From positions 992,001 to 1,056,000 of the forward strand of contig CAXXWS020000003.1 of the NCBI GenBank assembly GCA_963665325.3: a DNA stretch of 64,000 nt. Direction: 5' to 3'. Shown in pieces: positions 1-64,000 of the stretch; position 1 is the first letter of the stretch; every line of letters starts with the position of its first letter. The DNA is from Alphaproteobacteria bacterium. GTDB lineage: Bacteria > Pseudomonadota > Alphaproteobacteria > Bin95. The translations under genes and the position numbers were made by a program. The notes below the pieces were generated by a model. The model searched no databases. It saw nothing but the letters and a program-made list of their open reading frames with translations, and had not been told where the DNA came from.

Positions 1-581
1 TCGTCCACCGCCTCCGCCCGACGGCGCAGGTCGCGGGAAACGAGCGTGCCGGCCGCAAGCCCCGCCAGCAGGATCAACCCCCCGGCCGCCGTGCCGAACA
101 CGACGATCCGGCGGCTGAGCGCGATTTCCTCGTCGATGTCGTGAGCGACCAGAAGCCGGAATCCGTCGGGGAGGTTGGCGACATAAGCGCGAGCCGTGTG
201 CCGGTGGGAAGGCTCGCCGTCATGCGCGCGGCGATAGTGGAAATCGTGCCACCGGCCGGGCTGTTGCGCTGCCTCCGGCCATGATGCGAGGTTGCCGGCC
301 GCCTTGCGCCCGCGGCGGTCCACCAGCAGGTAAAGCGACCGGCCCTCGCGCCTGCTTCGCCCGTCTATGACGGCGCTGAGCCGGAGCGGCCCGAACGCCC
401 GGTAATGCTCCGCCAGCCCTTCCAGTTCCGCCCGCACGATCTGCCGGCTCTCCTCCTGCAGCGCCTGCAGGGACTCGCTGTAGAGAAAGCGGAAGCCGGC
501 GAAGCCGAAGACCCCCAGCACGGCCAGATAGACCAACGTCAGCCGGAAGGCCGAGGTACGCAGCAGGTCAGTCGGGCGCAA
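1..581 (-). CDS. Sensor histidine kinase, N-terminal part (runs off the window edge)
   Basis: My own translation from TTG at 581 (MRPTDLLRTSAFRLTLVYL...) shows two hydrophobic segments around a periplasmic region; it overlaps the stop of the response regulator. Confidence 0.8.
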   Translation of the reverse strand, partial: MRPTDLLRTSAFRLTLVYLAVLGVFGFAGFRFLYSESLQALQEESRQIVRAELEGLAEHYRAFGPLRLSAVIDGRSRREGRSLYLLVDRRGRKAAGNLASWPEAAQQPGRWHDFHYRRAHDGEPSHRHTARAYVANLPDGFRLLVAHDIDEEIALSRRIVVFGTAAGGLILLAGLAAGTLVSRDLRRRAEAVD

Positions 582-1251
582 GGCGGTATCCGACTCCCCT
601 GACGGTATGCAGCAACGGCCGGTCGAAGCCCTTGTCGATCTTGGCCCTCAGCCGCGAAATCTGGGCGTCGATCACATTGGTTCCCGGATCGAAGCGGATA
701 TCCCAGACCTGCTCCAGCAGCATGGTCCGCGTGACCACGCGCCCGGCATGTTCGGCCAGCACTTCAAGCAGGCGGAACTCCTTGGGCTTGAGCGGCACCG
801 GCAGCGGCTTTCCCGCCCGGTAAACCCGGCGCTCAAGGCGGTGGATTTCCAGATCGCCGATGGCGATGTCGGTCTCGGCCGCTGCCGGGGCGCGCCGCCG
901 GGCGAGCGCCTCGATGCGCGCGCGCAGCTCCGCAAAGGCGAACGGCTTGGCCAGATAGTCGTCGCCTCCGGCGTCCAGCCCCTTCACCCGGTTGCCGACG
1001 CTGCCGAGCGCGGTGAGGAACAGGACTGGCGTGCGGTCGCCGGCCGCGCGCAGTTCCCGGACCAGCGTAAGGCCGTCCAGCTCCGGCAGCATCCGGTCCA
1101 CCACCAGCACATCGAAATCGCCTTCGAGCGCGATCTCCAGCCCGTCGCGCCCGTCTTCCGCGGTTTCGACGCGATGTCCCTCTTCGCGCAGGCCCTTGGC
1201 CGTATAGGCCGCCGTCTCGCTTTCGTCTTCGACGATGAGGATGTTGAGCAT
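568..1251 (-). CDS. OmpR-family response regulator
   Basis: Receiver domain (ILIVEDE, DRMLP, DYLAKPF) plus winged helix (LHTVRGVGY). Confidence 0.95.
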   Translation of the reverse strand: MLNILIVEDESETAAYTAKGLREEGHRVETAEDGRDGLEIALEGDFDVLVVDRMLPELDGLTLVRELRAAGDRTPVLFLTALGSVGNRVKGLDAGGDDYLAKPFAFAELRARIEALARRRAPAAAETDIAIGDLEIHRLERRVYRAGKPLPVPLKPKEFRLLEVLAEHAGRVVTRTMLLEQVWDIRFDPGTNVIDAQISRLRAKIDKGFDRPLLHTVRGVGYRLAPD

Positions 1252-1290
1252 GGCGCCGTAATCCTAACACGGAGTTGGCAAGGGAAAGAG

Positions 1291-1332
1291 CCGGACGCCC
1301 GCCGGGGGGAGGAGAAACCGGCGGGCGTCCGG
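1291..1332 (-). terminator. Probable intrinsic terminator or stem-loop after degP
   Basis: Perfect 15-bp inverted repeat CCGGACGCCCGCCGG/CCGGCGGGCGTCCGG just downstream of the degP stop, followed by CTCTTT on the minus strand. Confidence 0.6.
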
Positions 1333-1340
1333 GGGCGGGG

Positions 1341-2795
1341 TCAGGCCGTGCCGAGCGGCAATGCCACGAACCGGTCCCGGTTCTCCCGCCTGAGGAGCAT
1401 GACGACCGCCTTGCGGCCGGCGGTCTTGAGCTCGGCGACGATCCCGTCCACGTCGGCGGGCGTCTCGACGGCGCGCCGGTCCACCGACAGCAGCACATCG
1501 CCCTTCTTCACGCCCTTGCGGGCCGCGGGGCTGCCCGGCGCGACATCCGCGACCACAACCTTGCCGTCCGCCTTGCCGAGATCGAGCCCGGCGAAACCGC
1601 CGGCCGGGGCGGCGGCCTCGGCGGTCCGGTCGCTTGCAGGCATGGCGGCAAGCGTCACCTCGGCGCTCGCTTCCGCGCCGTCCCGCCAGAACCCGAGCGC
1701 CACGGTCTCGCCCGGGTCCCGCTCGGCGATCATGCGCGGCAGGCGGCGCATCTCGCCGATGCGCTTGCCGTCCACCTCCAGGATCACATCGCCGGGCTGG
1801 ATGCCCGCGCCCGCCGCCGGCCCGGAGGGATCGACCGATGCCACCAGCGCGCCTTCGGCCTTGTCGAGGCCGAGGCCGGCCGCAAGGTCGTCGCCGACAT
1901 GCTGGATGTGCACGCCGAGGCGCCCGCGCTCGACCGCGCCGCTTGCCTTCAGCTCCGCCACGATATCGCCTGCCAGCTCTGCCGGAACGGCGAAGCCGAT
2001 GCCGACGCTGCCGCCATTCGGCGAGAAGATCGCCGTGTTCACGCCGATGACCTCACCCTGGAGGTTGAAGGTCGGGCCGCCGGAATTGCCGCGGTTGATC
2101 GGGGCGGAAATCTGGAGGAAGTCGTCATAAGGACCGGCTCCGATCTGGCGCCCGCGCGCCGAGACGATACCGGCCGTGGCGGAATGGCCGAGGCCGAAGG
2201 GGTTGCCGACAGCCACGACCCAGTCGCCGACCCGCACTTGCCCGGAGTCCGCGAATGCGACATGCGGCAGCGCCTCCTCCGCCTCGACCTTCAGGAGCGC
2301 GAGGTCGGTTTTCGGGTCCGCGCCGACCAGGCGGGCGGGCAGCTTCCGCTTGTCATGGAAGGTGACGGCGATCTCCTTCGCGCCCGCCACGACATGGTGG
2401 TTGGTGACGATGTGGCCGTCAGCCGAGATGACGAAGCCGGAGCCCACGCCCGTTGCCGGCTGCCACTCGCGCCATTTCTCCGGCCAGGGCGCGCGGTCGC
2501 CGAAGAAGCGGCGCATGAACTCCTGCGGGCCCGCAGGCATGGCCGCCTTGACGCTCTTTTCGACGCGGATGTTCACCACGGCGGGCGTCACCCTCTCGAT
2601 GGTCCCGGCAAGGCTCGGCAGCGCGGCGGCTGCGGCATCGGGTGGCCCGGAGCTCTGGAGCGCACCCACATGGTAGGCGCCGCCGGCCGCAAGCGCGCCG
2701 CCGAGCAGGATCGCGGCGAGCGCGCGCCGGGCCGGCGGACGAACGAACAGTCTGGTTTGCATGAAGTCTTCCCTTCTGCTGACGGTGCGGCGCAA
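1341..2795 (-). CDS. Do/DegP (HtrA) serine endoprotease with two PDZ domains
   Basis: TNHHVV, DLALLK and GNSGGP triad motifs; signal-like N-terminus; real start probably at MQTRL. Confidence 0.95.
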   Translation of the reverse strand: MRRTVSRREDFMQTRLFVRPPARRALAAILLGGALAAGGAYHVGALQSSGPPDAAAAALPSLAGTIERVTPAVVNIRVEKSVKAAMPAGPQEFMRRFFGDRAPWPEKWREWQPATGVGSGFVISADGHIVTNHHVVAGAKEIAVTFHDKRKLPARLVGADPKTDLALLKVEAEEALPHVAFADSGQVRVGDWVVAVGNPFGLGHSATAGIVSARGRQIGAGPYDDFLQISAPINRGNSGGPTFNLQGEVIGVNTAIFSPNGGSVGIGFAVPAELAGDIVAELKASGAVERGRLGVHIQHVGDDLAAGLGLDKAEGALVASVDPSGPAAGAGIQPGDVILEVDGKRIGEMRRLPRMIAERDPGETVALGFWRDGAEASAEVTLAAMPASDRTAEAAAPAGGFAGLDLGKADGKVVVADVAPGSPAARKGVKKGDVLLSVDRRAVETPADVDGIVAELKTAGRKAVVMLLRRENRDRFVALPLGTA

Positions 2796-2848
2796 GCCGC
2801 GTTCCGCAGAAGATAGGGGGCCCGCCTTACCGGGACCTTGCCGCCGCC

Positions 2849-3829
2849 TTACGATCCGGCAAGGAAACGGGCCAGCAGGCGCCGGGCGGCCGCGGCCGGC
2901 GCGGCGCGGCCGGCTTCCACTTCATGCTCCAGCTTTTCCGCAAGTTCGCGCAGACCCTCATCGCGCCGGACGGCCGACAGTGCGCCCTCGGAAACCTCAT
3001 TCCACATCCACGCCCTGGCCTGCCGGGTCCGGCGTTCCTCGAGCCCGCTGCCCAGCGCCTCGCGGAAGGCTGCGACCGCCTCCCAGGCCTCCGCGATCCC
3101 CTCCCCGGTCAGCGCCGAGCAGGTTTGCACCCGCGCTGTCCAGCCGGGCACGGCTGGGCGCAACAGATGCATCGCCGCGTCATAGTCGGCCGCCGTCCGC
3201 CGCGCCTGCGCGGCAAGATCGCCGTCGGCCTTGTTGACCAGCACCATGTCGGCAAGCTCGACAATGCCGCGCTTGATGCCCTGCAGCTCGTCGCCGCCGG
3301 CCGGCAGCAGCAGCAGCAGGAACATGTCCACCATGTCGGCAACGGCCGTTTCCGACTGGCCGACACCGACCGTCTCCACCAGCACCACGTCGAACCCGGC
3401 AGCCTCGCACGCCAGCATCGCCTCTCGCGTGCGCCGTGCTACGCCGCCTAGCGTCTCGCCGGCCGGCGAGGGACGGATGAAGGCGGCAGCGTCACGCGCG
3501 AGCGCCTCCATGCGCGTCTTGTCCCCGAGGATGGAGCCGCCCGAGCGCTTCGAGCTCGGATCGACCGCAAGCACGGCGACACGGTGCCCTGCGTCGATGA
3601 CATGCCGACCGAACGACTCGATGAAGGTCGATTTGCCGACCCCCGGCGCACCGCTGATGCCGAGCCGCACCGAGCGACCGGCTTCCGGCAGCAGCATCTC
3701 CAGAAGCGCATCGGCCCGGCCCCGATGGTCGGGACGCGAGGACTCGATCAGCGTGATCGCGCGCGCCAGCGCCCGGCGTTCACCCGACAGCACGGCCGCC
3801 GCAAGGCGGGGAGGGTCGTTCTCCTCCAT
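2849..3829 (-). CDS. meaB: Methylmalonyl-CoA mutase-associated GTPase MeaB
   Basis: GAPGVGKST, DPSSKRSGGSILGDKTRM, ETVGVGQSE, NKAD; adjacent to the mutase. Confidence 0.95.
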   Translation of the reverse strand: MEENDPPRLAAAVLSGERRALARAITLIESSRPDHRGRADALLEMLLPEAGRSVRLGISGAPGVGKSTFIESFGRHVIDAGHRVAVLAVDPSSKRSGGSILGDKTRMEALARDAAAFIRPSPAGETLGGVARRTREAMLACEAAGFDVVLVETVGVGQSETAVADMVDMFLLLLLPAGGDELQGIKRGIVELADMVLVNKADGDLAAQARRTAADYDAAMHLLRPAVPGWTARVQTCSALTGEGIAEAWEAVAAFREALGSGLEERRTRQARAWMWNEVSEGALSAVRRDEGLRELAEKLEHEVEAGRAAPAAAARRLLARFLAGS

Positions 3830-3852
3830 GCGTCCCGCAGCCGCAGCGCCGC

Positions 3853-6003
<2,151 letters not shown>

Positions 6004-6082
6004 GGCAGCCTCTCCGTTCCGTCCGGCGGGGAGGCCATTTTACAGCGACTCGGCGGCAGGGCGGGAGTCCGCCTGTCCGGCC

Positions 6083-6373
6083 TCAGTCCGCCCCTTCGAC
6101 CGCAACGAATTCGCCGATGCCGGCATGCTCCCTGAGCGCCTTGATCTCGGTGTATTCCGGCGAGTTGTAGAACTCCTTCGCCCGTTCCATCGAGGGGAAC
6201 TCGATGATGACCATCCGGTCCTTGAATTCGGGGCCTTCGAGCGTCACGGCCTCGCCGCCCCGGGCGATGAAGCGTCCGCCGAAGGAAGCGACGCAATCGG
6301 GCGTGCGGGCGGCATAGCGCTTGTACCGCTCGGGATCGGTCACCTTCATGCGGACCACGATATAGGCGCTCAT
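6083..6373 (-). CDS. DUF1330-family protein
   Basis: 96 aa; FGGRFIARGG, IIEFPS and FYNSPEY pattern. Confidence 0.85.
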   Translation of the reverse strand: MSAYIVVRMKVTDPERYKRYAARTPDCVASFGGRFIARGGEAVTLEGPEFKDRMVIIEFPSMERAKEFYNSPEYTEIKALREHAGIGEFVAVEGAD

Positions 6374-6434
6374 CGGGGGCTTCTCCTTCTTGCCGGCGGG
6401 TTTCGATTGCCGTCCACTCTACCGCAGCTCCGGT

Positions 6435-7037
6435 TCAGGGGACATGAGCCCGGGGCACCATGTCCGTGCCGGCTTCGCGGTCGGTGAGGGCCGGGTAACG
6501 GCGCGGGCGGAAGAGCTGGTAATGCCACCATTCGCGCATGTAGAAGTCCCAGCCGGCGGCGCTCATCAGGCCGAGGAGGAGCGCGCGGTTGCGCTGCGCT
6601 TCCGGGGAGACGGCCGCCGAGCCGTGGTGCGAGGCCGGCGTCAGGTCGTCGAAGCCTGTGCCCATGTCGAGCGGCGCGCCATCCCCGCCGGTCAGCGTCA
6701 GATCGACGGCGACGCCGCGCGTGTGGATGCCGCCCCGACGCGGGTCGCTGATGTATTCGGGGTCGGGGATGGCGCGCCAGAGCGCCCATTGCGCCTCCAG
6801 CGGCCGAAAGGCGTCGAAGAGCAGGAGACCCAGCCCCTGCGCCCGCGAGAGTTCCGCCGCCCGGACCAGCGCCGCTTCCGCCTCCGGCACGAGCCAGGCG
6901 GCCGGGCGGGCATAGATGGGCTTGCCTGCGACATTGTCCGCCCGTGCATAGGCGATGTCGAAGGCGACGCCGTGGCGCTCCGGCGATATCTCGACAAGCA
7001 TGGCGACAGACTCTACCGGCGTCTCACCGGACCGCAC
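6435..7037 (-). CDS. ddpX: D-alanyl-D-alanine dipeptidase (VanX/DdpX family)
   Basis: DAFRP, HTRGVAVDLTL, DMGTGFD and EWWHY zinc motifs. Confidence 0.9.
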   Translation of the reverse strand: MRSGETPVESVAMLVEISPERHGVAFDIAYARADNVAGKPIYARPAAWLVPEAEAALVRAAELSRAQGLGLLLFDAFRPLEAQWALWRAIPDPEYISDPRRGGIHTRGVAVDLTLTGGDGAPLDMGTGFDDLTPASHHGSAAVSPEAQRNRALLLGLMSAAGWDFYMREWWHYQLFRPRRYPALTDREAGTDMVPRAHVP

Positions 7038-7497
7038 CGGGTTCGAGGAAGATCAGGACGATCCCGGCCGCGATCATGGCGGCTCCGGCGAATTGCCGCC
7101 ACCCGAAGGCTTCGCCGAAGACTACCGCCGAAGCGATCGTTGCGATTGCGACGGTGCCCGCGACGATCACCGGAATCGCCACCCCGGCCCGCATGGGCCT
7201 GTCCAGGCCTATCCCGCCGAAGAGGTAGAAATATCCGATCTCCGCAACGCCGATGCATATGCCGGCCAGCACGGCCCAGAGATACGCCCGCGGCGCGAGC
7301 GAGAAGACGTGGCCGCCCTGCGCCGCCAGAAATCCCAGAAACAGGACCGAGGTCGAAAGAGCCGCCACTTGCAGGCAAACGGTTGCCAGCACGGTGGTCG
7401 TCGCGGTCGCCGGGACATGGCCTCCCGACAGCTTGATGAGAAGGTTGTAGCCCGCGTAGAGCAGCGTCACCGCAGCCAGAAGCATCGCAGCGACCAT
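7024..7497 (-). CDS. Small DMT/EamA-like membrane protein
   Basis: About five hydrophobic segments; C-terminal FGEAFGWRQFAGAAMIAAGIVL. Confidence 0.7.
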   Translation of the reverse strand: MVAAMLLAAVTLLYAGYNLLIKLSGGHVPATATTTVLATVCLQVAALSTSVLFLGFLAAQGGHVFSLAPRAYLWAVLAGICIGVAEIGYFYLFGGIGLDRPMRAGVAIPVIVAGTVAIATIASAVVFGEAFGWRQFAGAAMIAAGIVLIFLEPGAVR

Positions 7498-7539
7498 GAG
7501 CGCTCTCCATCCGGTTTCTCTCAGGGCCAGCCGGATCGT

Positions 7540-7727
7540 TCAGGCGGCCCTGCTCCTGCCGTAGCTGTCCATCGCGGCCAGTACCTCGTCCAGCGACCGG
7601 CGGGCGCCGGTCTGCAGATATTCCATCGCCCGCAATGCAGCTTCATGCGCCTCCGGGCCGGACCCCGCAACGCAATCCTCGATCACGCGGCAGAAATAGT
7701 CGCCCTGATGGCCGTCGACGAAGGTGT
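7540..7727 (-). pseudogene. 3' fragment (~61 codons) of the cysteine hydrolase gene split by the element
   Basis: Not in the ORF track because it has no start codon. Translates TFVDGHQGDYFCRVIEDCVAGSGPEAHEAALRAMEYLQTGARRSLDEVLAAMDSYGRSRAA*, continuing the reading frame broken at 38530. Confidence 0.9.
7718..7727. repeat. Left att core (10-bp direct repeat ACGAAGGTGT)
   Basis: Identical to 38530-38539 and located exactly at the gene break. Confidence 0.9.
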
Positions 7728-8050
7728 GCCTGACGAACTCGATCTAATTCGCTTGTAGGCATTGTTGGGGCGCTTGCGTTTCCTCGTAGGAAAGGACAGT
7801 ATAGCAACAAGTTGGGGGAACGGCAAGGTCGAAAGGCAAGGGAACTATCTTGTATGAATGGCGAGCCTGTGTTCCACCAATTTGCATCGTGGGGCGCTTC
7901 GATGGCATATAATACGGTGAATGGAGGAAATGGCGGGGTTCCAGCAGTTGTCGATTGCTTGCTGTAGTAGTGCTCATATGAATGAACCATGGGTTTTGAC
8001 TATATGAAACTGTATATAACCGGACCGGGGCGCGGCTCACGGAGGGACCG

Positions 8051-8362
8051 ATGCAGGGTGGCGGCACTGTCGAAAAGCGCAAGGGGCGCTGCATCATGGC
8101 GACCGACACGGAATGGCGGCGCATCACCGAGCGCGCCGGCAAGGCCGGACTGCCGATCTCGCGCTTTGCGGTGCAGCGCCTGCTCGAACCGGCCGGCGGG
8201 ACGGCCGCGCCGCCGAGCCTGCCGCGGCAGGTAGCGCGGGACCTCCGGGTGCTGGTCGCGATCGAGGAGCGGCGCTTCCGCGCGGACAATGCCGGGACGG
8301 ACTGGGAGGAGCTGGTCGCCGGGGCGGAGGCGGAACTGGACGGCGAGGAGGCGATGGGGTGA
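8051..8362 (+). CDS. MobC/NikA-like ribbon-helix-helix protein 1
   Basis: RCIMATDTEWRRITERAGKAGLPISRFAV; GGAGG upstream. Confidence 0.7.
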   Translation: MQGGGTVEKRKGRCIMATDTEWRRITERAGKAGLPISRFAVQRLLEPAGGTAAPPSLPRQVARDLRVLVAIEERRFRADNAGTDWEELVAGAEAELDGEEAMG

Positions 8363-8691
8363 GGCGCCATCACCAGCATTGCGTGTCCTGCACGGACAGC
8401 GAGTGGCGGGCGATCAAGTCGCGGGCGGAAGAGGCGGGCATGAGCCTCTCGCAGTTCGTCGTCGGCTGCGCGCTGGGCGATGATGAAACGGTCACGCCGC
8501 TTGTGCTGACGGAGGAGGAGCAGCGCCGTCTCTACAGCCGGGTGAACCGGTTGCTGCTGGCCTGCCTCGACCTGACGGCGCCGCTGCCAGGAACGGCGGT
8601 GACGCTCAGGGAGGCGGTGGAGTTCCTGTGGCGGGCAGGCGGTGGGCCGGACCAGGCCGGGCTGCGCGAGCCTGGAGGGGAAGCGGGATGA
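8359..8691 (+). CDS. MobC/NikA-like RHH protein 2
   Basis: GTG start overlaps the previous TGA (GTGA); HCVSCTDSEWRAIKSRAEEAGMSLSQFVV. Confidence 0.7.
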   Translation: MRRHHQHCVSCTDSEWRAIKSRAEEAGMSLSQFVVGCALGDDETVTPLVLTEEEQRRLYSRVNRLLLACLDLTAPLPGTAVTLREAVEFLWRAGGGPDQAGLREPGGEAG

Positions 8692-9119
8692 GGCCGCCAC
8701 GGGAGAGGGTGAGGAACCGCTCGATCTCGTGCAGCCGGCTGGACTGGCTGCGGATCGGGGAGCGGGCCGGCGAGGCGGGCCAGCCGATATCCCGCTATGT
8801 CGTAGCGCGGGCATTGTCGGGGACGCCGGCGCCGAAGCCTTCGGCGGCGCAGCCGCTGGTGCTGGACGCGGAGGAGCAGCGCCGGCTTCTGGACGGCGTG
8901 CTGCGCATGGCGGACCTGCTGTCGGGCGCCATGGCCCCGGAGGGTGAGGACAGGCCCGGTCTGCCGGGGGCGGTCGGGGCGCTGTTCGCGGCGAAGCTCG
9001 ACGAGATGGCGCGCACGGGCCGCTACGCCGAGATGAGGGCGCTTCTGGACCGGGTTCTGGGGGAGGAGCGCGCCGAGGGCATTGCGGACGATGTCTATGC
9101 GCGCGCCCGGCGGCGATGA
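8688..9119 (+). CDS. MobC/NikA-like RHH protein 3
   Basis: ATGA coupling; RSISCSRLDWLRIGERAGEAGQPISRYVV. Confidence 0.7.
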   Translation: MRPPRERVRNRSISCSRLDWLRIGERAGEAGQPISRYVVARALSGTPAPKPSAAQPLVLDAEEQRRLLDGVLRMADLLSGAMAPEGEDRPGLPGAVGALFAAKLDEMARTGRYAEMRALLDRVLGEERAEGIADDVYARARRR

Positions 9120-9135
9120 AGGCCGCTGCTGCCGA

Positions 9136-9383
9136 TCTTGTGATAAGCTTATGTCACAGACTGTGATATTCTTGTGATATCCGAACGAGTTGGCCGCCGA
9201 AATCTTTTTGTGGCTTTCTTGTGTTAATTGTGATATTCTTATGATACAGCTTGGGCCGAATTCTCTTGTGATAAAATTATGCTTCTTGTTCTATTTTTAT
9301 GATGCTAACCATTGTGGGCCGCCAGCGCCCCAATGGGGCGGTGGCGTGCCGGAGGGGCAGCATATCATAAGAACATCATAAGA
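9136..9383. repeat. AT-rich region with repeated TCTT(G/A)TGAT(A) boxes and a central hairpin
   Basis: Boxes at 9136, 9162/9170, 9229/9237 and 9264; inverted tandem pair at 9363-9383; hairpin CGCCCCA-A-TGGGGCG near 9326-9340. Confidence 0.75.
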
Positions 9384-9456
9384 TTTCGTCAGACCATTTC
9401 CGCTTCTCATCGCATTTCGGTGCGTGGCGATGAAGGCCCGGGGAGGCTGAGCCGGC

Positions 9457-10236
9457 ATGATCGGGAAGCGTGCGCGAGGCTTCTACTGCACGCGGGAAGA
9501 GCGGTCTGCGATCGGGGCGCGGGCAGCCGCGGCGGGGCTGTCCGTCTCCCGCCTGGTGCTCGACCTCGTGCATGACGACATTGCCGACGGCCCCGATTCG
9601 GGGCTCACGGCGGAGGAGATGGTGGAACTGCTCGACGGCCTCCGGGTGCTTGCGGCGTATGTGCGGGGCCTGCGCGACAGGACGGCGGAGGACGGCGCTC
9701 CCCGGACCGTTCCCGGAAGCGACGGGAGGCATCATGGGGATGTCGGGGATCGCGCCTGCGGAACGCCGGCGGACCGGGTGCGCCTGTCGGTCTCGGCGAC
9801 GGACGGAGAGTGGGCGGCTGTCCATGAGCGGGCGCGGCAGGGCGGTCTGTCTATCTCGCGCTATCTCGGTGGCCTCCTGTTGCCGGACGCCGCTGTCGAG
9901 GGTCCGCTGCCGGCGCTCAGCGGCGTGGAGCAGCGCGAAGTGCTGGAGGCGGTGCGGCACATGCGTTTGCTGCTTTCCGAAGCGGAAGCGCCCGGCGCCG
10001 GTTCGACCGGAATGCCGGACCGGTTTTCGGCTTCGCTCGATGCCGGAGGGTCTGTGCTCGACGAAGACGGCCGGGAGGAAAGGTCCGGCGCTCGACCTTC
10101 CGCCAGCCCTGACGGCGGGCATGTCGAAACAGGCGATGCCGGACCCCGTTCGCCGCCGCTCGCAGCCGAGAGTTCGAAACCGGCGGAAACGGCCGAGACC
10201 GATCCGGACCCGTCCGACCAGGGCGCCCTGTTCTGA
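9457..10236 (+). CDS. Protein with two tandem RHH-like modules
   Basis: GFYCTREERSAIGARAAAAGLSVSRLV and LSVSATDGEWAAVHERARQGGLSISRYL; low-complexity tail. Confidence 0.65.
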   Translation: MIGKRARGFYCTREERSAIGARAAAAGLSVSRLVLDLVHDDIADGPDSGLTAEEMVELLDGLRVLAAYVRGLRDRTAEDGAPRTVPGSDGRHHGDVGDRACGTPADRVRLSVSATDGEWAAVHERARQGGLSISRYLGGLLLPDAAVEGPLPALSGVEQREVLEAVRHMRLLLSEAEAPGAGSTGMPDRFSASLDAGGSVLDEDGREERSGARPSASPDGGHVETGDAGPRSPPLAAESSKPAETAETDPDPSDQGALF

Positions 10237-10326
10237 ACCGGAGCGTCGGCTCGATTGCCCTCTCGCGGTTCGGCGGTCCGCCGACTTTCGGGCTCGCCGG
10301 AACGCTGCGGTCGTCTTTGCCCGGGT

Positions 10327-11664
10327 TCACTCAACCGGCGCCGGCACTTTCTCTTCGCGAAAGATGCAGGGAAACGGGTCATCCGCCGGAACCTGCAACG
10401 ACCCGGATCGAAGACAGAACGGCAATGCCCATAGCCGCAGCCCCTCCGCCCCTGAAAACAGGAACGGCGGCAGGGGCCGGTCGAACGCGTCCGTTTTCGG
10501 ATAGACCAGGGCCATGTCACCCCGCCCCCCGTCGAGATAGTTCAGGCCGTAGGCCAGCATCTGGTAGAAGTCGCGCTCCGACAGGCCGTATTTCTGCCTG
10601 GGGTCGTCGAGCCGGGCGTCCAGAAGCTTCCATTTCGTATCCAGAACCAGCCGGTTGCGATTGCCCTCGCGCACCAGAATGTCCGGGACGAGCCGGAACC
10701 AGTCCCGTTCGCGATGGCGCACCAGATGGCGGCCCCGGGACTGCGTCCTGACGTACCGCGGCCGGATGACCTGCCGCAACAGGCGTGCAGCTACGAACGC
10801 CTCGAACAGGGCTTCCATCGGGAACAACAGCGAGGGAGCCGGATGCGAACCGGCGCCGGTCAGGGGCGACAGACCGCCAAGGATCAGGCGGGCCCAGCCG
10901 AGCGCATCGCCATAGTGGGTCATCGTGCGGTCGGGTCTCAAGCGCCGGAAGTCGCCCGCCGGGGCCTGGGACAGAGGAACATCCGCAAACACCGAGCCGA
11001 GTTCTCGAGCCGACCGCTGGTTGGCCGGTAAGCCGGACAGCGCCAGCACCCGGCGCAATGCCGTATGCACAAGCCGGTTCTCCGGCCGGTCTGCCGAGAA
11101 CTCGTCGTGCTCCGTGAAGAAGCGGTCCATGCGAAACATGTTCCGCCGCAGATGCGGCCCCGTCAGCAGCTTGCCGCGCAAGGCCGCAACGTCGTCCTGA
11201 AGGTCGATGTAGTCGCTGCGCAGTCCGTGCTTGACGATGCGCTCGACCGCCCGGAGAAACTCCGAGACGAAGATATCCGGCAAGGGCATGCGCGCGGCCA
11301 GCAGCCTGGCCCTGTCCGTCACGATATGGCGAAAGCCCGGCAGGCACCGGAGCATGTCGATCAGCAATTGCCTTGCCTCTCCGTGTCCTCCGGCGATGAC
11401 CTTGCCGACCTTGGGCAGCACCTCGATCTGGAAACCGTCCGGCGCCTGCACCACGCCGGCGAAACTCGTGACCCGCACGGCTGGACGGCCCCGGTGGCCG
11501 GTCAGGCGGAGCCAGGCGGCTTCGTCTCTGTCCGCGAGAGCCGCGCACTGTCCTTCGAGCCACCGGTACACGCCGGCAGGGACGCTGCGCACAGTCCCGG
11601 TCTCCGGCAAGTCGGGCGGCCCGGCGCACAGCGTATCGAACTCATGGATCGTTATGCCCTTCAT
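10327..11664 (-). CDS. mcrC: McrC-family restriction nuclease subunit
   Basis: IEVLPK, LLFPMEALFEAFV, PD...LDTKWK and DFYQMLAYG (PD-(D/E)XK fold). Confidence 0.92.
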   Translation of the reverse strand: MKGITIHEFDTLCAGPPDLPETGTVRSVPAGVYRWLEGQCAALADRDEAAWLRLTGHRGRPAVRVTSFAGVVQAPDGFQIEVLPKVGKVIAGGHGEARQLLIDMLRCLPGFRHIVTDRARLLAARMPLPDIFVSEFLRAVERIVKHGLRSDYIDLQDDVAALRGKLLTGPHLRRNMFRMDRFFTEHDEFSADRPENRLVHTALRRVLALSGLPANQRSARELGSVFADVPLSQAPAGDFRRLRPDRTMTHYGDALGWARLILGGLSPLTGAGSHPAPSLLFPMEALFEAFVAARLLRQVIRPRYVRTQSRGRHLVRHRERDWFRLVPDILVREGNRNRLVLDTKWKLLDARLDDPRQKYGLSERDFYQMLAYGLNYLDGGRGDMALVYPKTDAFDRPLPPFLFSGAEGLRLWALPFCLRSGSLQVPADDPFPCIFREEKVPAPVE

Positions 11665-11679
11665 GCCGGGGACCGCAAG

Positions 11680-14160
11680 TTACTGCGGCTGGTAGATTCC
11701 GACATAGGCGAGCGGATTGCCGAACGCCTCTTGCTGAACCGTGTAGAGAGGCCTCGCGGCCTCGCTTTCGAGACCGTGATCGTCGCCGAACAGGTCGTGC
11801 AGGTCGCGGTCGGGCGCACTGTCCTCAAGGATGAACTGCTCCGGTCCCGGTTTCCGGTTGTCCGCCAGCACCAGCCGGATCTTCCGCCAGTCCTCGAAGA
11901 AATATTCCTCCAGCAAGGGCAGGACACGCCTGCGGAACACGAGCTCCAGCGCCTTCATCCGCGCGGGACCGTCCTCTGCATCGCCGAGCGCCATGAAGTA
12001 TGTGTGTCCGATGCAGTGGTCGCGGTCGTACAGGGCCTCGATGCGCCGGTTGATCGCCGCCAGCATCCGCGGAATCTCGATCTCATGGTCCTCCGTGGTC
12101 ACCCGCAGGCCGGCGAGCGGCGCGCCGGGCGCATCGCGCGTGTCCGGCATCATCGCCACGAACTCGAACCGTCTTCGAAGCGCGGTGTCCAGCAGCGCCA
12201 GGGACCGGTCCGCCGTGTTCATCGTGCCGACGATGTCGATATTGCCCGGCACGGAAAAATCATCGCCCGAATAGGGCAGTGTCACCATAAGGGCATTGGT
12301 GGCGTTCTGGCGCTTGTCGGGCTCGGCAAGGGTAATCAGCTCGCCGAAAATCTTGCTGATATTGCCACGGTTGATCTCGTCGATGACCATGGCGTAGCGA
12401 TGGCCTGGGTTCCGGCGCGCCCTGTCGCATAGCTCCTTGAAGGCTCCGTCGCGGATTTCGTAGCGGACCTGGCCGGTGTCGGCCTCTTCATCGAGTACCG
12501 GCCTCAGACCTTCCACGAACTCCTCATAGCCGTAGGACTGGTGGAAGGTGACGAAGGTGAACCGGTCCTCGTAGTCGCTCCGCAGAAGTTCGGACAATCT
12601 GTGGGTCTTGCCCGTCCCCGGCGGGCCGTAATAGATCCGGTTGAGTGCCGGGCGCTTTGCTGCAGTATCCTGTTCCTCAGCATTATCCATGTCCGAATCC
12701 GGCCGGACGGGGTCTTGCTGCAATTGGTCCGGCCATAACGCCGGGCGTGCGGTCCGCCACTCGTCCGGGAAGTGCGGTTCTGCCGCCAACTCGCCCTCGA
12801 TCTGCGCGACAAGTTGCTCCGTCAGCGGTTGGTATTTGGCCCGCTGAATGGTGCCGATCGGCAGCGTTAATCGAATTTCTCGGTCGCGTTTTCCCCGGAC
12901 TGTGCCAAGAACTCCCTTCGCGTTCGTCCTGTCGGGGTCCTTGCGACCGAAACAGACCTTTACTCCGTTCCCACGGTGCCACCAGTCCAGACCGGCTTCA
13001 TGCGTAGCTCGGGCCAATCTGCAGAACAGTGACTTCTCGTCCGGTTTCCACCTGAGACGAAAATCCCTGAATGCCGGTTTTCCGTCGAAATGGGCCAGCA
13101 GGTTCTCATCGTCCGTATCCAGGTCTCTTTCATCCCAGGCTGCCAATGACAGTTCGGGAAAGCTATGAACCGGGGCGTCGTCCTGGCGAAAACGATCATT
13201 GAGACTGTCGAGCAGTTCCAGATATGCTTCCGGTTTGCCGGGCTCCCGGGGAACGTCGAGGTCCAGGCGGACCTCAATGTATTTCCGTGCTAGGCCGTCA
13301 AGCGACACGAAGTTCCATGGGCGTGCCCAGAAGAGACCTATGGCCAGCTTCCGGGAGACGCCTCCCAGATTGGCGGCGGTGCGGTACGCCTGCGCGAACT
13401 CGGCGCGGTTCTCCGGAAGACCGGAATCCGCGAGCCGGACCGCTGCCTCGAAACATCTCCACAAGGCCCCGATGTCGCCCTCGCCGCGGTCGCGGGTCGT
13501 TCCGAAGAACCATGAATTCCGGTTGTCGAGAACGGGGATGCCTGGAAACTCTTCCGGCACCGAAACCTCGATACCCAGCATTTCGGCGAGCGCGGCAGCA
13601 ATCTTCCTCCGGTTATCGTCCTTGATGCCCCGATTGAACATGCCTGTCACGGTAAACGGACAGATATCCGTCAGCGGTCCTACTGTGCCGTCCGCAAACC
13701 TGTCCTTCTGGAGATATGACAAGAGAGGTTCTGTCGCAGCGAGTTCGTGTATGCCCTTGACCAGCGACGTTCGATCCTCCCGATAGTCCATGAGCCTGTC
13801 TGCGAGCGCCCGGTAGAACTCCAGGCCGCGAAACCGGCTGTCTTCACTGACGGCCATGGCATTCGTCTCCCGGTACTCACGATATTTCCTGACAGCCGTG
13901 CTGTAGGCAGCGAGCCCCTTGTAGAGATCGCCGCCTATGGGAATCCTGGAGGGGTTATCAGCCTTCGCGTCCCTGTCAGCCGCCGAATAATGGAGTCCGT
14001 CAAGAACCCCTTCGAGGCGATCCTCGTCGTAAAGCCCGTCAAGGTCGCCATAGTGCTCTTCGACCCTCTTGGTGTCCGAGACATATGTACTGACCGACGA
14101 CTCAAGTAGCTCGCTCTGTTTGAGCCAGTCTCTGTACTTGTCCGCTCTCAACTCCCCCAT
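11680..14160 (-). CDS. mcrB: McrB-family AAA+ GTPase with long multi-module N-terminus
   Basis: GPPGTGKT, FVTFHQSYGYEEFVEG, DEINRGN and MNTADRS. Start moved to ~14160 because the longer ORF overlaps the relaxase. Confidence 0.9.
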   Translation of the reverse strand: MGELRADKYRDWLKQSELLESSVSTYVSDTKRVEEHYGDLDGLYDEDRLEGVLDGLHYSAADRDAKADNPSRIPIGGDLYKGLAAYSTAVRKYREYRETNAMAVSEDSRFRGLEFYRALADRLMDYREDRTSLVKGIHELAATEPLLSYLQKDRFADGTVGPLTDICPFTVTGMFNRGIKDDNRRKIAAALAEMLGIEVSVPEEFPGIPVLDNRNSWFFGTTRDRGEGDIGALWRCFEAAVRLADSGLPENRAEFAQAYRTAANLGGVSRKLAIGLFWARPWNFVSLDGLARKYIEVRLDLDVPREPGKPEAYLELLDSLNDRFRQDDAPVHSFPELSLAAWDERDLDTDDENLLAHFDGKPAFRDFRLRWKPDEKSLFCRLARATHEAGLDWWHRGNGVKVCFGRKDPDRTNAKGVLGTVRGKRDREIRLTLPIGTIQRAKYQPLTEQLVAQIEGELAAEPHFPDEWRTARPALWPDQLQQDPVRPDSDMDNAEEQDTAAKRPALNRIYYGPPGTGKTHRLSELLRSDYEDRFTFVTFHQSYGYEEFVEGLRPVLDEEADTGQVRYEIRDGAFKELCDRARRNPGHRYAMVIDEINRGNISKIFGELITLAEPDKRQNATNALMVTLPYSGDDFSVPGNIDIVGTMNTADRSLALLDTALRRRFEFVAMMPDTRDAPGAPLAGLRVTTEDHEIEIPRMLAAINRRIEALYDRDHCIGHTYFMALGDAEDGPARMKALELVFRRRVLPLLEEYFFEDWRKIRLVLADNRKPGPEQFILEDSAPDRDLHDLFGDDHGLESEAARPLYTVQQEAFGNPLAYVGIYQPQ

Positions 14161-14248
14161 CCCCCCGAAACCGGCTCGGGCAGAATGCCATTCCGTCGCC
14201 GGTCTGTCTGCCTGGCCGGATGGCGGCATCCGGCCGTCGCGGGCCGGA

Positions 14249-17200
14249 TCACATGCTCCGGCCCTGGTCGATGTCCCGGCTGAGCGTCCTCTCCTGCTGG
14301 CGGTGGCGGCGCAATCTTTCGATATGCGCGTCGCGTTCGGCGGCGATATTGAGGAAGGTCTGCTTCTGTGTCTGCGAGAGGTGGAGGCTGGTGGCGAGTT
14401 CGCGCATGTCCTCGATGATGTTCGCGCCGGCGATGATGTCGAAGCGGCCGATGCGCCGGGTCTTCGCCTCCTCGCGTATCTCCTTCCATTGCGCCAGCAA
14501 CTCTCCGTAGCGCCTGACGGCCAGCGGCCACGCGATGTCGTGGTCGTGGACGTTCCCGTCGAGCTCCTTCTTCGCTGCGGCGCCGATATGCGGATTCCGG
14601 GAAAGCTTGCGGGCGCGCTCGACAAGCGGCCCGCAGCCCCGGTCCGCAAATGCCACCAGCCCCTTCGCCTCGACAGGCCCCCTGAATGCGTCCCAGTCGA
14701 GGCGCCACTTCTCGAAATCGTCGTGCGCGGCCGCGCGCTTGCGGGCGTTGTCGACCGCCGTATCGAGGCGCGTGCGGTGCTCCTCGCCGAGTTTCGGGTC
14801 GCGCGCCACCGCCTCCGCGCGGGAGAGCAGGGCATGGGGCCACGGGTCTGCGGGGTCCAGCGTCCGGACGGCCTGGAGCAGTGCGGTCGCCCGGCGCTCG
14901 CGCTCCCGGCCCAGGGCCTCTTCCAGCCGCCGGCGTTCTGTCCCGGAGAGGTCCCGGCTCCCGGTAAGCCTCTCGCCGCTCGCAAGCAGGCCGTTCATCT
15001 CGTCTGCCTCCCGCGTCCAGTTCCCGGTGCGAAGGCGGAACGCGATATCGTCGGCCTCCCGGCGCGCGGCGGTCGCGGCCTCGCGCGCCCGGTTGCGGCG
15101 GGCCTCGCGCTCCGCCCGTTCCGCCTCGACCCCGTCATGCGCGCGGAGCGCATCGAGAAGGTCCTGCCGCAGCGCCGGCGGCATGGCCGGGTCGGCGGAG
15201 AGCGAACGGCCCTTGCCGAGAGTGTCTTCGCTGCGCTCCGCCCTCTCTTCTTCTCCATCGCCGTTCCATGCCGCGAGCCATGCGGCGCCGGCCGTTTCCG
15301 CCTCCCCCCTCGCCTTCCAGTCGGCAAGCCTGATTTCGACATGGCGCCTGTTCAGGTTGCCGAGGTCCGGGTCGTCCATGATCGGCCTTGCCAGCCCGGC
15401 GAGACGGTCCGGTTCCTCCGCCCCGCCCGGCTCGTCAACGCGTTCCATGGCCTTCGTCCACCGGCCGTGCCAGTCGCGCACCCGCGCGTCGGCGGTCCGG
15501 GCGCGGAACAGTTCGTCGTCGCTGGAAAGCCGCAAGTCCGCGCGGGAGAGCATCGTCTTCAGCTCCTTCCTGCCGTCATCGCCGGGTAACGCAGGCGGGC
15601 CGTCGTCGGCCAGGACGGCACGCGCGGCCGTCGCGGCACTCTCCAGCTCCCGGCGCCACTCCGCATAGCCCGGACGGTCGACCGTGCGGCTCCTTTCCGC
15701 GCCGGGTAGAAGCGTGCCGCGCGCCTCCAGCCGCTGGCGAAGTTCCTGCAGGCAGGCGCTCACCCGCCCGGCGTCCATGTCCGCCAGCGCCGCCTCGACC
15801 GCCGCCCGCGTTTCGGGGGCCGCATCCTCGACCTCCGCGAGCGTCCACAGCTCCGCCAGCAGCCCGTCATGGCCGGCATGCAATGCGGGAAACACGCCCG
15901 CCTCCGCCGCCTCCCCGTCATGGCGGGCCTTCGACGCCCGCCACGCCTCGAAACGCCGTTCGGCGTCCTGAGCGGGCGCGAGCGCATCCGCCATTTCGGC
16001 GCGGACAGTCTCTTCCTGCGCCTCCGGCTTCAGCACCGGCGCCAGGGGCTGTTTTGCCGGAACCCGCAGCGGCGCGCGTACGGCGGTCTCCTCCTCCGGC
16101 AGGGCGATGTCCTCGCCGAGCGCCTCCAGCGCCGTCAGCCGCTCGCCGCTGTCCGCCTCCAGCGCCGCCGCCAGGCTCTCCCGGTCGTCGGTCAGCACCA
16201 CGGCGTTGTCCCGCGCCCGGCTGATCTGCACGTAGAAACTCTGCAGGCCGCCCAGATGACCGTGGCCCGCATCGGCGACCGCGATTACCCGGTCCCGCGT
16301 CATCCCCTGCGCGGCATGCACCGTCGAGGCCCAGGCATGCAGGATATGCCTGAGCTGCGGGTCGTCATGGCGCCATTCGAGCTCGCGCCCGTCCTCGGTC
16401 AGCAGCCGCAGCTTGCGGGGACCGATGGAGAGGATTTCGGCCGTGGCGCCATTGTCCAGGCCGCGCGCCCTGTCATTGCGGGTCCAGCGGATGCAGTCGC
16501 CGGCCCGGATGGAGATCGTCTGCGTCTCGTGCAGGTCCAGCCGGTAGCGGATCTCGCCCGCGGGCCGGATGCGCCGCGTCCTGCCGTCCGGATGCTCCAG
16601 CACCGCCCGGTCGCCCTCGAACCCCGTCACCGTGCAGGCGTCGCCGGCGCGGATCCGGAAGGGATAGATGTCCCTGTGGAAGACGGCGACGTCGCCCTCG
16701 CTCCAGTTGCGGATGTCGCCGGTCTCGGCGCGCGTCATGCGCAGCTTCGCCAGCGTCTCGATCTCCAGCACCCGCCCGTGCAGGACGCCCTCCACCTCCA
16801 GCCCCTCGCGCACCTCCTCCACGATCCCGCGCCGGAGTTCGTGCGTGGGCGCCAGTAGCAGCGTTTCCCTGCGCTCCTCCGGCGAGAGCTCCAGCCAGAG
16901 CCGCGCCGCCGTCTCCGCCAGCTCGTCGGCCGGCAACTCCACGACATTCTCCCCCAGAAGGTCGAGCGCCCGGCGCGGCTCGCCGGCCGCCGTGTGGACC
17001 ACGGCCCCCTTCAGGACCGGGTTGCGCTGCCGGCGGATGTCGTCCATCAGCGCCGTCGCCATGCCGGCCTCCTGGAGCTGCCGGAAGGGCTGGCCCGCCT
17101 CGACAGCCCTCAGCTGCTTGCGGTCTCCGACCAGCACCAGCCGTCCGACGCCGAGCTTCGCCGCGATCTTCATCAGCGCATGGGCCTGCGCCGTCGATAC

Positions 17201-18781
17201 CATCGACATCTCGTCGGCGACCAGGATGGTACCCTCGAAGCGTTTCCTGAGTTCCGCCAGCGCCCGGTCGTCGAGCAGGTTGTCGCCGGCATCGCGGTAG
17301 CGGGCGAGGAACCATTGCAGCGTGCGCACCGGGATGCCGGCCTCCCGGCCCAGCACGCCCGCCGCCACCGCCGACGGCGCCAGGCCGAACACGCGCCGGT
17401 CGCCCGCAAGCGCCGCCGCCTCCCTCAGCATGGTGGTCTTGCCCGTGCCGGCATAGCCCTGCACGCCCACCACGAGATCGTCATGCAGCAGAATGGTGCG
17501 CACCGCCTCTTTCTGCCCGTCGGTCAGCACCGATGCCGCCAGCCGGGCCTCGACCGGCTCTGCTTCGGTCAACGGTCCGCCTGCGCCCGCGCCTTCCCCG
17601 AGCAGCGCCAGCATGCCGCGCTCCGTCCTGACCGTCCGGTCGGTGACGAAGGCGCGCCCGCTCACCCCCCGGCGCACCGTCTCCAGCAGATGGCCGTCGC
17701 GCAGGAGCTGCGCGATCGCCTCGTCCACGTCCCGGATGGTGTAGCGGCCCGGCGAGTGGGCGAGGCAGCGCGTGACAAGGTCGTTGGCCGCAAACACCGA
17801 GCGGCGTTCCTCCAGATGCGCTGCGGCCCGGCAGGCGATCTCCAGCATCGAGAGCACGGGCGGCGGCTGCGTCCGCCGCTTGCGCGGCCTCGCGAGACCG
17901 AGTTCCTTCGCCCGCCCCCGCCAGAGCTCCTCCAGCGCCGCCCGGCCCGGCTCGTTCTTGCGCGCCCTGGTCGCCAGCGCCGCCTGCTGCGCCCGCGCCG
18001 CATTGTAGTTCCAGCCCTTCTCGCGGATATATTTCAGGATCGCCCGGCGCCGCTTGGAGAACACGAACACCTCGGCGCGCCTGTAGCCCGCAATCTCGAA
18101 GCTCGGCACCCCGCCCGCCATCGAGGGCGAGAGCGTATAGCCCCGCTCCATCAGCCGCCGCGCCAGCTCGTTGCGGTAAAAGGCTCCGATCGTCATCTCG
18201 GCCGACTTCAGCCGGCCCGTGTCGAGGCTCCGCCAGCGCCCCTCCGCGTCCTGCGTCATGTTGGCGACAACGGCATGCGTGTGCAGCTGCGGGTCCAGGT
18301 CCCGGCTCGCTATGTGCCGGAACGTCGCCGCCACCATCGAGGGCGAAGGCGCGCGCCGCATGCGCCTGAACTCCCGGTCCCACACGCGCGTCTCCAGCAG
18401 CCGCGCCTCGATGAAATCGAGTGTCGCCTTCACCGCCCCGTCATGCGCGCGCACCACGTCGTCACGGCCCCACAGCAGGCCCTCCAGCGAAACGGATTTC
18501 GGCGCCGAGAAGGTGATGTCGTGGCCGGGCTCGTGCTCCGTCTCGCCCTCGCGCGTCCGCCGCCCGAGGCGGATGTCCGTCTTCGGGACCTTCCCTTCCA
18601 GGATCGAGCGAAACCGTTTCGCGTCGACGCGGCCCTTCAGGCCCAGCGCCGCCGCGCCCGTCCCGTGCCAGCGGCTCGCCCGACGGTGCTCGGGATCGTT
18701 GCGCGCATAGTAGCCGCCCTCGCGCTCGAAATAGCGAACCGAGGCGGCCGCCGACCCCAGCCTGTTGACCTTGGCTACCAT
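14249..18781 (-). CDS. MOBF (TrwC/TraI-like) relaxase-helicase
   Basis: N-terminal YF...YY, DITFSAPKSVS, H..SRDLDPQLHTH; helicase GYAGTGKT, DEMSM, TVHAAQG, YVQISRAR. Confidence 0.95.
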   Translation of the reverse strand: MVAKVNRLGSAAASVRYFEREGGYYARNDPEHRRASRWHGTGAAALGLKGRVDAKRFRSILEGKVPKTDIRLGRRTREGETEHEPGHDITFSAPKSVSLEGLLWGRDDVVRAHDGAVKATLDFIEARLLETRVWDREFRRMRRAPSPSMVAATFRHIASRDLDPQLHTHAVVANMTQDAEGRWRSLDTGRLKSAEMTIGAFYRNELARRLMERGYTLSPSMAGGVPSFEIAGYRRAEVFVFSKRRRAILKYIREKGWNYNAARAQQAALATRARKNEPGRAALEELWRGRAKELGLARPRKRRTQPPPVLSMLEIACRAAAHLEERRSVFAANDLVTRCLAHSPGRYTIRDVDEAIAQLLRDGHLLETVRRGVSGRAFVTDRTVRTERGMLALLGEGAGAGGPLTEAEPVEARLAASVLTDGQKEAVRTILLHDDLVVGVQGYAGTGKTTMLREAAALAGDRRVFGLAPSAVAAGVLGREAGIPVRTLQWFLARYRDAGDNLLDDRALAELRKRFEGTILVADEMSMVSTAQAHALMKIAAKLGVGRLVLVGDRKQLRAVEAGQPFRQLQEAGMATALMDDIRRQRNPVLKGAVVHTAAGEPRRALDLLGENVVELPADELAETAARLWLELSPEERRETLLLAPTHELRRGIVEEVREGLEVEGVLHGRVLEIETLAKLRMTRAETGDIRNWSEGDVAVFHRDIYPFRIRAGDACTVTGFEGDRAVLEHPDGRTRRIRPAGEIRYRLDLHETQTISIRAGDCIRWTRNDRARGLDNGATAEILSIGPRKLRLLTEDGRELEWRHDDPQLRHILHAWASTVHAAQGMTRDRVIAVADAGHGHLGGLQSFYVQISRARDNAVVLTDDRESLAAALEADSGERLTALEALGEDIALPEEETAVRAPLRVPAKQPLAPVLKPEAQEETVRAEMADALAPAQDAERRFEAWRASKARHDGEAAEAGVFPALHAGHDGLLAELWTLAEVEDAAPETRAAVEAALADMDAGRVSACLQELRQRLEARGTLLPGAERSRTVDRPGYAEWRRELESAATAARAVLADDGPPALPGDDGRKELKTMLSRADLRLSSDDELFRARTADARVRDWHGRWTKAMERVDEPGGAEEPDRLAGLARPIMDDPDLGNLNRRHVEIRLADWKARGEAETAGAAWLAAWNGDGEEERAERSEDTLGKGRSLSADPAMPPALRQDLLDALRAHDGVEAERAEREARRNRAREAATAARREADDIAFRLRTGNWTREADEMNGLLASGERLTGSRDLSGTERRRLEEALGRERERRATALLQAVRTLDPADPWPHALLSRAEAVARDPKLGEEHRTRLDTAVDNARKRAAAHDDFEKWRLDWDAFRGPVEAKGLVAFADRGCGPLVERARKLSRNPHIGAAAKKELDGNVHDHDIAWPLAVRRYGELLAQWKEIREEAKTRRIGRFDIIAGANIIEDMRELATSLHLSQTQKQTFLNIAAERDAHIERLRRHRQQERTLSRDIDQGRSM

Positions 18782-18852
18782 GTGCTTCTACCGGAACCCG
18801 GCATACCCGATCGCCGGGGCCGGCGCTACCGCGAAGCAGGGGGAAGGGGTCC

Positions 18853-19467
18853 ATGACGGAACGCGACGAGGACAGGCGGATCGAGGAAGAACTCCAGCGC
18901 CGCGAGCGGCCCGCCGGGCAGCCGCAGGCCCCGGAACCCGCCAGGACGCCGGCAGCGCCGGGGCGGCAGGCGGGGACCGGGGGCAGCCCCGCGCCGCAAC
19001 CGCCCGATGTCGAGGCCCTGTTCCTCAGGCTGGAAGCCCAGCTCGACGAGATGGAGGGCCGTGTGGCCGCCGGTATCGATGCCGTGGCGGAACAGGTCGC
19101 CCCGGTGCCGGGCGCGGCGGCGGACCTCGCCGAATGGGTCCGGCGCGCGACGGCCAGGGGCGAGGCCGTCGACCGCCTGACGCCCCTGCTGGAGGAATCC
19201 GTCGACCGCGAGAACCGCCTCCACCGCCCCGCCCGAAGGCGCGCCAGGGCGGCGGGGTTCGTCCTGGCGCTCGCGCTCACGGCCGCAGTCGTCCTGTTCG
19301 TCCAGTGGCGCTTCGCCGTCATCGAGACCGCCGACCCCACGGACGGATGGCGCGGCCTTCTCTGGGAACGCTACGGAGCCGAACTGCGCGGCTGCGTCCT
19401 CCGCGCCGAACAGCAGGGCAAGGCCATGCTCTGCCAGGTCTTCGACCCCGAGCCCGCCCTACCGTAG
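18853..19467 (+). CDS. Hypothetical coiled-coil protein with one membrane segment, divergent from the relaxase
   Basis: RBS-like GGAAGGGG; one hydrophobic segment (GFVLALALTAAVVLFV); C-terminal Cys pair. Confidence 0.6.
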   Translation: MTERDEDRRIEEELQRRERPAGQPQAPEPARTPAAPGRQAGTGGSPAPQPPDVEALFLRLEAQLDEMEGRVAAGIDAVAEQVAPVPGAAADLAEWVRRATARGEAVDRLTPLLEESVDRENRLHRPARRRARAAGFVLALALTAAVVLFVQWRFAVIETADPTDGWRGLLWERYGAELRGCVLRAEQQGKAMLCQVFDPEPALP

Positions 19468-20385
19468 CGCCCCACGATCCGGATGCGGCCGCGGAACCGG
19501 CGGCAACGGCGCGGTCCCGGCATAGCGGCCCTCCCGGTAAAGCCGGCCCTCCGCCGGCCCCTCCGGGTGACGAATGACCGTCACGCCGTCGAGCGCGCCG
19601 TCCTCGTACATCGCCTCCACCCGCCGCCCGTCCGGCCACGCGATCCGCCACAGCCCGTGCCGCCTGTCCTCGCGGTAGATGCCCGTCTCCGAATAGCCGT
19701 CCGGCCAGCGATGCGCCCATCGTCCGACCTGCTTTCCGTTGACCTGCCGGCCCTCGTCGACCCGCCCGCCGGCGTAGATATGCTTCCAGCGGCCGGTCGC
19801 CTTGCCGTGAACGAACGCGCCGTCGATCCGCGCGCCGCTGCGGTAATCGAAAACCCACACTCCATGCTTCATGCCCTTGCGGAACTCGCCGCGGCTTACA
19901 TCCCCGTCCGGCTTTTCGACCGTCCAGATCCCGACCGTCTCGCCCTGCTCGTAGCGCCCGCTCAACCGCTCGCCGTTCGGGATCGCGATGGTCCAGAAAC
20001 CCTGCTCCCCGCCAGGCCCGAACGACCCCTCCCGGCGTGTGCCGTCGACCTGCTCCAGCACCCACCCTCCCTGGCGCAGCCCGGCCGTGAACCGTCCCGT
20101 CTGCCGGTTGCCCTCCCGGTCCTCCAGAGCGCCCTCGCCCTCGGCCAGACCCTCCCGGCATGCCCCCGACCAGGTGAACGGCGCCTTGCCCCAGCGCGCG
20201 AACCGGCTCCGGAAATGGCAACCCGCGATGTTCTCCACCGGCGTCAGGCAGCCGGCCCCCGCAGGCGCTCCCGCATCTGTGCAGAGCGGCAAAGGCTCCG
20301 CGGCGCGCGCCATGCCGATCCAGACAAAAAGCGCCGAAACCGCCAGCAGCGCCGGAACGGCAGTTCGGAGGCTTCCATGGATCAT
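19459..20385 (-). CDS. Secreted MORN-repeat protein
   Basis: Signal peptide from MIHGSL; about nine ~23-aa repeats of type G.F..G...G.W......G. Confidence 0.8.
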   Translation of the reverse strand: MIHGSLRTAVPALLAVSALFVWIGMARAAEPLPLCTDAGAPAGAGCLTPVENIAGCHFRSRFARWGKAPFTWSGACREGLAEGEGALEDREGNRQTGRFTAGLRQGGWVLEQVDGTRREGSFGPGGEQGFWTIAIPNGERLSGRYEQGETVGIWTVEKPDGDVSRGEFRKGMKHGVWVFDYRSGARIDGAFVHGKATGRWKHIYAGGRVDEGRQVNGKQVGRWAHRWPDGYSETGIYREDRRHGLWRIAWPDGRRVEAMYEDGALDGVTVIRHPEGPAEGRLYREGRYAGTAPLPPVPRPHPDRGALR

Positions 20386-20837
20386 CGGGGCAAGGTTGCG
20401 TTCGGGCGCGGCGCTATGGTTCGGGACGACAGCGTAGCGGGGCCGGGCGACCCATGCGAGCGCCCGCTCGGCATGGCGCGCAGGCCGGAACCGGACAGGC
20501 ATGCGCCGTTTCCGGCCGTCGCCAGGCGGACAATGCACAAGAGAGGCAAACCCGGCGAGTTGCGTTGAGCGTCGGTTCGAACCAGCTCGCGCTCCCGGTT
20601 CACCACTCGGCCAGCTTTGAAGGGAGGCTCGACGGCTCGCTCTCAGTGAGTATCGAGCACAATCGGGCCGACTAGCGTGCTCGACGCTCGTTGAGATCGG
20701 ACGCGGCAAGTTAAGGGTATAAGCCCCCTAGATTAGGTGCTGACCGGCGTCGAAGCGGCGCGCAACGCAATACCATTTCCGCATGGAGGTGGGGCGCCCG
20801 CACCGTGCGCATCGTGCATACAGCTACAATATCTTGG

Positions 20838-21761
20838 TCATGATTCGTCCCCTCGGTCGACCCCATTGGCGAAATACGCGAGGGCCTTCTGGAGATGGTC
20901 AGCCATTGCGTTTCCGGCTACGGTAGGTACGCGTTCTGCCGGAGCGACCAAGCAGAGTCGCAGCTCGGACATCCGCTTTCCTTCCAAGGGAACTGCGATC
21001 AGGCTCCCGTCTGCCAATGCTTCGGAGAACTCCAGCTTTGTAGAAAATGCAATCCCGGCACCTTGCAGTAGAAGGCGCTTGACCATCGCCCGGGTGTTGG
21101 AGACCGCTGCTGGCTTGTGCACCCTCCTGAATGCTTCCATCTCATTACCGACAACCAGCTCCATCGTGTCGACAGGGTCCTGGTAGATCAGACGGTGGGT
21201 GCCGCACTCCTCAAGACTGACGGAGGCGCGCGACGCAAGTTCGTGGTCCGGCCTCATAACGGCGCACATCGGACAATCGATGCGCTTGAGTACGGTGATG
21301 CCACGGCGGCAGACCGGGGAGAACGTCAAGCCGAGATCCGCGGTGCCCTGGCAGACAGAGTGCATGGCTTCAATCGAATCGCAGGCGGACACGCGGACCT
21401 GAGCCTTCGGATGCAGAGCAACGAATTGCGCTATCGCTTCGGGCAGAAACTGCACAGTGGGGTTGTCCAAGGTCGCAATACTCACGCCGCCGCTCACGAT
21501 GCCGCGCAGGTTGTCAATATCGCCGCGCAGCCGCGCGAAGTCGTGCAGCGTATCCCGTGCGTGGCGCAGCACCAACTTGCCTGCCTCGGTCAGCCGCATG
21601 CCCTCCGGGTGCCGTTCGAACAACAGCACGCCGAACTGATCCTCCAGCTTCAGGATTTGGCGGTTCACAGCCGACGCCGAAATATGAACCCTTTCCGACG
21701 CACGGCGGATCGACCCGTCCTCGGCCACCGCTTCGAAATAACGCAACACTGCTGCATGCAT
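20838..21761 (-). CDS. LysR-family transcriptional regulator
   Basis: LRYFEAVAEDGSIRRASERVHISASAVNRQILKLE helix-turn-helix. Confidence 0.95.
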   Translation of the reverse strand: MHAAVLRYFEAVAEDGSIRRASERVHISASAVNRQILKLEDQFGVLLFERHPEGMRLTEAGKLVLRHARDTLHDFARLRGDIDNLRGIVSGGVSIATLDNPTVQFLPEAIAQFVALHPKAQVRVSACDSIEAMHSVCQGTADLGLTFSPVCRRGITVLKRIDCPMCAVMRPDHELASRASVSLEECGTHRLIYQDPVDTMELVVGNEMEAFRRVHKPAAVSNTRAMVKRLLLQGAGIAFSTKLEFSEALADGSLIAVPLEGKRMSELRLCLVAPAERVPTVAGNAMADHLQKALAYFANGVDRGDES

Positions 21762-21767
21762 CCTGCG

Positions 21768-22397
21768 TCAGCCCCCGTTGTCTTTGCTTGCAATGCCCGC
21801 AACTCTTTCAACCAACCAGTGGTATTCTTGAGGGCTGCGATTCAGCAAATGTCTAGTGGCTGCAATGCGATCTGTCAATCCCTTCTCCTGAGACATTTTC
21901 ACCCGACCCTCAATATCGTCGACGACAATTGTCACGCGACGGATCAAAGTTGACAACTGCCGAACTCGATTTTCAGTCTTGTCAAAAGTCCATCCCGCTA
22001 TGGCAGGCTCCAGTTGCCGTGTGAGGTGTTCGATATCCTCGAGAATTTCTGACCCTGGATTCTCGATCCTTGCGTGTCCCGTTACATGAACAGAAATATA
22101 ATTCCAGGTTGGCAACTGCCGCGTCGCGTACACAGTAGGGGAGACGTATGCATTGGGGCCAGAAAACACGACATAAACCGGACTCCCCTCCAATAACTCA
22201 ATTTGAGGATTAGATTGGTCCATATGTCCGAGGAGTTTCACCACTCCCGAACATTCACTGCTTACAATAAGCGGAATATGGCTAGCGGCGAACTCCTTGC
22301 CACTCCAAGTGACAATGAGGCCCAAGGGAAAGGCTTGTATGATCGACACCAAACAGTCCAAGTCTTCTTCTCGGTACACGTCGTAATGATAAGCCAC
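21768..22397 (-). CDS. PaiB-family protein (FMN-binding split barrel), KtzT/PzbB piperazate-synthase-like
   Basis: SHIP, GHMDQSNPQ, GPNAYVSPTVY, PTWNY..VH, KMSQEK. The family call is firm; the synthase function is inferred. Confidence 0.8.
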   Translation of the reverse strand: MAYHYDVYREEDLDCLVSIIQAFPLGLIVTWSGKEFAASHIPLIVSSECSGVVKLLGHMDQSNPQIELLEGSPVYVVFSGPNAYVSPTVYATRQLPTWNYISVHVTGHARIENPGSEILEDIEHLTRQLEPAIAGWTFDKTENRVRQLSTLIRRVTIVVDDIEGRVKMSQEKGLTDRIAATRHLLNRSPQEYHWLVERVAGIASKDNGG

Positions 22398-22585
22398 CTA
22401 CTTCCACCCTCTTCGTTGCTACGTTTTCCGACTAATCCGGCTCTCATGCTCAGACCTCAATTCTCAACTAACCTCGCCATTCCTTGACCATAATGTTAGT
22501 CCTCCTTCGAATCCAATAGATCGCAGCGGCCCTCGTCTCCCAGCCGATCCATAATACAGTTCAGCCCGGGCTTGACACTTTTCTT

Positions 22586-23605
22586 CTAGTCAGTGCAATA
22601 TCCCATAACCTCCTTATACAACCAATCTGGAACACACACACCATTTTCCCGAGTATAGTTTCTTACCGCATAACGTCTATCGGAGGGCAAGCGCGTCCCC
22701 TCTTCTTCCAGGATCTTCTCAAACAGCGACTCCGCATGCTGGAGATTGACAGAACCATCGTACGAATCTCCGAAGTGGGCCGGGTCCATCGCAATAATCA
22801 ATTCACCTCCTTCCGACGGCCCGCCATCGCTGTCATCGTCCTGGGCCGACTCGAAGCCGAACTTGCCTCCGCTGAGCCCAACCGCCAATAGCTCCACCAT
22901 CATTGCAATAGCGGCGCCCTTGTAGCCGCCGAAGGGCAACTGCGCACCTTCGAGGGCGGCGCCCGGGTCCGTCGTCGGCCGGCCATTGGCGTCAATGGCC
23001 CAGCCCTCCGGAACTCGTGCCCCATCGCGTTCCCGAATTTGAATTTCACCGCGCGCCGCGACGCTGGAAGACTGGTCGAAGATCATTGGCGCCTTGTCAG
23101 GCCGCGGCCACCCGAACGCCATGGGATTTGTCCCAAAAACTTTGTTGGTACCTCCCGCTGCGGCGACGAAGGAGCGAGAGTTCACGAACGCAAATGCTAC
23201 CAACCCCTCGCAAACTAGCGTATCGATATCGTACCACAGCACTCCGGACTGATATGCATTCGTGATCGGCATTGCCGCGACCCCTTGAGATCGTGCCTTG
23301 GCAGCCAAGAGCGGCCGCCCGACTACCATCGCCGCAGCTGCAAAGCCACGATGGGCGTCCACCTGGACAACGCCGGGAGACTTGTCATGCAATGTCGGCA
23401 CGGCTTTCCCGTTTGCGCGCCCACTTTTGACACAGGCGCAGTAGCCTGGCATCCTGAAAAGACCGTGCGTCTTGCAGCCATCCTGCTCCGCCAAGGTCAT
23501 TACATCGGCGAGCACGATGGCGTTCTCCTCGGAGAGGCCGGATTTGGTCAGTCCGCGCATGGCGATATCGCGAACCTCGTCGAGCGTCAGACTTACGCTA
23601 GTCAC
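22586..23605 (-). CDS. Ldh_2-family NAD(P)H oxidoreductase (DpkA/LhpD-like)
   Basis: DGCKTHGLFR, GTNPMAFGWP and LPFGGYKG. Confidence 0.9.
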   Translation of the reverse strand: MTSVSLTLDEVRDIAMRGLTKSGLSEENAIVLADVMTLAEQDGCKTHGLFRMPGYCACVKSGRANGKAVPTLHDKSPGVVQVDAHRGFAAAAMVVGRPLLAAKARSQGVAAMPITNAYQSGVLWYDIDTLVCEGLVAFAFVNSRSFVAAAGGTNKVFGTNPMAFGWPRPDKAPMIFDQSSSVAARGEIQIRERDGARVPEGWAIDANGRPTTDPGAALEGAQLPFGGYKGAAIAMMVELLAVGLSGGKFGFESAQDDDSDGGPSEGGELIIAMDPAHFGDSYDGSVNLQHAESLFEKILEEEGTRLPSDRRYAVRNYTRENGVCVPDWLYKEVMGYCTD

Positions 23606-23644
23606 TGCATTCTCTCCAATGGGTAGCGGGGTGCGGAATCCTGC

Positions 23645-24529
23645 CTAGCGTGGGCTAGTCTCTAATCTGCGGTTGAACGACTTGCCCGGTTTCGGTTTTG
23701 CATTTGCTGTCGGCTCGTCAATCAGATTTTGAAACTGGGAAGGCTTATAGTGGGTTGCATAGATCATGACACCGACAAAAGTAAGCCCACCTACGAGATT
23801 GCCGATCAAGGTCGGAATCTCATTCCAGAGGAGGTAATCCACCCAAGTGTAACTGCCGCCGAGCATGATACCAGAAGGGAAAAGGTACATGTTTACAATG
23901 GAGTGTTCGAAACCAAGATAGAAGAAAATTAAAATTGGCATCCACATGCCGATTACTTTTCCGGAAACGGACGTAGACATCATCGCGGCGACAACACCTG
24001 TCGAAACCATCCAGTTGCACATGATAGCCCGAACAAACAGGGTCAACATTCCCGCGTAGTCGGCGTCGGCGTATCCAAGCGTACGCATTTCCCCGATCCT
24101 ACCAATTTTCTGACCTACTGCATTCGGGTCTTTGCTGAACCCCATCGTGAATACAACTGCCATCAAGGACGCAGTTGTGAGCGCTCCAGCGAGGTTTCCG
24201 AGGAAGACCAATGTCCAATTTCGTAGTAGCTTGGGAAAGGTTACACCGGGACGACGTGCAAAGAGAGCAAGTGGCACCAACGTAAACACGCCTGTCAACA
24301 AATCATAACCCAGAAGATAGATCATACAGAACCCAACCGGGAAGAGCAGAGATCCGAGTAAGAAACTACCAGTGTCAACCGCAATCGTTATGGCAAATGC
24401 CGCAGCTAGAGCTAAAATCGCACCGGCCATATATGCTCTGATAAGGGTATCCTTGGTCGACATAAATGCCTTGGATTCACCTGCCTCGATCATTCTTGTG
24501 GCAATTTCCCGGGGCGTGACATAGGACAT
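23645..24529 (-). CDS. Formate/nitrite transporter (FNT) family channel
   Basis: LFPVG, DLLTG, GNLAG, CNWMV and GFEHSIVNM; start at MSYVTP. Confidence 0.93.
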   Translation of the reverse strand: MSYVTPREIATRMIEAGESKAFMSTKDTLIRAYMAGAILALAAAFAITIAVDTGSFLLGSLLFPVGFCMIYLLGYDLLTGVFTLVPLALFARRPGVTFPKLLRNWTLVFLGNLAGALTTASLMAVVFTMGFSKDPNAVGQKIGRIGEMRTLGYADADYAGMLTLFVRAIMCNWMVSTGVVAAMMSTSVSGKVIGMWMPILIFFYLGFEHSIVNMYLFPSGIMLGGSYTWVDYLLWNEIPTLIGNLVGGLTFVGVMIYATHYKPSQFQNLIDEPTANAKPKPGKSFNRRLETSPR

Positions 24530-24657
24530 GGGGAGTGCTTCTCCAATTAAAGCAAGGCGGCACTTGCTTCCTGTGTTCGTGGTAGCCGGCTGGCCATTGA
24601 AAGGCGGATGTTCTGAAGTTTGCGCCGGGAACCGGCATTGCTTCGCACCTCGGCAAG

Positions 24658-25896
24658 TTATCGGCGGGCTCGATAAGAAAGGTACGCTGCGCTCAATGCG
24701 AGGGCGGCCGCAGCAAGCTGGAAAGCGTGGTTGATTCCGTTTACTTGAGATACCAGGAGCGCAACTAGCACTGATGGCACCACCGGGCCGGTCAGTTGTC
24801 CGATCGCGAAAGCGGCAGTCATATAACCCAGTACCTCGGTCGCGCGTCCCCGTGCGCGCGACCGCACTTCCTGTAGCGCGACTGTGGTCGTGACCATGAA
24901 AGTGCCGCCCACGAATAGCGCGGTAATTGCGATCGAGGTTGGCGTCAGCCAGATGCTCGGCATGAGAACGCCGAGCGCCATGATGAGGTGGGTGACGGCC
25001 CACACGCGCAGGCGGTTCATCCGCTTGAGTACGCGTGCGGCTACGATAGTGGAAACTAGGGATGCCAACCCGAACAATGGCCAAGCGAGGCCGAATATTC
25101 GCGGCTCATCAACAATGTTGCGGGCAAGCGTGGGAAGGAATGTGGCTGGCAGGATATAGCCGAGCCCCATGACCCCATAGCAGACTACGAGACCTGCAGT
25201 GCTGCTACCGGGTCCAGTTGAAGCGCCTACCCCCCGGAGGGCGCCGGTGGAGGGAACCCGGGGACCTCTACTCAGCAATAGCGACGGCACGATGGCGACC
25301 GCCGCCAAGGCTCCCAGCCCGAGCCAAAGCCATTGCGTCGAGACGCCCGGGCCGGCGGCAACGACACAGTAGAGGCCTACTGTCGCAATGCCGAGGCCGG
25401 TGCCGCCATAGATCACTCCGGCGAGGTCCGAGCGTTGCGCCGACGCCAACCGATCCAACGCCCACGCGCTGGTCAGGACAAAAGCCCAAGCGCTAAAGAC
25501 ACCCGCCGCGAACCGCAAGACAAGCCATGCCGCCATATCCAGGCTGTCGGAGCCCCCCATGGCAGTTGTGACGGCAACGATAGCGGCCAGACTGCCGCGC
25601 AGCAGAATCTGCGGCTTGACGCGAACCCAGCTCACCGTTAGCGCGCCGAGCACGTAGCCGAAGTAATTGCTACCGGCCAACCATGCGCCGGCGTTCAGGT
25701 CAAGCAGGTCATCCCGGATCATGAGGGGCAACAGGGGCGTGAACGCGAATCGGCCAATACCCATCGAGACTGCGACCTCTACCATTGCAAGAAGGCAGAC
25801 GGCAGCAGCAGTACGCGTTCCCAAGCGCGTCTGTCGGATAAAATCCAGGTTTATGCGCATGTTTACTCGGCCTCGGACCAACGTTTCACACACCAC
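24658..25896 (-). CDS. YbfB/YjiJ-family MFS transporter
   Basis: MGIGRFAFTPLLPLM, SNYFGY and GLGYILPATFLP. Confidence 0.9.
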   Translation of the reverse strand: MVCETLVRGRVNMRINLDFIRQTRLGTRTAAAVCLLAMVEVAVSMGIGRFAFTPLLPLMIRDDLLDLNAGAWLAGSNYFGYVLGALTVSWVRVKPQILLRGSLAAIVAVTTAMGGSDSLDMAAWLVLRFAAGVFSAWAFVLTSAWALDRLASAQRSDLAGVIYGGTGLGIATVGLYCVVAAGPGVSTQWLWLGLGALAAVAIVPSLLLSRGPRVPSTGALRGVGASTGPGSSTAGLVVCYGVMGLGYILPATFLPTLARNIVDEPRIFGLAWPLFGLASLVSTIVAARVLKRMNRLRVWAVTHLIMALGVLMPSIWLTPTSIAITALFVGGTFMVTTTVALQEVRSRARGRATEVLGYMTAAFAIGQLTGPVVPSVLVALLVSQVNGINHAFQLAAAALALSAAYLSYRARR

Positions 25897-25917
25897 CGAT
25901 TCGGCTCTTCACGAAAT

Positions 25918-27636
25918 TCAGGCCACCCCGGCTCCTTGGTCCTTCAGGATCGTCGCGAACTTGGTGCGCAATTCGCGCTTGAGCACTTTCCCTGTGACCC
26001 CGACCGGGAAATTCTGCGGCTCCAACGCCACTTGGACGGCTGCCAGAGGCTCGAGGCCGGCCGTCGAGAGTTGCTCGTTAAAGTACGCGAGCAACCGATG
26101 TTCCGATGGAACCTCTGGGCCTTTCCGGGGACGGATGATGGCAATCGGCTTTTGTCCGAAGCCATTATGGCTCGGGACGCCGACGACGGCGCAATCGTGA
26201 ACGATGTCCCCGCAGTCGGCCAACAGCACTTCTTCGATCAGCAAGCTGTAGACCGCCTCGAACGCGCCATCTATGACATCGACTGTGCGATCCAGGTGAT
26301 AGAAGCGGCCGTCTTCGTCCCGGCGGGCCACATCCCCCGTCAACCAGTATCCGCCAAGCTCGAACCTCCCGGTCAGCTCCCGGTCGTTCCAATATCCCGG
26401 CGTAAGGCTCGGTGTCTTGAGAGCTAGCAGGCCCGGTGCTCCGACAGGCAGCTCCGCTCCGGTTTCGTCAACGACCGTGGCGTGCTCGACCACGCCGATA
26501 GGCACTCCGATACAGCGATCGTTTCGTTCGGTCTCCATCGTGAACAGCTGCCCGAACAGGGACAGCCCCAGTTCCGACGAGCCGAAGCCGTCGATGAACT
26601 GGGAACCCGGCTGCGCCGCATCGCCCGCGTCGCCCTCTGTAAGCAGCGCCGGCTTTATCAGGCCGGCCGGCCGCTGGCCCATCGTGACGAGCCGCCGGAT
26701 ATGCCCATAGTGCGCGCTGTCCCCCATGTTGATCCAGGTATGGACCGAGGCGCAGGCCTCGGCGGGCAACGGATCGGCCGACAGTTCGACAAAAGTGCGT
26801 GGGAATGACAGCACGATTGTCGGCTCGAATACCATCATGACGGGCTCGACGACCACGCGCCGCCAATCCGACATGACGACTGTCGGCAAGCCCATGAGAA
26901 CCGCCGTCATGAAGTAGCTCAGCCCGCCCGCGTGTGTATGCGGCACGAGTGACATCAAGCGGTCGTACGGCTCTGCGGGCAAACGGATTAACCGGGGCTC
27001 CTTCCCAATCCAGAACTGCTTGTGGCCGGCCATGGTGGGCTTCGGCACTCCCGTCGTGCCGGACGAGTGGACGAGTGCAACGATGTCGTCTTCCTCGTGC
27101 AACACGGGAAATGGCGATGGCAGCGCTCCCTGTTCCTGGTGCGCGTTTAACTCCGACAGTGCCGAAATGAATCGCGGCCGGTAACGCTGTCTGCTGCGAA
27201 ATGCGGCCTTGAAGCCCGTCGGGTCGTCACACACCAGCCCAACCGCGCCCACATTCTCCAGATAGCTGCACGCCGCGGCGAGAGGCATGGCATTGTTGAT
27301 CAGGCCACAGATGGCGCCCAAGGCGGAGACCGCCAGGCACTGGAGCATCGGGTCGACGCCTTCGCTGACATACACCCCGACAACGTCGCCCTTCCGGACG
27401 CCATTGGCGTGGTACCATCGGGCATACCGGTCGCGCACGGCCACGAGGTCATCGAGGCTATACCCCGTCAGGTCGACACGGCCATGAGAGTCGAATCGGT
27501 GCCTGAAAATGAACGGCACGCTACGGTTCGGATTGAGCCGGACCGCCCAATCCAGAAAGTTCCCCGTGCCGAGAGCGGGTTCCTCCACCAACTGGCGTCG
27601 AACTTCGATCGGCGCAATCGAGCTATGCTGTGCCAT
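25918..27636 (-). CDS. Stand-alone adenylate-forming (ANL) enzyme
   Basis: HSSGTTGVPK, GFGSSE, TGD and TGKVLK; no carrier or condensation domain. Confidence 0.9.
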   Translation of the reverse strand: MAQHSSIAPIEVRRQLVEEPALGTGNFLDWAVRLNPNRSVPFIFRHRFDSHGRVDLTGYSLDDLVAVRDRYARWYHANGVRKGDVVGVYVSEGVDPMLQCLAVSALGAICGLINNAMPLAAACSYLENVGAVGLVCDDPTGFKAAFRSRQRYRPRFISALSELNAHQEQGALPSPFPVLHEEDDIVALVHSSGTTGVPKPTMAGHKQFWIGKEPRLIRLPAEPYDRLMSLVPHTHAGGLSYFMTAVLMGLPTVVMSDWRRVVVEPVMMVFEPTIVLSFPRTFVELSADPLPAEACASVHTWINMGDSAHYGHIRRLVTMGQRPAGLIKPALLTEGDAGDAAQPGSQFIDGFGSSELGLSLFGQLFTMETERNDRCIGVPIGVVEHATVVDETGAELPVGAPGLLALKTPSLTPGYWNDRELTGRFELGGYWLTGDVARRDEDGRFYHLDRTVDVIDGAFEAVYSLLIEEVLLADCGDIVHDCAVVGVPSHNGFGQKPIAIIRPRKGPEVPSEHRLLAYFNEQLSTAGLEPLAAVQVALEPQNFPVGVTGKVLKRELRTKFATILKDQGAGVA

Positions 27637-27670
27637 AGCGCTCTCTCCTCTTTGGTCGGGATTGTCCGCC

Positions 27671-28948
27671 TCAGGCGGCCGGACTTAACTGTCTTCTCGA
27701 AAGCTCGCCGGTGACAGCTTCAGCAATTCGGGAAAGGCCATCCGACAGCGCCGCCTCCGTGATCGTCAGGGGCGGCATAACCTTCAGGACCTCGTCCCGC
27801 GCGCCGCATAACTCCACGATCACCCCGGCGCGATATGCGCGTTCGGCCGCCCCTTTCGCCATGCTCGGGTCGTTGGGCCACGCCAGCCCCTGCAGCATGC
27901 CCTTGCCACGGACCTCCGCATCACCGGCCTGGACCGCGACCTCCGATAACCGCGACCGGATCAGGGCGCCCTTTTGGTGCACGCTGGCTTCGAAGTCGGG
28001 ATTCCGCCAAAAACGTAACGCTTCAGCGCCGGCGACAAACGCCAGGTTGTTTCCGCGAAACGTACCATTGTGCTGCCCCGGTTCCCACACGTCCACTTCC
28101 GGCCGGATCAACAGCATCGCCATGGGCAAGCCAAAACCGCTGATCGACTTCGCCAAGCATACAATGTCGGGCTCGAGGTCAGCGCGTTCGAAGCTGAAGA
28201 ACGGTCCGGTTCGGCCGCAACCGGTCTGGATCTCGTCGACGATCAGCAACGCCCCTTGCTTTCTCGCCAACGCCTGAAGGCGCTGAAGCCAGTCAACGCT
28301 CGCCTCGTTGAGCCCTCCTTCCGCCTGCAGTGTTTCGACTATGATTGCCGCAGGCGGGTCGATCCCACTGCCCGGGTCGTCCAACAGCGTCTCGACGTAC
28401 TCCAGCGTATCCACATTGGAACCCAAATAGCCATCGAAAGGCACCCGGTCCACTGCCGCGTACGGCACTCCCCCACCGCTTCGCTTCCGTCGCGCACCGG
28501 AAACGGCAAGCGCACCCAACGTCATCCCGTGAAAACTGTTCGTAAACGCCAGAATGTTCGTTCTTGATGTAACGCGTCGAGCCAGCTTCAAAGCTGCTTC
28601 GACAGCGTTCGTACCCGTGGGGCCGGTGAACTGCATCTTGTAGTCAAGTCCACGGGGCGAAAGAACTCCATCTTGCAGTTCCTGCATGAACTCTCGTTTT
28701 GCCTCCGTGTGCAGGTCCAGCGAATGCGTTATACCGTCCGTAATCATGTAGCCGACGATTTTGCTACGTATCTGCCGATTGTTATGTCCATAATTCAAAG
28801 CGCCTGCGCCCGACAGAAAATCCAAATAGGAAGTTCCGTCGACATCGATTAGAGTATGTCCGGTCGCCTTTTGAAAGAGCGCCGGAAAATCCCGACAGTA
28901 AGACCGAACCACCGATTCAAGTTGGTCGAAGATCACCGTGCCGTCCAT
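27671..28948 (-). CDS. ectB: Diaminobutyrate-2-oxoglutarate transaminase (EctB-like)
   Basis: ESVVRSYCR, GAGALNYGHN, FTGPTGTNAVEAALK, DEIQTGCGRTG and PGQHNGTFRGNN. Confidence 0.92.
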   Translation of the reverse strand: MDGTVIFDQLESVVRSYCRDFPALFQKATGHTLIDVDGTSYLDFLSGAGALNYGHNNRQIRSKIVGYMITDGITHSLDLHTEAKREFMQELQDGVLSPRGLDYKMQFTGPTGTNAVEAALKLARRVTSRTNILAFTNSFHGMTLGALAVSGARRKRSGGGVPYAAVDRVPFDGYLGSNVDTLEYVETLLDDPGSGIDPPAAIIVETLQAEGGLNEASVDWLQRLQALARKQGALLIVDEIQTGCGRTGPFFSFERADLEPDIVCLAKSISGFGLPMAMLLIRPEVDVWEPGQHNGTFRGNNLAFVAGAEALRFWRNPDFEASVHQKGALIRSRLSEVAVQAGDAEVRGKGMLQGLAWPNDPSMAKGAAERAYRAGVIVELCGARDEVLKVMPPLTITEAALSDGLSRIAEAVTGELSRRQLSPAA

Positions 28949-29550
28949 TTGGGCCTCAGCCTCCCTTTTTTTCCCAGGTATGCTACCCAACTTTTCTGTT
29001 TGCGTAGCTGAACCATCATTTACCACTCATCCGGTCTTCGTCGAGCCACATCTTCGCGCTTCCAATCATGACCCGATGAACTTCATTCCCACAGTCTCTA
29101 GTGCGCCGTAGGCGTCTTCATCTCTACTTTCCAAGTGTGCTTATGGTCCGAAGTTGGCGTGAACGCCATAACCTTAATTGGCTCGCCCCCCTCCCTGCCG
29201 TCGACTTAATTGCGACAACCTCCGCAGAGGCTCGATGATACTCGCCCGAACAGGCGGTTCCGAGCCCATCCATCCGCGAGCCTCATCGCTGCCCTCCTCG
29301 ACCCAAGTTCGACTGGCCGTCGTGGGGAACCCGCCCAGGGGTCCGAACTATCTTGTCACGATGAACTCCCATCCCGTTGCGAAAAATGTAACGCTGTGAA
29401 GAGCGCTTTGTATTGCATTAGACCGGCCCAATGTGCTTCGATGGGCTTGGCGGGCTTCACGCAGGGGAAGCTCTGCTGTGCTGCAACATCAATTGGTGAA
29501 TGCCCGCCGGACTGCTAGTCGGCCGGCGTTGAAAACAGTGGGAGACGAAA

Positions 29551-30888
29551 TTGGAAGCTTCCTCAACACGGCCTATCTTCGATGTTGTGGGCATTGGTTT
29601 TGGACCGGCGAACATCGCGCTTGCTATTGCGCTCCAGGAGCGACGCGACCCGCTGTCGGTGTTGTTTTTGGAAAAATCCAGCGAACCCGGTTGGCAAGCC
29701 GCGATGTTGCTGGACGGTTCAGACATTCAAAACAGCGCTCTGCGCGACCTTGTCACCCCGCGCAATCCGAGAAGCCGATACTCGTTCACAAATTTCTTGT
29801 TTGAGCAGGGGCGACTATTCGAATATCTCAACCTGGGCCTCGAGTTCCCGCTGAGAAAGGAATACGCTCAGTATGTTTCATGGGTGGCTCGCCAGTTTGA
29901 CGGACAGGTTTGCTATCGAGAGGAAGTGCGGCATCTTAGTATAGCAGGCACAGGCGGATCCGCGTGCTTTTCCATAACCACAGCAGGAGGCAGGACCTTC
30001 TTAGCCCGAAGCCTAGTTGCCGCGCCCGGCCGTACGCCGCTTATTCCGGAGGTGTTTAGAGGAACGGAAGGCGAGCGAGTATTCCACTTCACGCAGTATG
30101 CTCCGATGTTGAAGAAGTTAAAGCTGGGGACGGGCGAAGGTAAGCGTGCCGGTGTCGTAGGAGGAAGTCAAAGTGCTGTGGAGATCATTCTCGACCTGGC
30201 GTCTCGGTATCCGGAGATCGAGATCGTTAATGTACAGCGAGGGTTCGGGTTTTCTCTGAAAGATACAAGCCCTTTTAGCGACCATGTGTATTTCCCGGAG
30301 CATGTTGACTATTATTTTAATGCATCACAGAAAAGCAAGGCAAGCATTGATGCCCAGTTGAGGCGCACAAATTACTCGTCTGCAGACGGAGATGTGATTC
30401 GCCAACTGTATCTCGCCATTTATGAACAGAAATTGGACGGAAGGGAGAGGATACAGGTATTGAACAATACAAAAGTTAGTGGGGTGAAGAAAGGAGAAGA
30501 CGGTCTTGTGATTCAGGTGGAGGAAATTCACCAGGGGCAACTCGCTTCGGTTGAGCTTGATTTTGCGGTACTCGCAACAGGATTCCGTAATCTTGGACCG
30601 GCGGAGAATCAAGAGTTAGTTCCGCCTTTGCTCCTGCCGGTTGAAGGCTACCTGAGCAAGAGCCCACAGGGAGTACTTGAAATATCTCGGGATTACAGGT
30701 TGCTCGCCGCGAATCCAGAAGACCCGTTGCCACCGCTGTACCTGAATGGATTGTGTGAAACAACACACGGAATGGGAGATGCAGGGTCCTTTAGTTTGTT
30801 GTCGCTTCGAAGCGAACTCATTGCCCGGTCCGTTAGTGATGCTCTGACTGATTGTTCGCTGGTAGGCTCCTCTCCTTTAGGCTCCTGA
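29551..30888 (+). CDS. Flavin-dependent amine N-hydroxylase (SidA/PvdA/KtzI family)
   Basis: GIGFGPAN, DLVTPRNPRS, GGSQSAVE, TNYS and LATGF. Confidence 0.93.
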   Translation: MEASSTRPIFDVVGIGFGPANIALAIALQERRDPLSVLFLEKSSEPGWQAAMLLDGSDIQNSALRDLVTPRNPRSRYSFTNFLFEQGRLFEYLNLGLEFPLRKEYAQYVSWVARQFDGQVCYREEVRHLSIAGTGGSACFSITTAGGRTFLARSLVAAPGRTPLIPEVFRGTEGERVFHFTQYAPMLKKLKLGTGEGKRAGVVGGSQSAVEIILDLASRYPEIEIVNVQRGFGFSLKDTSPFSDHVYFPEHVDYYFNASQKSKASIDAQLRRTNYSSADGDVIRQLYLAIYEQKLDGRERIQVLNNTKVSGVKKGEDGLVIQVEEIHQGQLASVELDFAVLATGFRNLGPAENQELVPPLLLPVEGYLSKSPQGVLEISRDYRLLAANPEDPLPPLYLNGLCETTHGMGDAGSFSLLSLRSELIARSVSDALTDCSLVGSSPLGS

Positions 30889-32192
30889 ATAACTGTCCTG
30901 GTTTTAAGGCACGAGAGCGGTAGCAGCTCGGTAGGAGGCGTAGGGGGGAGTCATCGGATCGTGTCGTCAGGGGCCGGCGATGGAACCAACAGAGCTAAGG
31001 TCGGAAGGCGGACGGGTGGCTCTGAGGGGCCCTGACAATGCGGGCGGGCTAGGTGGCCAGTTCCTGCTGGTGAGACCGCATTGGCGAGGTGGCGGTTATG
31101 ATCGGAGTGTTGCAATGAGGGAGAAGGAGTGGGCGCGATGTCAGGACAAGGGCAGGTTCTACTGGCGGCAAGCATTTGCTGTGCTCTCTCTGGCGCGTAC
31201 GTAGTCATCGCTAAAGTGGATACGAATGCAGGCTTCGTTGATAAAATGGGCGCATTAGCGGGACCTTATATCGCTGGCGGACTAGTCGGTTGGGTAACAC
31301 CCTTGGTACGGACCGAATCTGTGGACAATTCCCTACCATAGGTGACGTTGTCGTACACTTTTCCCGCCGAAGACGACGGGGCAGTGCAACAGAAGTTAGA
31401 CGGCTGTATGAATGAGGTAAATAGCCTAGGGGATTCGGTCTACGCGGTGTAGTCGAGCCGGTGGTGCCCAGGGGGCGATAGGCGGCACCGTTGTCGACAT
31501 GGAGGCGCTGTGGCAGGCCGCGCCGGATCGGCGCGTTCCTGAACGCCTATCGCATCGACCTCACCGGCGAGTCACAGCGAAAGCGCAACAAGCTGACCTC
31601 GCTCGAAGGCGGCAACAAGAAATGAGGGAGCCCCGGCCTGGCGGCCGGGGTCCAGCGGTGCCTGCGGCGCCGGACCCGGCCGCAACACCGTGCAAGCGCC
31701 CCGGCATGCCCTATGAAGGGGCTTGCCGGGGCGTAGGATACGCCTTTGCATGACAAACAGGGCTCGCTTACGCTCGCAACCGGCTGGCCTCCGGCCAGCC
31801 CCCTGAAACCACCAACGGAGACCCACAGACCCACACACCAAGACACGGGAGAGACCCAAAACCGGCGCCGCACCGGCCGTCAAATGGCCAGGAACCGCAG
31901 TCAAATAAAATAGGAATCCGCTGTCAAGTCCGCAGGAATGCGCAAGCGGCGGCCTCGACTGGCGATCCGTCGCCGCCGCGCGCGCCGAAGCGGCCTCGGG
32001 CCGAGCGCAATATCGGCCATCTGCCGGAGCATCTGGAGCGGATGGAGCAGGAGCGCATGCCGCCGATGGCGGGCAGGGGCACCCGAGCCGCCCGGCCCAT
32101 GGGAGCCGCCCTGCGGGGAGACGGAGCGGGCACCGCCGGCAGCGCGTGTCTGCCCCCGTTCTCCAACCGGCCGGGCACGATCGGGACGCCCT

Positions 32193-33152
32193 TCATCGCC
32201 GCCCCATGTCCAGCACGACCGAAACCGGGCAATGATCGGAGAGCGGGGTTCCGGCGTAGACCAGTTCCTCGAAGCTCCCGGGCACGACCCGGTGCGCGAG
32301 CAGACGGCCGTAAACGATATGGTCGATGAACAGGGGATACCTGCCGCCGTTGCACGTCGCCCGCCTCCCCGAGGTCGCGCGATGGAGCTTCAAATGCCCC
32401 GGATCGCCGTCGTCGATCCGGGGCCAGAAATCGTCGCCTGGCGCGTCGAAGCGGCGGTTGAAGTCGCCCAGCACCGCGAACGGCGTGCCTTCCGCCGCCC
32501 GCGCGTCGATCCACCGCTCCAGCACGGGAATCTGCATCGCGAGCTTCCGACACGCATCCTTGCCGAGCGAGGCGACCGAACCCTGGAAGCAGAACGACTT
32601 CAGGTGGATCGAGAGCAGGCGGAGGCTCTCTCCGCTTGCCGATATCCCGATGTCCACCCCGTGGCGCAATCTGCCCCCCGCGCCGAGGGCGGCGAGATCG
32701 GGATGGCGTCTTGCCGAAATCGACTTGCGCACCGCAAATGCAGTGCGCTGCGCGTGATTCCTGTCCGAAACGAAGAACCTGTATCGAGCGGGATCGAACA
32801 CCCTCGCGAGCGCTCTCTCGTTCTCGACCTCCTGTACCGCGACTACACCCGCATCGAGCCGTTCGGCATGCTGCCGCAATCCACGGAAATCTTCCTCTGT
32901 CCTACGGCTGGGCGGCTCGCCCACCCCGTCCCGCAGGTGCTCGATATTCCAGGTCGCGATCTTGATTGTGTCGGCGGATACGGGAGATGCCGAAAGCAGC
33001 GCGCCTGAAATAAAGAGGCAGATTATCGCCGCTGAGAGGGCGCACGCTTTCAGCGGTGTTAGCGGCGACTTCGTTACGGCCCACCTGAACCGGTAGGAGA
33101 AAAACTGGCCGCCATATGCCCGCTGCAACGGACCATCGACACAAGCGCTCAT
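32193..33152 (-). CDS. Exported endonuclease/exonuclease/phosphatase-family protein
   Basis: ATWNIE, QEVE, HLKS, GDFN, IDHI and SDHCPV after a signal-like segment; true start probably internal. Confidence 0.88.
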   Translation of the reverse strand: MSACVDGPLQRAYGGQFFSYRFRWAVTKSPLTPLKACALSAAIICLFISGALLSASPVSADTIKIATWNIEHLRDGVGEPPSRRTEEDFRGLRQHAERLDAGVVAVQEVENERALARVFDPARYRFFVSDRNHAQRTAFAVRKSISARRHPDLAALGAGGRLRHGVDIGISASGESLRLLSIHLKSFCFQGSVASLGKDACRKLAMQIPVLERWIDARAAEGTPFAVLGDFNRRFDAPGDDFWPRIDDGDPGHLKLHRATSGRRATCNGGRYPLFIDHIVYGRLLAHRVVPGSFEELVYAGTPLSDHCPVSVVLDMGRR

Positions 33153-33230
33153 GTTTATCCGTCCCTTAACGATCGTGATTGCCGATGGAGGTCATTTGCA
33201 GGCAGTACGCTGGAACCGGCGGGCGTCACC

Positions 33231-34598
33231 TCAACGGACCTTGATGCTTCCCTCGATTCTGGACTTTGTGCCGGCACCGCCGTCCTTTACCGACGTATCC
33301 ACGTCGAAGTCGCCGGTGATTTTCAGGTTGTCGTCAATCGACAGCTGCGCGGCTCCACCCTTCCGATCGTGCGGAAGAAACGCCACGCCGGGCTCCGTCG
33401 GCACCGCTTCCGCCAGCGCCCGGATGTAGATCGCGGCATCCGCGGCCGACAAATTGTTCGTACCGATCTTCTCGGTGACTTTCTCGATTGAGGAGGCGAC
33501 CGCTTCCACCGCGCTGACGCGGGCATTACGGAAGTCGGCCTGAGCGGCGAACAAGTTTCTGCAATGCTCAAGGAACGCATTCCCCGCGAGTCTGGTCGGA
33601 CCCCCGCCGCTGTCGAATGCTTTGTTGATATCGTTCCTGAACTGACCCAGGTGGTTGTGATGCCGCAGGGTCTCGAAGCAGACCTGCGCTTCGTAGTCCT
33701 GGTTGATCGCATTGAGCGTGACCGCGCGGACCGCCTCGGCAACGTCGTCGGCGGCCGACCGGACGCTGGCGCCGTTGGAACCGCTTCCAGGTTCGCTACC
33801 GTCCCGGCCCCGCGTCTCCCTGGCTGCCTTGAGGAAGGAGTCTTTCAGCGCAAGAATGACGTGCTGCCTGCGCTCGATCTGTTTTTCGATGGTCGAGAGT
33901 TCGTGACGTGCCGCCTCGATCGCGGCTCTGCCATTCTCGTCGTTGGGCACCTGGCTCTGGGCCTCAAGCTTGGCCAGGAAAGCCTTAGCGTTCTTGCGCT
34001 CCCGACGCAGGTCGCGCAGCGCCGCCTCCGATTCTTCCAGCGCGCCGGTGATGCGGGCAAGCCGCGTGGCGGGAGCTCCGGAGACTCCTCTACGCGCCGC
34101 GGTCACCGCTCCGGTAAGCTGTTCCACTGCCAGGAGCGCGACGATCTGGTTCTGGAACCGCCGCTGAAGGACGTCGTAGGCGACCGCGTCGATACCGTCG
34201 TTCATGAAGGCTTCGCAAAGCCGGAAATATGCATCCCGCAGTAGCTGGATCGTCTGGGTGCGCAAGCCAACATAATCCTGCGTTTCGCTTCTCATGAAGA
34301 GGCCCTTCAGCACCGCCTCCAGCACGTCCGCCGATACCTCTCCGCCCAGCGTCTGCGCCGTCGACTGGAGCGCATCCGGGCTGGGCTCAGCGCAGACCGC
34401 CACGCTGGCAATCGGTTTGCTGCGATCGTCGAGCAACGGCTGCCCGTCCGAACCGATCACCGCCCGCCTCACGGAGACTATCGCGCGATGCTTCGCCTCG
34501 ACCAGACGGCTCTTCCCCCGCGAGACGTCAAAGGTATCGCCGTCATGGATACAGCCGGCGATCAGAACCGAAAGACCCAGCAGTACGATCAACCGCAT
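33231..34598 (-). CDS. Hypothetical lipoprotein with central coiled coil
   Basis: Lipobox LIAGC; CAEPSPDAL and RTQTIQLLRDAYFRLCEA blocks. Confidence 0.75.
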   Translation of the reverse strand: MRLIVLLGLSVLIAGCIHDGDTFDVSRGKSRLVEAKHRAIVSVRRAVIGSDGQPLLDDRSKPIASVAVCAEPSPDALQSTAQTLGGEVSADVLEAVLKGLFMRSETQDYVGLRTQTIQLLRDAYFRLCEAFMNDGIDAVAYDVLQRRFQNQIVALLAVEQLTGAVTAARRGVSGAPATRLARITGALEESEAALRDLRRERKNAKAFLAKLEAQSQVPNDENGRAAIEAARHELSTIEKQIERRQHVILALKDSFLKAARETRGRDGSEPGSGSNGASVRSAADDVAEAVRAVTLNAINQDYEAQVCFETLRHHNHLGQFRNDINKAFDSGGGPTRLAGNAFLEHCRNLFAAQADFRNARVSAVEAVASSIEKVTEKIGTNNLSAADAAIYIRALAEAVPTEPGVAFLPHDRKGGAAQLSIDDNLKITGDFDVDTSVKDGGAGTKSRIEGSIKVR

Positions 34599-35299
34599 CT
34601 CGATCGATCCCGTTCACCGACTTTCTGCACTTGTTCCCGACAGGCGCCGCACCCTCCCTTGTCGAACGGAATCTTGATCCGGGTTCTCGCGATGTATTCG
34701 CGAAGGTCGCTTCTCTTCTTGTCATCCCCGACCAGTCCGACGATTTCCAGCCCACATCCAAAATCGTCGGTCCTGCGAACCAGCTTGCGGGCAATTGACG
34801 CGATCGTGTCATCGCGTACGTAATGGGTCTCCAGCCCCATGGCGGTCTTCAACGCGCCATTCAGCGGCGAACAGCGGCAACTCCCTGGAATTTCTCCCCG
34901 CCTGATACTGATCTTTCGCTCCAGTTTTTCGATCGAGATATCACCGAAGCCGCGAGGAGCGGACAAGGCGGCGGCAATGTTGCTGCAAGGCAGGCAATCC
35001 CTTATCTCCTTCAGCTTATTCAATGCCTCTTGGAGAAGATCGACGTTCTTGTCATTCGCCTTGATCAGCAGTTTCACCGAGTCGAGGAAGAGCTTGTCCG
35101 CTCGGGCATCCCCGCACGCCGGCTTACACGTCGCTCCGGGCGCATCTTGGCCAGTGTTGACGGTCTGGGTATCGGTACCGCCGATGTGAGCAGCCGCAGG
35201 GCCGTTCGCATCGGACGTCCGGTCGGTGCCGGTGCAGGACACCAGCAACAGGGCCGCGATCAGCAGGGCGGGCAGGGACACCGCCGGCGCGTGGATCAC
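34589..35299 (-). CDS. Hypothetical Cys-rich lipoprotein
   Basis: GGAGG then GTG at 35299; lipobox LLVSC; overlaps the next start by 10 nt. Confidence 0.6.
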   Translation of the reverse strand: MIHAPAVSLPALLIAALLLVSCTGTDRTSDANGPAAAHIGGTDTQTVNTGQDAPGATCKPACGDARADKLFLDSVKLLIKANDKNVDLLQEALNKLKEIRDCLPCSNIAAALSAPRGFGDISIEKLERKISIRRGEIPGSCRCSPLNGALKTAMGLETHYVRDDTIASIARKLVRRTDDFGCGLEIVGLVGDDKKRSDLREYIARTRIKIPFDKGGCGACREQVQKVGERDRSRCG

Positions 35300-35420
35300 G
35301 GAACCTCCCTGGCCTGGGGAGGGATCGAGCCCCACGGAACGGCGCGGTTTCGTGCTATGTGCCGCCATGGCCGGGCCATCCCTTGCCGGTTTTCGTCAAA
35401 ATCAAGCTGCATAATACTGC

Positions 35421-35768
35421 TTGCCAGTCGGTCCGCTACCCGCGCATTCACGATCTCCGGCATTCGCTCGCGGCGGTCGCGGTCAACGGCGGCGAGGGCC
35501 TGCGCGTCGTCGCCGGGTTGCTCGGCCATGCCGACATCAAGACCACCTTCGGCTATGCGCACCTCGCCGAGGACACCGTGTTCGACGCGGCCAACCGGGT
35601 GTCGCGCGGCATTGCCGACATGCTCGACGGCAGGGAGGCGGGCCGATGACCGAACGCAGCCGCCTGACCGATGCGCTCGCGCTCGCGGTCTGTCCGCGCG
35701 AGCGCGAATACGCCATCCACGATACCGCCCTGCAAGGCTTCATGCTGCGCGTCCAGCCGAACGGCGCC
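35421..35768 (+). pseudogene. Remnant of a second tandem integrase pair (C-terminus of one, N-terminus of the next)
   Basis: RIHDLRHS...LLGH...YAHL ends at 35649; coupled ATG at 35646 gives MTERSRLTD...EYAIHDTALQGFMLRVQPNG, then similarity stops. Confidence 0.85.
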
Positions 35769-36110
35769 TGTAGCTTTCCGATGCATCGAGAGAGGGCGCG
35801 GCTGAACTTTGGTCGCCTTGTGGAAACGCATGTCGATGGGATCGCATCCCCCAAGTCCATCGCCACATCCGGGCGAACAAGCAGAAGCAGCTCCCCGGGT
35901 TGCGCCGGCGCGGCCTCCGGAAGCGGCAGATCTTCGGCCGTTCCAGCCTCGTTCGTCCCGAGCCGGATCAGCAGGCAATCGCCGCGGCGCGTTTCACCAT
36001 CATCCTCGTCTTCAACCTCCAGGCCGTAGTGCAGCGCCAAGGCGCTCTCAACGAGATGAAACTCAGCCATTGCCAGCACCTTCCCCATTGGTCTCCCATA
36101 CCGCGTCCGG

Positions 36111-37286
36111 TCACCCGGGGGCAGTGCCCGCCCGCGTTGCGCCTGTCATGACGGTATGGACGGCCCGCCCGACCCGTTCGGCTGCGGCCTCGATCTCCCG
36201 GTCTCCGACATGGGCGTAGCGCATCGTCATACTCACATTGCTGTGGCCGAGCAGGCGGGCGACGACCGGCAGCGGCACGCCGTTCATCGCCGCCTGACTG
36301 GCTACGGTATGGCGAAGATCGTGCAGGCGGACGTTGCCTATCCCGGCCTCGCGGCGCGCCCGGTACCAGAGGGGAAGCCCCCGGCATTGAGGACGGGACG
36401 GGTTCCTGACGGAGGGGAACAGCCAGGGGCCGGTTCCCTGCGCCATGCGGCGCCCGACGATCTCCCTGGCCGGGTCGTTGAGCAGGACCGTCCTCGGCCC
36501 GGTCTTCGAGTCTTCGAGCTCGAGCCGGTCGTCCCTGACCTCATCGCGGCAAAGACGCACGATCTCGCCCTTGCGGCAGCCGGTGAGCAGCAGCAGGCGG
36601 ATCGTGTCGGCCTGCTGCGCCTCGGACGCAGAGCCTCCGGCATGGCGGTCGAGAACAAGGTGGAGGCGGGCAATCTCCTCGCGGGACAGGAACCGCGTCA
36701 TCTTCCGGCCGGGATTGCGCCGGATGCCTCTTGTCGGGTTGGTCCCGACATGCCCGAGCGCGCGCGCATGGTTGAGGATGTGGCCGAGCAGGTTAAGGGC
36801 GGCATTGGCCGCCCCCGGTGCGTTCCGGCTGCGGGCCTCGAACCAGCGGACGATCATGCGCCGGCCGATCCGGTCGACGCGGCGGGCCCCGAAGGCCGGA
36901 AGCAGGCGCCGTTCCAGGATGCCCTCGGAGTTCCTCTGCGTGGATGGCTTGAAGCGTGCGAAGCGGTCCGTCTTCCACGGCCCGGCGACGAAATCCCGGA
37001 ACAGCGGCGCCGTTCCGCGAGCCTCGCCGTCCGTGCTGTCGTTCCCGGTCGCCGCCACCTCCATACAGGCGCGGCGTACTTCTTCCACCTTGCGCAGCGC
37101 CGCCGGGCCGAAGGACGCCTTCCTCACGCCCCGATCCGTCTTGCGGTGGTATATGAAGGTCCGGCTGCCGGAGGGGCGTACGCGCACGCCGAGCCCGGCG
37201 ACCTGCGTGTCCCATACGGTATATTCGCGCGCCCCGGCCCGGAGCCGTGCGATGCCCGCGTCGGTCAATCTCCTGCGGTCCGGCAT
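36111..37286 (-). CDS. Tyrosine recombinase/integrase with arm-binding domain (second of pair)
   Basis: GLGVRVRPSG, LTGCRKGE, KTG, HDLRH, LGH and RYAH. Confidence 0.95.
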   Translation of the reverse strand: MPDRRRLTDAGIARLRAGAREYTVWDTQVAGLGVRVRPSGSRTFIYHRKTDRGVRKASFGPAALRKVEEVRRACMEVAATGNDSTDGEARGTAPLFRDFVAGPWKTDRFARFKPSTQRNSEGILERRLLPAFGARRVDRIGRRMIVRWFEARSRNAPGAANAALNLLGHILNHARALGHVGTNPTRGIRRNPGRKMTRFLSREEIARLHLVLDRHAGGSASEAQQADTIRLLLLTGCRKGEIVRLCRDEVRDDRLELEDSKTGPRTVLLNDPAREIVGRRMAQGTGPWLFPSVRNPSRPQCRGLPLWYRARREAGIGNVRLHDLRHTVASQAAMNGVPLPVVARLLGHSNVSMTMRYAHVGDREIEAAAERVGRAVHTVMTGATRAGTAPG

Positions 37287-37289
37287 CGC

Positions 37290-38408
37290 TCAGCTCCCGA
37301 GAATGCCGGCAAGCGCGTCGGCGGCCTCCCGGACCGGGCGGTCGGAAAGGTGGGCGTATCTGAGCGTCGTCTGCGCATTGTCGTGCCCGAGCAGCCGCGC
37401 CGCAGTCGTGACGCTCTCGCCCCCCATGATGGCGATGCTGGCGTAGGTGTGGCGGCAATCGTGCAGCCGGACATCGGCAATCCCCGCTTCCTCCCGGACC
37501 CGGCGCCAGAACTTGTCGAACATGGCCGAGCTCGCCGGGGCCCGCCGCTGGGGCGAAGGAAAGACCCATTGGCCCTCGTGCGGCAGACCGTCCAGCACGG
37601 CGCGGGCCGGCGAGGACAGCCACACCGTCCGGGGACCCGCCTTGCCGTCGCGCAAGAACAGATGCCCCTCCCGGTAGTCCGACCATTCGAGCATCGCGAT
37701 CTCGGTCTTGCGGCAACCGGTCAGCAGCAGCAGGCGAACGAATGCCGCCTTGCGGGGATGGCGCGCCTCGTGACGGTCCAGTACCTGTCCGAGCCGGCGA
37801 AGCTCCGGCCCGGACAGGAAGCGCTCCCGGCCCTTGCGCCGGTAGCGCCGGATGCCCGTGCAGGGATTGCTGCCCTCCGGGCGGTAACCGTAGACCTCCG
37901 CCTGGCGCATGATGACGGAGAGGACCGGCGCGGACCGGTCCGCCGCCACTGGCGTGGCGTGCAGGGAGGCGAACCAGCGCTGCACGTCCTCCCTTGCGAT
38001 GTCGGCGATGTTCATCCCGGCGAACCGGGGCAGGATCGTGCTGCGCAGATAGGTCCGGTTGACCTTGAGGGTTCCGGGTTTCCAGCGCCGCCCATAGCGG
38101 TCGAAGACCTCCTCCGCCACGGTCTCGAACAATCTCTCTTCCGGCAGGACGGGCGTCTCGTCGCGCCGGATCGCGGCAAGAAGCTCCGTGGCCCGCCTGC
38201 GGGCCTCGCCGAGGCAAAGGCCGCCGACGATCCCCACCGTTTTCCAGACCCGGCGACCCTCGTGCTGGCTATGGATGAAGTAGCGTTTGGCCCCCGAGGG
38301 AAGGACGCGAACGCCGAACCCCTTCAGCGCGCTGTCGCGAACATCGTAGGGAGACTGGCGCGGCCTGAGGCCCTCGATCCGGCTCTCCGTGAGGCGGACG
38401 GTTGACAT
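37290..38408 (-). CDS. Tyrosine recombinase/integrase with arm-binding domain (first of pair)
   Basis: GFGVRVLPSG, LTGCRKTE, KAG, HDCRH, LGH and RYAH. Confidence 0.95.
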   Translation of the reverse strand: MSTVRLTESRIEGLRPRQSPYDVRDSALKGFGVRVLPSGAKRYFIHSQHEGRRVWKTVGIVGGLCLGEARRRATELLAAIRRDETPVLPEERLFETVAEEVFDRYGRRWKPGTLKVNRTYLRSTILPRFAGMNIADIAREDVQRWFASLHATPVAADRSAPVLSVIMRQAEVYGYRPEGSNPCTGIRRYRRKGRERFLSGPELRRLGQVLDRHEARHPRKAAFVRLLLLTGCRKTEIAMLEWSDYREGHLFLRDGKAGPRTVWLSSPARAVLDGLPHEGQWVFPSPQRRAPASSAMFDKFWRRVREEAGIADVRLHDCRHTYASIAIMGGESVTTAARLLGHDNAQTTLRYAHLSDRPVREAADALAGILGS

Positions 38409-38510
38409 GCTTGTTCCTCCTGCATCCGGTTGCAGGCGGGGGAAACTGCGGCTGCAATTGCACCCCGAACCTGCGATTGCACGAGGAAAAACAAACGCTG
38501 TATCAATACC

Positions 38511-38987
38511 TTAGCATCGAAGATGCGGCACGAAGGTGTAATGGACGCAAACGTCTGTCAGCCCGCCCGTCAACAGCAGTGTATCGACCCGCAGACCCCG
38601 CAGCAGGATTTCCAGATCGGTGCCGTAGAACGCCGAGTAGCGGCGCTTCTGGACGAGGTAGTCCCCGTCGCGGAAACCGGTCACCTCCTTCGCCAAAGCC
38701 GTTTCCGGGTTGTTGTCGAGGCAGTGTATGTCCTCGCTGCCGTCGAGTTCGCGGCCGAAATCCACCAGGTCGGCCCGGTGGATCTCCTGAATGAAGACGA
38801 TCGGGATGTCCACCTCTCGCGCCCGGTCGATGGCTATGCGGGCCCGGGCGACCCGCCCGGCATAGTCCGGCATGTGCGGGATCGAGCGGACCTCCTTCTC
38901 GACGAAGGCGGACTGCTGAATGTCGATGACGATGAGGCCCGGTCGGCCCTCGATCAGGCTGCGCTTGGAATTTCCGGTATCGGTCAT
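38511..38987 (-). pseudogene. 5' fragment of cysteine hydrolase (isochorismatase family)
   Basis: IVIDIQ, KRRYSAFYGTDLE and GGLTDVCVHYTFV, then an island-derived PHLRC* tail. Confidence 0.92.
38530..38539. repeat. Right att core (ACGAAGGTGT)
   Basis: Identical to 7718-7727; about 120 bp upstream of the first integrase start. Confidence 0.9.
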
Positions 38988-39049
38988 TTGAGGACTCCGC
39001 TTCAGGTCGGGCCGTTCAGCCCTGTGTCCGGCAATCCCGCACCCCGCCG

Positions 39050-40126
39050 TCAGGCCGCCCGGATCCGGGTCCAGGCCGCTTCGTAGAGCCGCGCGACCTC
39101 CTCGCCCCGGTATAGTGCCGGCTCGCAGGCCGCAAGCGTCTGTTCGCTCGGGAAGATGCCCGGGTTGCCCGTATAGTCCGCCGGCAGCAGCGCCTTCGAG
39201 GCGGCGTTCGGCGTCGCATAGCGGATCGCCTCCGCAATCGCCGCGCCGGCCTCGGCCCCCAGGATGAAATCGATAAAGGCGTGCGCGTTCCCGGGATGCG
39301 GGGCGCCGCGCGGGATGGCGAGGGTATCCTCCCACAGGATGGATCCCTCGCGCGGCACGACATAGGAGATGTCGTCATCCTGCGCCATCGCCTGCAATAT
39401 GTCGCCGTTCCACTCCATCGCGATGTCCACCTCGCCGGAGAGCAGCAGGTCCTGCCCATTGTCCGGCGCGAACAGCTTGAGATGCGGCTTCTGCGCGACA
39501 ATCAGCGTCTCGGCCGCCGCGATGTGCTCCGGGTCGCCGGTATTGAGCGGATGGCCCAGATATTTGAAGGCCGCGCCCAGCACCGTGCCCGCCTCGCTGA
39601 GCAGCGCGCAGCGCCCGCTATGGCGGTCGGAGTCGTAGAGCCAGCGCCAGCTGTCGGGCACGCCCTCGCAGCGGGACTTGCGGTAACCGATCCCCATCGT
39701 GCCCCACATATAGGGGATGGAGTGTTTCCGGCCGGGGTCAAAGACAGCGTCCCGGAAGGCGGGTTCGATATTCGCCATATTGGGGAGGGCCGCGTGGTCG
39801 AGCGGCATTAGCATGTCTTCCGCGATCATGCGCTCGACGAAATCGTTGGTCGGCACGATCACGTCGTAGCCGGGATTGCCCTTCTTCAGCGTTGCGAACA
39901 ACTCGTCATTGTCCGCATAGAGGTCCATCCGGACCGATATGCCGGTCCGCGCCGTGAAGTCCGCAAGGGTGGTCTCGCCGATATAGGTGTCCCAGTTGTA
40001 GAAATTGAGCTTGGGCTCTTCCCCGGCGAGGCCGGCTTGCGGCAGGATCGCGAGGCCCGCCGCCGCCGCGCCCGTGCCGGCAAGGAAGCGGCGGCGCGTC
40101 GGCCGGGTTCCGAAAACCGTGCGCAT
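39050..40126 (-). CDS. Polyamine ABC transporter substrate-binding protein (PotD/PotF-like) with Tat signal
   Basis: RRRFLAG, YNWDTYI, PYMWGTMGIGY and PREGSILWED. Confidence 0.9.
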   Translation of the reverse strand: MRTVFGTRPTRRRFLAGTGAAAAGLAILPQAGLAGEEPKLNFYNWDTYIGETTLADFTARTGISVRMDLYADNDELFATLKKGNPGYDVIVPTNDFVERMIAEDMLMPLDHAALPNMANIEPAFRDAVFDPGRKHSIPYMWGTMGIGYRKSRCEGVPDSWRWLYDSDRHSGRCALLSEAGTVLGAAFKYLGHPLNTGDPEHIAAAETLIVAQKPHLKLFAPDNGQDLLLSGEVDIAMEWNGDILQAMAQDDDISYVVPREGSILWEDTLAIPRGAPHPGNAHAFIDFILGAEAGAAIAEAIRYATPNAASKALLPADYTGNPGIFPSEQTLAACEPALYRGEEVARLYEAAWTRIRAA

Positions 40127-40191
40127 CGGGGTCTCCTGGGTCTTCGGGGCGCGGTCGGGCTGAGTATCGAGGGCACGCATGGAGAAGTCAA

Positions 40192-41052
40192 ATGAGGGGA
40201 CTGCCGGAAATGCACGCTAGAATCGGGGGACGGACACGGATTATCGCGCTTCTTGGCGTGCCGACTGTGACCTTCAAGTCGCCCCTTATCTACAACCCCT
40301 GGTTCCGGAACCAGGGCATCGACTGCATCATGGTGCCGATGGGCTGCGAGGCGGCGGATTTCCGGGCCTTCCTGCCGCTCGTCTTCCGCCTGCGCAACAT
40401 TGCCGGCGCGCTCATCACCATGCCGCACAAGGTGGCGGCGGCGGGCCTGCTGGACGAGGCCGGCCTCGCCGCGGACATCTGCGGATCGTGCAACGCGGTG
40501 AAGCGCGACGGGAACGGCCGTCTGGTCGGCGACATGTTCGACGGCGAGGGCTTCGTCGCCGGCCTTCGCGGCAAGGGCCGCGAGGTCCGAGGCACCTCGG
40601 CGCTTGTCGTGGGATCGGGCGGAGTCGGGTCCGCCATCGCGGCATCGCTCGCACAGGGCGGCGCACGGCACCTGGCCCTTTTCGACATCGACGGAGAGGC
40701 CTGCGACAGGCTCGCGGTCCGGCTGCGCACCCATTACCCGGACCTCGTCCTCAAGACCGCATCGAACGACCCGCAGGGCCATGACATCGTCGTCAACGCA
40801 ACGCCGGTCGGCATGAAACCGGACGACTCCCTGCCGATGGACGTGGAACGCATCGTGCCGGGCAGCTTCGTCGGAGATGTCGTGCTCGCGCAGGAGGAGA
40901 CCCCGTTCCTCGCCGCGGCCCGAGCCAGGGGATGCCAGACCCAGGCCGGGATCGACATGGTCTTCGAGCAGGTCCCGGCCTGTCTGGAATTCTTCGGCTT
41001 CCCCACGGCCGTGCCGGAGGAACTGCGCCGGCTCGCCGAACTCGAGGATTGA
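40192..41052 (+). CDS. Shikimate dehydrogenase-family protein
   Basis: KSP, TMPHK, CNAV, GSGGVG and NATPVGM. Confidence 0.88.
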   Translation: MRGLPEMHARIGGRTRIIALLGVPTVTFKSPLIYNPWFRNQGIDCIMVPMGCEAADFRAFLPLVFRLRNIAGALITMPHKVAAAGLLDEAGLAADICGSCNAVKRDGNGRLVGDMFDGEGFVAGLRGKGREVRGTSALVVGSGGVGSAIAASLAQGGARHLALFDIDGEACDRLAVRLRTHYPDLVLKTASNDPQGHDIVVNATPVGMKPDDSLPMDVERIVPGSFVGDVVLAQEETPFLAAARARGCQTQAGIDMVFEQVPACLEFFGFPTAVPEELRRLAELED

Positions 41053-41104
41053 TACCGGCCGGGGGCTTCGACACAGGAGAAGCCGTGGTAAGCTGGACAC
41101 AGGC

Positions 41105-41131
41105 AAAAGGCGGCTTGCGGAGCCGTCTTTT
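41105..41131. terminator. Probable bidirectional intrinsic terminator
   Basis: AAAAGGCGGCT-TGCGG-AGCCGTCTTTT. Confidence 0.6.
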
Positions 41132-41271
41132 CGACTCCGGAAACCGAAGGAACCGCATTGTCATGCCGAAGACGGACAGAGGACATGCGCTCATCGGTTT
41201 CGAGCCCTGAACCGCGGCGCGAGGACAGCGGGTCGACCGGCCACCTCGGATCCGGCACCCGGTAAAGCCCG

Positions 41272-42183
41272 ATGCTTGCGCGCTTCCAGGCCCTGCCGCC
41301 CGTCGCCCGGGGCATGTTGCTGATGGTCGTCACAACGGTCTGCTTCACGGCGATGCACACGATGGCGCGGGCGATGGGCGAGGTCTTGCCGCCCTTCGAG
41401 GTCGCATTCTTCCGCAACCTGTTCGGCCTGCTGGCGCTGGCGCCTGTCTTCCTGCGCCACGGTATCGCGCCCCTGAAAACGGAGAAGCTGCGCCTCCACG
41501 CGCTGAGGGGCGCGGTGCAGGCGGGCTGGATGCTGGCCTTTTTTACCGGGCTCACGATGATCCCGTTGGCCGACGTAACAGCTCTCGCATTCTCCGCACC
41601 GCTGTTCGGCAGCCTGCTGGCCGTGATCCTGCTGGGCGAGGTCATCCGCATGCGCAGGGTTGCGGCGTTGGTCGTGGGCTTCGTCGGCGTGCTGGTGGTG
41701 CTGCGTCCGGGCTTCGAGGAGGTCAGCGCCGGCGCTCTGCTGATCGTCGCCGCCTCGATCGCCTGGGGCTTGACGATCACGATCATCAAGGTCCTGGCGA
41801 AGACTGAATCGAGCGTGACGCAAACGGTCTATATGGGCCTGTTTCTCACCCCGATCATCCTCGTGCCGGCGCTCTTCGTCTGGGAGTGGCCGGAGCCCGT
41901 TCACTATCTGTGGCTTATCGCCATCGGCATTTTCGGCACTCTCGGCCACCTCGCCTTCGCGCAGGCCGTCAAGCTCGCCGATTCGACGGCCGTCCTGCCG
42001 CTCGACTTCCTGCGGCTCATCTGGGCGAGCCTGATTGGATTCTTCCTGTTCTCCGAAGTGCCCGACGCCCTGTCCTGGCTCGGAGGTGCGGTCATTTTCG
42101 TCTCGGCCACCTATATCGCCTTCCGGGAAAGCCGGCAGGCGCTGTCAAAGCAGATGCCGGCTGCTTCTTCCGACACCCGCTAA
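41272..42183 (+). CDS. DMT/EamA transporter, copy 1
   Basis: Ten hydrophobic segments; FFRNLFG, LLGE and VLRPG. Confidence 0.92.
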   Translation: MLARFQALPPVARGMLLMVVTTVCFTAMHTMARAMGEVLPPFEVAFFRNLFGLLALAPVFLRHGIAPLKTEKLRLHALRGAVQAGWMLAFFTGLTMIPLADVTALAFSAPLFGSLLAVILLGEVIRMRRVAALVVGFVGVLVVLRPGFEEVSAGALLIVAASIAWGLTITIIKVLAKTESSVTQTVYMGLFLTPIILVPALFVWEWPEPVHYLWLIAIGIFGTLGHLAFAQAVKLADSTAVLPLDFLRLIWASLIGFFLFSEVPDALSWLGGAVIFVSATYIAFRESRQALSKQMPAASSDTR

Positions 42184-42189
42184 AGGCCG

Positions 42190-43098
42190 ATGTTCGCGCG
42201 CTTCCAGGCTCTGCCGCCTACCGCCCAGGGCATGTCCCTGATGATCTTGACCACGCTCTGCTTCACGACGATGCAGACGATGGTACGGCTGATGGGCGAG
42301 GCGCTGCCGCCCTTCGAGGTTGCATTCTTCCGCAACCTGTTCGGCCTGCTCGCGCTGGCGCCGATCTTCCTGCGCCACGGCATCGGGCCCTTGCGCACGA
42401 AGAAGCTGCATCTCCATGCGCTGAGAGGCGCGGTGCAGGCGGGCGGAATGCTGGCCTTCTTCACCGGGGTCACGATGATTCCGCTCGCTGAGGTAACGGC
42501 GCTCTCCTTCTCCGCGCCGCTGTTCGGCAGTCTGCTGGCCGTGATCCTGCTGGGCGAGGTCATCCGCGTGCGCCGCATCACGGCGCTGGTCGCCGGTTTC
42601 GCCGGCGTGCTGCTGGTGTTGCGTCCGGGCTTCGAGGAGATCAGCACGGGGGCCATGCTGATCGTCGCCTCCTCGCTCACATGGGGCATGGCGATCACGC
42701 TCATCAAGGTGCTGGCGAAGACCGAAACGAGCGTGACGCAGACCGTCTATATGGGCCTGTTCCTTACCCCGATAACCTTCGTCCCCGCGCTCTTCGTCTG
42801 GGAATGGCCGCAGCCGGAGCACTATATCTGGTTCGCAGCCATCGGCATTGTCGGAACCGTCGGGCACATCGCTTTCGCTCAGGCCGTCAAGCTTGCCGAT
42901 TCGACGGCGGTGCTGCCGCTCGACTTCCTGCGGCTCATCTGGGCGAGCCTTGTCGGATTCCTCCTGTTCGCCGAGGTGCCGGATGCCGGGTCCTGGCTCG
43001 GTGGCGCGGTCATTTTCGCCTCGGCGACCTATATCGCCTTCCGCGAAAGCCGGCTCGCGCGGTCGAAACAGGCTGGCAATGCTTCTACCGACACTTGA
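42190..43098 (+). CDS. DMT/EamA transporter, copy 2
   Basis: Collinear close paralogue of copy 1. Confidence 0.92.
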   Translation: MFARFQALPPTAQGMSLMILTTLCFTTMQTMVRLMGEALPPFEVAFFRNLFGLLALAPIFLRHGIGPLRTKKLHLHALRGAVQAGGMLAFFTGVTMIPLAEVTALSFSAPLFGSLLAVILLGEVIRVRRITALVAGFAGVLLVLRPGFEEISTGAMLIVASSLTWGMAITLIKVLAKTETSVTQTVYMGLFLTPITFVPALFVWEWPQPEHYIWFAAIGIVGTVGHIAFAQAVKLADSTAVLPLDFLRLIWASLVGFLLFAEVPDAGSWLGGAVIFASATYIAFRESRLARSKQAGNASTDT

Positions 43099-43155
43099 AC
43101 AAGCAGACAAACGCCCCTATAATAACGCCAAATTTGAAGTTCCGGAGTCATTCCG

Positions 43156-45531
43156 ATGACCAGCGCGATCATGCGTTCCGAGCGGCCGGTGCTGTTCTCG
43201 CCGCGGCTGCGCCACGGCCTCCGACGGCTGGGGCTGAGGGCGCTCGGCAGCGTGCAGCTTGCTGCGGGGCTGGCGCTGGCGCTGGCGCTGGTTACCTATG
43301 ACGCCTCCGATCCTGCCGCCAATGTCGCCTCCGGCGGCGCGACCTCGAATGTGCTCGGCAGCGCCGGCGCCTGGATTGCGGACTGGCTGCTGCGCGGCTT
43401 CGGCGTGGCGGCCGCGGCCGCGGCCGTCGTCCCGATCGCCTGGGGATGCCGCGGGCTCAAGCTGAAGCGCACCCGCCGCGTCGCGCTGCGCCTGATCGCC
43501 CTTGTCCTGGTCCTGCCCTGCCTTGCCATGGGGCTGGCGGCGCTTCAGGGCGTCGGCGACTGGCCGCTTCGAGAGGGCCCGGGAGGCGCTATCGGCACGG
43601 TGCTGTACCACCGCGCGGAGTTGCTGTTCGGCGGTTCGGCGTGGATCGTCCATGCCGCCAGCCTGGGCGTCGCAGCGCTGCTCGCGGCTTGGGCGTTCGG
43701 TTTCGACCTGGAGGATTGGGCCTGGGTCGGCGCCGGCGTAGTTGCGGCCGGGCGCGGGCTTCGGCGCGCCGCCGGGCTGCTCCCTGTGCCGTCGGTAAGA
43801 CTATCCGCCCATGCCCGGCGGACCGAGAACCCGCATCGCACCCGGCGCCGGACCGCGCCGGCGCTGCGCCAGGCCGGAATCGAGGAGGACGATATAATCG
43901 TCCCCGTCGAAGCGGAGGAAGTGCCTCCCGTGCCGCCACCGCCTGCACCGCCCGAGCAGCAGCCGGCCCGGCGCAGGAAGCGCGGACCGACGATACAGCA
44001 GCGCAGGCTGCCTCTCGACGATGGCTACATGACGCCGCCCGTCGAACTTCTGCAATTGCCGCCGCCCGATGCCGAGCGCGGCATGCCCGACGATGAGACG
44101 CTGGAGCGCAACGCAGCGCTGCTGATGTCGGTGCTTGAAGATTTCGGCATCGGCGGCGAGGTGGTTGCGACGCGCCCCGGCCCCGTGGTCACGCTCTACG
44201 AATTCGAGCCCCAGGCCGGAATCAAGTCATCGCGCATCATCGGGCTCGCAGACGACATTGCCCGCTACATGTCCGCGGTCTCCGTACGCGTCGCGCTCGT
44301 TCCCGGCCGCACGGTGATCGGCATCGAAATGCCGAACCGGATCCGCCAGACCGTCTTCATGCGCGAACTGATCGAGACGGATGCGTACGAACTGTCGAAG
44401 GCCGATCTGCCGCTGATACTCGGCAAGGATATCGGCGGCGGCCCGCAGGTTGCCCAGCTGGAGCGGATGCCGCATCTGCTGATCGCCGGCACGACCGGTT
44501 CCGGCAAGTCGGTGGCGATCAACACCATGATCCTCTCGCTGCTTTACAAACTGCCGCCGGAGCGCTGCCGGCTCATCATGGTCGATCCGAAGATGCTGGA
44601 ACTCTCGGTCTATGAGGGAATTCCGCATCTCCTGACCCCGGTCGTCACCGATCCCAGGAAGGCCGTCGTCGCGCTCAAATGGACCGTGCGCGAGATGGAG
44701 AACCGTTACCGGGTGATGTCCGCGCTCGGCGTGCGCAATATCGGCGGCTACAACGCCCGCATCGCCGAGGCGCTCACGCAGGGCGAGACGCTGACACGCC
44801 GGGTGCAGACAGGCTACGACCCGGAGACGGGCGCACCGGAGTTCGAGGACCAGCCCCTCGACATGCGCCCCCTGCCCTTCATCGTGGTGGTGATCGACGA
44901 ACTCGCCGACCTGATGCTGGTCGCGCGGAACGACATCGAGACCGCAATCCAGCGTCTCGCCCAAATGGCGCGGGCCGCCGGCATCCATCTGCTCATGGCG
45001 ACCCAGCGCCCGTCCGTGGATGTCATCACAGGCACGATCAAGGCAAATTTCCCGACCCGGATCAGCTTCCAGGTCACGTCCAAGATCGACAGCCGCACCA
45101 TTCTGGGAGAAGGCGGCGCGGAGCAGCTTCTCGGCCAGGGCGACATGCTGTTCATGGCCGGCGGAGGCCGCATCGCCCGCATCCACGGCCCCTTTGTCTC
45201 GGACGAGGAAGTCGAGGAGATCGTCGCCCATCTGAAGACGCAGGGGTCGCCCGACTATCTCGACGCCATCACCGAGGACGAGGATGTCGCTTCCGGGATT
45301 CCGGGTTTCGAGAAGCCCGAAGGCGAGTCGGGCGACGACGACCTCTACGACCGCGCCGTGGCCTTCGTCGCACGCGAGCGCAAGGTGTCCGTCAGCCTCA
45401 TCCAGCGCCATCTGCGCATCGGCTACAACCGCGCCGCGCGCATCGTCGAAGAGATGGAGGCGCAGGGCGTCGTCAGCGGGCCCAACCACCAGAACAAGCG
45501 CGAAGTGCTGGTAGGCGGACATGGCGATTGA
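43156..45531 (+). CDS. ftsK: DNA translocase FtsK
   Basis: Membrane N-terminus, [24 protein letters not shown] and gamma domain IGYNRAAR. Confidence 0.97.
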
Positions 45532-46174
45532 CCGGCTGTTCCGGACTGCGGCGGCAGCTTTGCTTTCCTTTGCGTTCGCTTCGCCCGCCTCCGCCGACAG
45601 CGCCGCCCTCGACGACGGGGACCGCACTGCCATCGCGCGCGCCGAGGCCTATCTGAACGGGCTGACCACGCTGCAGGCGCGCTTCGTGCAGCTCGATTCC
45701 TCGGGCGAGGCCGCAACCGGCAGACTCATGGTCAGGCGTCCGGGGCGGATGCGCTTCGAATACGATCCCCCGACACCGATCCTGCTGGTGTCGCCTGGCT
45801 CCGAACTGATCTATTACGACCGCGACCTCAAGACGGCGACCCGCCTCGACTGGGAGGATACGCCCGCCTGGTTCCTGCTGGCCGACAGGGTGTCGCTGTC
45901 GCCGGACGGCCCTTACCGGGTTGTCGATGTCCAACAGTCGCCGGGCCTGCTGGTCTTTACGGCCGAGGACGCCGACGCCCCGGACAACGGATACATCGCC
46001 GTCAGCTTCGCCGACCGGCTCGGAACGCTGAAACTGACAGGATGGGTTGCGGTGGACGCGCTCGGCCAGCCGACCCGGATCACCCTGTTCAACATTGCGG
46101 CGAACCTGCCGATCGACGACTCGGCCTTCGTGTTCGACGAACCCCTTTCCGCCTTCGAGAAGCAGGACCCATAG
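45521..46174 (+). CDS. lolA: Outer-membrane lipoprotein carrier LolA
   Basis: ARFVQ and RPGRMRFEY; usual position after ftsK. Confidence 0.9.
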
Positions 46175-46249
46175 GCGCTCTCCCTTCGCCGGAGGCGGAA
46201 GACAGTTGAAACGGCGCGCCGGGCGAAGAATAATCGGGGAAAGCCGGCC

Positions 46250-47137
46250 ATGACGGAGCTTTCCACGATGCAGACACTGACCCCCGAACAGCGCCGCAAT
46301 TGGGACATCGACGGCTACCTGCTCGTCGAGGGAGCGTTGGCGCCCGACAAGGTGTCCCTCTTCTCGGACAAGATCGACGAGATCCGCAAACGTCCGGGTT
46401 ACGAGCCGTTGTCGGGCATGCTTCCGCGAGGCCATTACGGCTGGGTCGAGCAGTGCACCGACCAGAACCCCGAAGCCTTCATGGACCGGCGCGACCTGCT
46501 CTCCTACGACCAGTCCTTCATAGACCTGATCGACCATGCGCCGGTTTTCGACCTCATCGTCGACATAATGGGCCCCAACCTCGCCTTCAGCATGTCGCAG
46601 GCCATCGTGCGCGCTTCCGGCGACGGCTTCGAAGGCTTCACCCACACCGATGGCGGCGAGGGCCAGCGCGAGGTGCGGGTGACCGAAACCAGCCGGCCCA
46701 TCGCGGTCAAGGCGCTCTATCTGCTGACCGATGTGGAAGGCCGCGACGCCGGCAATTTCACCGTGTATCCCGGCAGCCACATGCGTCCCTTCCCCTGGGA
46801 CCGCCAGCCGCCGCTTTCGCCGCAATCGCCGGGCGCGGTGCATCTCGAAGGCAAGGCCGGCGACTGCTTCATCTTCTCCCACGCGCTCTGGCACGGGCCG
46901 GCGCCGAACCGTTCCGGCCGCGCGCGCAAGACGTTGCTCTACAACTATTCGCAGATGTTCATGCGCGCCTACGACTATCACGGCTCGCACAGCCTCACCC
47001 AGCGCGCCACGCCGCGCCAGCGCCGCCTGATGGGCGACCTCGGCTACGACTTCCGCCCCGGCTCCTATTTCTATGTGCCGGACGACCAGACCGAGGTCAT
47101 CATGGGCCGCAGCGAAGCGGCAGCCGCAGCCGAATAG
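46250..47137 (+). CDS. Phytanoyl-CoA dioxygenase (PhyH)-family protein
   Basis: DGYL, HTD, PGSH, AGD...WH..R. Confidence 0.88.
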   Translation: MTELSTMQTLTPEQRRNWDIDGYLLVEGALAPDKVSLFSDKIDEIRKRPGYEPLSGMLPRGHYGWVEQCTDQNPEAFMDRRDLLSYDQSFIDLIDHAPVFDLIVDIMGPNLAFSMSQAIVRASGDGFEGFTHTDGGEGQREVRVTETSRPIAVKALYLLTDVEGRDAGNFTVYPGSHMRPFPWDRQPPLSPQSPGAVHLEGKAGDCFIFSHALWHGPAPNRSGRARKTLLYNYSQMFMRAYDYHGSHSLTQRATPRQRRLMGDLGYDFRPGSYFYVPDDQTEVIMGRSEAAAAAE

Positions 47138-47158
47138 GATGCGGCCTCCCGGAGAGGC

Positions 47159-48610
47159 TCAGAAGGCAGTGAAATACTCCGCGTGCTCCCATTCCGAGAC
47201 GGTCATGAGGTAACGGTCCCATTCCGCACGCTTTAGCCTCGCCAGATAGGACACAAACGCGTCCCCAAGGACGGCGCGATACATCTCCGACGCCTCGAAA
47301 CTCTCGATGGCGGCCAGCAGGCTGACCGGCAGGCGCTCGGCGCCTTCGTCGTCGTAGGGGTCGGCAAGGGGCGGAGGCGGGACCAGGCCGTTCTCCAGCC
47401 CGTCCAGCCCCGAGAGGATCTGGAAGGCGAGCGCAAAATAGGGATTGGCGGTGCTGTCGGGCACACGGTTCTCCACCCGGCTGGCCGGGTCGCCGGGAGC
47501 CAGGAGCGTGCGCAGCATGGCGCCGCGATTGTCCCCGGCCCAGCCGATGCGGTTGGGCGCCAGCAGGTAGGAGGTGTAGCGCTTGTAGCCGTTCACCGTG
47601 GGCGTCGTGGCGATGCAGGAGGCCGCGGCATGGCGCAGGAGGCCGGCAATCCAGCCGCTTGCCGCAGGCGTGAGCGCGCCGTCCGGGCCGGGGGCGAAAA
47701 GGTTCCGTCCATCCGCATCGGCGAGGGACTGGTGGATATGCCAGCCATTGCTCGCGGCGTTGGGCAGCCGGGGCCGGGCCATGAACGAGGCCAGGAGCCC
47801 CTCGCGGTGGCACATCTCCTTGACCATCGTGCGGAAATTGACCGCCATGTCGGCAATCGTCATGGGATCGCCGGGAGCAAAGGTGAACTCGAACTGGCTC
47901 GGTCCCATCTCGATCTCGACGCTGCGCACCGGCATGCCCATGGTCTGCGCGGCGCGGCGGAGCCTGTCGAGAAGCGCCTCGCTCTCGCCGTAACGCGTTT
48001 CGGTCAGATACTGGTAGCCTTGGTTCAGCGCGCGCGTCACCGGAGGACGGGCCGGCATGGTGGTGTCCGCGTGGTCGAGCGCGGGATCGGTGACCTCGAA
48101 GACCTGGAATTCCACCTCCAATCCCACGACCGCCCGCATACCCTGTTCGGAGAGCCTGTCGCAGGCGCCCTGCAGGATCCGGCGCGAGGCGAAAGAGACG
48201 GGCTCCCCCGAAGTCATCGACACATCGCAATGGATCAGCGCGGAATGCGGCGACCAGGGCAGCACGCGGAATGTGTGCGGCAGGGGCGCCAGCACCAGGT
48301 CGCCCGCTCCCAGCATCGGCGCGTCACCTCCTTCCGACCAGACGGGAAACACCGTCCGGTGCGAGACGTCCTTGAGCAACAGGGTGGAAGGGGCCCGAAT
48401 GCCGGAGGCGAAGGCGTCCGTCAGCGCCTCGGCCGTGATCGTCTTGCCGCGCAGGATGCCGTGAGGATCGGCAAGGACTACGCGGACGGTCTCGATTCCT
48501 TCGGCCTCGACCAGCGCGACCGTTTCCGCGGCGCGGGCGATATCCTCCTGCGAAAGCGCGCCCGTTCGCGCCAGGGCGCCCGCCCGGATCCTGTCTTCGA
48601 CGGTGGCCAT
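47159..48610 (-). CDS. Glutamine synthetase-like protein (probable gamma-glutamyl ligase)
   Basis: GLEVEF, EMGPSQFE, NGWHIHQS, DNRGAM and ENR..D..ANPY. Confidence 0.88.
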   Translation of the reverse strand: MATVEDRIRAGALARTGALSQEDIARAAETVALVEAEGIETVRVVLADPHGILRGKTITAEALTDAFASGIRAPSTLLLKDVSHRTVFPVWSEGGDAPMLGAGDLVLAPLPHTFRVLPWSPHSALIHCDVSMTSGEPVSFASRRILQGACDRLSEQGMRAVVGLEVEFQVFEVTDPALDHADTTMPARPPVTRALNQGYQYLTETRYGESEALLDRLRRAAQTMGMPVRSVEIEMGPSQFEFTFAPGDPMTIADMAVNFRTMVKEMCHREGLLASFMARPRLPNAASNGWHIHQSLADADGRNLFAPGPDGALTPAASGWIAGLLRHAAASCIATTPTVNGYKRYTSYLLAPNRIGWAGDNRGAMLRTLLAPGDPASRVENRVPDSTANPYFALAFQILSGLDGLENGLVPPPPLADPYDDEGAERLPVSLLAAIESFEASEMYRAVLGDAFVSYLARLKRAEWDRYLMTVSEWEHAEYFTAF

Positions 48611-48616
48611 GTCCGT

Positions 48617-49936
48617 CTAGACCGACGCATCCCAGGGGCATGCGGCGCGGCGCTCCAGGTCGGCTCGCATGCTGGCGGCTTCCCAGTCGGCCGTGTTCGC
48701 AATGGCGTCGTTGGACAAGGGTCCGACGATCCCGGCCACATCGACGCCTTTCCGCATGGGCAGAGCTGTCTCCTCGTTCCCGGCCAGACCCTCGATAGCC
48801 CCCCGCAACAGCCTGCGATACTGCACGATACCTGCATCGGTCGCGCCCAGATGCTCCCTGGTGCGGTCCTGGATCGGGCCCATGCCCTCGACTGCCCACT
48901 GGTCGTGCACATTGATGTCGAGCCCCATGCCCGTATAGGTCCGGGCCTCCTGTTCTTCCGGCCGGTATCCGTAATTGTTGCCCCTGTTCTTCAGCGGGGC
49001 GTAGTCGGGCAGGCTGTGTTCCTTTAACCGTTGCGCGCGCATCGTCTCTTTGTCCACCGGTTTGTCGAAACTGGTGAACAGGGAGTACCAGTAGCAGGTC
49101 TCGTCATCGACCGGCACGTGCCACTGGGTAATCGTCATCTCGCGGCTCATCGGGATGCAGATCGCCGCGGGGAAGATCTGGTTCGTGACGCGCACATGGG
49201 TCAAGCCGTTTCCCATATGTCTGAGCGCGGTCAGCTTGAGCCCGAATTCGGTCTCCTCGACCCTGATCTCGGGACGCGGATATTCCCGCAGCAGCTGCGT
49301 CATGGGGATGTTGGTGCCGGTGGCCGCGCTGTCCCGGAACTGCCTGCCGTAGCCCGCCTTCGGGTCCTCGTCCTCGAGGAAGCGGTGCAGGAAGGAGGCG
49401 TGGGCAGGATCGATGCCGATTTCCAGCGCCTGCAGCCAGTTGCACTCCCACAGTCCCTTGAACGCGAAGACATGCGTCCCGGGCGCCCGGAAGCAGTCGA
49501 AATTGGGGAAGGCCGGCGGCTCGCCGGGACCCATATAGGCAAAGACGATGCCGTTCTTTTCGACGACCGGATAGGATACCGACCTGATCTGCCTGAACAT
49601 TTCCGAGCCCTCGGGCTCGCCCGGCTGTTCGATGCATCGGCCGTTGCGGTCGTAGAGCCAGCCGTGGAACGGGCAGCGCAGGCCGTTGTCTTCGCGGCGG
49701 CCGAAGCACAGGTCTGCGCCCCGGTGCAGGCAGTGCCTGCCGATCAGTCCGAGCCCCCCCTCATTGTCGCGAAACAGCACCAGCCGCTCGCCCAGAAGCG
49801 TCACCGGCACGACCGGGCGCTCGCCCTTCAGCTCGTCGCTGAGCGCGGCCGGCTGCCAGTAGCGGCGAAGCACCTCGCCCGCGGGCTCACCCTTGCCCGT
49901 CCGGGTAAGCCGATCGTTGAGTTCCCGGCTCATCAT
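48617..49936 (-). CDS. Rieske non-heme iron oxygenase alpha subunit (phthalate dioxygenase/LigX-like)
   Basis: CLHRG...CPFHGW and DPAHASFLH; start at MMSREL. Confidence 0.93.
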   Translation of the reverse strand: MMSRELNDRLTRTGKGEPAGEVLRRYWQPAALSDELKGERPVVPVTLLGERLVLFRDNEGGLGLIGRHCLHRGADLCFGRREDNGLRCPFHGWLYDRNGRCIEQPGEPEGSEMFRQIRSVSYPVVEKNGIVFAYMGPGEPPAFPNFDCFRAPGTHVFAFKGLWECNWLQALEIGIDPAHASFLHRFLEDEDPKAGYGRQFRDSAATGTNIPMTQLLREYPRPEIRVEETEFGLKLTALRHMGNGLTHVRVTNQIFPAAICIPMSREMTITQWHVPVDDETCYWYSLFTSFDKPVDKETMRAQRLKEHSLPDYAPLKNRGNNYGYRPEEQEARTYTGMGLDINVHDQWAVEGMGPIQDRTREHLGATDAGIVQYRRLLRGAIEGLAGNEETALPMRKGVDVAGIVGPLSNDAIANTADWEAASMRADLERRAACPWDASV

Positions 49937-51195
49937 GGTTCGGCTCCTGCAATTGCGGACACCGGGCCGCGCCGGTCCACAGGCGCCGCCAGACAGGCCT
50001 TGAGCGGAGTGTCCGGGTCCGAAGCGGCAGCCCTGTCGAACAGGCCGGGCTCGCCGATCAGCCGGCGCGAGGCCATGTGGTCGGCAACCGCATTGACGGA
50101 ATAGACGGCGACGAGGCGGTCCCCCAGGGTCTCGACAAGGCTGAAGCTGCCGCTCTCGAGGGCACCGCGGACCGTCAGTTCGCCGCCCCGGACCGAAAGG
50201 CCCGCCATCTGGAGCTTCATGTCGAACTGGTCGCTCCAGAACCACGGCACGGGATCGTATGAGCCGCCCTGCCCCGTAATCTGCCGGGCAACCGCCCTGC
50301 CCTGGTCCACCGCATTTTGCACCGATTCCAGCCGTGTCCGGCTGCCCGTTACCGGCAAGTCGAACGCTGTGCAATCGCCGACCGCATACACGTCCGGAAT
50401 CGTGCTTTGCATGGCCCCGTCGACCAGGATTCCGCCGAGCGCGGTCGCAGCCCCGGCATCCGCCGCCAGGCCGATATCGGGCACGCTGCCCACGCAGACC
50501 AGAACCAGATCGGCCGTCAGGGAGACCCCGCTCGATAGCTTAACCGAGACGATCCGGCCGTCCTCCGCGGCGACCCTGTCGATCTGCGCACCGAGGTGAA
50601 TGCGCACGCCCTCGGCGCGGTGCCGGTGACAGATATATTCGGACAAGGCCGCGGGAATCGCACGCGTCAGCAGCCGGTCCTGCATCTCGACGACATCGAC
50701 CGTGAGCCCCAGCTTGCGCGCAGTTGCGGCAACTTCCAGCCCGATGAACCCGCCGCCGACGATGACCAGGTTCGCTCCGGGGGCAAGCGCATCCTGCAGC
50801 GATTGCGCGTCCTGCATGTTCCGAAGCACGAAGACATTCTCGCCCTGGAAGCCTTCGAGCATCCGCGCGCCGGCTCCGGTGGCGATCACGGCCTTGTCGT
50901 AGGCCAGGGTCCCGTCCGCCAGCCGCACCGTCTTCGATGCCGGGTCGAGCGCGCGGGCGCGGATGCCGAGCATGAGCTCGATGCCGTTCCGCTCGAAATA
51001 GTCGGGGCCCCGAAGCGCGATCTGCTCCGGGCGCTTCTCGCCCGCCAGCATCGCCTTGGACAGGGGGGGGCGGTGATAGGGCGCGCAGTCCTCGTCGCCA
51101 ATCAGGCGGATCGGCTCCTGGTAGCCGGCCTGGCGCAGCGAGGCGGCGGCCTGAACCCCGGCATGACCGGCGCCGACGATGACGGTGCCCGACAT
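49933..51195 (-). CDS. FAD-dependent ferredoxin reductase
   Basis: GAGHAG, RPPLSK, GGGFIGLE and PWFWSDQ. Confidence 0.93.
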   Translation of the reverse strand: MSGTVIVGAGHAGVQAAASLRQAGYQEPIRLIGDEDCAPYHRPPLSKAMLAGEKRPEQIALRGPDYFERNGIELMLGIRARALDPASKTVRLADGTLAYDKAVIATGAGARMLEGFQGENVFVLRNMQDAQSLQDALAPGANLVIVGGGFIGLEVAATARKLGLTVDVVEMQDRLLTRAIPAALSEYICHRHRAEGVRIHLGAQIDRVAAEDGRIVSVKLSSGVSLTADLVLVCVGSVPDIGLAADAGAATALGGILVDGAMQSTIPDVYAVGDCTAFDLPVTGSRTRLESVQNAVDQGRAVARQITGQGGSYDPVPWFWSDQFDMKLQMAGLSVRGGELTVRGALESGSFSLVETLGDRLVAVYSVNAVADHMASRRLIGEPGLFDRAAASDPDTPLKACLAAPVDRRGPVSAIAGAEP

Positions 51196-51518
51196 CAGAT
51201 CTGCACACGCGGCAATTGGAACACCGCGCCCTCAAGGGACGGCTCCAGCTCTATCTGGCAGGAAAGCCGGCTGTTCGGGCGCCTCTCGTCCGCCGCAAAG
51301 TCCAGCATGTCCAGCTCGTAGGCATCGTCTGCCGGGCCGACGCTCTCGGGGGCGTATACATGGCAGGTCGCGCAGGCGCAGGCGCCGCCGCATTCGGCCT
51401 CGATACCCGGGACATCGTTCATGATGGCGACTTCCATCACGCTGGTGCCCGGCGTCCCGCTCACATGGAACATCTCTCCGTCGGCTGTCCTGAATGCGAT
51501 GCTGATTTCATCCGTCAT
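51195..51518 (-). CDS. 2Fe-2S ferredoxin (putidaredoxin type)
   Basis: CGGACACATCH and SRLSCQ. Confidence 0.93.
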   Translation of the reverse strand: MTDEISIAFRTADGEMFHVSGTPGTSVMEVAIMNDVPGIEAECGGACACATCHVYAPESVGPADDAYELDMLDFAADERRPNSRLSCQIELEPSLEGAVFQLPRVQI

Positions 51519-51687
51519 GCGGTCATTACCCTCTGCCGGGTTTCCGGTCACCCGGCATCGCGAAACAAGGGGGCCTGCAGCAGGTCTCGACGACCGGTCT
51601 CAGCCGACTGGTCGGGCCGGATGTTAATGCATTCGCCGTTCCCCGGCCAAGCCGCGAGGCGGGACGAAGGAACCGGCCGATACGGCG

Positions 51688-52527
51688 TCAGCTTTCGAAG
51701 ACGACGAAGGCCCTGAGTTCGATGCTCTCGCGCGGCGGCGCGGCGGGGTCCTGGTCCGGCAGGGCGAAGGCGCCGTGCGGCGTGTAGCGGGCGCGGCCGT
51801 CGTCCAGGCTGTCCCAGCCCTTGATGAGCAGCACCTCGTCGCGCTCCATGCGCGGCGCCCAGTACCAGCGATGCGCCGGCGAGTAGGCAAGCTGGTAGAT
51901 TTCGCCCACCCGGTCGGGGAACACCTGGTCGGTGGCCAGAAGGTCCTCCTTCGGGATGCTGCCGGCATCGGCCAGCGCGAGCGGCGAGCGCTCGACCGGC
52001 CCCCGGATCGGCCGCCAGACATTGATCTGCACGATCCGCCCGCCGGCGCCGAGCACACGGTCCACCGTCTCGTCGCCGAGTTCGTCGCGGGCGCGTTTGG
52101 GACCGGAGTCGTCGGTATAGTCCACATGCACCCGGCTCGCCGGCATGCGCATACCGTCGGGATTGGTAGCGCCCGCGCCGGCATCCGAACGCCGCGTGCG
52201 GTCGAACACGACCGCGATGTCTGCGCCCGTCAGACGTTTCAGGAAGTCCTCGACCTCGCGGTCATAGACATCGCCGACCGCCTTGTCGTCATACAGGTCG
52301 TCCACCGCCGTCTCGTGGCGGTGCAGTTCGAAGCCCGTCGCATCCAGCGAGAGCCGGGCCGCATCGGCGCGCATGTCGTGGATCGACACCGGGCGCTCCT
52401 CGGTCCTGAAGTGGACTTTGGGCACCCCGCCGGTGATCCGCGAACTCTCGAACCACGGCTTGGTGTCCTGGCGGACCGTGAAGGTGAGGTCTGCAACGAC
52501 CCGGGTCGGGCTGTGGGCGTCCGGCAT
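51688..52527 (-). CDS. CmcJ/NvfI-family Fe(II) oxidoreductase
   Basis: HVDYT, NVWRPI, PLALAD, TPHGAF and RESIELR. Confidence 0.85.
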   Translation of the reverse strand: MPDAHSPTRVVADLTFTVRQDTKPWFESSRITGGVPKVHFRTEERPVSIHDMRADAARLSLDATGFELHRHETAVDDLYDDKAVGDVYDREVEDFLKRLTGADIAVVFDRTRRSDAGAGATNPDGMRMPASRVHVDYTDDSGPKRARDELGDETVDRVLGAGGRIVQINVWRPIRGPVERSPLALADAGSIPKEDLLATDQVFPDRVGEIYQLAYSPAHRWYWAPRMERDEVLLIKGWDSLDDGRARYTPHGAFALPDQDPAAPPRESIELRAFVVFES

Positions 52528-52641
52528 GGCGGCACCGAGGCTCCTTTACGTCTTTCGCTCGAGGGGCGACATTCGCCGGATTAGGTGGAACGAAACCGGC
52601 GGGCGGTCAAGGGCGCGGGCCGGAAGGGGGAAGGAGCTTCC

Positions 52642-53370
52642 ATGCGACTCGAAGGCAAGACGGTTCTGGTAACGGCGGCGGGACAGGGCATCGGCCGCGC
52701 CATCGCGCTGGCGGCGGCGACGGAAGGCGCGCGGGTGGTCGCGACCGACATCGCCGCGGATAAGCTGGCGGATCTGGGCGGCGGCATCGAAACGCACCGG
52801 CTCGATGTGACCGACGGCGCGGCGATAACGGCATTCGCAGGGGCGCTCGGGCAGGTGGACGCGCTTTGCAATGTCGCGGGCTTCGTCCATCACGGCACGA
52901 TCCTGGAAGCGACGGAAGCCGAACTCGATTCCGCCTTCGACCTCAATGTAAAGTCGATGTTCCGCACCATCCGGGCCTTCCTGCCCGACATGATGGCGGC
53001 GGGCCGGGGCTCCATCGTCAACATGGCCTCGGTCGCGTCCAACCTGAAAGGCGTGCCCTATCGCGCGGTCTATTCCACCACCAAGGCGGCGGTGATCGGG
53101 CTGACGCGGGCGGTGGCGGCGGATGCCATCTCGACGGGCGTGCGCTGCAATGCAATCGCGCCCGGCACCGTGCAGTCGCCCTCGCTGGACGAGCGCATCG
53201 CGGCCTTCGACGACCCCGTGCAGGCGCGCAGGGACTTTATCGCCCGCCAGCCGCTCGGCCGCCTCGGCACGGCGGAGGAGATCGCGGCGCTCGCCGTCCA
53301 CCTCGCCGCCGACGAAAGCGCCTACACCACCGGCGCCGTCTTCATCGCCGACGGCGGGATCACGCTGTAG
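52642..53370 (+). CDS. Short-chain dehydrogenase (BDH2 / keto-deoxy-fuconate dehydrogenase-like)
   Basis: TAAGQGIG, YSTTK and PGTVQSPSL. Confidence 0.9.
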   Translation: MRLEGKTVLVTAAGQGIGRAIALAAATEGARVVATDIAADKLADLGGGIETHRLDVTDGAAITAFAGALGQVDALCNVAGFVHHGTILEATEAELDSAFDLNVKSMFRTIRAFLPDMMAAGRGSIVNMASVASNLKGVPYRAVYSTTKAAVIGLTRAVAADAISTGVRCNAIAPGTVQSPSLDERIAAFDDPVQARRDFIARQPLGRLGTAEEIAALAVHLAADESAYTTGAVFIADGGITL

Positions 53371-53508
53371 GGCAGCGTTTCGCATCGCATGCCCCGTCTG
53401 CTCCGGTGCTGGACTCGGTTCCGGCCGTTACCTACTGTGAATGGCGGCCTGAGCGATGGAGCAAGGGAGCGCTTCGGCGGTCGCCGCTTTACTACGGGAG
53501 GAAGAGAA

Positions 53509-54507
53509 ATGTCTGTGTTCAAGTCACTGACGCTGGGCTGCGCGGCGGTCGCGGCGTCGTTCCTGACGACCGCCGTGATGGCGCCAGCCGGCGCAACGAC
53601 GCTGATCGGCGCGGTGCAGTTCGACGAGAGCCACGCCTTCACCAAGGCGCTGCGCAAATTCGAGCAAGAAGCGTCCGCCTGCTCGAACGGCTCGCTGGAA
53701 TTCGATCTGCACCTGAACTCGGAGCTCGGTCTCGAGAAGGACTATTTCGAGAATATGAGCCAAGGCATCGCGGTAGATTACGCCATCGTCGCGCCGTCGC
53801 ACATGTCGACCTTCAGCGCCAAGGCGCCGCTGATGGATATGCCGTTCCTGTTCCGCGATCTCGACCACTGGAACAAGGTGATGGAGGCCGACGCGCTGGC
53901 GCCATTGGCCGGTGATGTGCTCGAGACGGCAAGTGTGCGGCTGATCGGCTATGCCGGCGGCGGCACCCGGCAGTTGATCGTGAACCGCCCGGTCACGAAC
54001 ATGTCCGAACTCAAGGGCCTGCCGATGCGCGTGATGGGCGCGCCGATCCAGACTCGAATCTTCGAGGCGATCAACGCGCATCCCTCGGTAATCGCCTATG
54101 CCGAGGTCTATAACGCCATCCAGACCGGCGTGATCGACGGCGCCGAGAACGAAGCCGCCGGCATCGAGCAGATGAAGTTCTACGAAGTCGGGCCGCATAT
54201 CTCGCTGACCGCGCACGCGATCACCGTGCGTCCGCTCGCCTTCTCCGATGCGACCTTCCAGCGGCTGAGCGCCGATGAGCAGGCTTGCGTGCTCAAGGCT
54301 GGCAAGATCGCCGGCAAGTATGGCCGCGACATCGAATCGAGCCAGGACAGCGCCAAACTGAAGGCTATGGAGGACGCCGGGCTGCTGAAGACCCATGTCT
54401 TCGCCGAACGCGACATGCTGCTGGAGCTTGCCGGTCCGGTGAAGCGCGCCTATGCCGAGGAACTGGGGGCGGTCGACGTGCTCGAGGCCATCGAGGCAGT
54501 CCAGTAA
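53509..54507 (+). CDS. dctP: TRAP transporter substrate-binding protein
   Basis: Signal peptide; MPFLFRD, LKGLPMRV and QTGVIDGAEN. Confidence 0.92.
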   Translation: MSVFKSLTLGCAAVAASFLTTAVMAPAGATTLIGAVQFDESHAFTKALRKFEQEASACSNGSLEFDLHLNSELGLEKDYFENMSQGIAVDYAIVAPSHMSTFSAKAPLMDMPFLFRDLDHWNKVMEADALAPLAGDVLETASVRLIGYAGGGTRQLIVNRPVTNMSELKGLPMRVMGAPIQTRIFEAINAHPSVIAYAEVYNAIQTGVIDGAENEAAGIEQMKFYEVGPHISLTAHAITVRPLAFSDATFQRLSADEQACVLKAGKIAGKYGRDIESSQDSAKLKAMEDAGLLKTHVFAERDMLLELAGPVKRAYAEELGAVDVLEAIEAVQ

Positions 54508-54520
54508 CGTCGAGCCGAAC

Positions 54521-54542
54521 GGCGGGGCCGTCCGGCCCCGCC
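54521..54542. other. Stem-loop between dctP and dctQ
   Basis: GGCGGGGCCG-TC-CGGCCCCGCC, a perfect 10-bp inverted repeat. Confidence 0.5.
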
Positions 54543-54578
54543 TGTCGGACCCTCCCGACCTGCACCTGAACCCGGGAG

Positions 54579-55079
54579 GTGCGTATGCGCAAATTCCTGG
54601 GCGCTTACTACCGTCTGCTCAGGATTCTGCTGACCGTGCTGATGGCCGTGCTGATCGTGCCGGTCGCGATGCAGATCCTTAGCCGCTACACCGGCATCAT
54701 CCCGCGCTTCATCTGGACCGAGGAGATCGCGCGCTTCTGCTTTGTCTGGATCATCCTGATCGGCGCGATGATCGCGGTGCGCGACGGCACCCATTTCGAT
54801 GTCGATATCCTGCCGCACAGCTCCAACCCGCTGGTCGAGCTGATCATGAAGCTGATCGGCCATACGGCGGTATTCGCCGTCGCCCTGACCTTCATGATCT
54901 ACGGTTACGATTTCGCCATTCTCGGTTCGCGCCAGCACTCGGAAATCGCCGGTCTGCCCATGCTCTCGATCTACATCGCCTGGCCGATCGCCGGCGTGAC
55001 CTGGGCGATGTTCCTGATCGAGAGGATCTGGGACCTCATTCGCGACTACCGCGCCGGGAGCGCCCATGGCGCCGGGTGA
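54579..55079 (+). CDS. dctQ: TRAP small permease
   Basis: Four membrane segments; WTEEIAR and HFDVD. Confidence 0.9.
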   Translation: MRMRKFLGAYYRLLRILLTVLMAVLIVPVAMQILSRYTGIIPRFIWTEEIARFCFVWIILIGAMIAVRDGTHFDVDILPHSSNPLVELIMKLIGHTAVFAVALTFMIYGYDFAILGSRQHSEIAGLPMLSIYIAWPIAGVTWAMFLIERIWDLIRDYRAGSAHGAG

Positions 55080-56370
55080 AGTTGCCGCCATCCTGTTCGG
55101 CGTCTTTGCTGTCCTGGTGATCCTGCGCGTGCCGGTGGCATTCGCGCTGGGGCTCGCGGTCGTGCCGGTCTTCTTCATCGAGGAACGGCTGACCCCGGTG
55201 CTGCTCTTGCGCGAGATGTTCAAGAGCTACAACGCTTTCGTTCTCCTGGCGGTGCCGTTCTTCCTGCTGGCGGCCAACCTGATGAACGCGGCCGGCATCA
55301 CCGACCGGCTGATCCGGCTGGCGCGCGCCATGGTCGGGCATCTGCCGGGCGGGCTCGGCCATGTCAATGTCGTGGTCTCGATGCTCTTTGCCGGCATATC
55401 GGGGTCGTCGACGGCGGATGCGGCGGGGATCGGCTCGCTCTTGATCCCGCAGATGAAGAAGCAGGGCTATGACGCACCCTTCGCGGTGGCGATTACGGCA
55501 TGCTCCTCCGTAATGGGCGTCATCATTCCGCCCTCGATTCTCATGGTCGTCTGGGGCGGGCTGATGTCGGTCTCGATCGGCGGGCTGTTCCTGGCGGGCG
55601 TCGTGCCGGGAGTGCTGATTGCAGGCTCCCAGATGCTGACGGTCTATATCTACGCCAGGCGCCGGGGCTACCCGGTTTACGCCCGTTCCACCCTCATCGA
55701 GCTTATGGTGGCTGCGGGAAGCGCGTCGCTGGCGCTGATGACGCCCCTGATTATCGTCGGCGGAATTGTCGGCGGTTTCTTCACGCCGACCGAGGCCTCC
55801 GTGGTGGCGGTGGTCTATTCGCTGATCCTCGGCACCGTAATTTACCGCTCGGTCGCGCTGCCGGCGCTGCCGGGCATTCTCTATGACAGCGCCCGGTTCG
55901 CTGCGATCTCGCTGTTCTGCATCGGCACCGCCTCGGCATTCGGCTGGTGCCTGGCGTTTTTCAAGATCCCGGCCGCACTTGTCGGTCAGATCGAGGCGAT
56001 GGGGCTCGGGCTGATCGGCACCGGCGTGATGTGCGCGCTTGCTTTCCTGATCATCGGTATGTTCATCGATGCGATCCCGGCGATCATCATCCTGGGCACG
56101 GTGCTGTTCCCGGTGACCCAGCATGTCGGCATGCACCCGATCCACTTCGCGATCATCGGCGTCATCAGCCTGGCCTTCGGGCTCGTCACCCCGCCCTACG
56201 GGCTCTGCCTGCTGATCGCCGCCTCCATCGGGCGGATCCGGGTGATCGATGCGCTCAGGGACGTCGCGATCATCCTGTTACCCATGATCTTCGTGCTCGG
56301 TATCGTGATCGCCCTTCCCGATGCGATCCTGTCCTTGCCGCGCTGGGTTATGCCGAGATTCATCAATTGA
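55066..56370 (+). CDS. dctM: TRAP large permease
   Basis: LAVPFFLLA, GISGSSTAD, IIPPSI and TPPYG. Confidence 0.95.
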   Translation: MAPGEVAAILFGVFAVLVILRVPVAFALGLAVVPVFFIEERLTPVLLLREMFKSYNAFVLLAVPFFLLAANLMNAAGITDRLIRLARAMVGHLPGGLGHVNVVVSMLFAGISGSSTADAAGIGSLLIPQMKKQGYDAPFAVAITACSSVMGVIIPPSILMVVWGGLMSVSIGGLFLAGVVPGVLIAGSQMLTVYIYARRRGYPVYARSTLIELMVAAGSASLALMTPLIIVGGIVGGFFTPTEASVVAVVYSLILGTVIYRSVALPALPGILYDSARFAAISLFCIGTASAFGWCLAFFKIPAALVGQIEAMGLGLIGTGVMCALAFLIIGMFIDAIPAIIILGTVLFPVTQHVGMHPIHFAIIGVISLAFGLVTPPYGLCLLIAASIGRIRVIDALRDVAIILLPMIFVLGIVIALPDAILSLPRWVMPRFIN

Positions 56371-56395
56371 TACGCCACTGAGCAGGGAGCAGATC

Positions 56396-57265
56396 ATGGA
56401 ACGCTACAAGATCGAGCCCCTCGCGGACGGATTCGGGGCCGAGGTCACCGGCCTCGACCTCGCCGCCGAGACCGGCGCGGACGAGATGGCTGCGCTGCGT
56501 CGGCGGTTTCACGACAGCCAGCTCATGGTGATCCGCAACCAGAAAATCGAACCTCGGCGCTTCCTGTGGTTCGCCCGCCATTTCGGACGCCCGCAACCGC
56601 ATATCGCCGCTCACCTGCGCCACAAGGAGGTGCCCGAGATTCTGCGGCTTTCCAACATCTTCGTCGATGACAAGCCGACCGGGATCTTCGACGGCGCCGC
56701 GTTCTGGCATCAGGACATGGCTTATGAGGATGTGGCTTCCAACGCCACGATTGTCCACGCGATCGAGGTGCCGGACCGGGGCGGCGAGACGCTGTTCGCC
56801 GATATGCGGGCGGCCTATGACGCACTTGAGCCCGGGATACGCAAACGCATTGCGGGCTTGGTCGCGTGCCATCGCTACGGCAACCGCGCCGACGAGGACT
56901 ACAACACCCGCACCAAGGCCATGGAATTGACAGCGGAGGAGTAAGAGCAGGTGCGTGACGTTTTTCACCCGCTGGTGCTCACGCATCCGGTTACCGGTCG
57001 TCCCGCACTCTACGGCGCCGCTTCCACGTCGCGGGGTATTCGGGGCCTGGAGGATGCCGAGGCGCGCGCGCTGCTCGATGCGCTCGCCGAACATGCGTCG
57101 CAGGACCGCTTCGTGCACGCCCATCGTTACCGGCCCGGCGATATCGTGCTCTGGGACAATTTCTCACTGATGCATAAAGCCACGCTGATCGACCGCGCGA
57201 GCGGGTCGGGGACGCAGCGCTACCTGCACCGGATCAGTACCAAGGACTTACCGGCGACAGCCTGA
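56396..57265 (+). pseudogene. TauD/TfdA-family dioxygenase with one in-frame stop
   Basis: WHQD, GGETLFAD before TAA at 56942-56944; the same frame continues HPLV..HP.TGR, WDN...HKA..R. Confidence 0.88.
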
Positions 57266-57322
57266 TATTCGGGGCTGGCGTTTCAAGCCCCAGTGAGCGT
57301 CTTCGGCCTTGCGAGTCGCGCC

Positions 57323-58699
57323 CTACAGGTCGCCGTCTGCCTTCATCATGTCGAGGGCGCTGGCGAAGGCTTCCACGGTGGCGTCGATCTCGGCTTCGCC
57401 GTGGGTGGCGGAGATGGTACCGCCGGGCCAGCCGGTGAAATCGACGCCATGCACATTCATCGCGAGGCGCAGCTTGTGCGCCGCGCCCGGCGCATTGCCG
57501 CGGAGCTCCTCGTAGCCACAGGCGAACGGATCGAACGTGTCCGGCGAGACATCCGCCCGCCCGGTGGGGTTGGTGAAGATATGGAAGACCGAGAAGGTGC
57601 CGTAGGCCGCCCACGGAACGCCGGCGGCCCGGATGGCGTCGTTCAGGCCCGCGCGCAGGCGCTCGCCCGTCGCATTGGCGCGCTCGCAGGCGCCGGTCGC
57701 ATCCAGCTTCGTCAGCGCCGCAAGGCCGGCGGCCGCGGCCACCGGATTGGCGTTGTAGGTGCCCTGGTGGCCCACCTTCTCGATGCCCTTCTCGCGGGTG
57801 AGATCGAAATCGAGCCGCTCGAAGAAGTCGGCCCGCCCGACGACCGCCCCGCCCGGCAGGCCGCCCGAGACGATCTTGGCAAAGGCAGTGAGGTCCGGGC
57901 GGATGCCGTAATGGCCTTGCGCGCCGCCGGGGGACACGCGGAAGCCGGTCACCACCTCGTCGAAGATGAGCGCCGTGCCGTTCGCGGCGGTCGCCTCGCG
58001 CAGTCCTTCGAGGAAGGCCGGAGAGGTCGGCACCATGCCGGTAGAGGAGCCGGTCGGCTCCAGGATGGCGGCGGCAATATCTCCGGCGGCGAGCGCCGCC
58101 CGCGCGCCGTCCAGATCCTCCGGATCGACCAGCACCGTGCTCTCGGCAATGCCGGGCACGAGCCCGACGGCCGAGGAGCCGTCGAAATGCGAGTTCTGGC
58201 CGGACGCCATATGGTCGTGCCAGCCGTGAAAGTGGGTGCGCACCCGCAGGATCTTCGCGCGCCCCGACAAGGTCCGCGCAAGGCGAAGCGCGAGCAGCGT
58301 CGCTTCCGTGCCGGAGGAGGTGAAGCGCACTTTCTCCGCCGAGGGAACCAACGACTGGATCTTCTGCGCCCAGCGCAACTCGCCTGTATGGCTCGCGCCG
58401 AAATGCGTGCCGCAGGCGAGCGCGTCGGCGACCGCCGCCACTACATCCGGGTCGTTGTGGCCGAGCAGCAGCGCGCCGTGCCCGCCGAAATAATCGATGT
58501 ATTCATTGCCATCGACATCCCATTTGCGCGGGCCCTGGGCGCGCTCGACATAGATGCCGTAGGGCTCCAGCCGGCGGCTGTCATGGGTGATGCCGGAGGG
58601 AAATGTGCGGCAGGCCTCGTCGAACAGCTTGGCGCTGGTCGGCGTCTTTTGCCTGTAGGCGGCCAGGATGCCGGAATTGCTGAGCGGGGCGTCGGGCAT
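57323..58699 (-). CDS. Class III aminotransferase (glutamate-1-semialdehyde aminomutase-like)
   Basis: DVDGNEYID, SSGTEAT, FDEVVTGFR and AKIVSGGLP. Confidence 0.9.
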   Translation of the reverse strand: MPDAPLSNSGILAAYRQKTPTSAKLFDEACRTFPSGITHDSRRLEPYGIYVERAQGPRKWDVDGNEYIDYFGGHGALLLGHNDPDVVAAVADALACGTHFGASHTGELRWAQKIQSLVPSAEKVRFTSSGTEATLLALRLARTLSGRAKILRVRTHFHGWHDHMASGQNSHFDGSSAVGLVPGIAESTVLVDPEDLDGARAALAAGDIAAAILEPTGSSTGMVPTSPAFLEGLREATAANGTALIFDEVVTGFRVSPGGAQGHYGIRPDLTAFAKIVSGGLPGGAVVGRADFFERLDFDLTREKGIEKVGHQGTYNANPVAAAAGLAALTKLDATGACERANATGERLRAGLNDAIRAAGVPWAAYGTFSVFHIFTNPTGRADVSPDTFDPFACGYEELRGNAPGAAHKLRLAMNVHGVDFTGWPGGTISATHGEAEIDATVEAFASALDMMKADGDL

Positions 58700-58704
58700 G
58701 GCAG

Positions 58705-59745
58705 TCACACTCCGTCGAGTTTGTAGAAGCGCCGCGCAGTGCCGGCGAACAGGTCGGCCTTTTCGCCGTCGGACGCGGCGGCGGCAAGTTTCTTGAAGGC
58801 ATTCCACATTACAGCATAGCTGCAGGACGCCTTGTCCACGGGGAAATTGCTCTCGAACATGCAGCGCGAGGGGCCGAACGCCTCGATGCAGGTGTCGATA
58901 TAGGGCTTCCACACGGCGGCGAGCGTGTCGGAGTCGGGCGCCCGGTCCTGCTTGTGGAAGTCGAACCCGTAGACCTTCATGCCGAGGCCGCCGAGCTTGA
59001 CATGGACGTTTTCGCATGCCGCGATGGCCCGGATGCCGGCCTGCCAGCCGGGGAAAATCTCATCGTGCCGCCCGGCATAGGGGCCGATGCCGAGCGGTCC
59101 GCCGACATGGTTCAGCACAATCCGGGCGTTCGGGAAGGCGCTCGCCAGACCGACGACATCCTCAAGCTGCGTGTGGTAGAGCCACGCCTCGAAGGTGAGG
59201 TCCAGCGCAGCGAGCCTGGCGAAGCCCTCGCGGAAGGCTGCATCGCGGAAGAGCCCCGGCGGCGGGTTGGTGTGGCTGTTGCGCACATCCGGGCTCGGGT
59301 CGTATCCGGCCGCGTGGCGGATGCCGCGGAAGCGCCCGTTGCCGGCGGCGATCTCGGCCTGCAGCACGTCTTCGGCCGCGGCGCCCAGGGTGAGGTCGGC
59401 GAAGCCGACGATGCCGGCGCAGGCCGCCGTTTCTCCATAGCGTCCGGACGCGCTCATCGCGGCCGTCCCGTTGACGAACTCGACCTCTCCTACCGGCGCT
59501 TCGGCCTCGGGGCCTCCGCCCCGGTACATCGCACCGCATTCGATGAAGACCGTCGCGCGGACATTGTGGCCGCTGCCGGTGTCTTCCAGCAGCTCGTGCA
59601 GCAGGTAGCGATGGAAGGGAAAATCCCACAGATGATGGTGCGGATCGACGATCGGCAGGTCCGGCTCCAGAATCTCTTCCTCTGTCGTGGCGAGCCAGGC
59701 GTCGTCAATGGCGGTCATCCGCGACTCGACGGAGTTTGCAGTCAT
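58705..59745 (-). CDS. Amidohydrolase-family protein
   Basis: DPHHHLW, LNHVGGP and FESNFPVDK. Confidence 0.9.
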   Translation of the reverse strand: MTANSVESRMTAIDDAWLATTEEEILEPDLPIVDPHHHLWDFPFHRYLLHELLEDTGSGHNVRATVFIECGAMYRGGGPEAEAPVGEVEFVNGTAAMSASGRYGETAACAGIVGFADLTLGAAAEDVLQAEIAAGNGRFRGIRHAAGYDPSPDVRNSHTNPPPGLFRDAAFREGFARLAALDLTFEAWLYHTQLEDVVGLASAFPNARIVLNHVGGPLGIGPYAGRHDEIFPGWQAGIRAIAACENVHVKLGGLGMKVYGFDFHKQDRAPDSDTLAAVWKPYIDTCIEAFGPSRCMFESNFPVDKASCSYAVMWNAFKKLAAAASDGEKADLFAGTARRFYKLDGV

Positions 59746-60707
59746 TCCAGTCCGATCTCCTCTCTCACCCCCGGCTCCAGCGCCGCATGGAGCTTGACCA
59801 GCCGATCGTAGCACTTGGCCTGGTAGCGGAAATGCGGCTGACGGAAGCGGCGCCCCCCCAGCATGACATCGACATCGCCGGCCGCATTGGCCTTCAGGAA
59901 CGGCCAGTAGACCTCGCGCGCCATCTCCAGCAGCGCGGCGACGGCGGGGCCCGGCTCCTCCCACTCGCCGTCCACGCCGGAAAGGTCGTCCGCACGGCGC
60001 ACCCAGGCGTCGGTGCGCGGCGCGCGGGCGCGCATGACGGCCATCGGCGTCGGATCGATGCCGAGCGTCTTCAACTGGCCGAACAGCGCGAGATCGGCGA
60101 CCGAGGGGCGCGTGCCGAACAGGAACCGCCCGTTGGCGACCGTCGTCTCGAGCGCGTCGAGGATGCGCAGATAACTCGCCTCGAAGAGCGGCGCCGCTTC
60201 CGGCGTGCAGCCGAGAAAGCCCATGCGCTCGACCTGCCGCTCCCGGAAAGGCCGGACGGCCGCGGCGAGTTCGCCGGCGTCGAGGTCGCTGCGGGCGTCG
60301 TCCATCACCCAGAGCGCGGCAAAGTCCGCATCCTCCGAGGCTCCGAAGCGATAGTGGAAGAGGCATTTGGACAGCCATTCGTCGGCCATATCCTCGATCA
60401 GCCAGGCGAGGAAGCGGTCGCGCGAGCGCTCGGGCAGCAGCGAGCGCCCGTCCTCATGCCGGCCTTCCAGCTCTTCCAGTATGGGTGTGCTGTCGGTCCT
60501 GAGCTCGCCGTTCGGGAATTCGAGCACCGGCGTCAATTGCGGGCGGACATGGGCGAGCGGCTCGTACATCTGCACGAAGCGGCAGACCCAGCGACAGGGC
60601 AGCCGGCGGTAGCGCAGCGCCGCCCGGAGCTTGACGGTGTAAGGCGACGCCTCCACGCCGTAGAGGATATAGGGACGCCCGCCCGGCTCGCCGTCCGTTC
60701 CGGTCAA
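59742..60707 (-). CDS. Glutathione S-transferase-family protein
   Basis: SPYTVK, DSTPI, DMADEW and [12 protein letters not shown]. Confidence 0.85.
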
Positions 60708-61495
60708 TGGGACAGAATCTGGCTAAGGAACAGCCTGGTCCGCTCCGATTGCGGATTGTTGAAGAAGGCTTCCGGCTCGTTCTGCTCCACGATCTGGCCT
60801 TCGTCCATGAATATGATGCGGTGCGCGACCTGACGGGCGAAGCCCATCTCGTGCGAGACGACCAACATGGTCATGCCGCTTTCGGCCAGATCGACCATGA
60901 CGTCGAGCACTTCCTTGATCATTTCCGGGTCGAGGGCCGAGGTCGGCTCGTCGAACAGCATGATGCGCGGCTGCATGCACAGCGAGCGCGCGATCGCCAC
61001 CCTCTGCTGCTGGCCGCCGGAGAGCTGCCCCGGATATTTCAGCGCCTGGTCGCCGATCTTCACCCGTTCCAGGTAGTAGCGCGCCCGTTCCTCGGCTTCC
61101 TTCTTCGGTTCGCGCCGGACCCAGATCGGCGCGAGCGTACAGTTCTCGATCACCGAGAGGTGGGGAAAGAGGTTGAATTGCTGGAAGCACATGCCGACTT
61201 CGGAGCGGATCCGGTCGATGTTCTTGAGGTCGGAAGACAGCTCCGTGCCCTCTACGAAAATCGTGCCCGTCTGGTGGTTCTCCAGCGCGTTGATGCAGCG
61301 GATGAGCGTGGACTTGCCGGACCCGGACGGCCCGCAAACGACGATACGCTCGCCGCGAAAGACGGAAAGATTGATGTCGCGAAGGACATGGAACTCGCCG
61401 AACCACTTGTTCATGCCGGCGATCTCGATGGCGCTCTCTCCCGATGCCGTCGTGGCGCGGCGTGCTTCGTCCTGTTCGGTTGCGGCATCGGTCAT
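60704..61495 (-). CDS. aapP: Amino-acid ABC transporter ATPase
   Basis: [15 protein letters not shown] and DEPTSALD. Confidence 0.93.
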
Positions 61496-61510
61496 GGGCC
61501 CGGCCCTTCC

Positions 61511-62824
61511 CTATCGGTGTCCGACATCGAGGTTGCGCTCCAGATACATCGAATAGCGCGACATGGCGAAACAGAAGATGAAGAAGAACAGCGCGATGAA
61601 GCCGTAAAGCTCCCACACGATGCCATTCCAGTTCTGGTCGGCGCGGATCGGCTGCAGCAGGCCCACCGGGTCCAGCAGCCCGATGATGATGACGAGGGTC
61701 GTGTCCTTGAACAGGCCGATGAAGGTGTTGACGATCCCCGGAATGGAAATCTTGAGAGCCTGCGGCAGGATGATGAGGCGCATCGACTTCCAGTAGTCCA
61801 GCCCGAGGGAATCGGCGGCCTCGTACTGCCCTCTGGGCAGCCCCGCGAGCCCGCCGCGGATGACCTCCGCCATGTAGGCTGAGGCAAAGGCGGTCACCAT
61901 GATGACCACGCGCAGGATCAGGTCGAATTCCGTGCCGGGCGGCAGGAAGTAGGAGAGCAGCAGCCAGGCGACGAACAGCAGCGTGATCAGCGGCACGCCG
62001 CGAATGAACTCGATGAACCCGACGCAAACCGCCTTGATGAGGATCAGGTTGGACTGCCGCCCGAGCGCGAGCACGATCCCGATGGGCAGCGAGCCCGCAA
62101 TGCCGGAGACACCGATGATGCTGGACAGCAGGAAACCGCCGAGCCTGGCGGACTCCACCGGCTCGAGGCCGATGGCCAGCACGGCGCTCAGCGCATCCTC
62201 GAAGGCGGTTACGCCGAACAGCCACCAGAGCGCCGTGGCGAGGATTCCCGTGCCGACGGCCGCCAGGGAAGCGATCCCTTCGTCCAGTCTTCCGCCCGCA
62301 AGCCGCGGCAGGAAGCGGACACAGGCCCAGCCGATGGCGGGACCGACGATGACGCCGACAGGTCCCCAGAGGGAGCCGCCCCAGATCAGCCAGTAAGCGA
62401 GAAGCGGATAGAGGGCGGTGAAGATGAGCAGCTTGCGCGGCGCGGAGCTGAACAGCGCGGGCCAGATCGCGACGAACAGCAGCACGAAGGTCACGACCGG
62501 CCGCCAGCGCAGATCGTCCGGATAGAACCCGAACACGAACTGCATGAAGCGTTCGTTGATGACGGCGAGACATGCGCCGTCGTCCACTTCCCGGCACCCC
62601 TGCAGCGAAGACGCGTTCCAGACCGAGTCCAGGAACAGCCAGGGCACGACCATGGCGAGGATATAGGCGACGAACGCGAGCGACAGCAGGGTCGCGACCG
62701 AATTGAAGATGCCCGAGAACAGGTTGTCCCGCGCCCATCCGAGTGCGCCGCCCGTCCTTACGGGCGGCGGCGATGGCGGGATTTGCCGCTCGGCAACGAA
62801 TGCGACGGGCCTTTCGCCGGCCAT
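61511..62824 (-). CDS. aapM: Amino-acid ABC transporter permease
   Basis: RGVPLI, AYMAEVIRGG and FIGLFKDT. Confidence 0.92.
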   Translation of the reverse strand: MAGERPVAFVAERQIPPSPPPVRTGGALGWARDNLFSGIFNSVATLLSLAFVAYILAMVVPWLFLDSVWNASSLQGCREVDDGACLAVINERFMQFVFGFYPDDLRWRPVVTFVLLFVAIWPALFSSAPRKLLIFTALYPLLAYWLIWGGSLWGPVGVIVGPAIGWACVRFLPRLAGGRLDEGIASLAAVGTGILATALWWLFGVTAFEDALSAVLAIGLEPVESARLGGFLLSSIIGVSGIAGSLPIGIVLALGRQSNLILIKAVCVGFIEFIRGVPLITLLFVAWLLLSYFLPPGTEFDLILRVVIMVTAFASAYMAEVIRGGLAGLPRGQYEAADSLGLDYWKSMRLIILPQALKISIPGIVNTFIGLFKDTTLVIIIGLLDPVGLLQPIRADQNWNGIVWELYGFIALFFFIFCFAMSRYSMYLERNLDVGHR

Positions 62825-62825
62825 C

Positions 62826-64000
62826 TCAGCGCTCCTTCAGCCCGGCGCGTCGGTTGTAGGCGTTCATGGCCCCGGAAATCGTCAGCGAGGCCGCCAGGTA
62901 GAACGCCATCAGGAGCAGGATGCACTCCATCTCGCGGCCCGTCTGATTCAACGTGATGCCGCCGAGCGTCCCGGTGGCGTCCATGTATCCGACAGCGATG
63001 GCGAGCGACGAGTTCTTGGTCAGATTGAGGAACTGGCTGATGAGCGGCGGCACGATGACGCGAAGCGCCTGAGGCAGCACGACGAGGCTCATGGTCCGCC
63101 CGGGCCTGAGGCCGAGCGCATGGGCCGCCTCCGTCTGGCCCTTGCTGATCGCGAGGATGCCGGCGCGCACGATCTCGGCGATGAAGGCGCCGGTATAGAC
63201 CGAGAGCGCGAGCCACAAGCCGATCAGGCTGTCGCGCATATAGATGCCGCCCTTGAAATTGAAGCCCTTGAGGGCGGGAAGCTCCAGCGAGATCGGCGAG
63301 CCCATGGCGAAGAACGCGAGCAGGACCGGGACGGTGAGAATTGCGAGCCGGACCCGGAACACCGGTAGTATCTGGCCGGTCGCCGCCTGCCGGACCCTGG
63401 CCCAGCGGCCGAAATACCAGGCTGCGGCTAACGACAGCAGCAGCACTGCGCCAACTACTGCCGAACCCGCTTCGAAGACCGGGGCCGGGATGTAGAAGCC
63501 CCTGTTGGTGATGAAGACGCTGTCGAACAGGAAGCCGCTCATCGCGTCCTCGCCCCGGAACGACCTGATACCCGGAAGGGCTTCGTTGACGATGGCGACC
63601 GTGAACAGGATCCAGATAAGGACCGGAATGTTGCGGACCGTCTCGATATAGACCGTCATCAGCCGCGCGACGACCCAGTTCCGGGAAAGCCGGAGCACGC
63701 CGACGAAAATGCCGATGACCGTCGCGGTAATGCAGCCCATGATCGCGACGAGGATGGTGTTGATAATGCCGACAAGGGCGGCGCGCCCGTGCGTGGACGT
63801 CGAATCGTAGTCGAGCAGGTGCTGGTTGATGTCGTAGGCGGAGGTTTCGAAGATGAAACCGAAATCGATGTCCTTGCCGAGCGCCGCGAGGTTCCGGACT
63901 GCGTTGTCTATCGCCCATGCGAAGGCCAGCATGATGACGATCAGTGCAAAGATCTGAATCGTGTAGGAACGATATCTGGTGTCGTAGAGGAGCTGCCTGA
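62826..64000 (-). CDS. aapQ: Amino-acid ABC transporter permease (5' end outside the window)
   Basis: RNIPVLI, AFIAEIVRAG and LTKNSSLA. Confidence 0.92.
   Translation of the reverse strand, partial: RQLLYDTRYRSYTIQIFALIVIMLAFAWAIDNAVRNLAALGKDIDFGFIFETSAYDINQHLLDYDSTSTHGRAALVGIINTILVAIMGCITATVIGIFVGVLRLSRNWVVARLMTVYIETVRNIPVLIWILFTVAIVNEALPGIRSFRGEDAMSGFLFDSVFITNRGFYIPAPVFEAGSAVVGAVLLLSLAAAWYFGRWARVRQAATGQILPVFRVRLAILTVPVLLAFFAMGSPISLELPALKGFNFKGGIYMRDSLIGLWLALSVYTGAFIAEIVRAGILAISKGQTEAAHALGLRPGRTMSLVVLPQALRVIVPPLISQFLNLTKNSSLAIAVGYMDATGTLGGITLNQTGREMECILLLMAFYLAASLTISGAMNAYNRRAGLKER

Follow-up and report, generated by a model that had tools for sequence, protein, structure and literature searches.

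An 11-kb gene set on an alphaproteobacterial mobile island that probably converts diaminobutyrate into an N-N ring and adds nitrite-derived nitrogen

Described N-N systems and the new locus

[quoted passage not shown] The pyrazolidine/pyrazoline/pyrazole scaffold is frequent in drugs and its natural routes are poorly known; a 2024 review states that direct formation of such aromatic heterocycles has been confirmed for no enzyme. Several described systems come close to the locus reported here. In the KtzI/KtzT systems (PzbA/PzbB, PipS), an omega-amino-acid flavin N-hydroxylase acting on ornithine is paired with a PF04299 heme enzyme. Triacsin biosynthesis forms N-N bonds twice in succession: the MetRS/cupin fusion Tri28 makes the first from a hydroxylamine, and the second comes from nitrite that an ANL enzyme, Tri17, activates with ATP. 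The known type Ib diazotases (AvaA6, CmaA6 and Mco01_40450) are actinomycete enzymes reported to diazotise aromatic amines, and genes for conversion of aspartate to nitrite lie next to them. In the available account of the actinopyridazinone pathway (Apy11, Apy9, Apy10), N4-hydroxy-L-2,4-diaminobutyrate (N4-hydroxy-DABA) is the N-N precursor, Apy11 being a dedicated DABA N4-hydroxylase (PMC11705231); a MetRS/cupin hydrazine synthetase forms the N-N bond with alanine, and an FAD oxidase acts afterwards.

We analysed a window of 64,000 nucleotides (contig CAXXWS020000003.1, positions 992,001 to 1,056,000) from an alphaproteobacterial genome. A set of genes on a mobile island within it probably converts diaminobutyrate into an N-N ring and then adds nitrite-derived nitrogen. 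All eight genes named in the original prediction were found at their expected positions and orientations, seven on the minus strand and the N-hydroxylase gene divergent on the plus strand, and no description of this eight-gene combination was found in the literature.

20838-21761, minus strand: LysR-family regulator (PF00126 and PF03466), last gene of the minus-strand operon
21768-22397, minus strand: PF04299 heme-enzyme homologue ('PaiB family', 209 aa; PF04299 E 2.8e-36)
22586-23605, minus strand: Ldh_2 protein, predicted DpkA-like cyclic ketimine reductase (PF02615 E 1e-89)
23645 to about 24529, minus strand: FNT-family channel (PF01226 E 2.4e-64)
24658-25896, minus strand: MFS_4 (YbfB-type) transporter, proposed exporter (PF06779 E 7.6e-66)
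25918-27636, minus strand: ANL-superfamily enzyme, type Ib diazotase/Tri17 relative (NCBIfam AvaA6 model, PDB matches)
27671-29026, minus strand: EctB-type L-2,4-diaminobutyrate:2-oxoglutarate transaminase (TIGR02407, NF006733)
29027-29550: intergenic stretch that separates the divergently transcribed EctB operon and hydroxylase gene (read from the sequence)
29551-30888, plus strand: flavin N-hydroxylase of the SidA/IucD/PvdA type (PF13434 E 3e-85)

As predicted, neither NRPS, carrier protein, EctA nor EctC was found among the Pfam and NCBIfam matches of the eight proteins. The LysR protein reached no specific NCBIfam equivalog. The block was also confirmed to be less GC-rich than its surroundings: GC at 21-31 kb was 0.52-0.64, versus 0.67-0.73 over the relaxase region immediately before it (15-21 kb) and 0.61-0.71 on the downstream side, while the GC3 of block genes was 0.52-0.77 versus 0.82-0.89 in the measured relaxase, integrase, McrC and host genes (the island AAA_5 ORF had a GC3 of 0.735). 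Gene GC was uneven within the block, with low values for the PF04299 (0.495), FNT (0.493) and N-hydroxylase (0.521) genes and higher ones for the ANL (0.628) and MFS (0.62) genes.

The surrounding island carries the following genes.

9457-10236, plus strand: NikA-like mobilisation gene (Pfam)
10327-11664, minus strand: McrC (Pfam)
11680-14985, minus strand: AAA_5 McrB-like protein (Pfam), McrBC together spanning 10327-14985
14249-18781, minus strand: TrwC relaxase-helicase (Pfam)
35359-35649, plus strand: integrase fragment (PF00589)
36111-37286 and 37290-38408, minus strand: tandem tyrosine integrases (PF00589)

The gene block is thus flanked by the TrwC relaxase on one side and by two integrases on the other, and the ANL gene was not found in 60 relatives of the host genome. 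Together with the deviating composition, these features support a reading of the block as cargo of an integrative, mobilisable element, in agreement with the mobile element originally proposed. The integrase end (35359-38408) is likely the island terminus. No flanking repeats were found within 18-33 kb, no tRNA gene was found, and the scanned ORFs, several of which match no family, included no type IV secretion genes.

The diaminobutyrate trio and its PF04299 clade

The EctB-like protein scored above cutoff with both TIGR02407 (594 bits, cutoff 552) and NF006733 (617 bits, cutoff 438). Its family match begins at residue 31, so that the true start may be an internal Met near 28948. No partner of an ectoine operon (GNAT or ectoine synthase) lies within the block. 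The predicted flavin N-hydroxylase was upheld by PF13434 and by PDB matches, in which it grouped with amino-acid N-hydroxylases: scores were 208-245 bits for bacterial Lys/Orn N-hydroxylases and 144-148 bits for fungal ornithine hydroxylase entries, versus 90-107 bits for diamine hydroxylases. From its adjacency to DABA transaminases in related loci, we propose that it is a DABA N4-hydroxylase. The locus differs from the KtzI/KtzT systems in its supply, which would be DABA made by EctB rather than ornithine, in the lack of an NRPS and in its proteobacterial host.

The PF04299 protein was roughly equidistant from PaiB (80 bits), NohD (73 bits) and PipS (63 bits) in PDB comparisons. His58, Thr97 and Lys167, which align with NohD H57, T98 and K167 and correspond to the axial heme His and the catalytic Thr/Lys, are kept, as in KtzT, and are invariant in alignment A3. 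Since the Thr/Lys pair is described as common to most PF04299 groups (PMC12576811), these residues are not diagnostic of a piperazate synthase. More informative are the specificity sites HP2 and AS2, both of which mutagenesis has linked to the choice between N-N bond formation and dehydration: the HP2 Asn (PipS N68) is conserved in piperazate synthases only, and the AS2 Ala (PipS A105) is required for N-N formation with N5-hydroxy-ornithine. In the window the HP2 site is Asp60, an Asp shared by all 21 nearest relatives as well as the L009 and Mycetohabitans proteins described below, the AS2 site is Leu95 (motif QLPTW), and the AS1 site is Arg144 rather than the Tyr of PipS (Y155). The N-terminus reads M-(A)-Y-H-Y, without the F2/P4 signature. 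Neither are the neighbours those of a piperazate synthase (an ornithine N5-hydroxylase and NRPS), the hydroxylase being paired with EctB in a block without NRPS. With F2/P4, N68, Y155 and A105, four signatures that only piperazate synthases conserve, all missing, a KtzT/PipS-type piperazate synthase was rejected; the original description of a piperazate-synthase-like PaiB protein holds for the family, the heme His and the Thr/Lys pair, but not for membership of the piperazate synthase clade.

Identity to the PF04299 protein was 50-88% for 13 relatives and then dropped to 39% or less. On sequence grounds, we assign the protein to a separate, new DABA-linked clade whose specificity sites are occupied by Asp (HP2) and Leu (AS2). 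NohD shares its fold, a similar degree of similarity and the Arg at AS1. It differs in having Ala at HP2, Val at AS2 and, in the published description, no adjacent hydroxylase gene, whereas members of the window clade always lie near a hydroxylase.

EctB-type transaminase, amino-acid N-hydroxylase and PF04299 genes were adjacent in all four contexts read, namely the window, an alphaproteobacterial MAG (L009/G061), genome G350 and the Mycetohabitans plasmid NC_014718.1. Identities to the window proteins (in the order transaminase, N-hydroxylase, PF04299 enzyme) were 70%, 62% and 51% for L009/G061, 69%, 65% and 50-53% for G350, and 39%, 50% and 35% for Mycetohabitans; the same PF04299 match and a monooxygenase are listed on eight further Mycetohabitans plasmids. 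In addition, the hydroxylase retrieved 19 metagenome loci, in 8 of which an EctB homologue (at least 47% identity) stood beside it. The trio is therefore a conserved functional unit and not a chance mosaic, which answers the check on co-occurrence in other genomes suggested with the original prediction. L009 keeps five of the eight cluster genes together, and G350 and Mycetohabitans keep three. The ANL and Ldh_2 genes co-occur in the window and L009 only, both being absent from the G350 and Mycetohabitans contexts, which suggests that the nitrite step is an add-on rather than part of the core. After the trio, both L009 and G350 have DAO-family genes, recalling the oxidase reported to act late in the actinopyridazinone pathway; G350 also carries HpaB, Rieske, SBP and GntR genes. 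The cluster is rare: 400 other genomes of the class contained no member of the PF04299 clade.

Proposed nitrite activation and the remaining enzymes

The ANL protein scored 311 bits against the NCBIfam AvaA6 diazotase model, far under its equivalog cutoff of 975 bits, versus 152 bits for the next family. The top four PDB sequences comprised a diazotase-type enzyme (9xb8, 291 bits), Tri17 (9bq0/8tf7, 248 bits) and a CmaA6-type enzyme (8ztz, 244 bits), where 9xb8 and 8ztz were assigned to Mco01_40450 and CmaA6, respectively, via residue numbering (offset 16). His235, Phe278 and Lys550 align with the nitrite-site residues H224, F267 and K533 of CmaA6 and match Mco01_40450 too; Phe at the position of Phe278 acts as a 'steric wall' for nitrite. 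These data place the ANL protein as a homologue of the nitrite-activating ATP-dependent diazotases and of the N-nitrosylase Tri17. Tri17 is reported to N-nitrosate hydrazones, hydrazines, pyrrolidines and piperidines (PMC11705231), and the characterised relatives, all from actinomycetes in the accounts consulted, use aromatic amines or hydrazones as substrates. In contrast to the type Ib diazotases, the block contains no aromatic-amine pathway. The nearest ANL homologues (56-63% identity) occur in eight actinomycete loci that have no other cluster gene in common with the window.

The eight-gene block also differs from the triacsin system, in which two N-N bonds are likewise made in succession, in having a heme PF04299 protein where Tri28 acts, as it does from the actinopyridazinone system with its hydrazine synthetase, and in having neither a PKS nor a CreD-type lyase. 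No such fumarase/aspartase-type nitrite-producing lyase was found among the eight block genes, an FNT channel standing in its place. The long FNT ORF, extending to 25084, overlaps the MFS gene, so that translation probably begins at the ATG at 24529, which is preceded by GGAG. The NCBIfam scores of this protein (generic fnt 142 bits, FocA 110, NirC 29 with a cutoff of 293) make it more FocA-like than NirC-like. From the operon context we propose that it admits nitrite, for which the 8-azaguanine cluster, with its homologue of nitrate/nitrite transporters, provides a precedent (PMC7674941). In L009, by contrast, the 10 kb around the cluster contain no FNT gene, and the 68%-identical copy sits on a different contig. 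The original prediction had left this gene without a role. The Ldh_2 protein had been called DpkA-like, and this was supported by its best PDB match, delta1-piperideine-2-carboxylate reductase 1wtj (237 bits versus 134 for the next match), in line with its annotation as a putative cyclic ketimine reductase.

A candidate pathway and competing readings

From the observed family assignments, conserved residues and conserved neighbourhoods we infer the following substrates, step order and product. DABA made by EctB would be N4-hydroxylated by the divergently transcribed flavin monooxygenase, and the PF04299 heme enzyme would close the N-N bond via the hydroxylamine to give pyrazolidine-3-carboxylate (5-aza-proline). 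The ANL enzyme, like its diazotase and Tri17 relatives, would activate nitrite with ATP and N-nitrosate either the cyclic hydrazine itself or the corresponding hydrazone (2-pyrazoline) to yield three contiguous nitrogens. The DpkA-like enzyme would switch the ring between its C=N and C-N states, nitrite would enter via the FNT channel, and the product would leave via the MFS pump under LysR regulation, the whole forming a small-molecule pathway independent of NRPS. We regard this sequence, in which DABA becomes an aza-proline that is N-nitrosated as such or as pyrazoline and the reductase sets the C=N state, as having slightly less than an even chance of being right. The cyclase role proposed for the PF04299 protein is consistent with the reported in vitro cyclisation of N4-hydroxy-DABA to 5-aza-proline by KtzT and PAI2 (PMC11705231). 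Moreover, dehydration, the second activity known in the family, would convert N4-hydroxy-DABA to aspartate semialdehyde, EctB's own substrate, and hence to a futile cycle, which would leave cyclisation as the productive reaction. Against it, the four piperazate synthase sites are missing, and Leu95 at AS2 is bulkier than Val, which disfavours N-N formation in NohD.

The missing piperazate synthase sites, along with the Arg144 shared with NohD and the wide occurrence of the Thr/Lys pair, could instead indicate a hydroxylamine dehydratase or another catalyst that, like NohD, forms no N-N bond. The cluster would then make or degrade something else, with a nitrite or formate by-product leaving via the FNT protein, which is closer to FocA than to NirC; the HpaB, Rieske, SBP and GntR genes of G350 could look catabolic. 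We judge this unlikely given the futile cycle that dehydration would set up, the clade's own Asp and Leu where NohD and most PF04299 proteins have Ala and Val, and the retention of every nitrite-site residue in the ANL enzyme. A different product would result if the ANL enzyme nitrosated N4-hydroxy-DABA itself, giving the homoalanosine-type diazeniumdiolate 2-amino-4-(N-nitrosohydroxyamino)butyrate and leaving the PF04299 protein a side role such as clearing excess hydroxylamine. Homoalanosine exists as a natural product, the EctB and ANL genes are operon neighbours, and EctB, N-hydroxylase, nitrite-activating homologue and FNT gene are all there. This appears quite unlikely, however: EctB and the hydroxylase come with the PF04299 gene in four of four contexts but with the ANL gene in only two, which makes PF04299 core and ANL accessory, Ldh_2 would have no role, and the diazotase literature, in the parts consulted, reports no homologue that nitrosates a hydroxylamine.

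The original prediction had the aza-proline as end product or building block, with the ANL enzyme adenylating its carboxylate for ligation. Although carboxylate-activating enzymes share the ANL fold and also have the conserved A10 lysine, the nitrite-using enzymes outscore the acyl-CoA ligases by a wide margin, Phe278 is kept, and the block contains no acceptor, carrier or condensation enzyme; activation or ligation of the aza-proline was accordingly not borne out, a carboxylate activator was rejected, and we consider this version very improbable. That unrelated cargo genes had merely gathered on a mobile element, as the heterogeneous GC of the block (0.493-0.628) and the rarity of the cluster might suggest, is scarcely credible in view of the genes kept together in L009, G350 and Mycetohabitans.

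Returning to the nitrosated aza-proline pathway, its fullest form is a possibility that we hold only doubtfully. The locus would encode the first native synthase of a five-membered cyclic hydrazine (aza-proline), whose Asp and Leu at the two specificity sites would define a third functional class of PF04299 heme enzymes. Alongside it, a proteobacterial homologue of the diazotases would take imported nitrite to assemble an N-N-N unit, as an N-nitroso or triazene-type pyrazolidine/pyrazoline carboxylate, and would do so with no NRPS, no PKS and no route from aspartate to nitrite; in the same reading, the G350 and Mycetohabitans sisters would channel the shared intermediate towards oxidised pyrazole-type products. 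If true, a dedicated enzyme from DABA to aza-proline would offer a direct route to the pyrazolidine/pyrazoline/pyrazole scaffold and a test case, provided by nature, for the residues that choose between N-N formation and dehydration in PF04299. Action of a diazotase homologue on an aliphatic hydrazine, with nitrite from outside, would extend ATP-dependent nitrite activation beyond the aromatic amines of actinomycetes. As the related Mycetohabitans operon belongs to a well-studied fungal endosymbiont, a product search there could be quick.

Gene content and occurrence of the block

ORF listing together with family scans recovered all eight genes of the predicted block, and, as the original prediction had also stated, an NRPS, a carrier protein, EctA and EctC are missing from among them. 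A siderophore reading was rejected because the block lacks an IucA/IucC synthetase or an acyltransferase.

Genes of the block (positions in the window; minus-strand genes in order of transcription)
27671-29026, minus strand, first: EctB-type transaminase (TIGR02407, 594 bits; cutoff 552)
25918-27636, minus strand, second: ANL enzyme
24658-25896, minus strand, third: MFS_4 transporter
23645 to ~24529, minus strand, fourth: formate/nitrite-family (FNT) channel
22586-23605, minus strand, fifth: Ldh_2 enzyme
21768-22397, minus strand, sixth: PF04299 protein
20838-21761, minus strand, seventh and last: LysR regulator
29551-30888, divergent from the minus-strand genes across a 524-bp spacer: PF13434 N-hydroxylase

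A search with the ANL enzyme (one genome per species) returned 11 loci. Eight of these are actinomycete loci (L001-L008; 56-63% identity) in which the ANL gene is the sole gene in common with the cluster. By comparison, one stretch of an alphaproteobacterial MAG (locus L009, genome G061) encodes EctB (70%), hydroxylase (62%), PF04299 (51%) and ANL (59-76%) homologues plus Ldh_2, together with a DAO-family oxidase and an EamA transporter. In a further genome, G350, CitMHS, Rieske, HpaB and EctB (69%) genes follow in this order on one strand, with hydroxylase (65%), PF04299 (P0012; 50-53%), MFS and DAO genes on the opposite strand; ANL, Ldh_2 and FNT genes are missing within 20 kb. Nine Mycetohabitans replicons with a PF04299 match emerged when plasmids were searched in translation. 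On the Mycetohabitans rhizoxinica megaplasmid (NC_014718.1, 222639-231016), the match lies in an operon of TauE, HpaB, Rieske, DABA transaminase, hydroxylase (50% identity to that of the window), PF04299 (35%), ZapE and tautomerase genes with a divergent LysR gene, and the same PF04299 match is present on the eight further plasmids. Near-identical DNA was absent from the plasmid collection.

These gene orders bring transaminase, hydroxylase and PF04299 protein together in all four contexts read, the window included, and so bear out the expected co-occurrence of the enzymes in other genomes. Two of the four (window and L009) pair ANL with Ldh_2. G350 and Mycetohabitans have HpaB with Rieske, which are 63% and 62% identical, respectively, between these two.

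The exact cluster is rare. The ANL gene was found, at E 1e-40 or better, in none of 60 relatives of the host genome (16 from the same genus, 20 from the same family and 24 from the same class) and in none of 80 relatives of G061. The PF04299 clade has members in two of 401 genomes of the G061 family (G061 itself and G350) and none in a further 400 genomes of the host's class. When metagenomes were scanned with the PF04299 alignment, 26 pattern matches came up, none of them a relative, and none of the 19 loci found with the hydroxylase alignment carried a PF04299, ANL, Ldh_2 or FNT homologue. In the literature outside subscription journals and supplements, no description of the gene set came to light, as had been supposed, and no native aza-proline (pyrazolidine-3-carboxylate) pathway or DABA/PF04299 pathway was found; nor was any literature found linking Mycetohabitans to N-N chemistry.

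An EctB homologue (at least 47% identity) adjoins the hydroxylase in eight of the 19 metagenome loci. Seven of these (L014-L018, L020 and L021; for example L014:3917-11983) share a different DABA cluster, comprising an MFS transporter, an acyl-CoA-dehydrogenase-like protein, an M20 peptidase, EctB (~50%), GNAT, hydroxylase (~50%) and LysE, with a PF04299 gene in none of the seven; the genes may encode a hydroxamate pathway by way of N-acetyl-N-hydroxy-DABA. Of the metagenomic hydroxylases, the one most similar to that of the window (60%; L013:2-3854) adjoins a divergent MetRS-like fragment (tRNA-synt_1g), a context typical of hydrazine synthetases, and two neighbouring ORFs without a family. 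G061 also holds an FNT homologue 68% identical to that of the window, on a contig other than that of L009 (G061:C12; L033:9971-10444). The match spans residues 116-261 only, perhaps through assembly frameshifts, and its neighbours, an MFS gene and a PP2C fragment, are uninformative.

The PF04299 protein and the predicted cyclic hydrazine

The PF04299 protein is equally distant from the solved structures of PaiB (80 bits), NohD (73 bits) and PipS (63 bits). Among 5.8 billion proteins it has 13 relatives at 50-88% identity, after which identity drops to 39%; a second, distant paralogue (33%) lies elsewhere in the host genome (G000:C3:1247391-1247843). PMC12576811 describes an axial His and a Thr/Lys pair common to most members of the family, as well as five sites that distinguish piperazate synthases from the dehydratase NohD. 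The window protein retains His58, Thr97 and Lys167.

Residues at the five distinguishing sites (PipS; NohD; window)
HP1 (N-terminus): MFVPSY; MHVFPR; M(A)YHYD
HP2: N68; A59; Asp60
AS1: Y155; R144; Arg144
AS2: A105; V96; Leu95
AS3 (loop): EQPAEV; DLDAER; EKGLTD

Since the window residues at these sites differ from those of PipS, with N68, Y155 and A105 replaced by Asp60, Arg144 and Leu95, the protein falls outside the piperazate-synthase clade, and its original casting as a KtzT/PzbB-like piperazate synthase was abandoned. Asp at HP2 with Leu at AS2 recurs in the 21 nearest of 63 PF04299 matches, and in L009 and Mycetohabitans. In the remaining 42, HP2 is Ala or Ser where the motif is readable (34 of 42) and AS2 is mostly Val. 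Mutagenesis has tied both positions to reaction outcome (PMC12576811). Asp/Leu is thus a third residue state, and a hydroxylase and a DABA transaminase lie near the PF04299 gene in all four clade members with readable context.

The hydroxylase matches structures of bacterial Lys/Orn N-hydroxylases best (208-245 bits), ahead of fungal ornithine hydroxylase entries (144-148 bits) and diamine hydroxylases (90-107 bits). A DABA-specific N4-hydroxylase, Apy11 of the actinopyridazinone pathway, is described in PMC11705231, as is the conversion of N4-hydroxy-DABA to aza-proline by KtzT and PAI2 in vitro. The nearest match of the Ldh_2 enzyme is the cyclic ketimine reductase DpkA (237 bits; next match 134), and 2-pyrazoline-3-carboxylate would be the aza analogue of the DpkA substrate pyrroline-2-carboxylate.

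The best-supported reading remains the predicted route from DABA through N4-hydroxy-DABA to a cyclic hydrazine. Synteny and pathway logic uphold this part of the original prediction; membership of the piperazate-synthase clade does not. Two activities of the PF04299 family on hydroxylamines are known, N-N cyclisation and dehydration, and the heme enzyme might have a role outside N-N chemistry. We consider this unlikely: dehydration of N4-hydroxy-DABA would give back aspartate semialdehyde, the substrate of EctB, so that cyclisation to aza-proline would be the productive option. A homoalanosine-type diazeniumdiolate as the product, in place of the cyclic hydrazine to which synteny and pathway logic point, appears improbable.

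The ANL enzyme and nitrite supply

The ANL enzyme had been proposed to activate or ligate the product, a role that needs revision. Its best NCBIfam model is the AvaA6 3-aminoavenalumate diazotase (311 bits against a cutoff of 975; next family 152 bits), and its best structures are 9xb8 (291 bits), 9bq0/8tf7 (248 bits), identified as Tri17 in PMC11705231, and 8ztz (244 bits). Judging from residue numbering, 9xb8 is probably Mco01_40450 and 8ztz CmaA6. PMC12207350 and PMC13674236 equate CmaA6 H224, F267 and K533 with Mco01_40450 H236, F279 and K527 and tie these residues to nitrite handling by mutagenesis; His235, Phe278 and Lys550 of the window enzyme align with the CmaA6 residues. As Tri17 nitrosates hydrazones and hydrazines, besides pyrrolidines and piperidines (PMC11705231), a cyclic hydrazine or hydrazone is a credible ANL substrate. 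We predict that the ANL and FNT proteins would instead serve to make a second N-N bond in a reaction that depends on nitrite. The scores of the FNT protein are generic (FocA 110 bits, NirC 29 bits), and its place in the ANL operon fits a putative nitrite supply; the sole precedent found is the 8-azaguanine cluster, which has a nitrate/nitrite transporter homologue (PMC7674941).

Actinomycete ANL homologues (56-63%) at L001:3069-21412 and L005:6783-11683 have flavin amine oxidases and another AMP-binding enzyme as neighbours, to which L001 adds an MvdD-like ATP-grasp protein and a reducing PKS; both loci look like uncharacterised N-N clusters. The neighbours in L001, L005 and L008 (among them amine oxidases, an AMP-binding enzyme and a PKS) revealed no clue to the ANL substrate.

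The island and its cargo

The cluster lies on an island; a methylmalonyl-CoA mutase gene is found outside it at one side and FtsK at the other. Besides a NikA-like mobilisation gene and an integrase fragment, the island carries the following features.

Island features with coordinates (positions in the window)
10327-14985: McrC gene and large AAA_5 (McrB-like) ORF, together McrBC, adjoining the relaxase
14249-18781: TrwC relaxase
36111-38408: two tandem tyrosine integrases

The AAA_5 and relaxase ORFs overlap by ~740 bases, so the true start of AAA_5 must be later; McrC and AAA_5 form a restriction-type defence pair. The relaxase, the NikA-like gene and the tyrosine integrases, together with the absence of the ANL gene from the 60 relatives of the host, support the predicted location on a mobile element. 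No flanking repeats (18-33 kb) and no tRNA were found. The block is also, as claimed, less GC-rich than its surroundings: GC is 0.52-0.64 over 21-31 kb versus 0.67-0.73 in the relaxase region directly upstream, and GC3 is 0.52-0.77 in cluster genes versus 0.82-0.89 in relaxase, integrase, McrC and host genes. GC is uneven within 21768-30888 (~0.50 in the PF04299, FNT and hydroxylase genes; ~0.61-0.63 in the ANL, MFS and LysR genes), which may point to a cluster put together from at least two sources.

Nine public sequencing runs, from three studies and under two organism labels, hold at least half of the window's sampled words; sponge-metagenome runs hold small shares only and give no evidence of habitat. 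In run X4, one contig has exactly the extent of window 20357-31571 and shows 10 differences from it. Run X10 holds a contig of high depth that links window 18332 to 31543 through 6,621 other, unrelated letters. With the block alone on one contig and a different insert on the other, the 11-kb block behaves as exchangeable cargo, and the X10 contig suggests a related island backbone with different cargo in the same slot.
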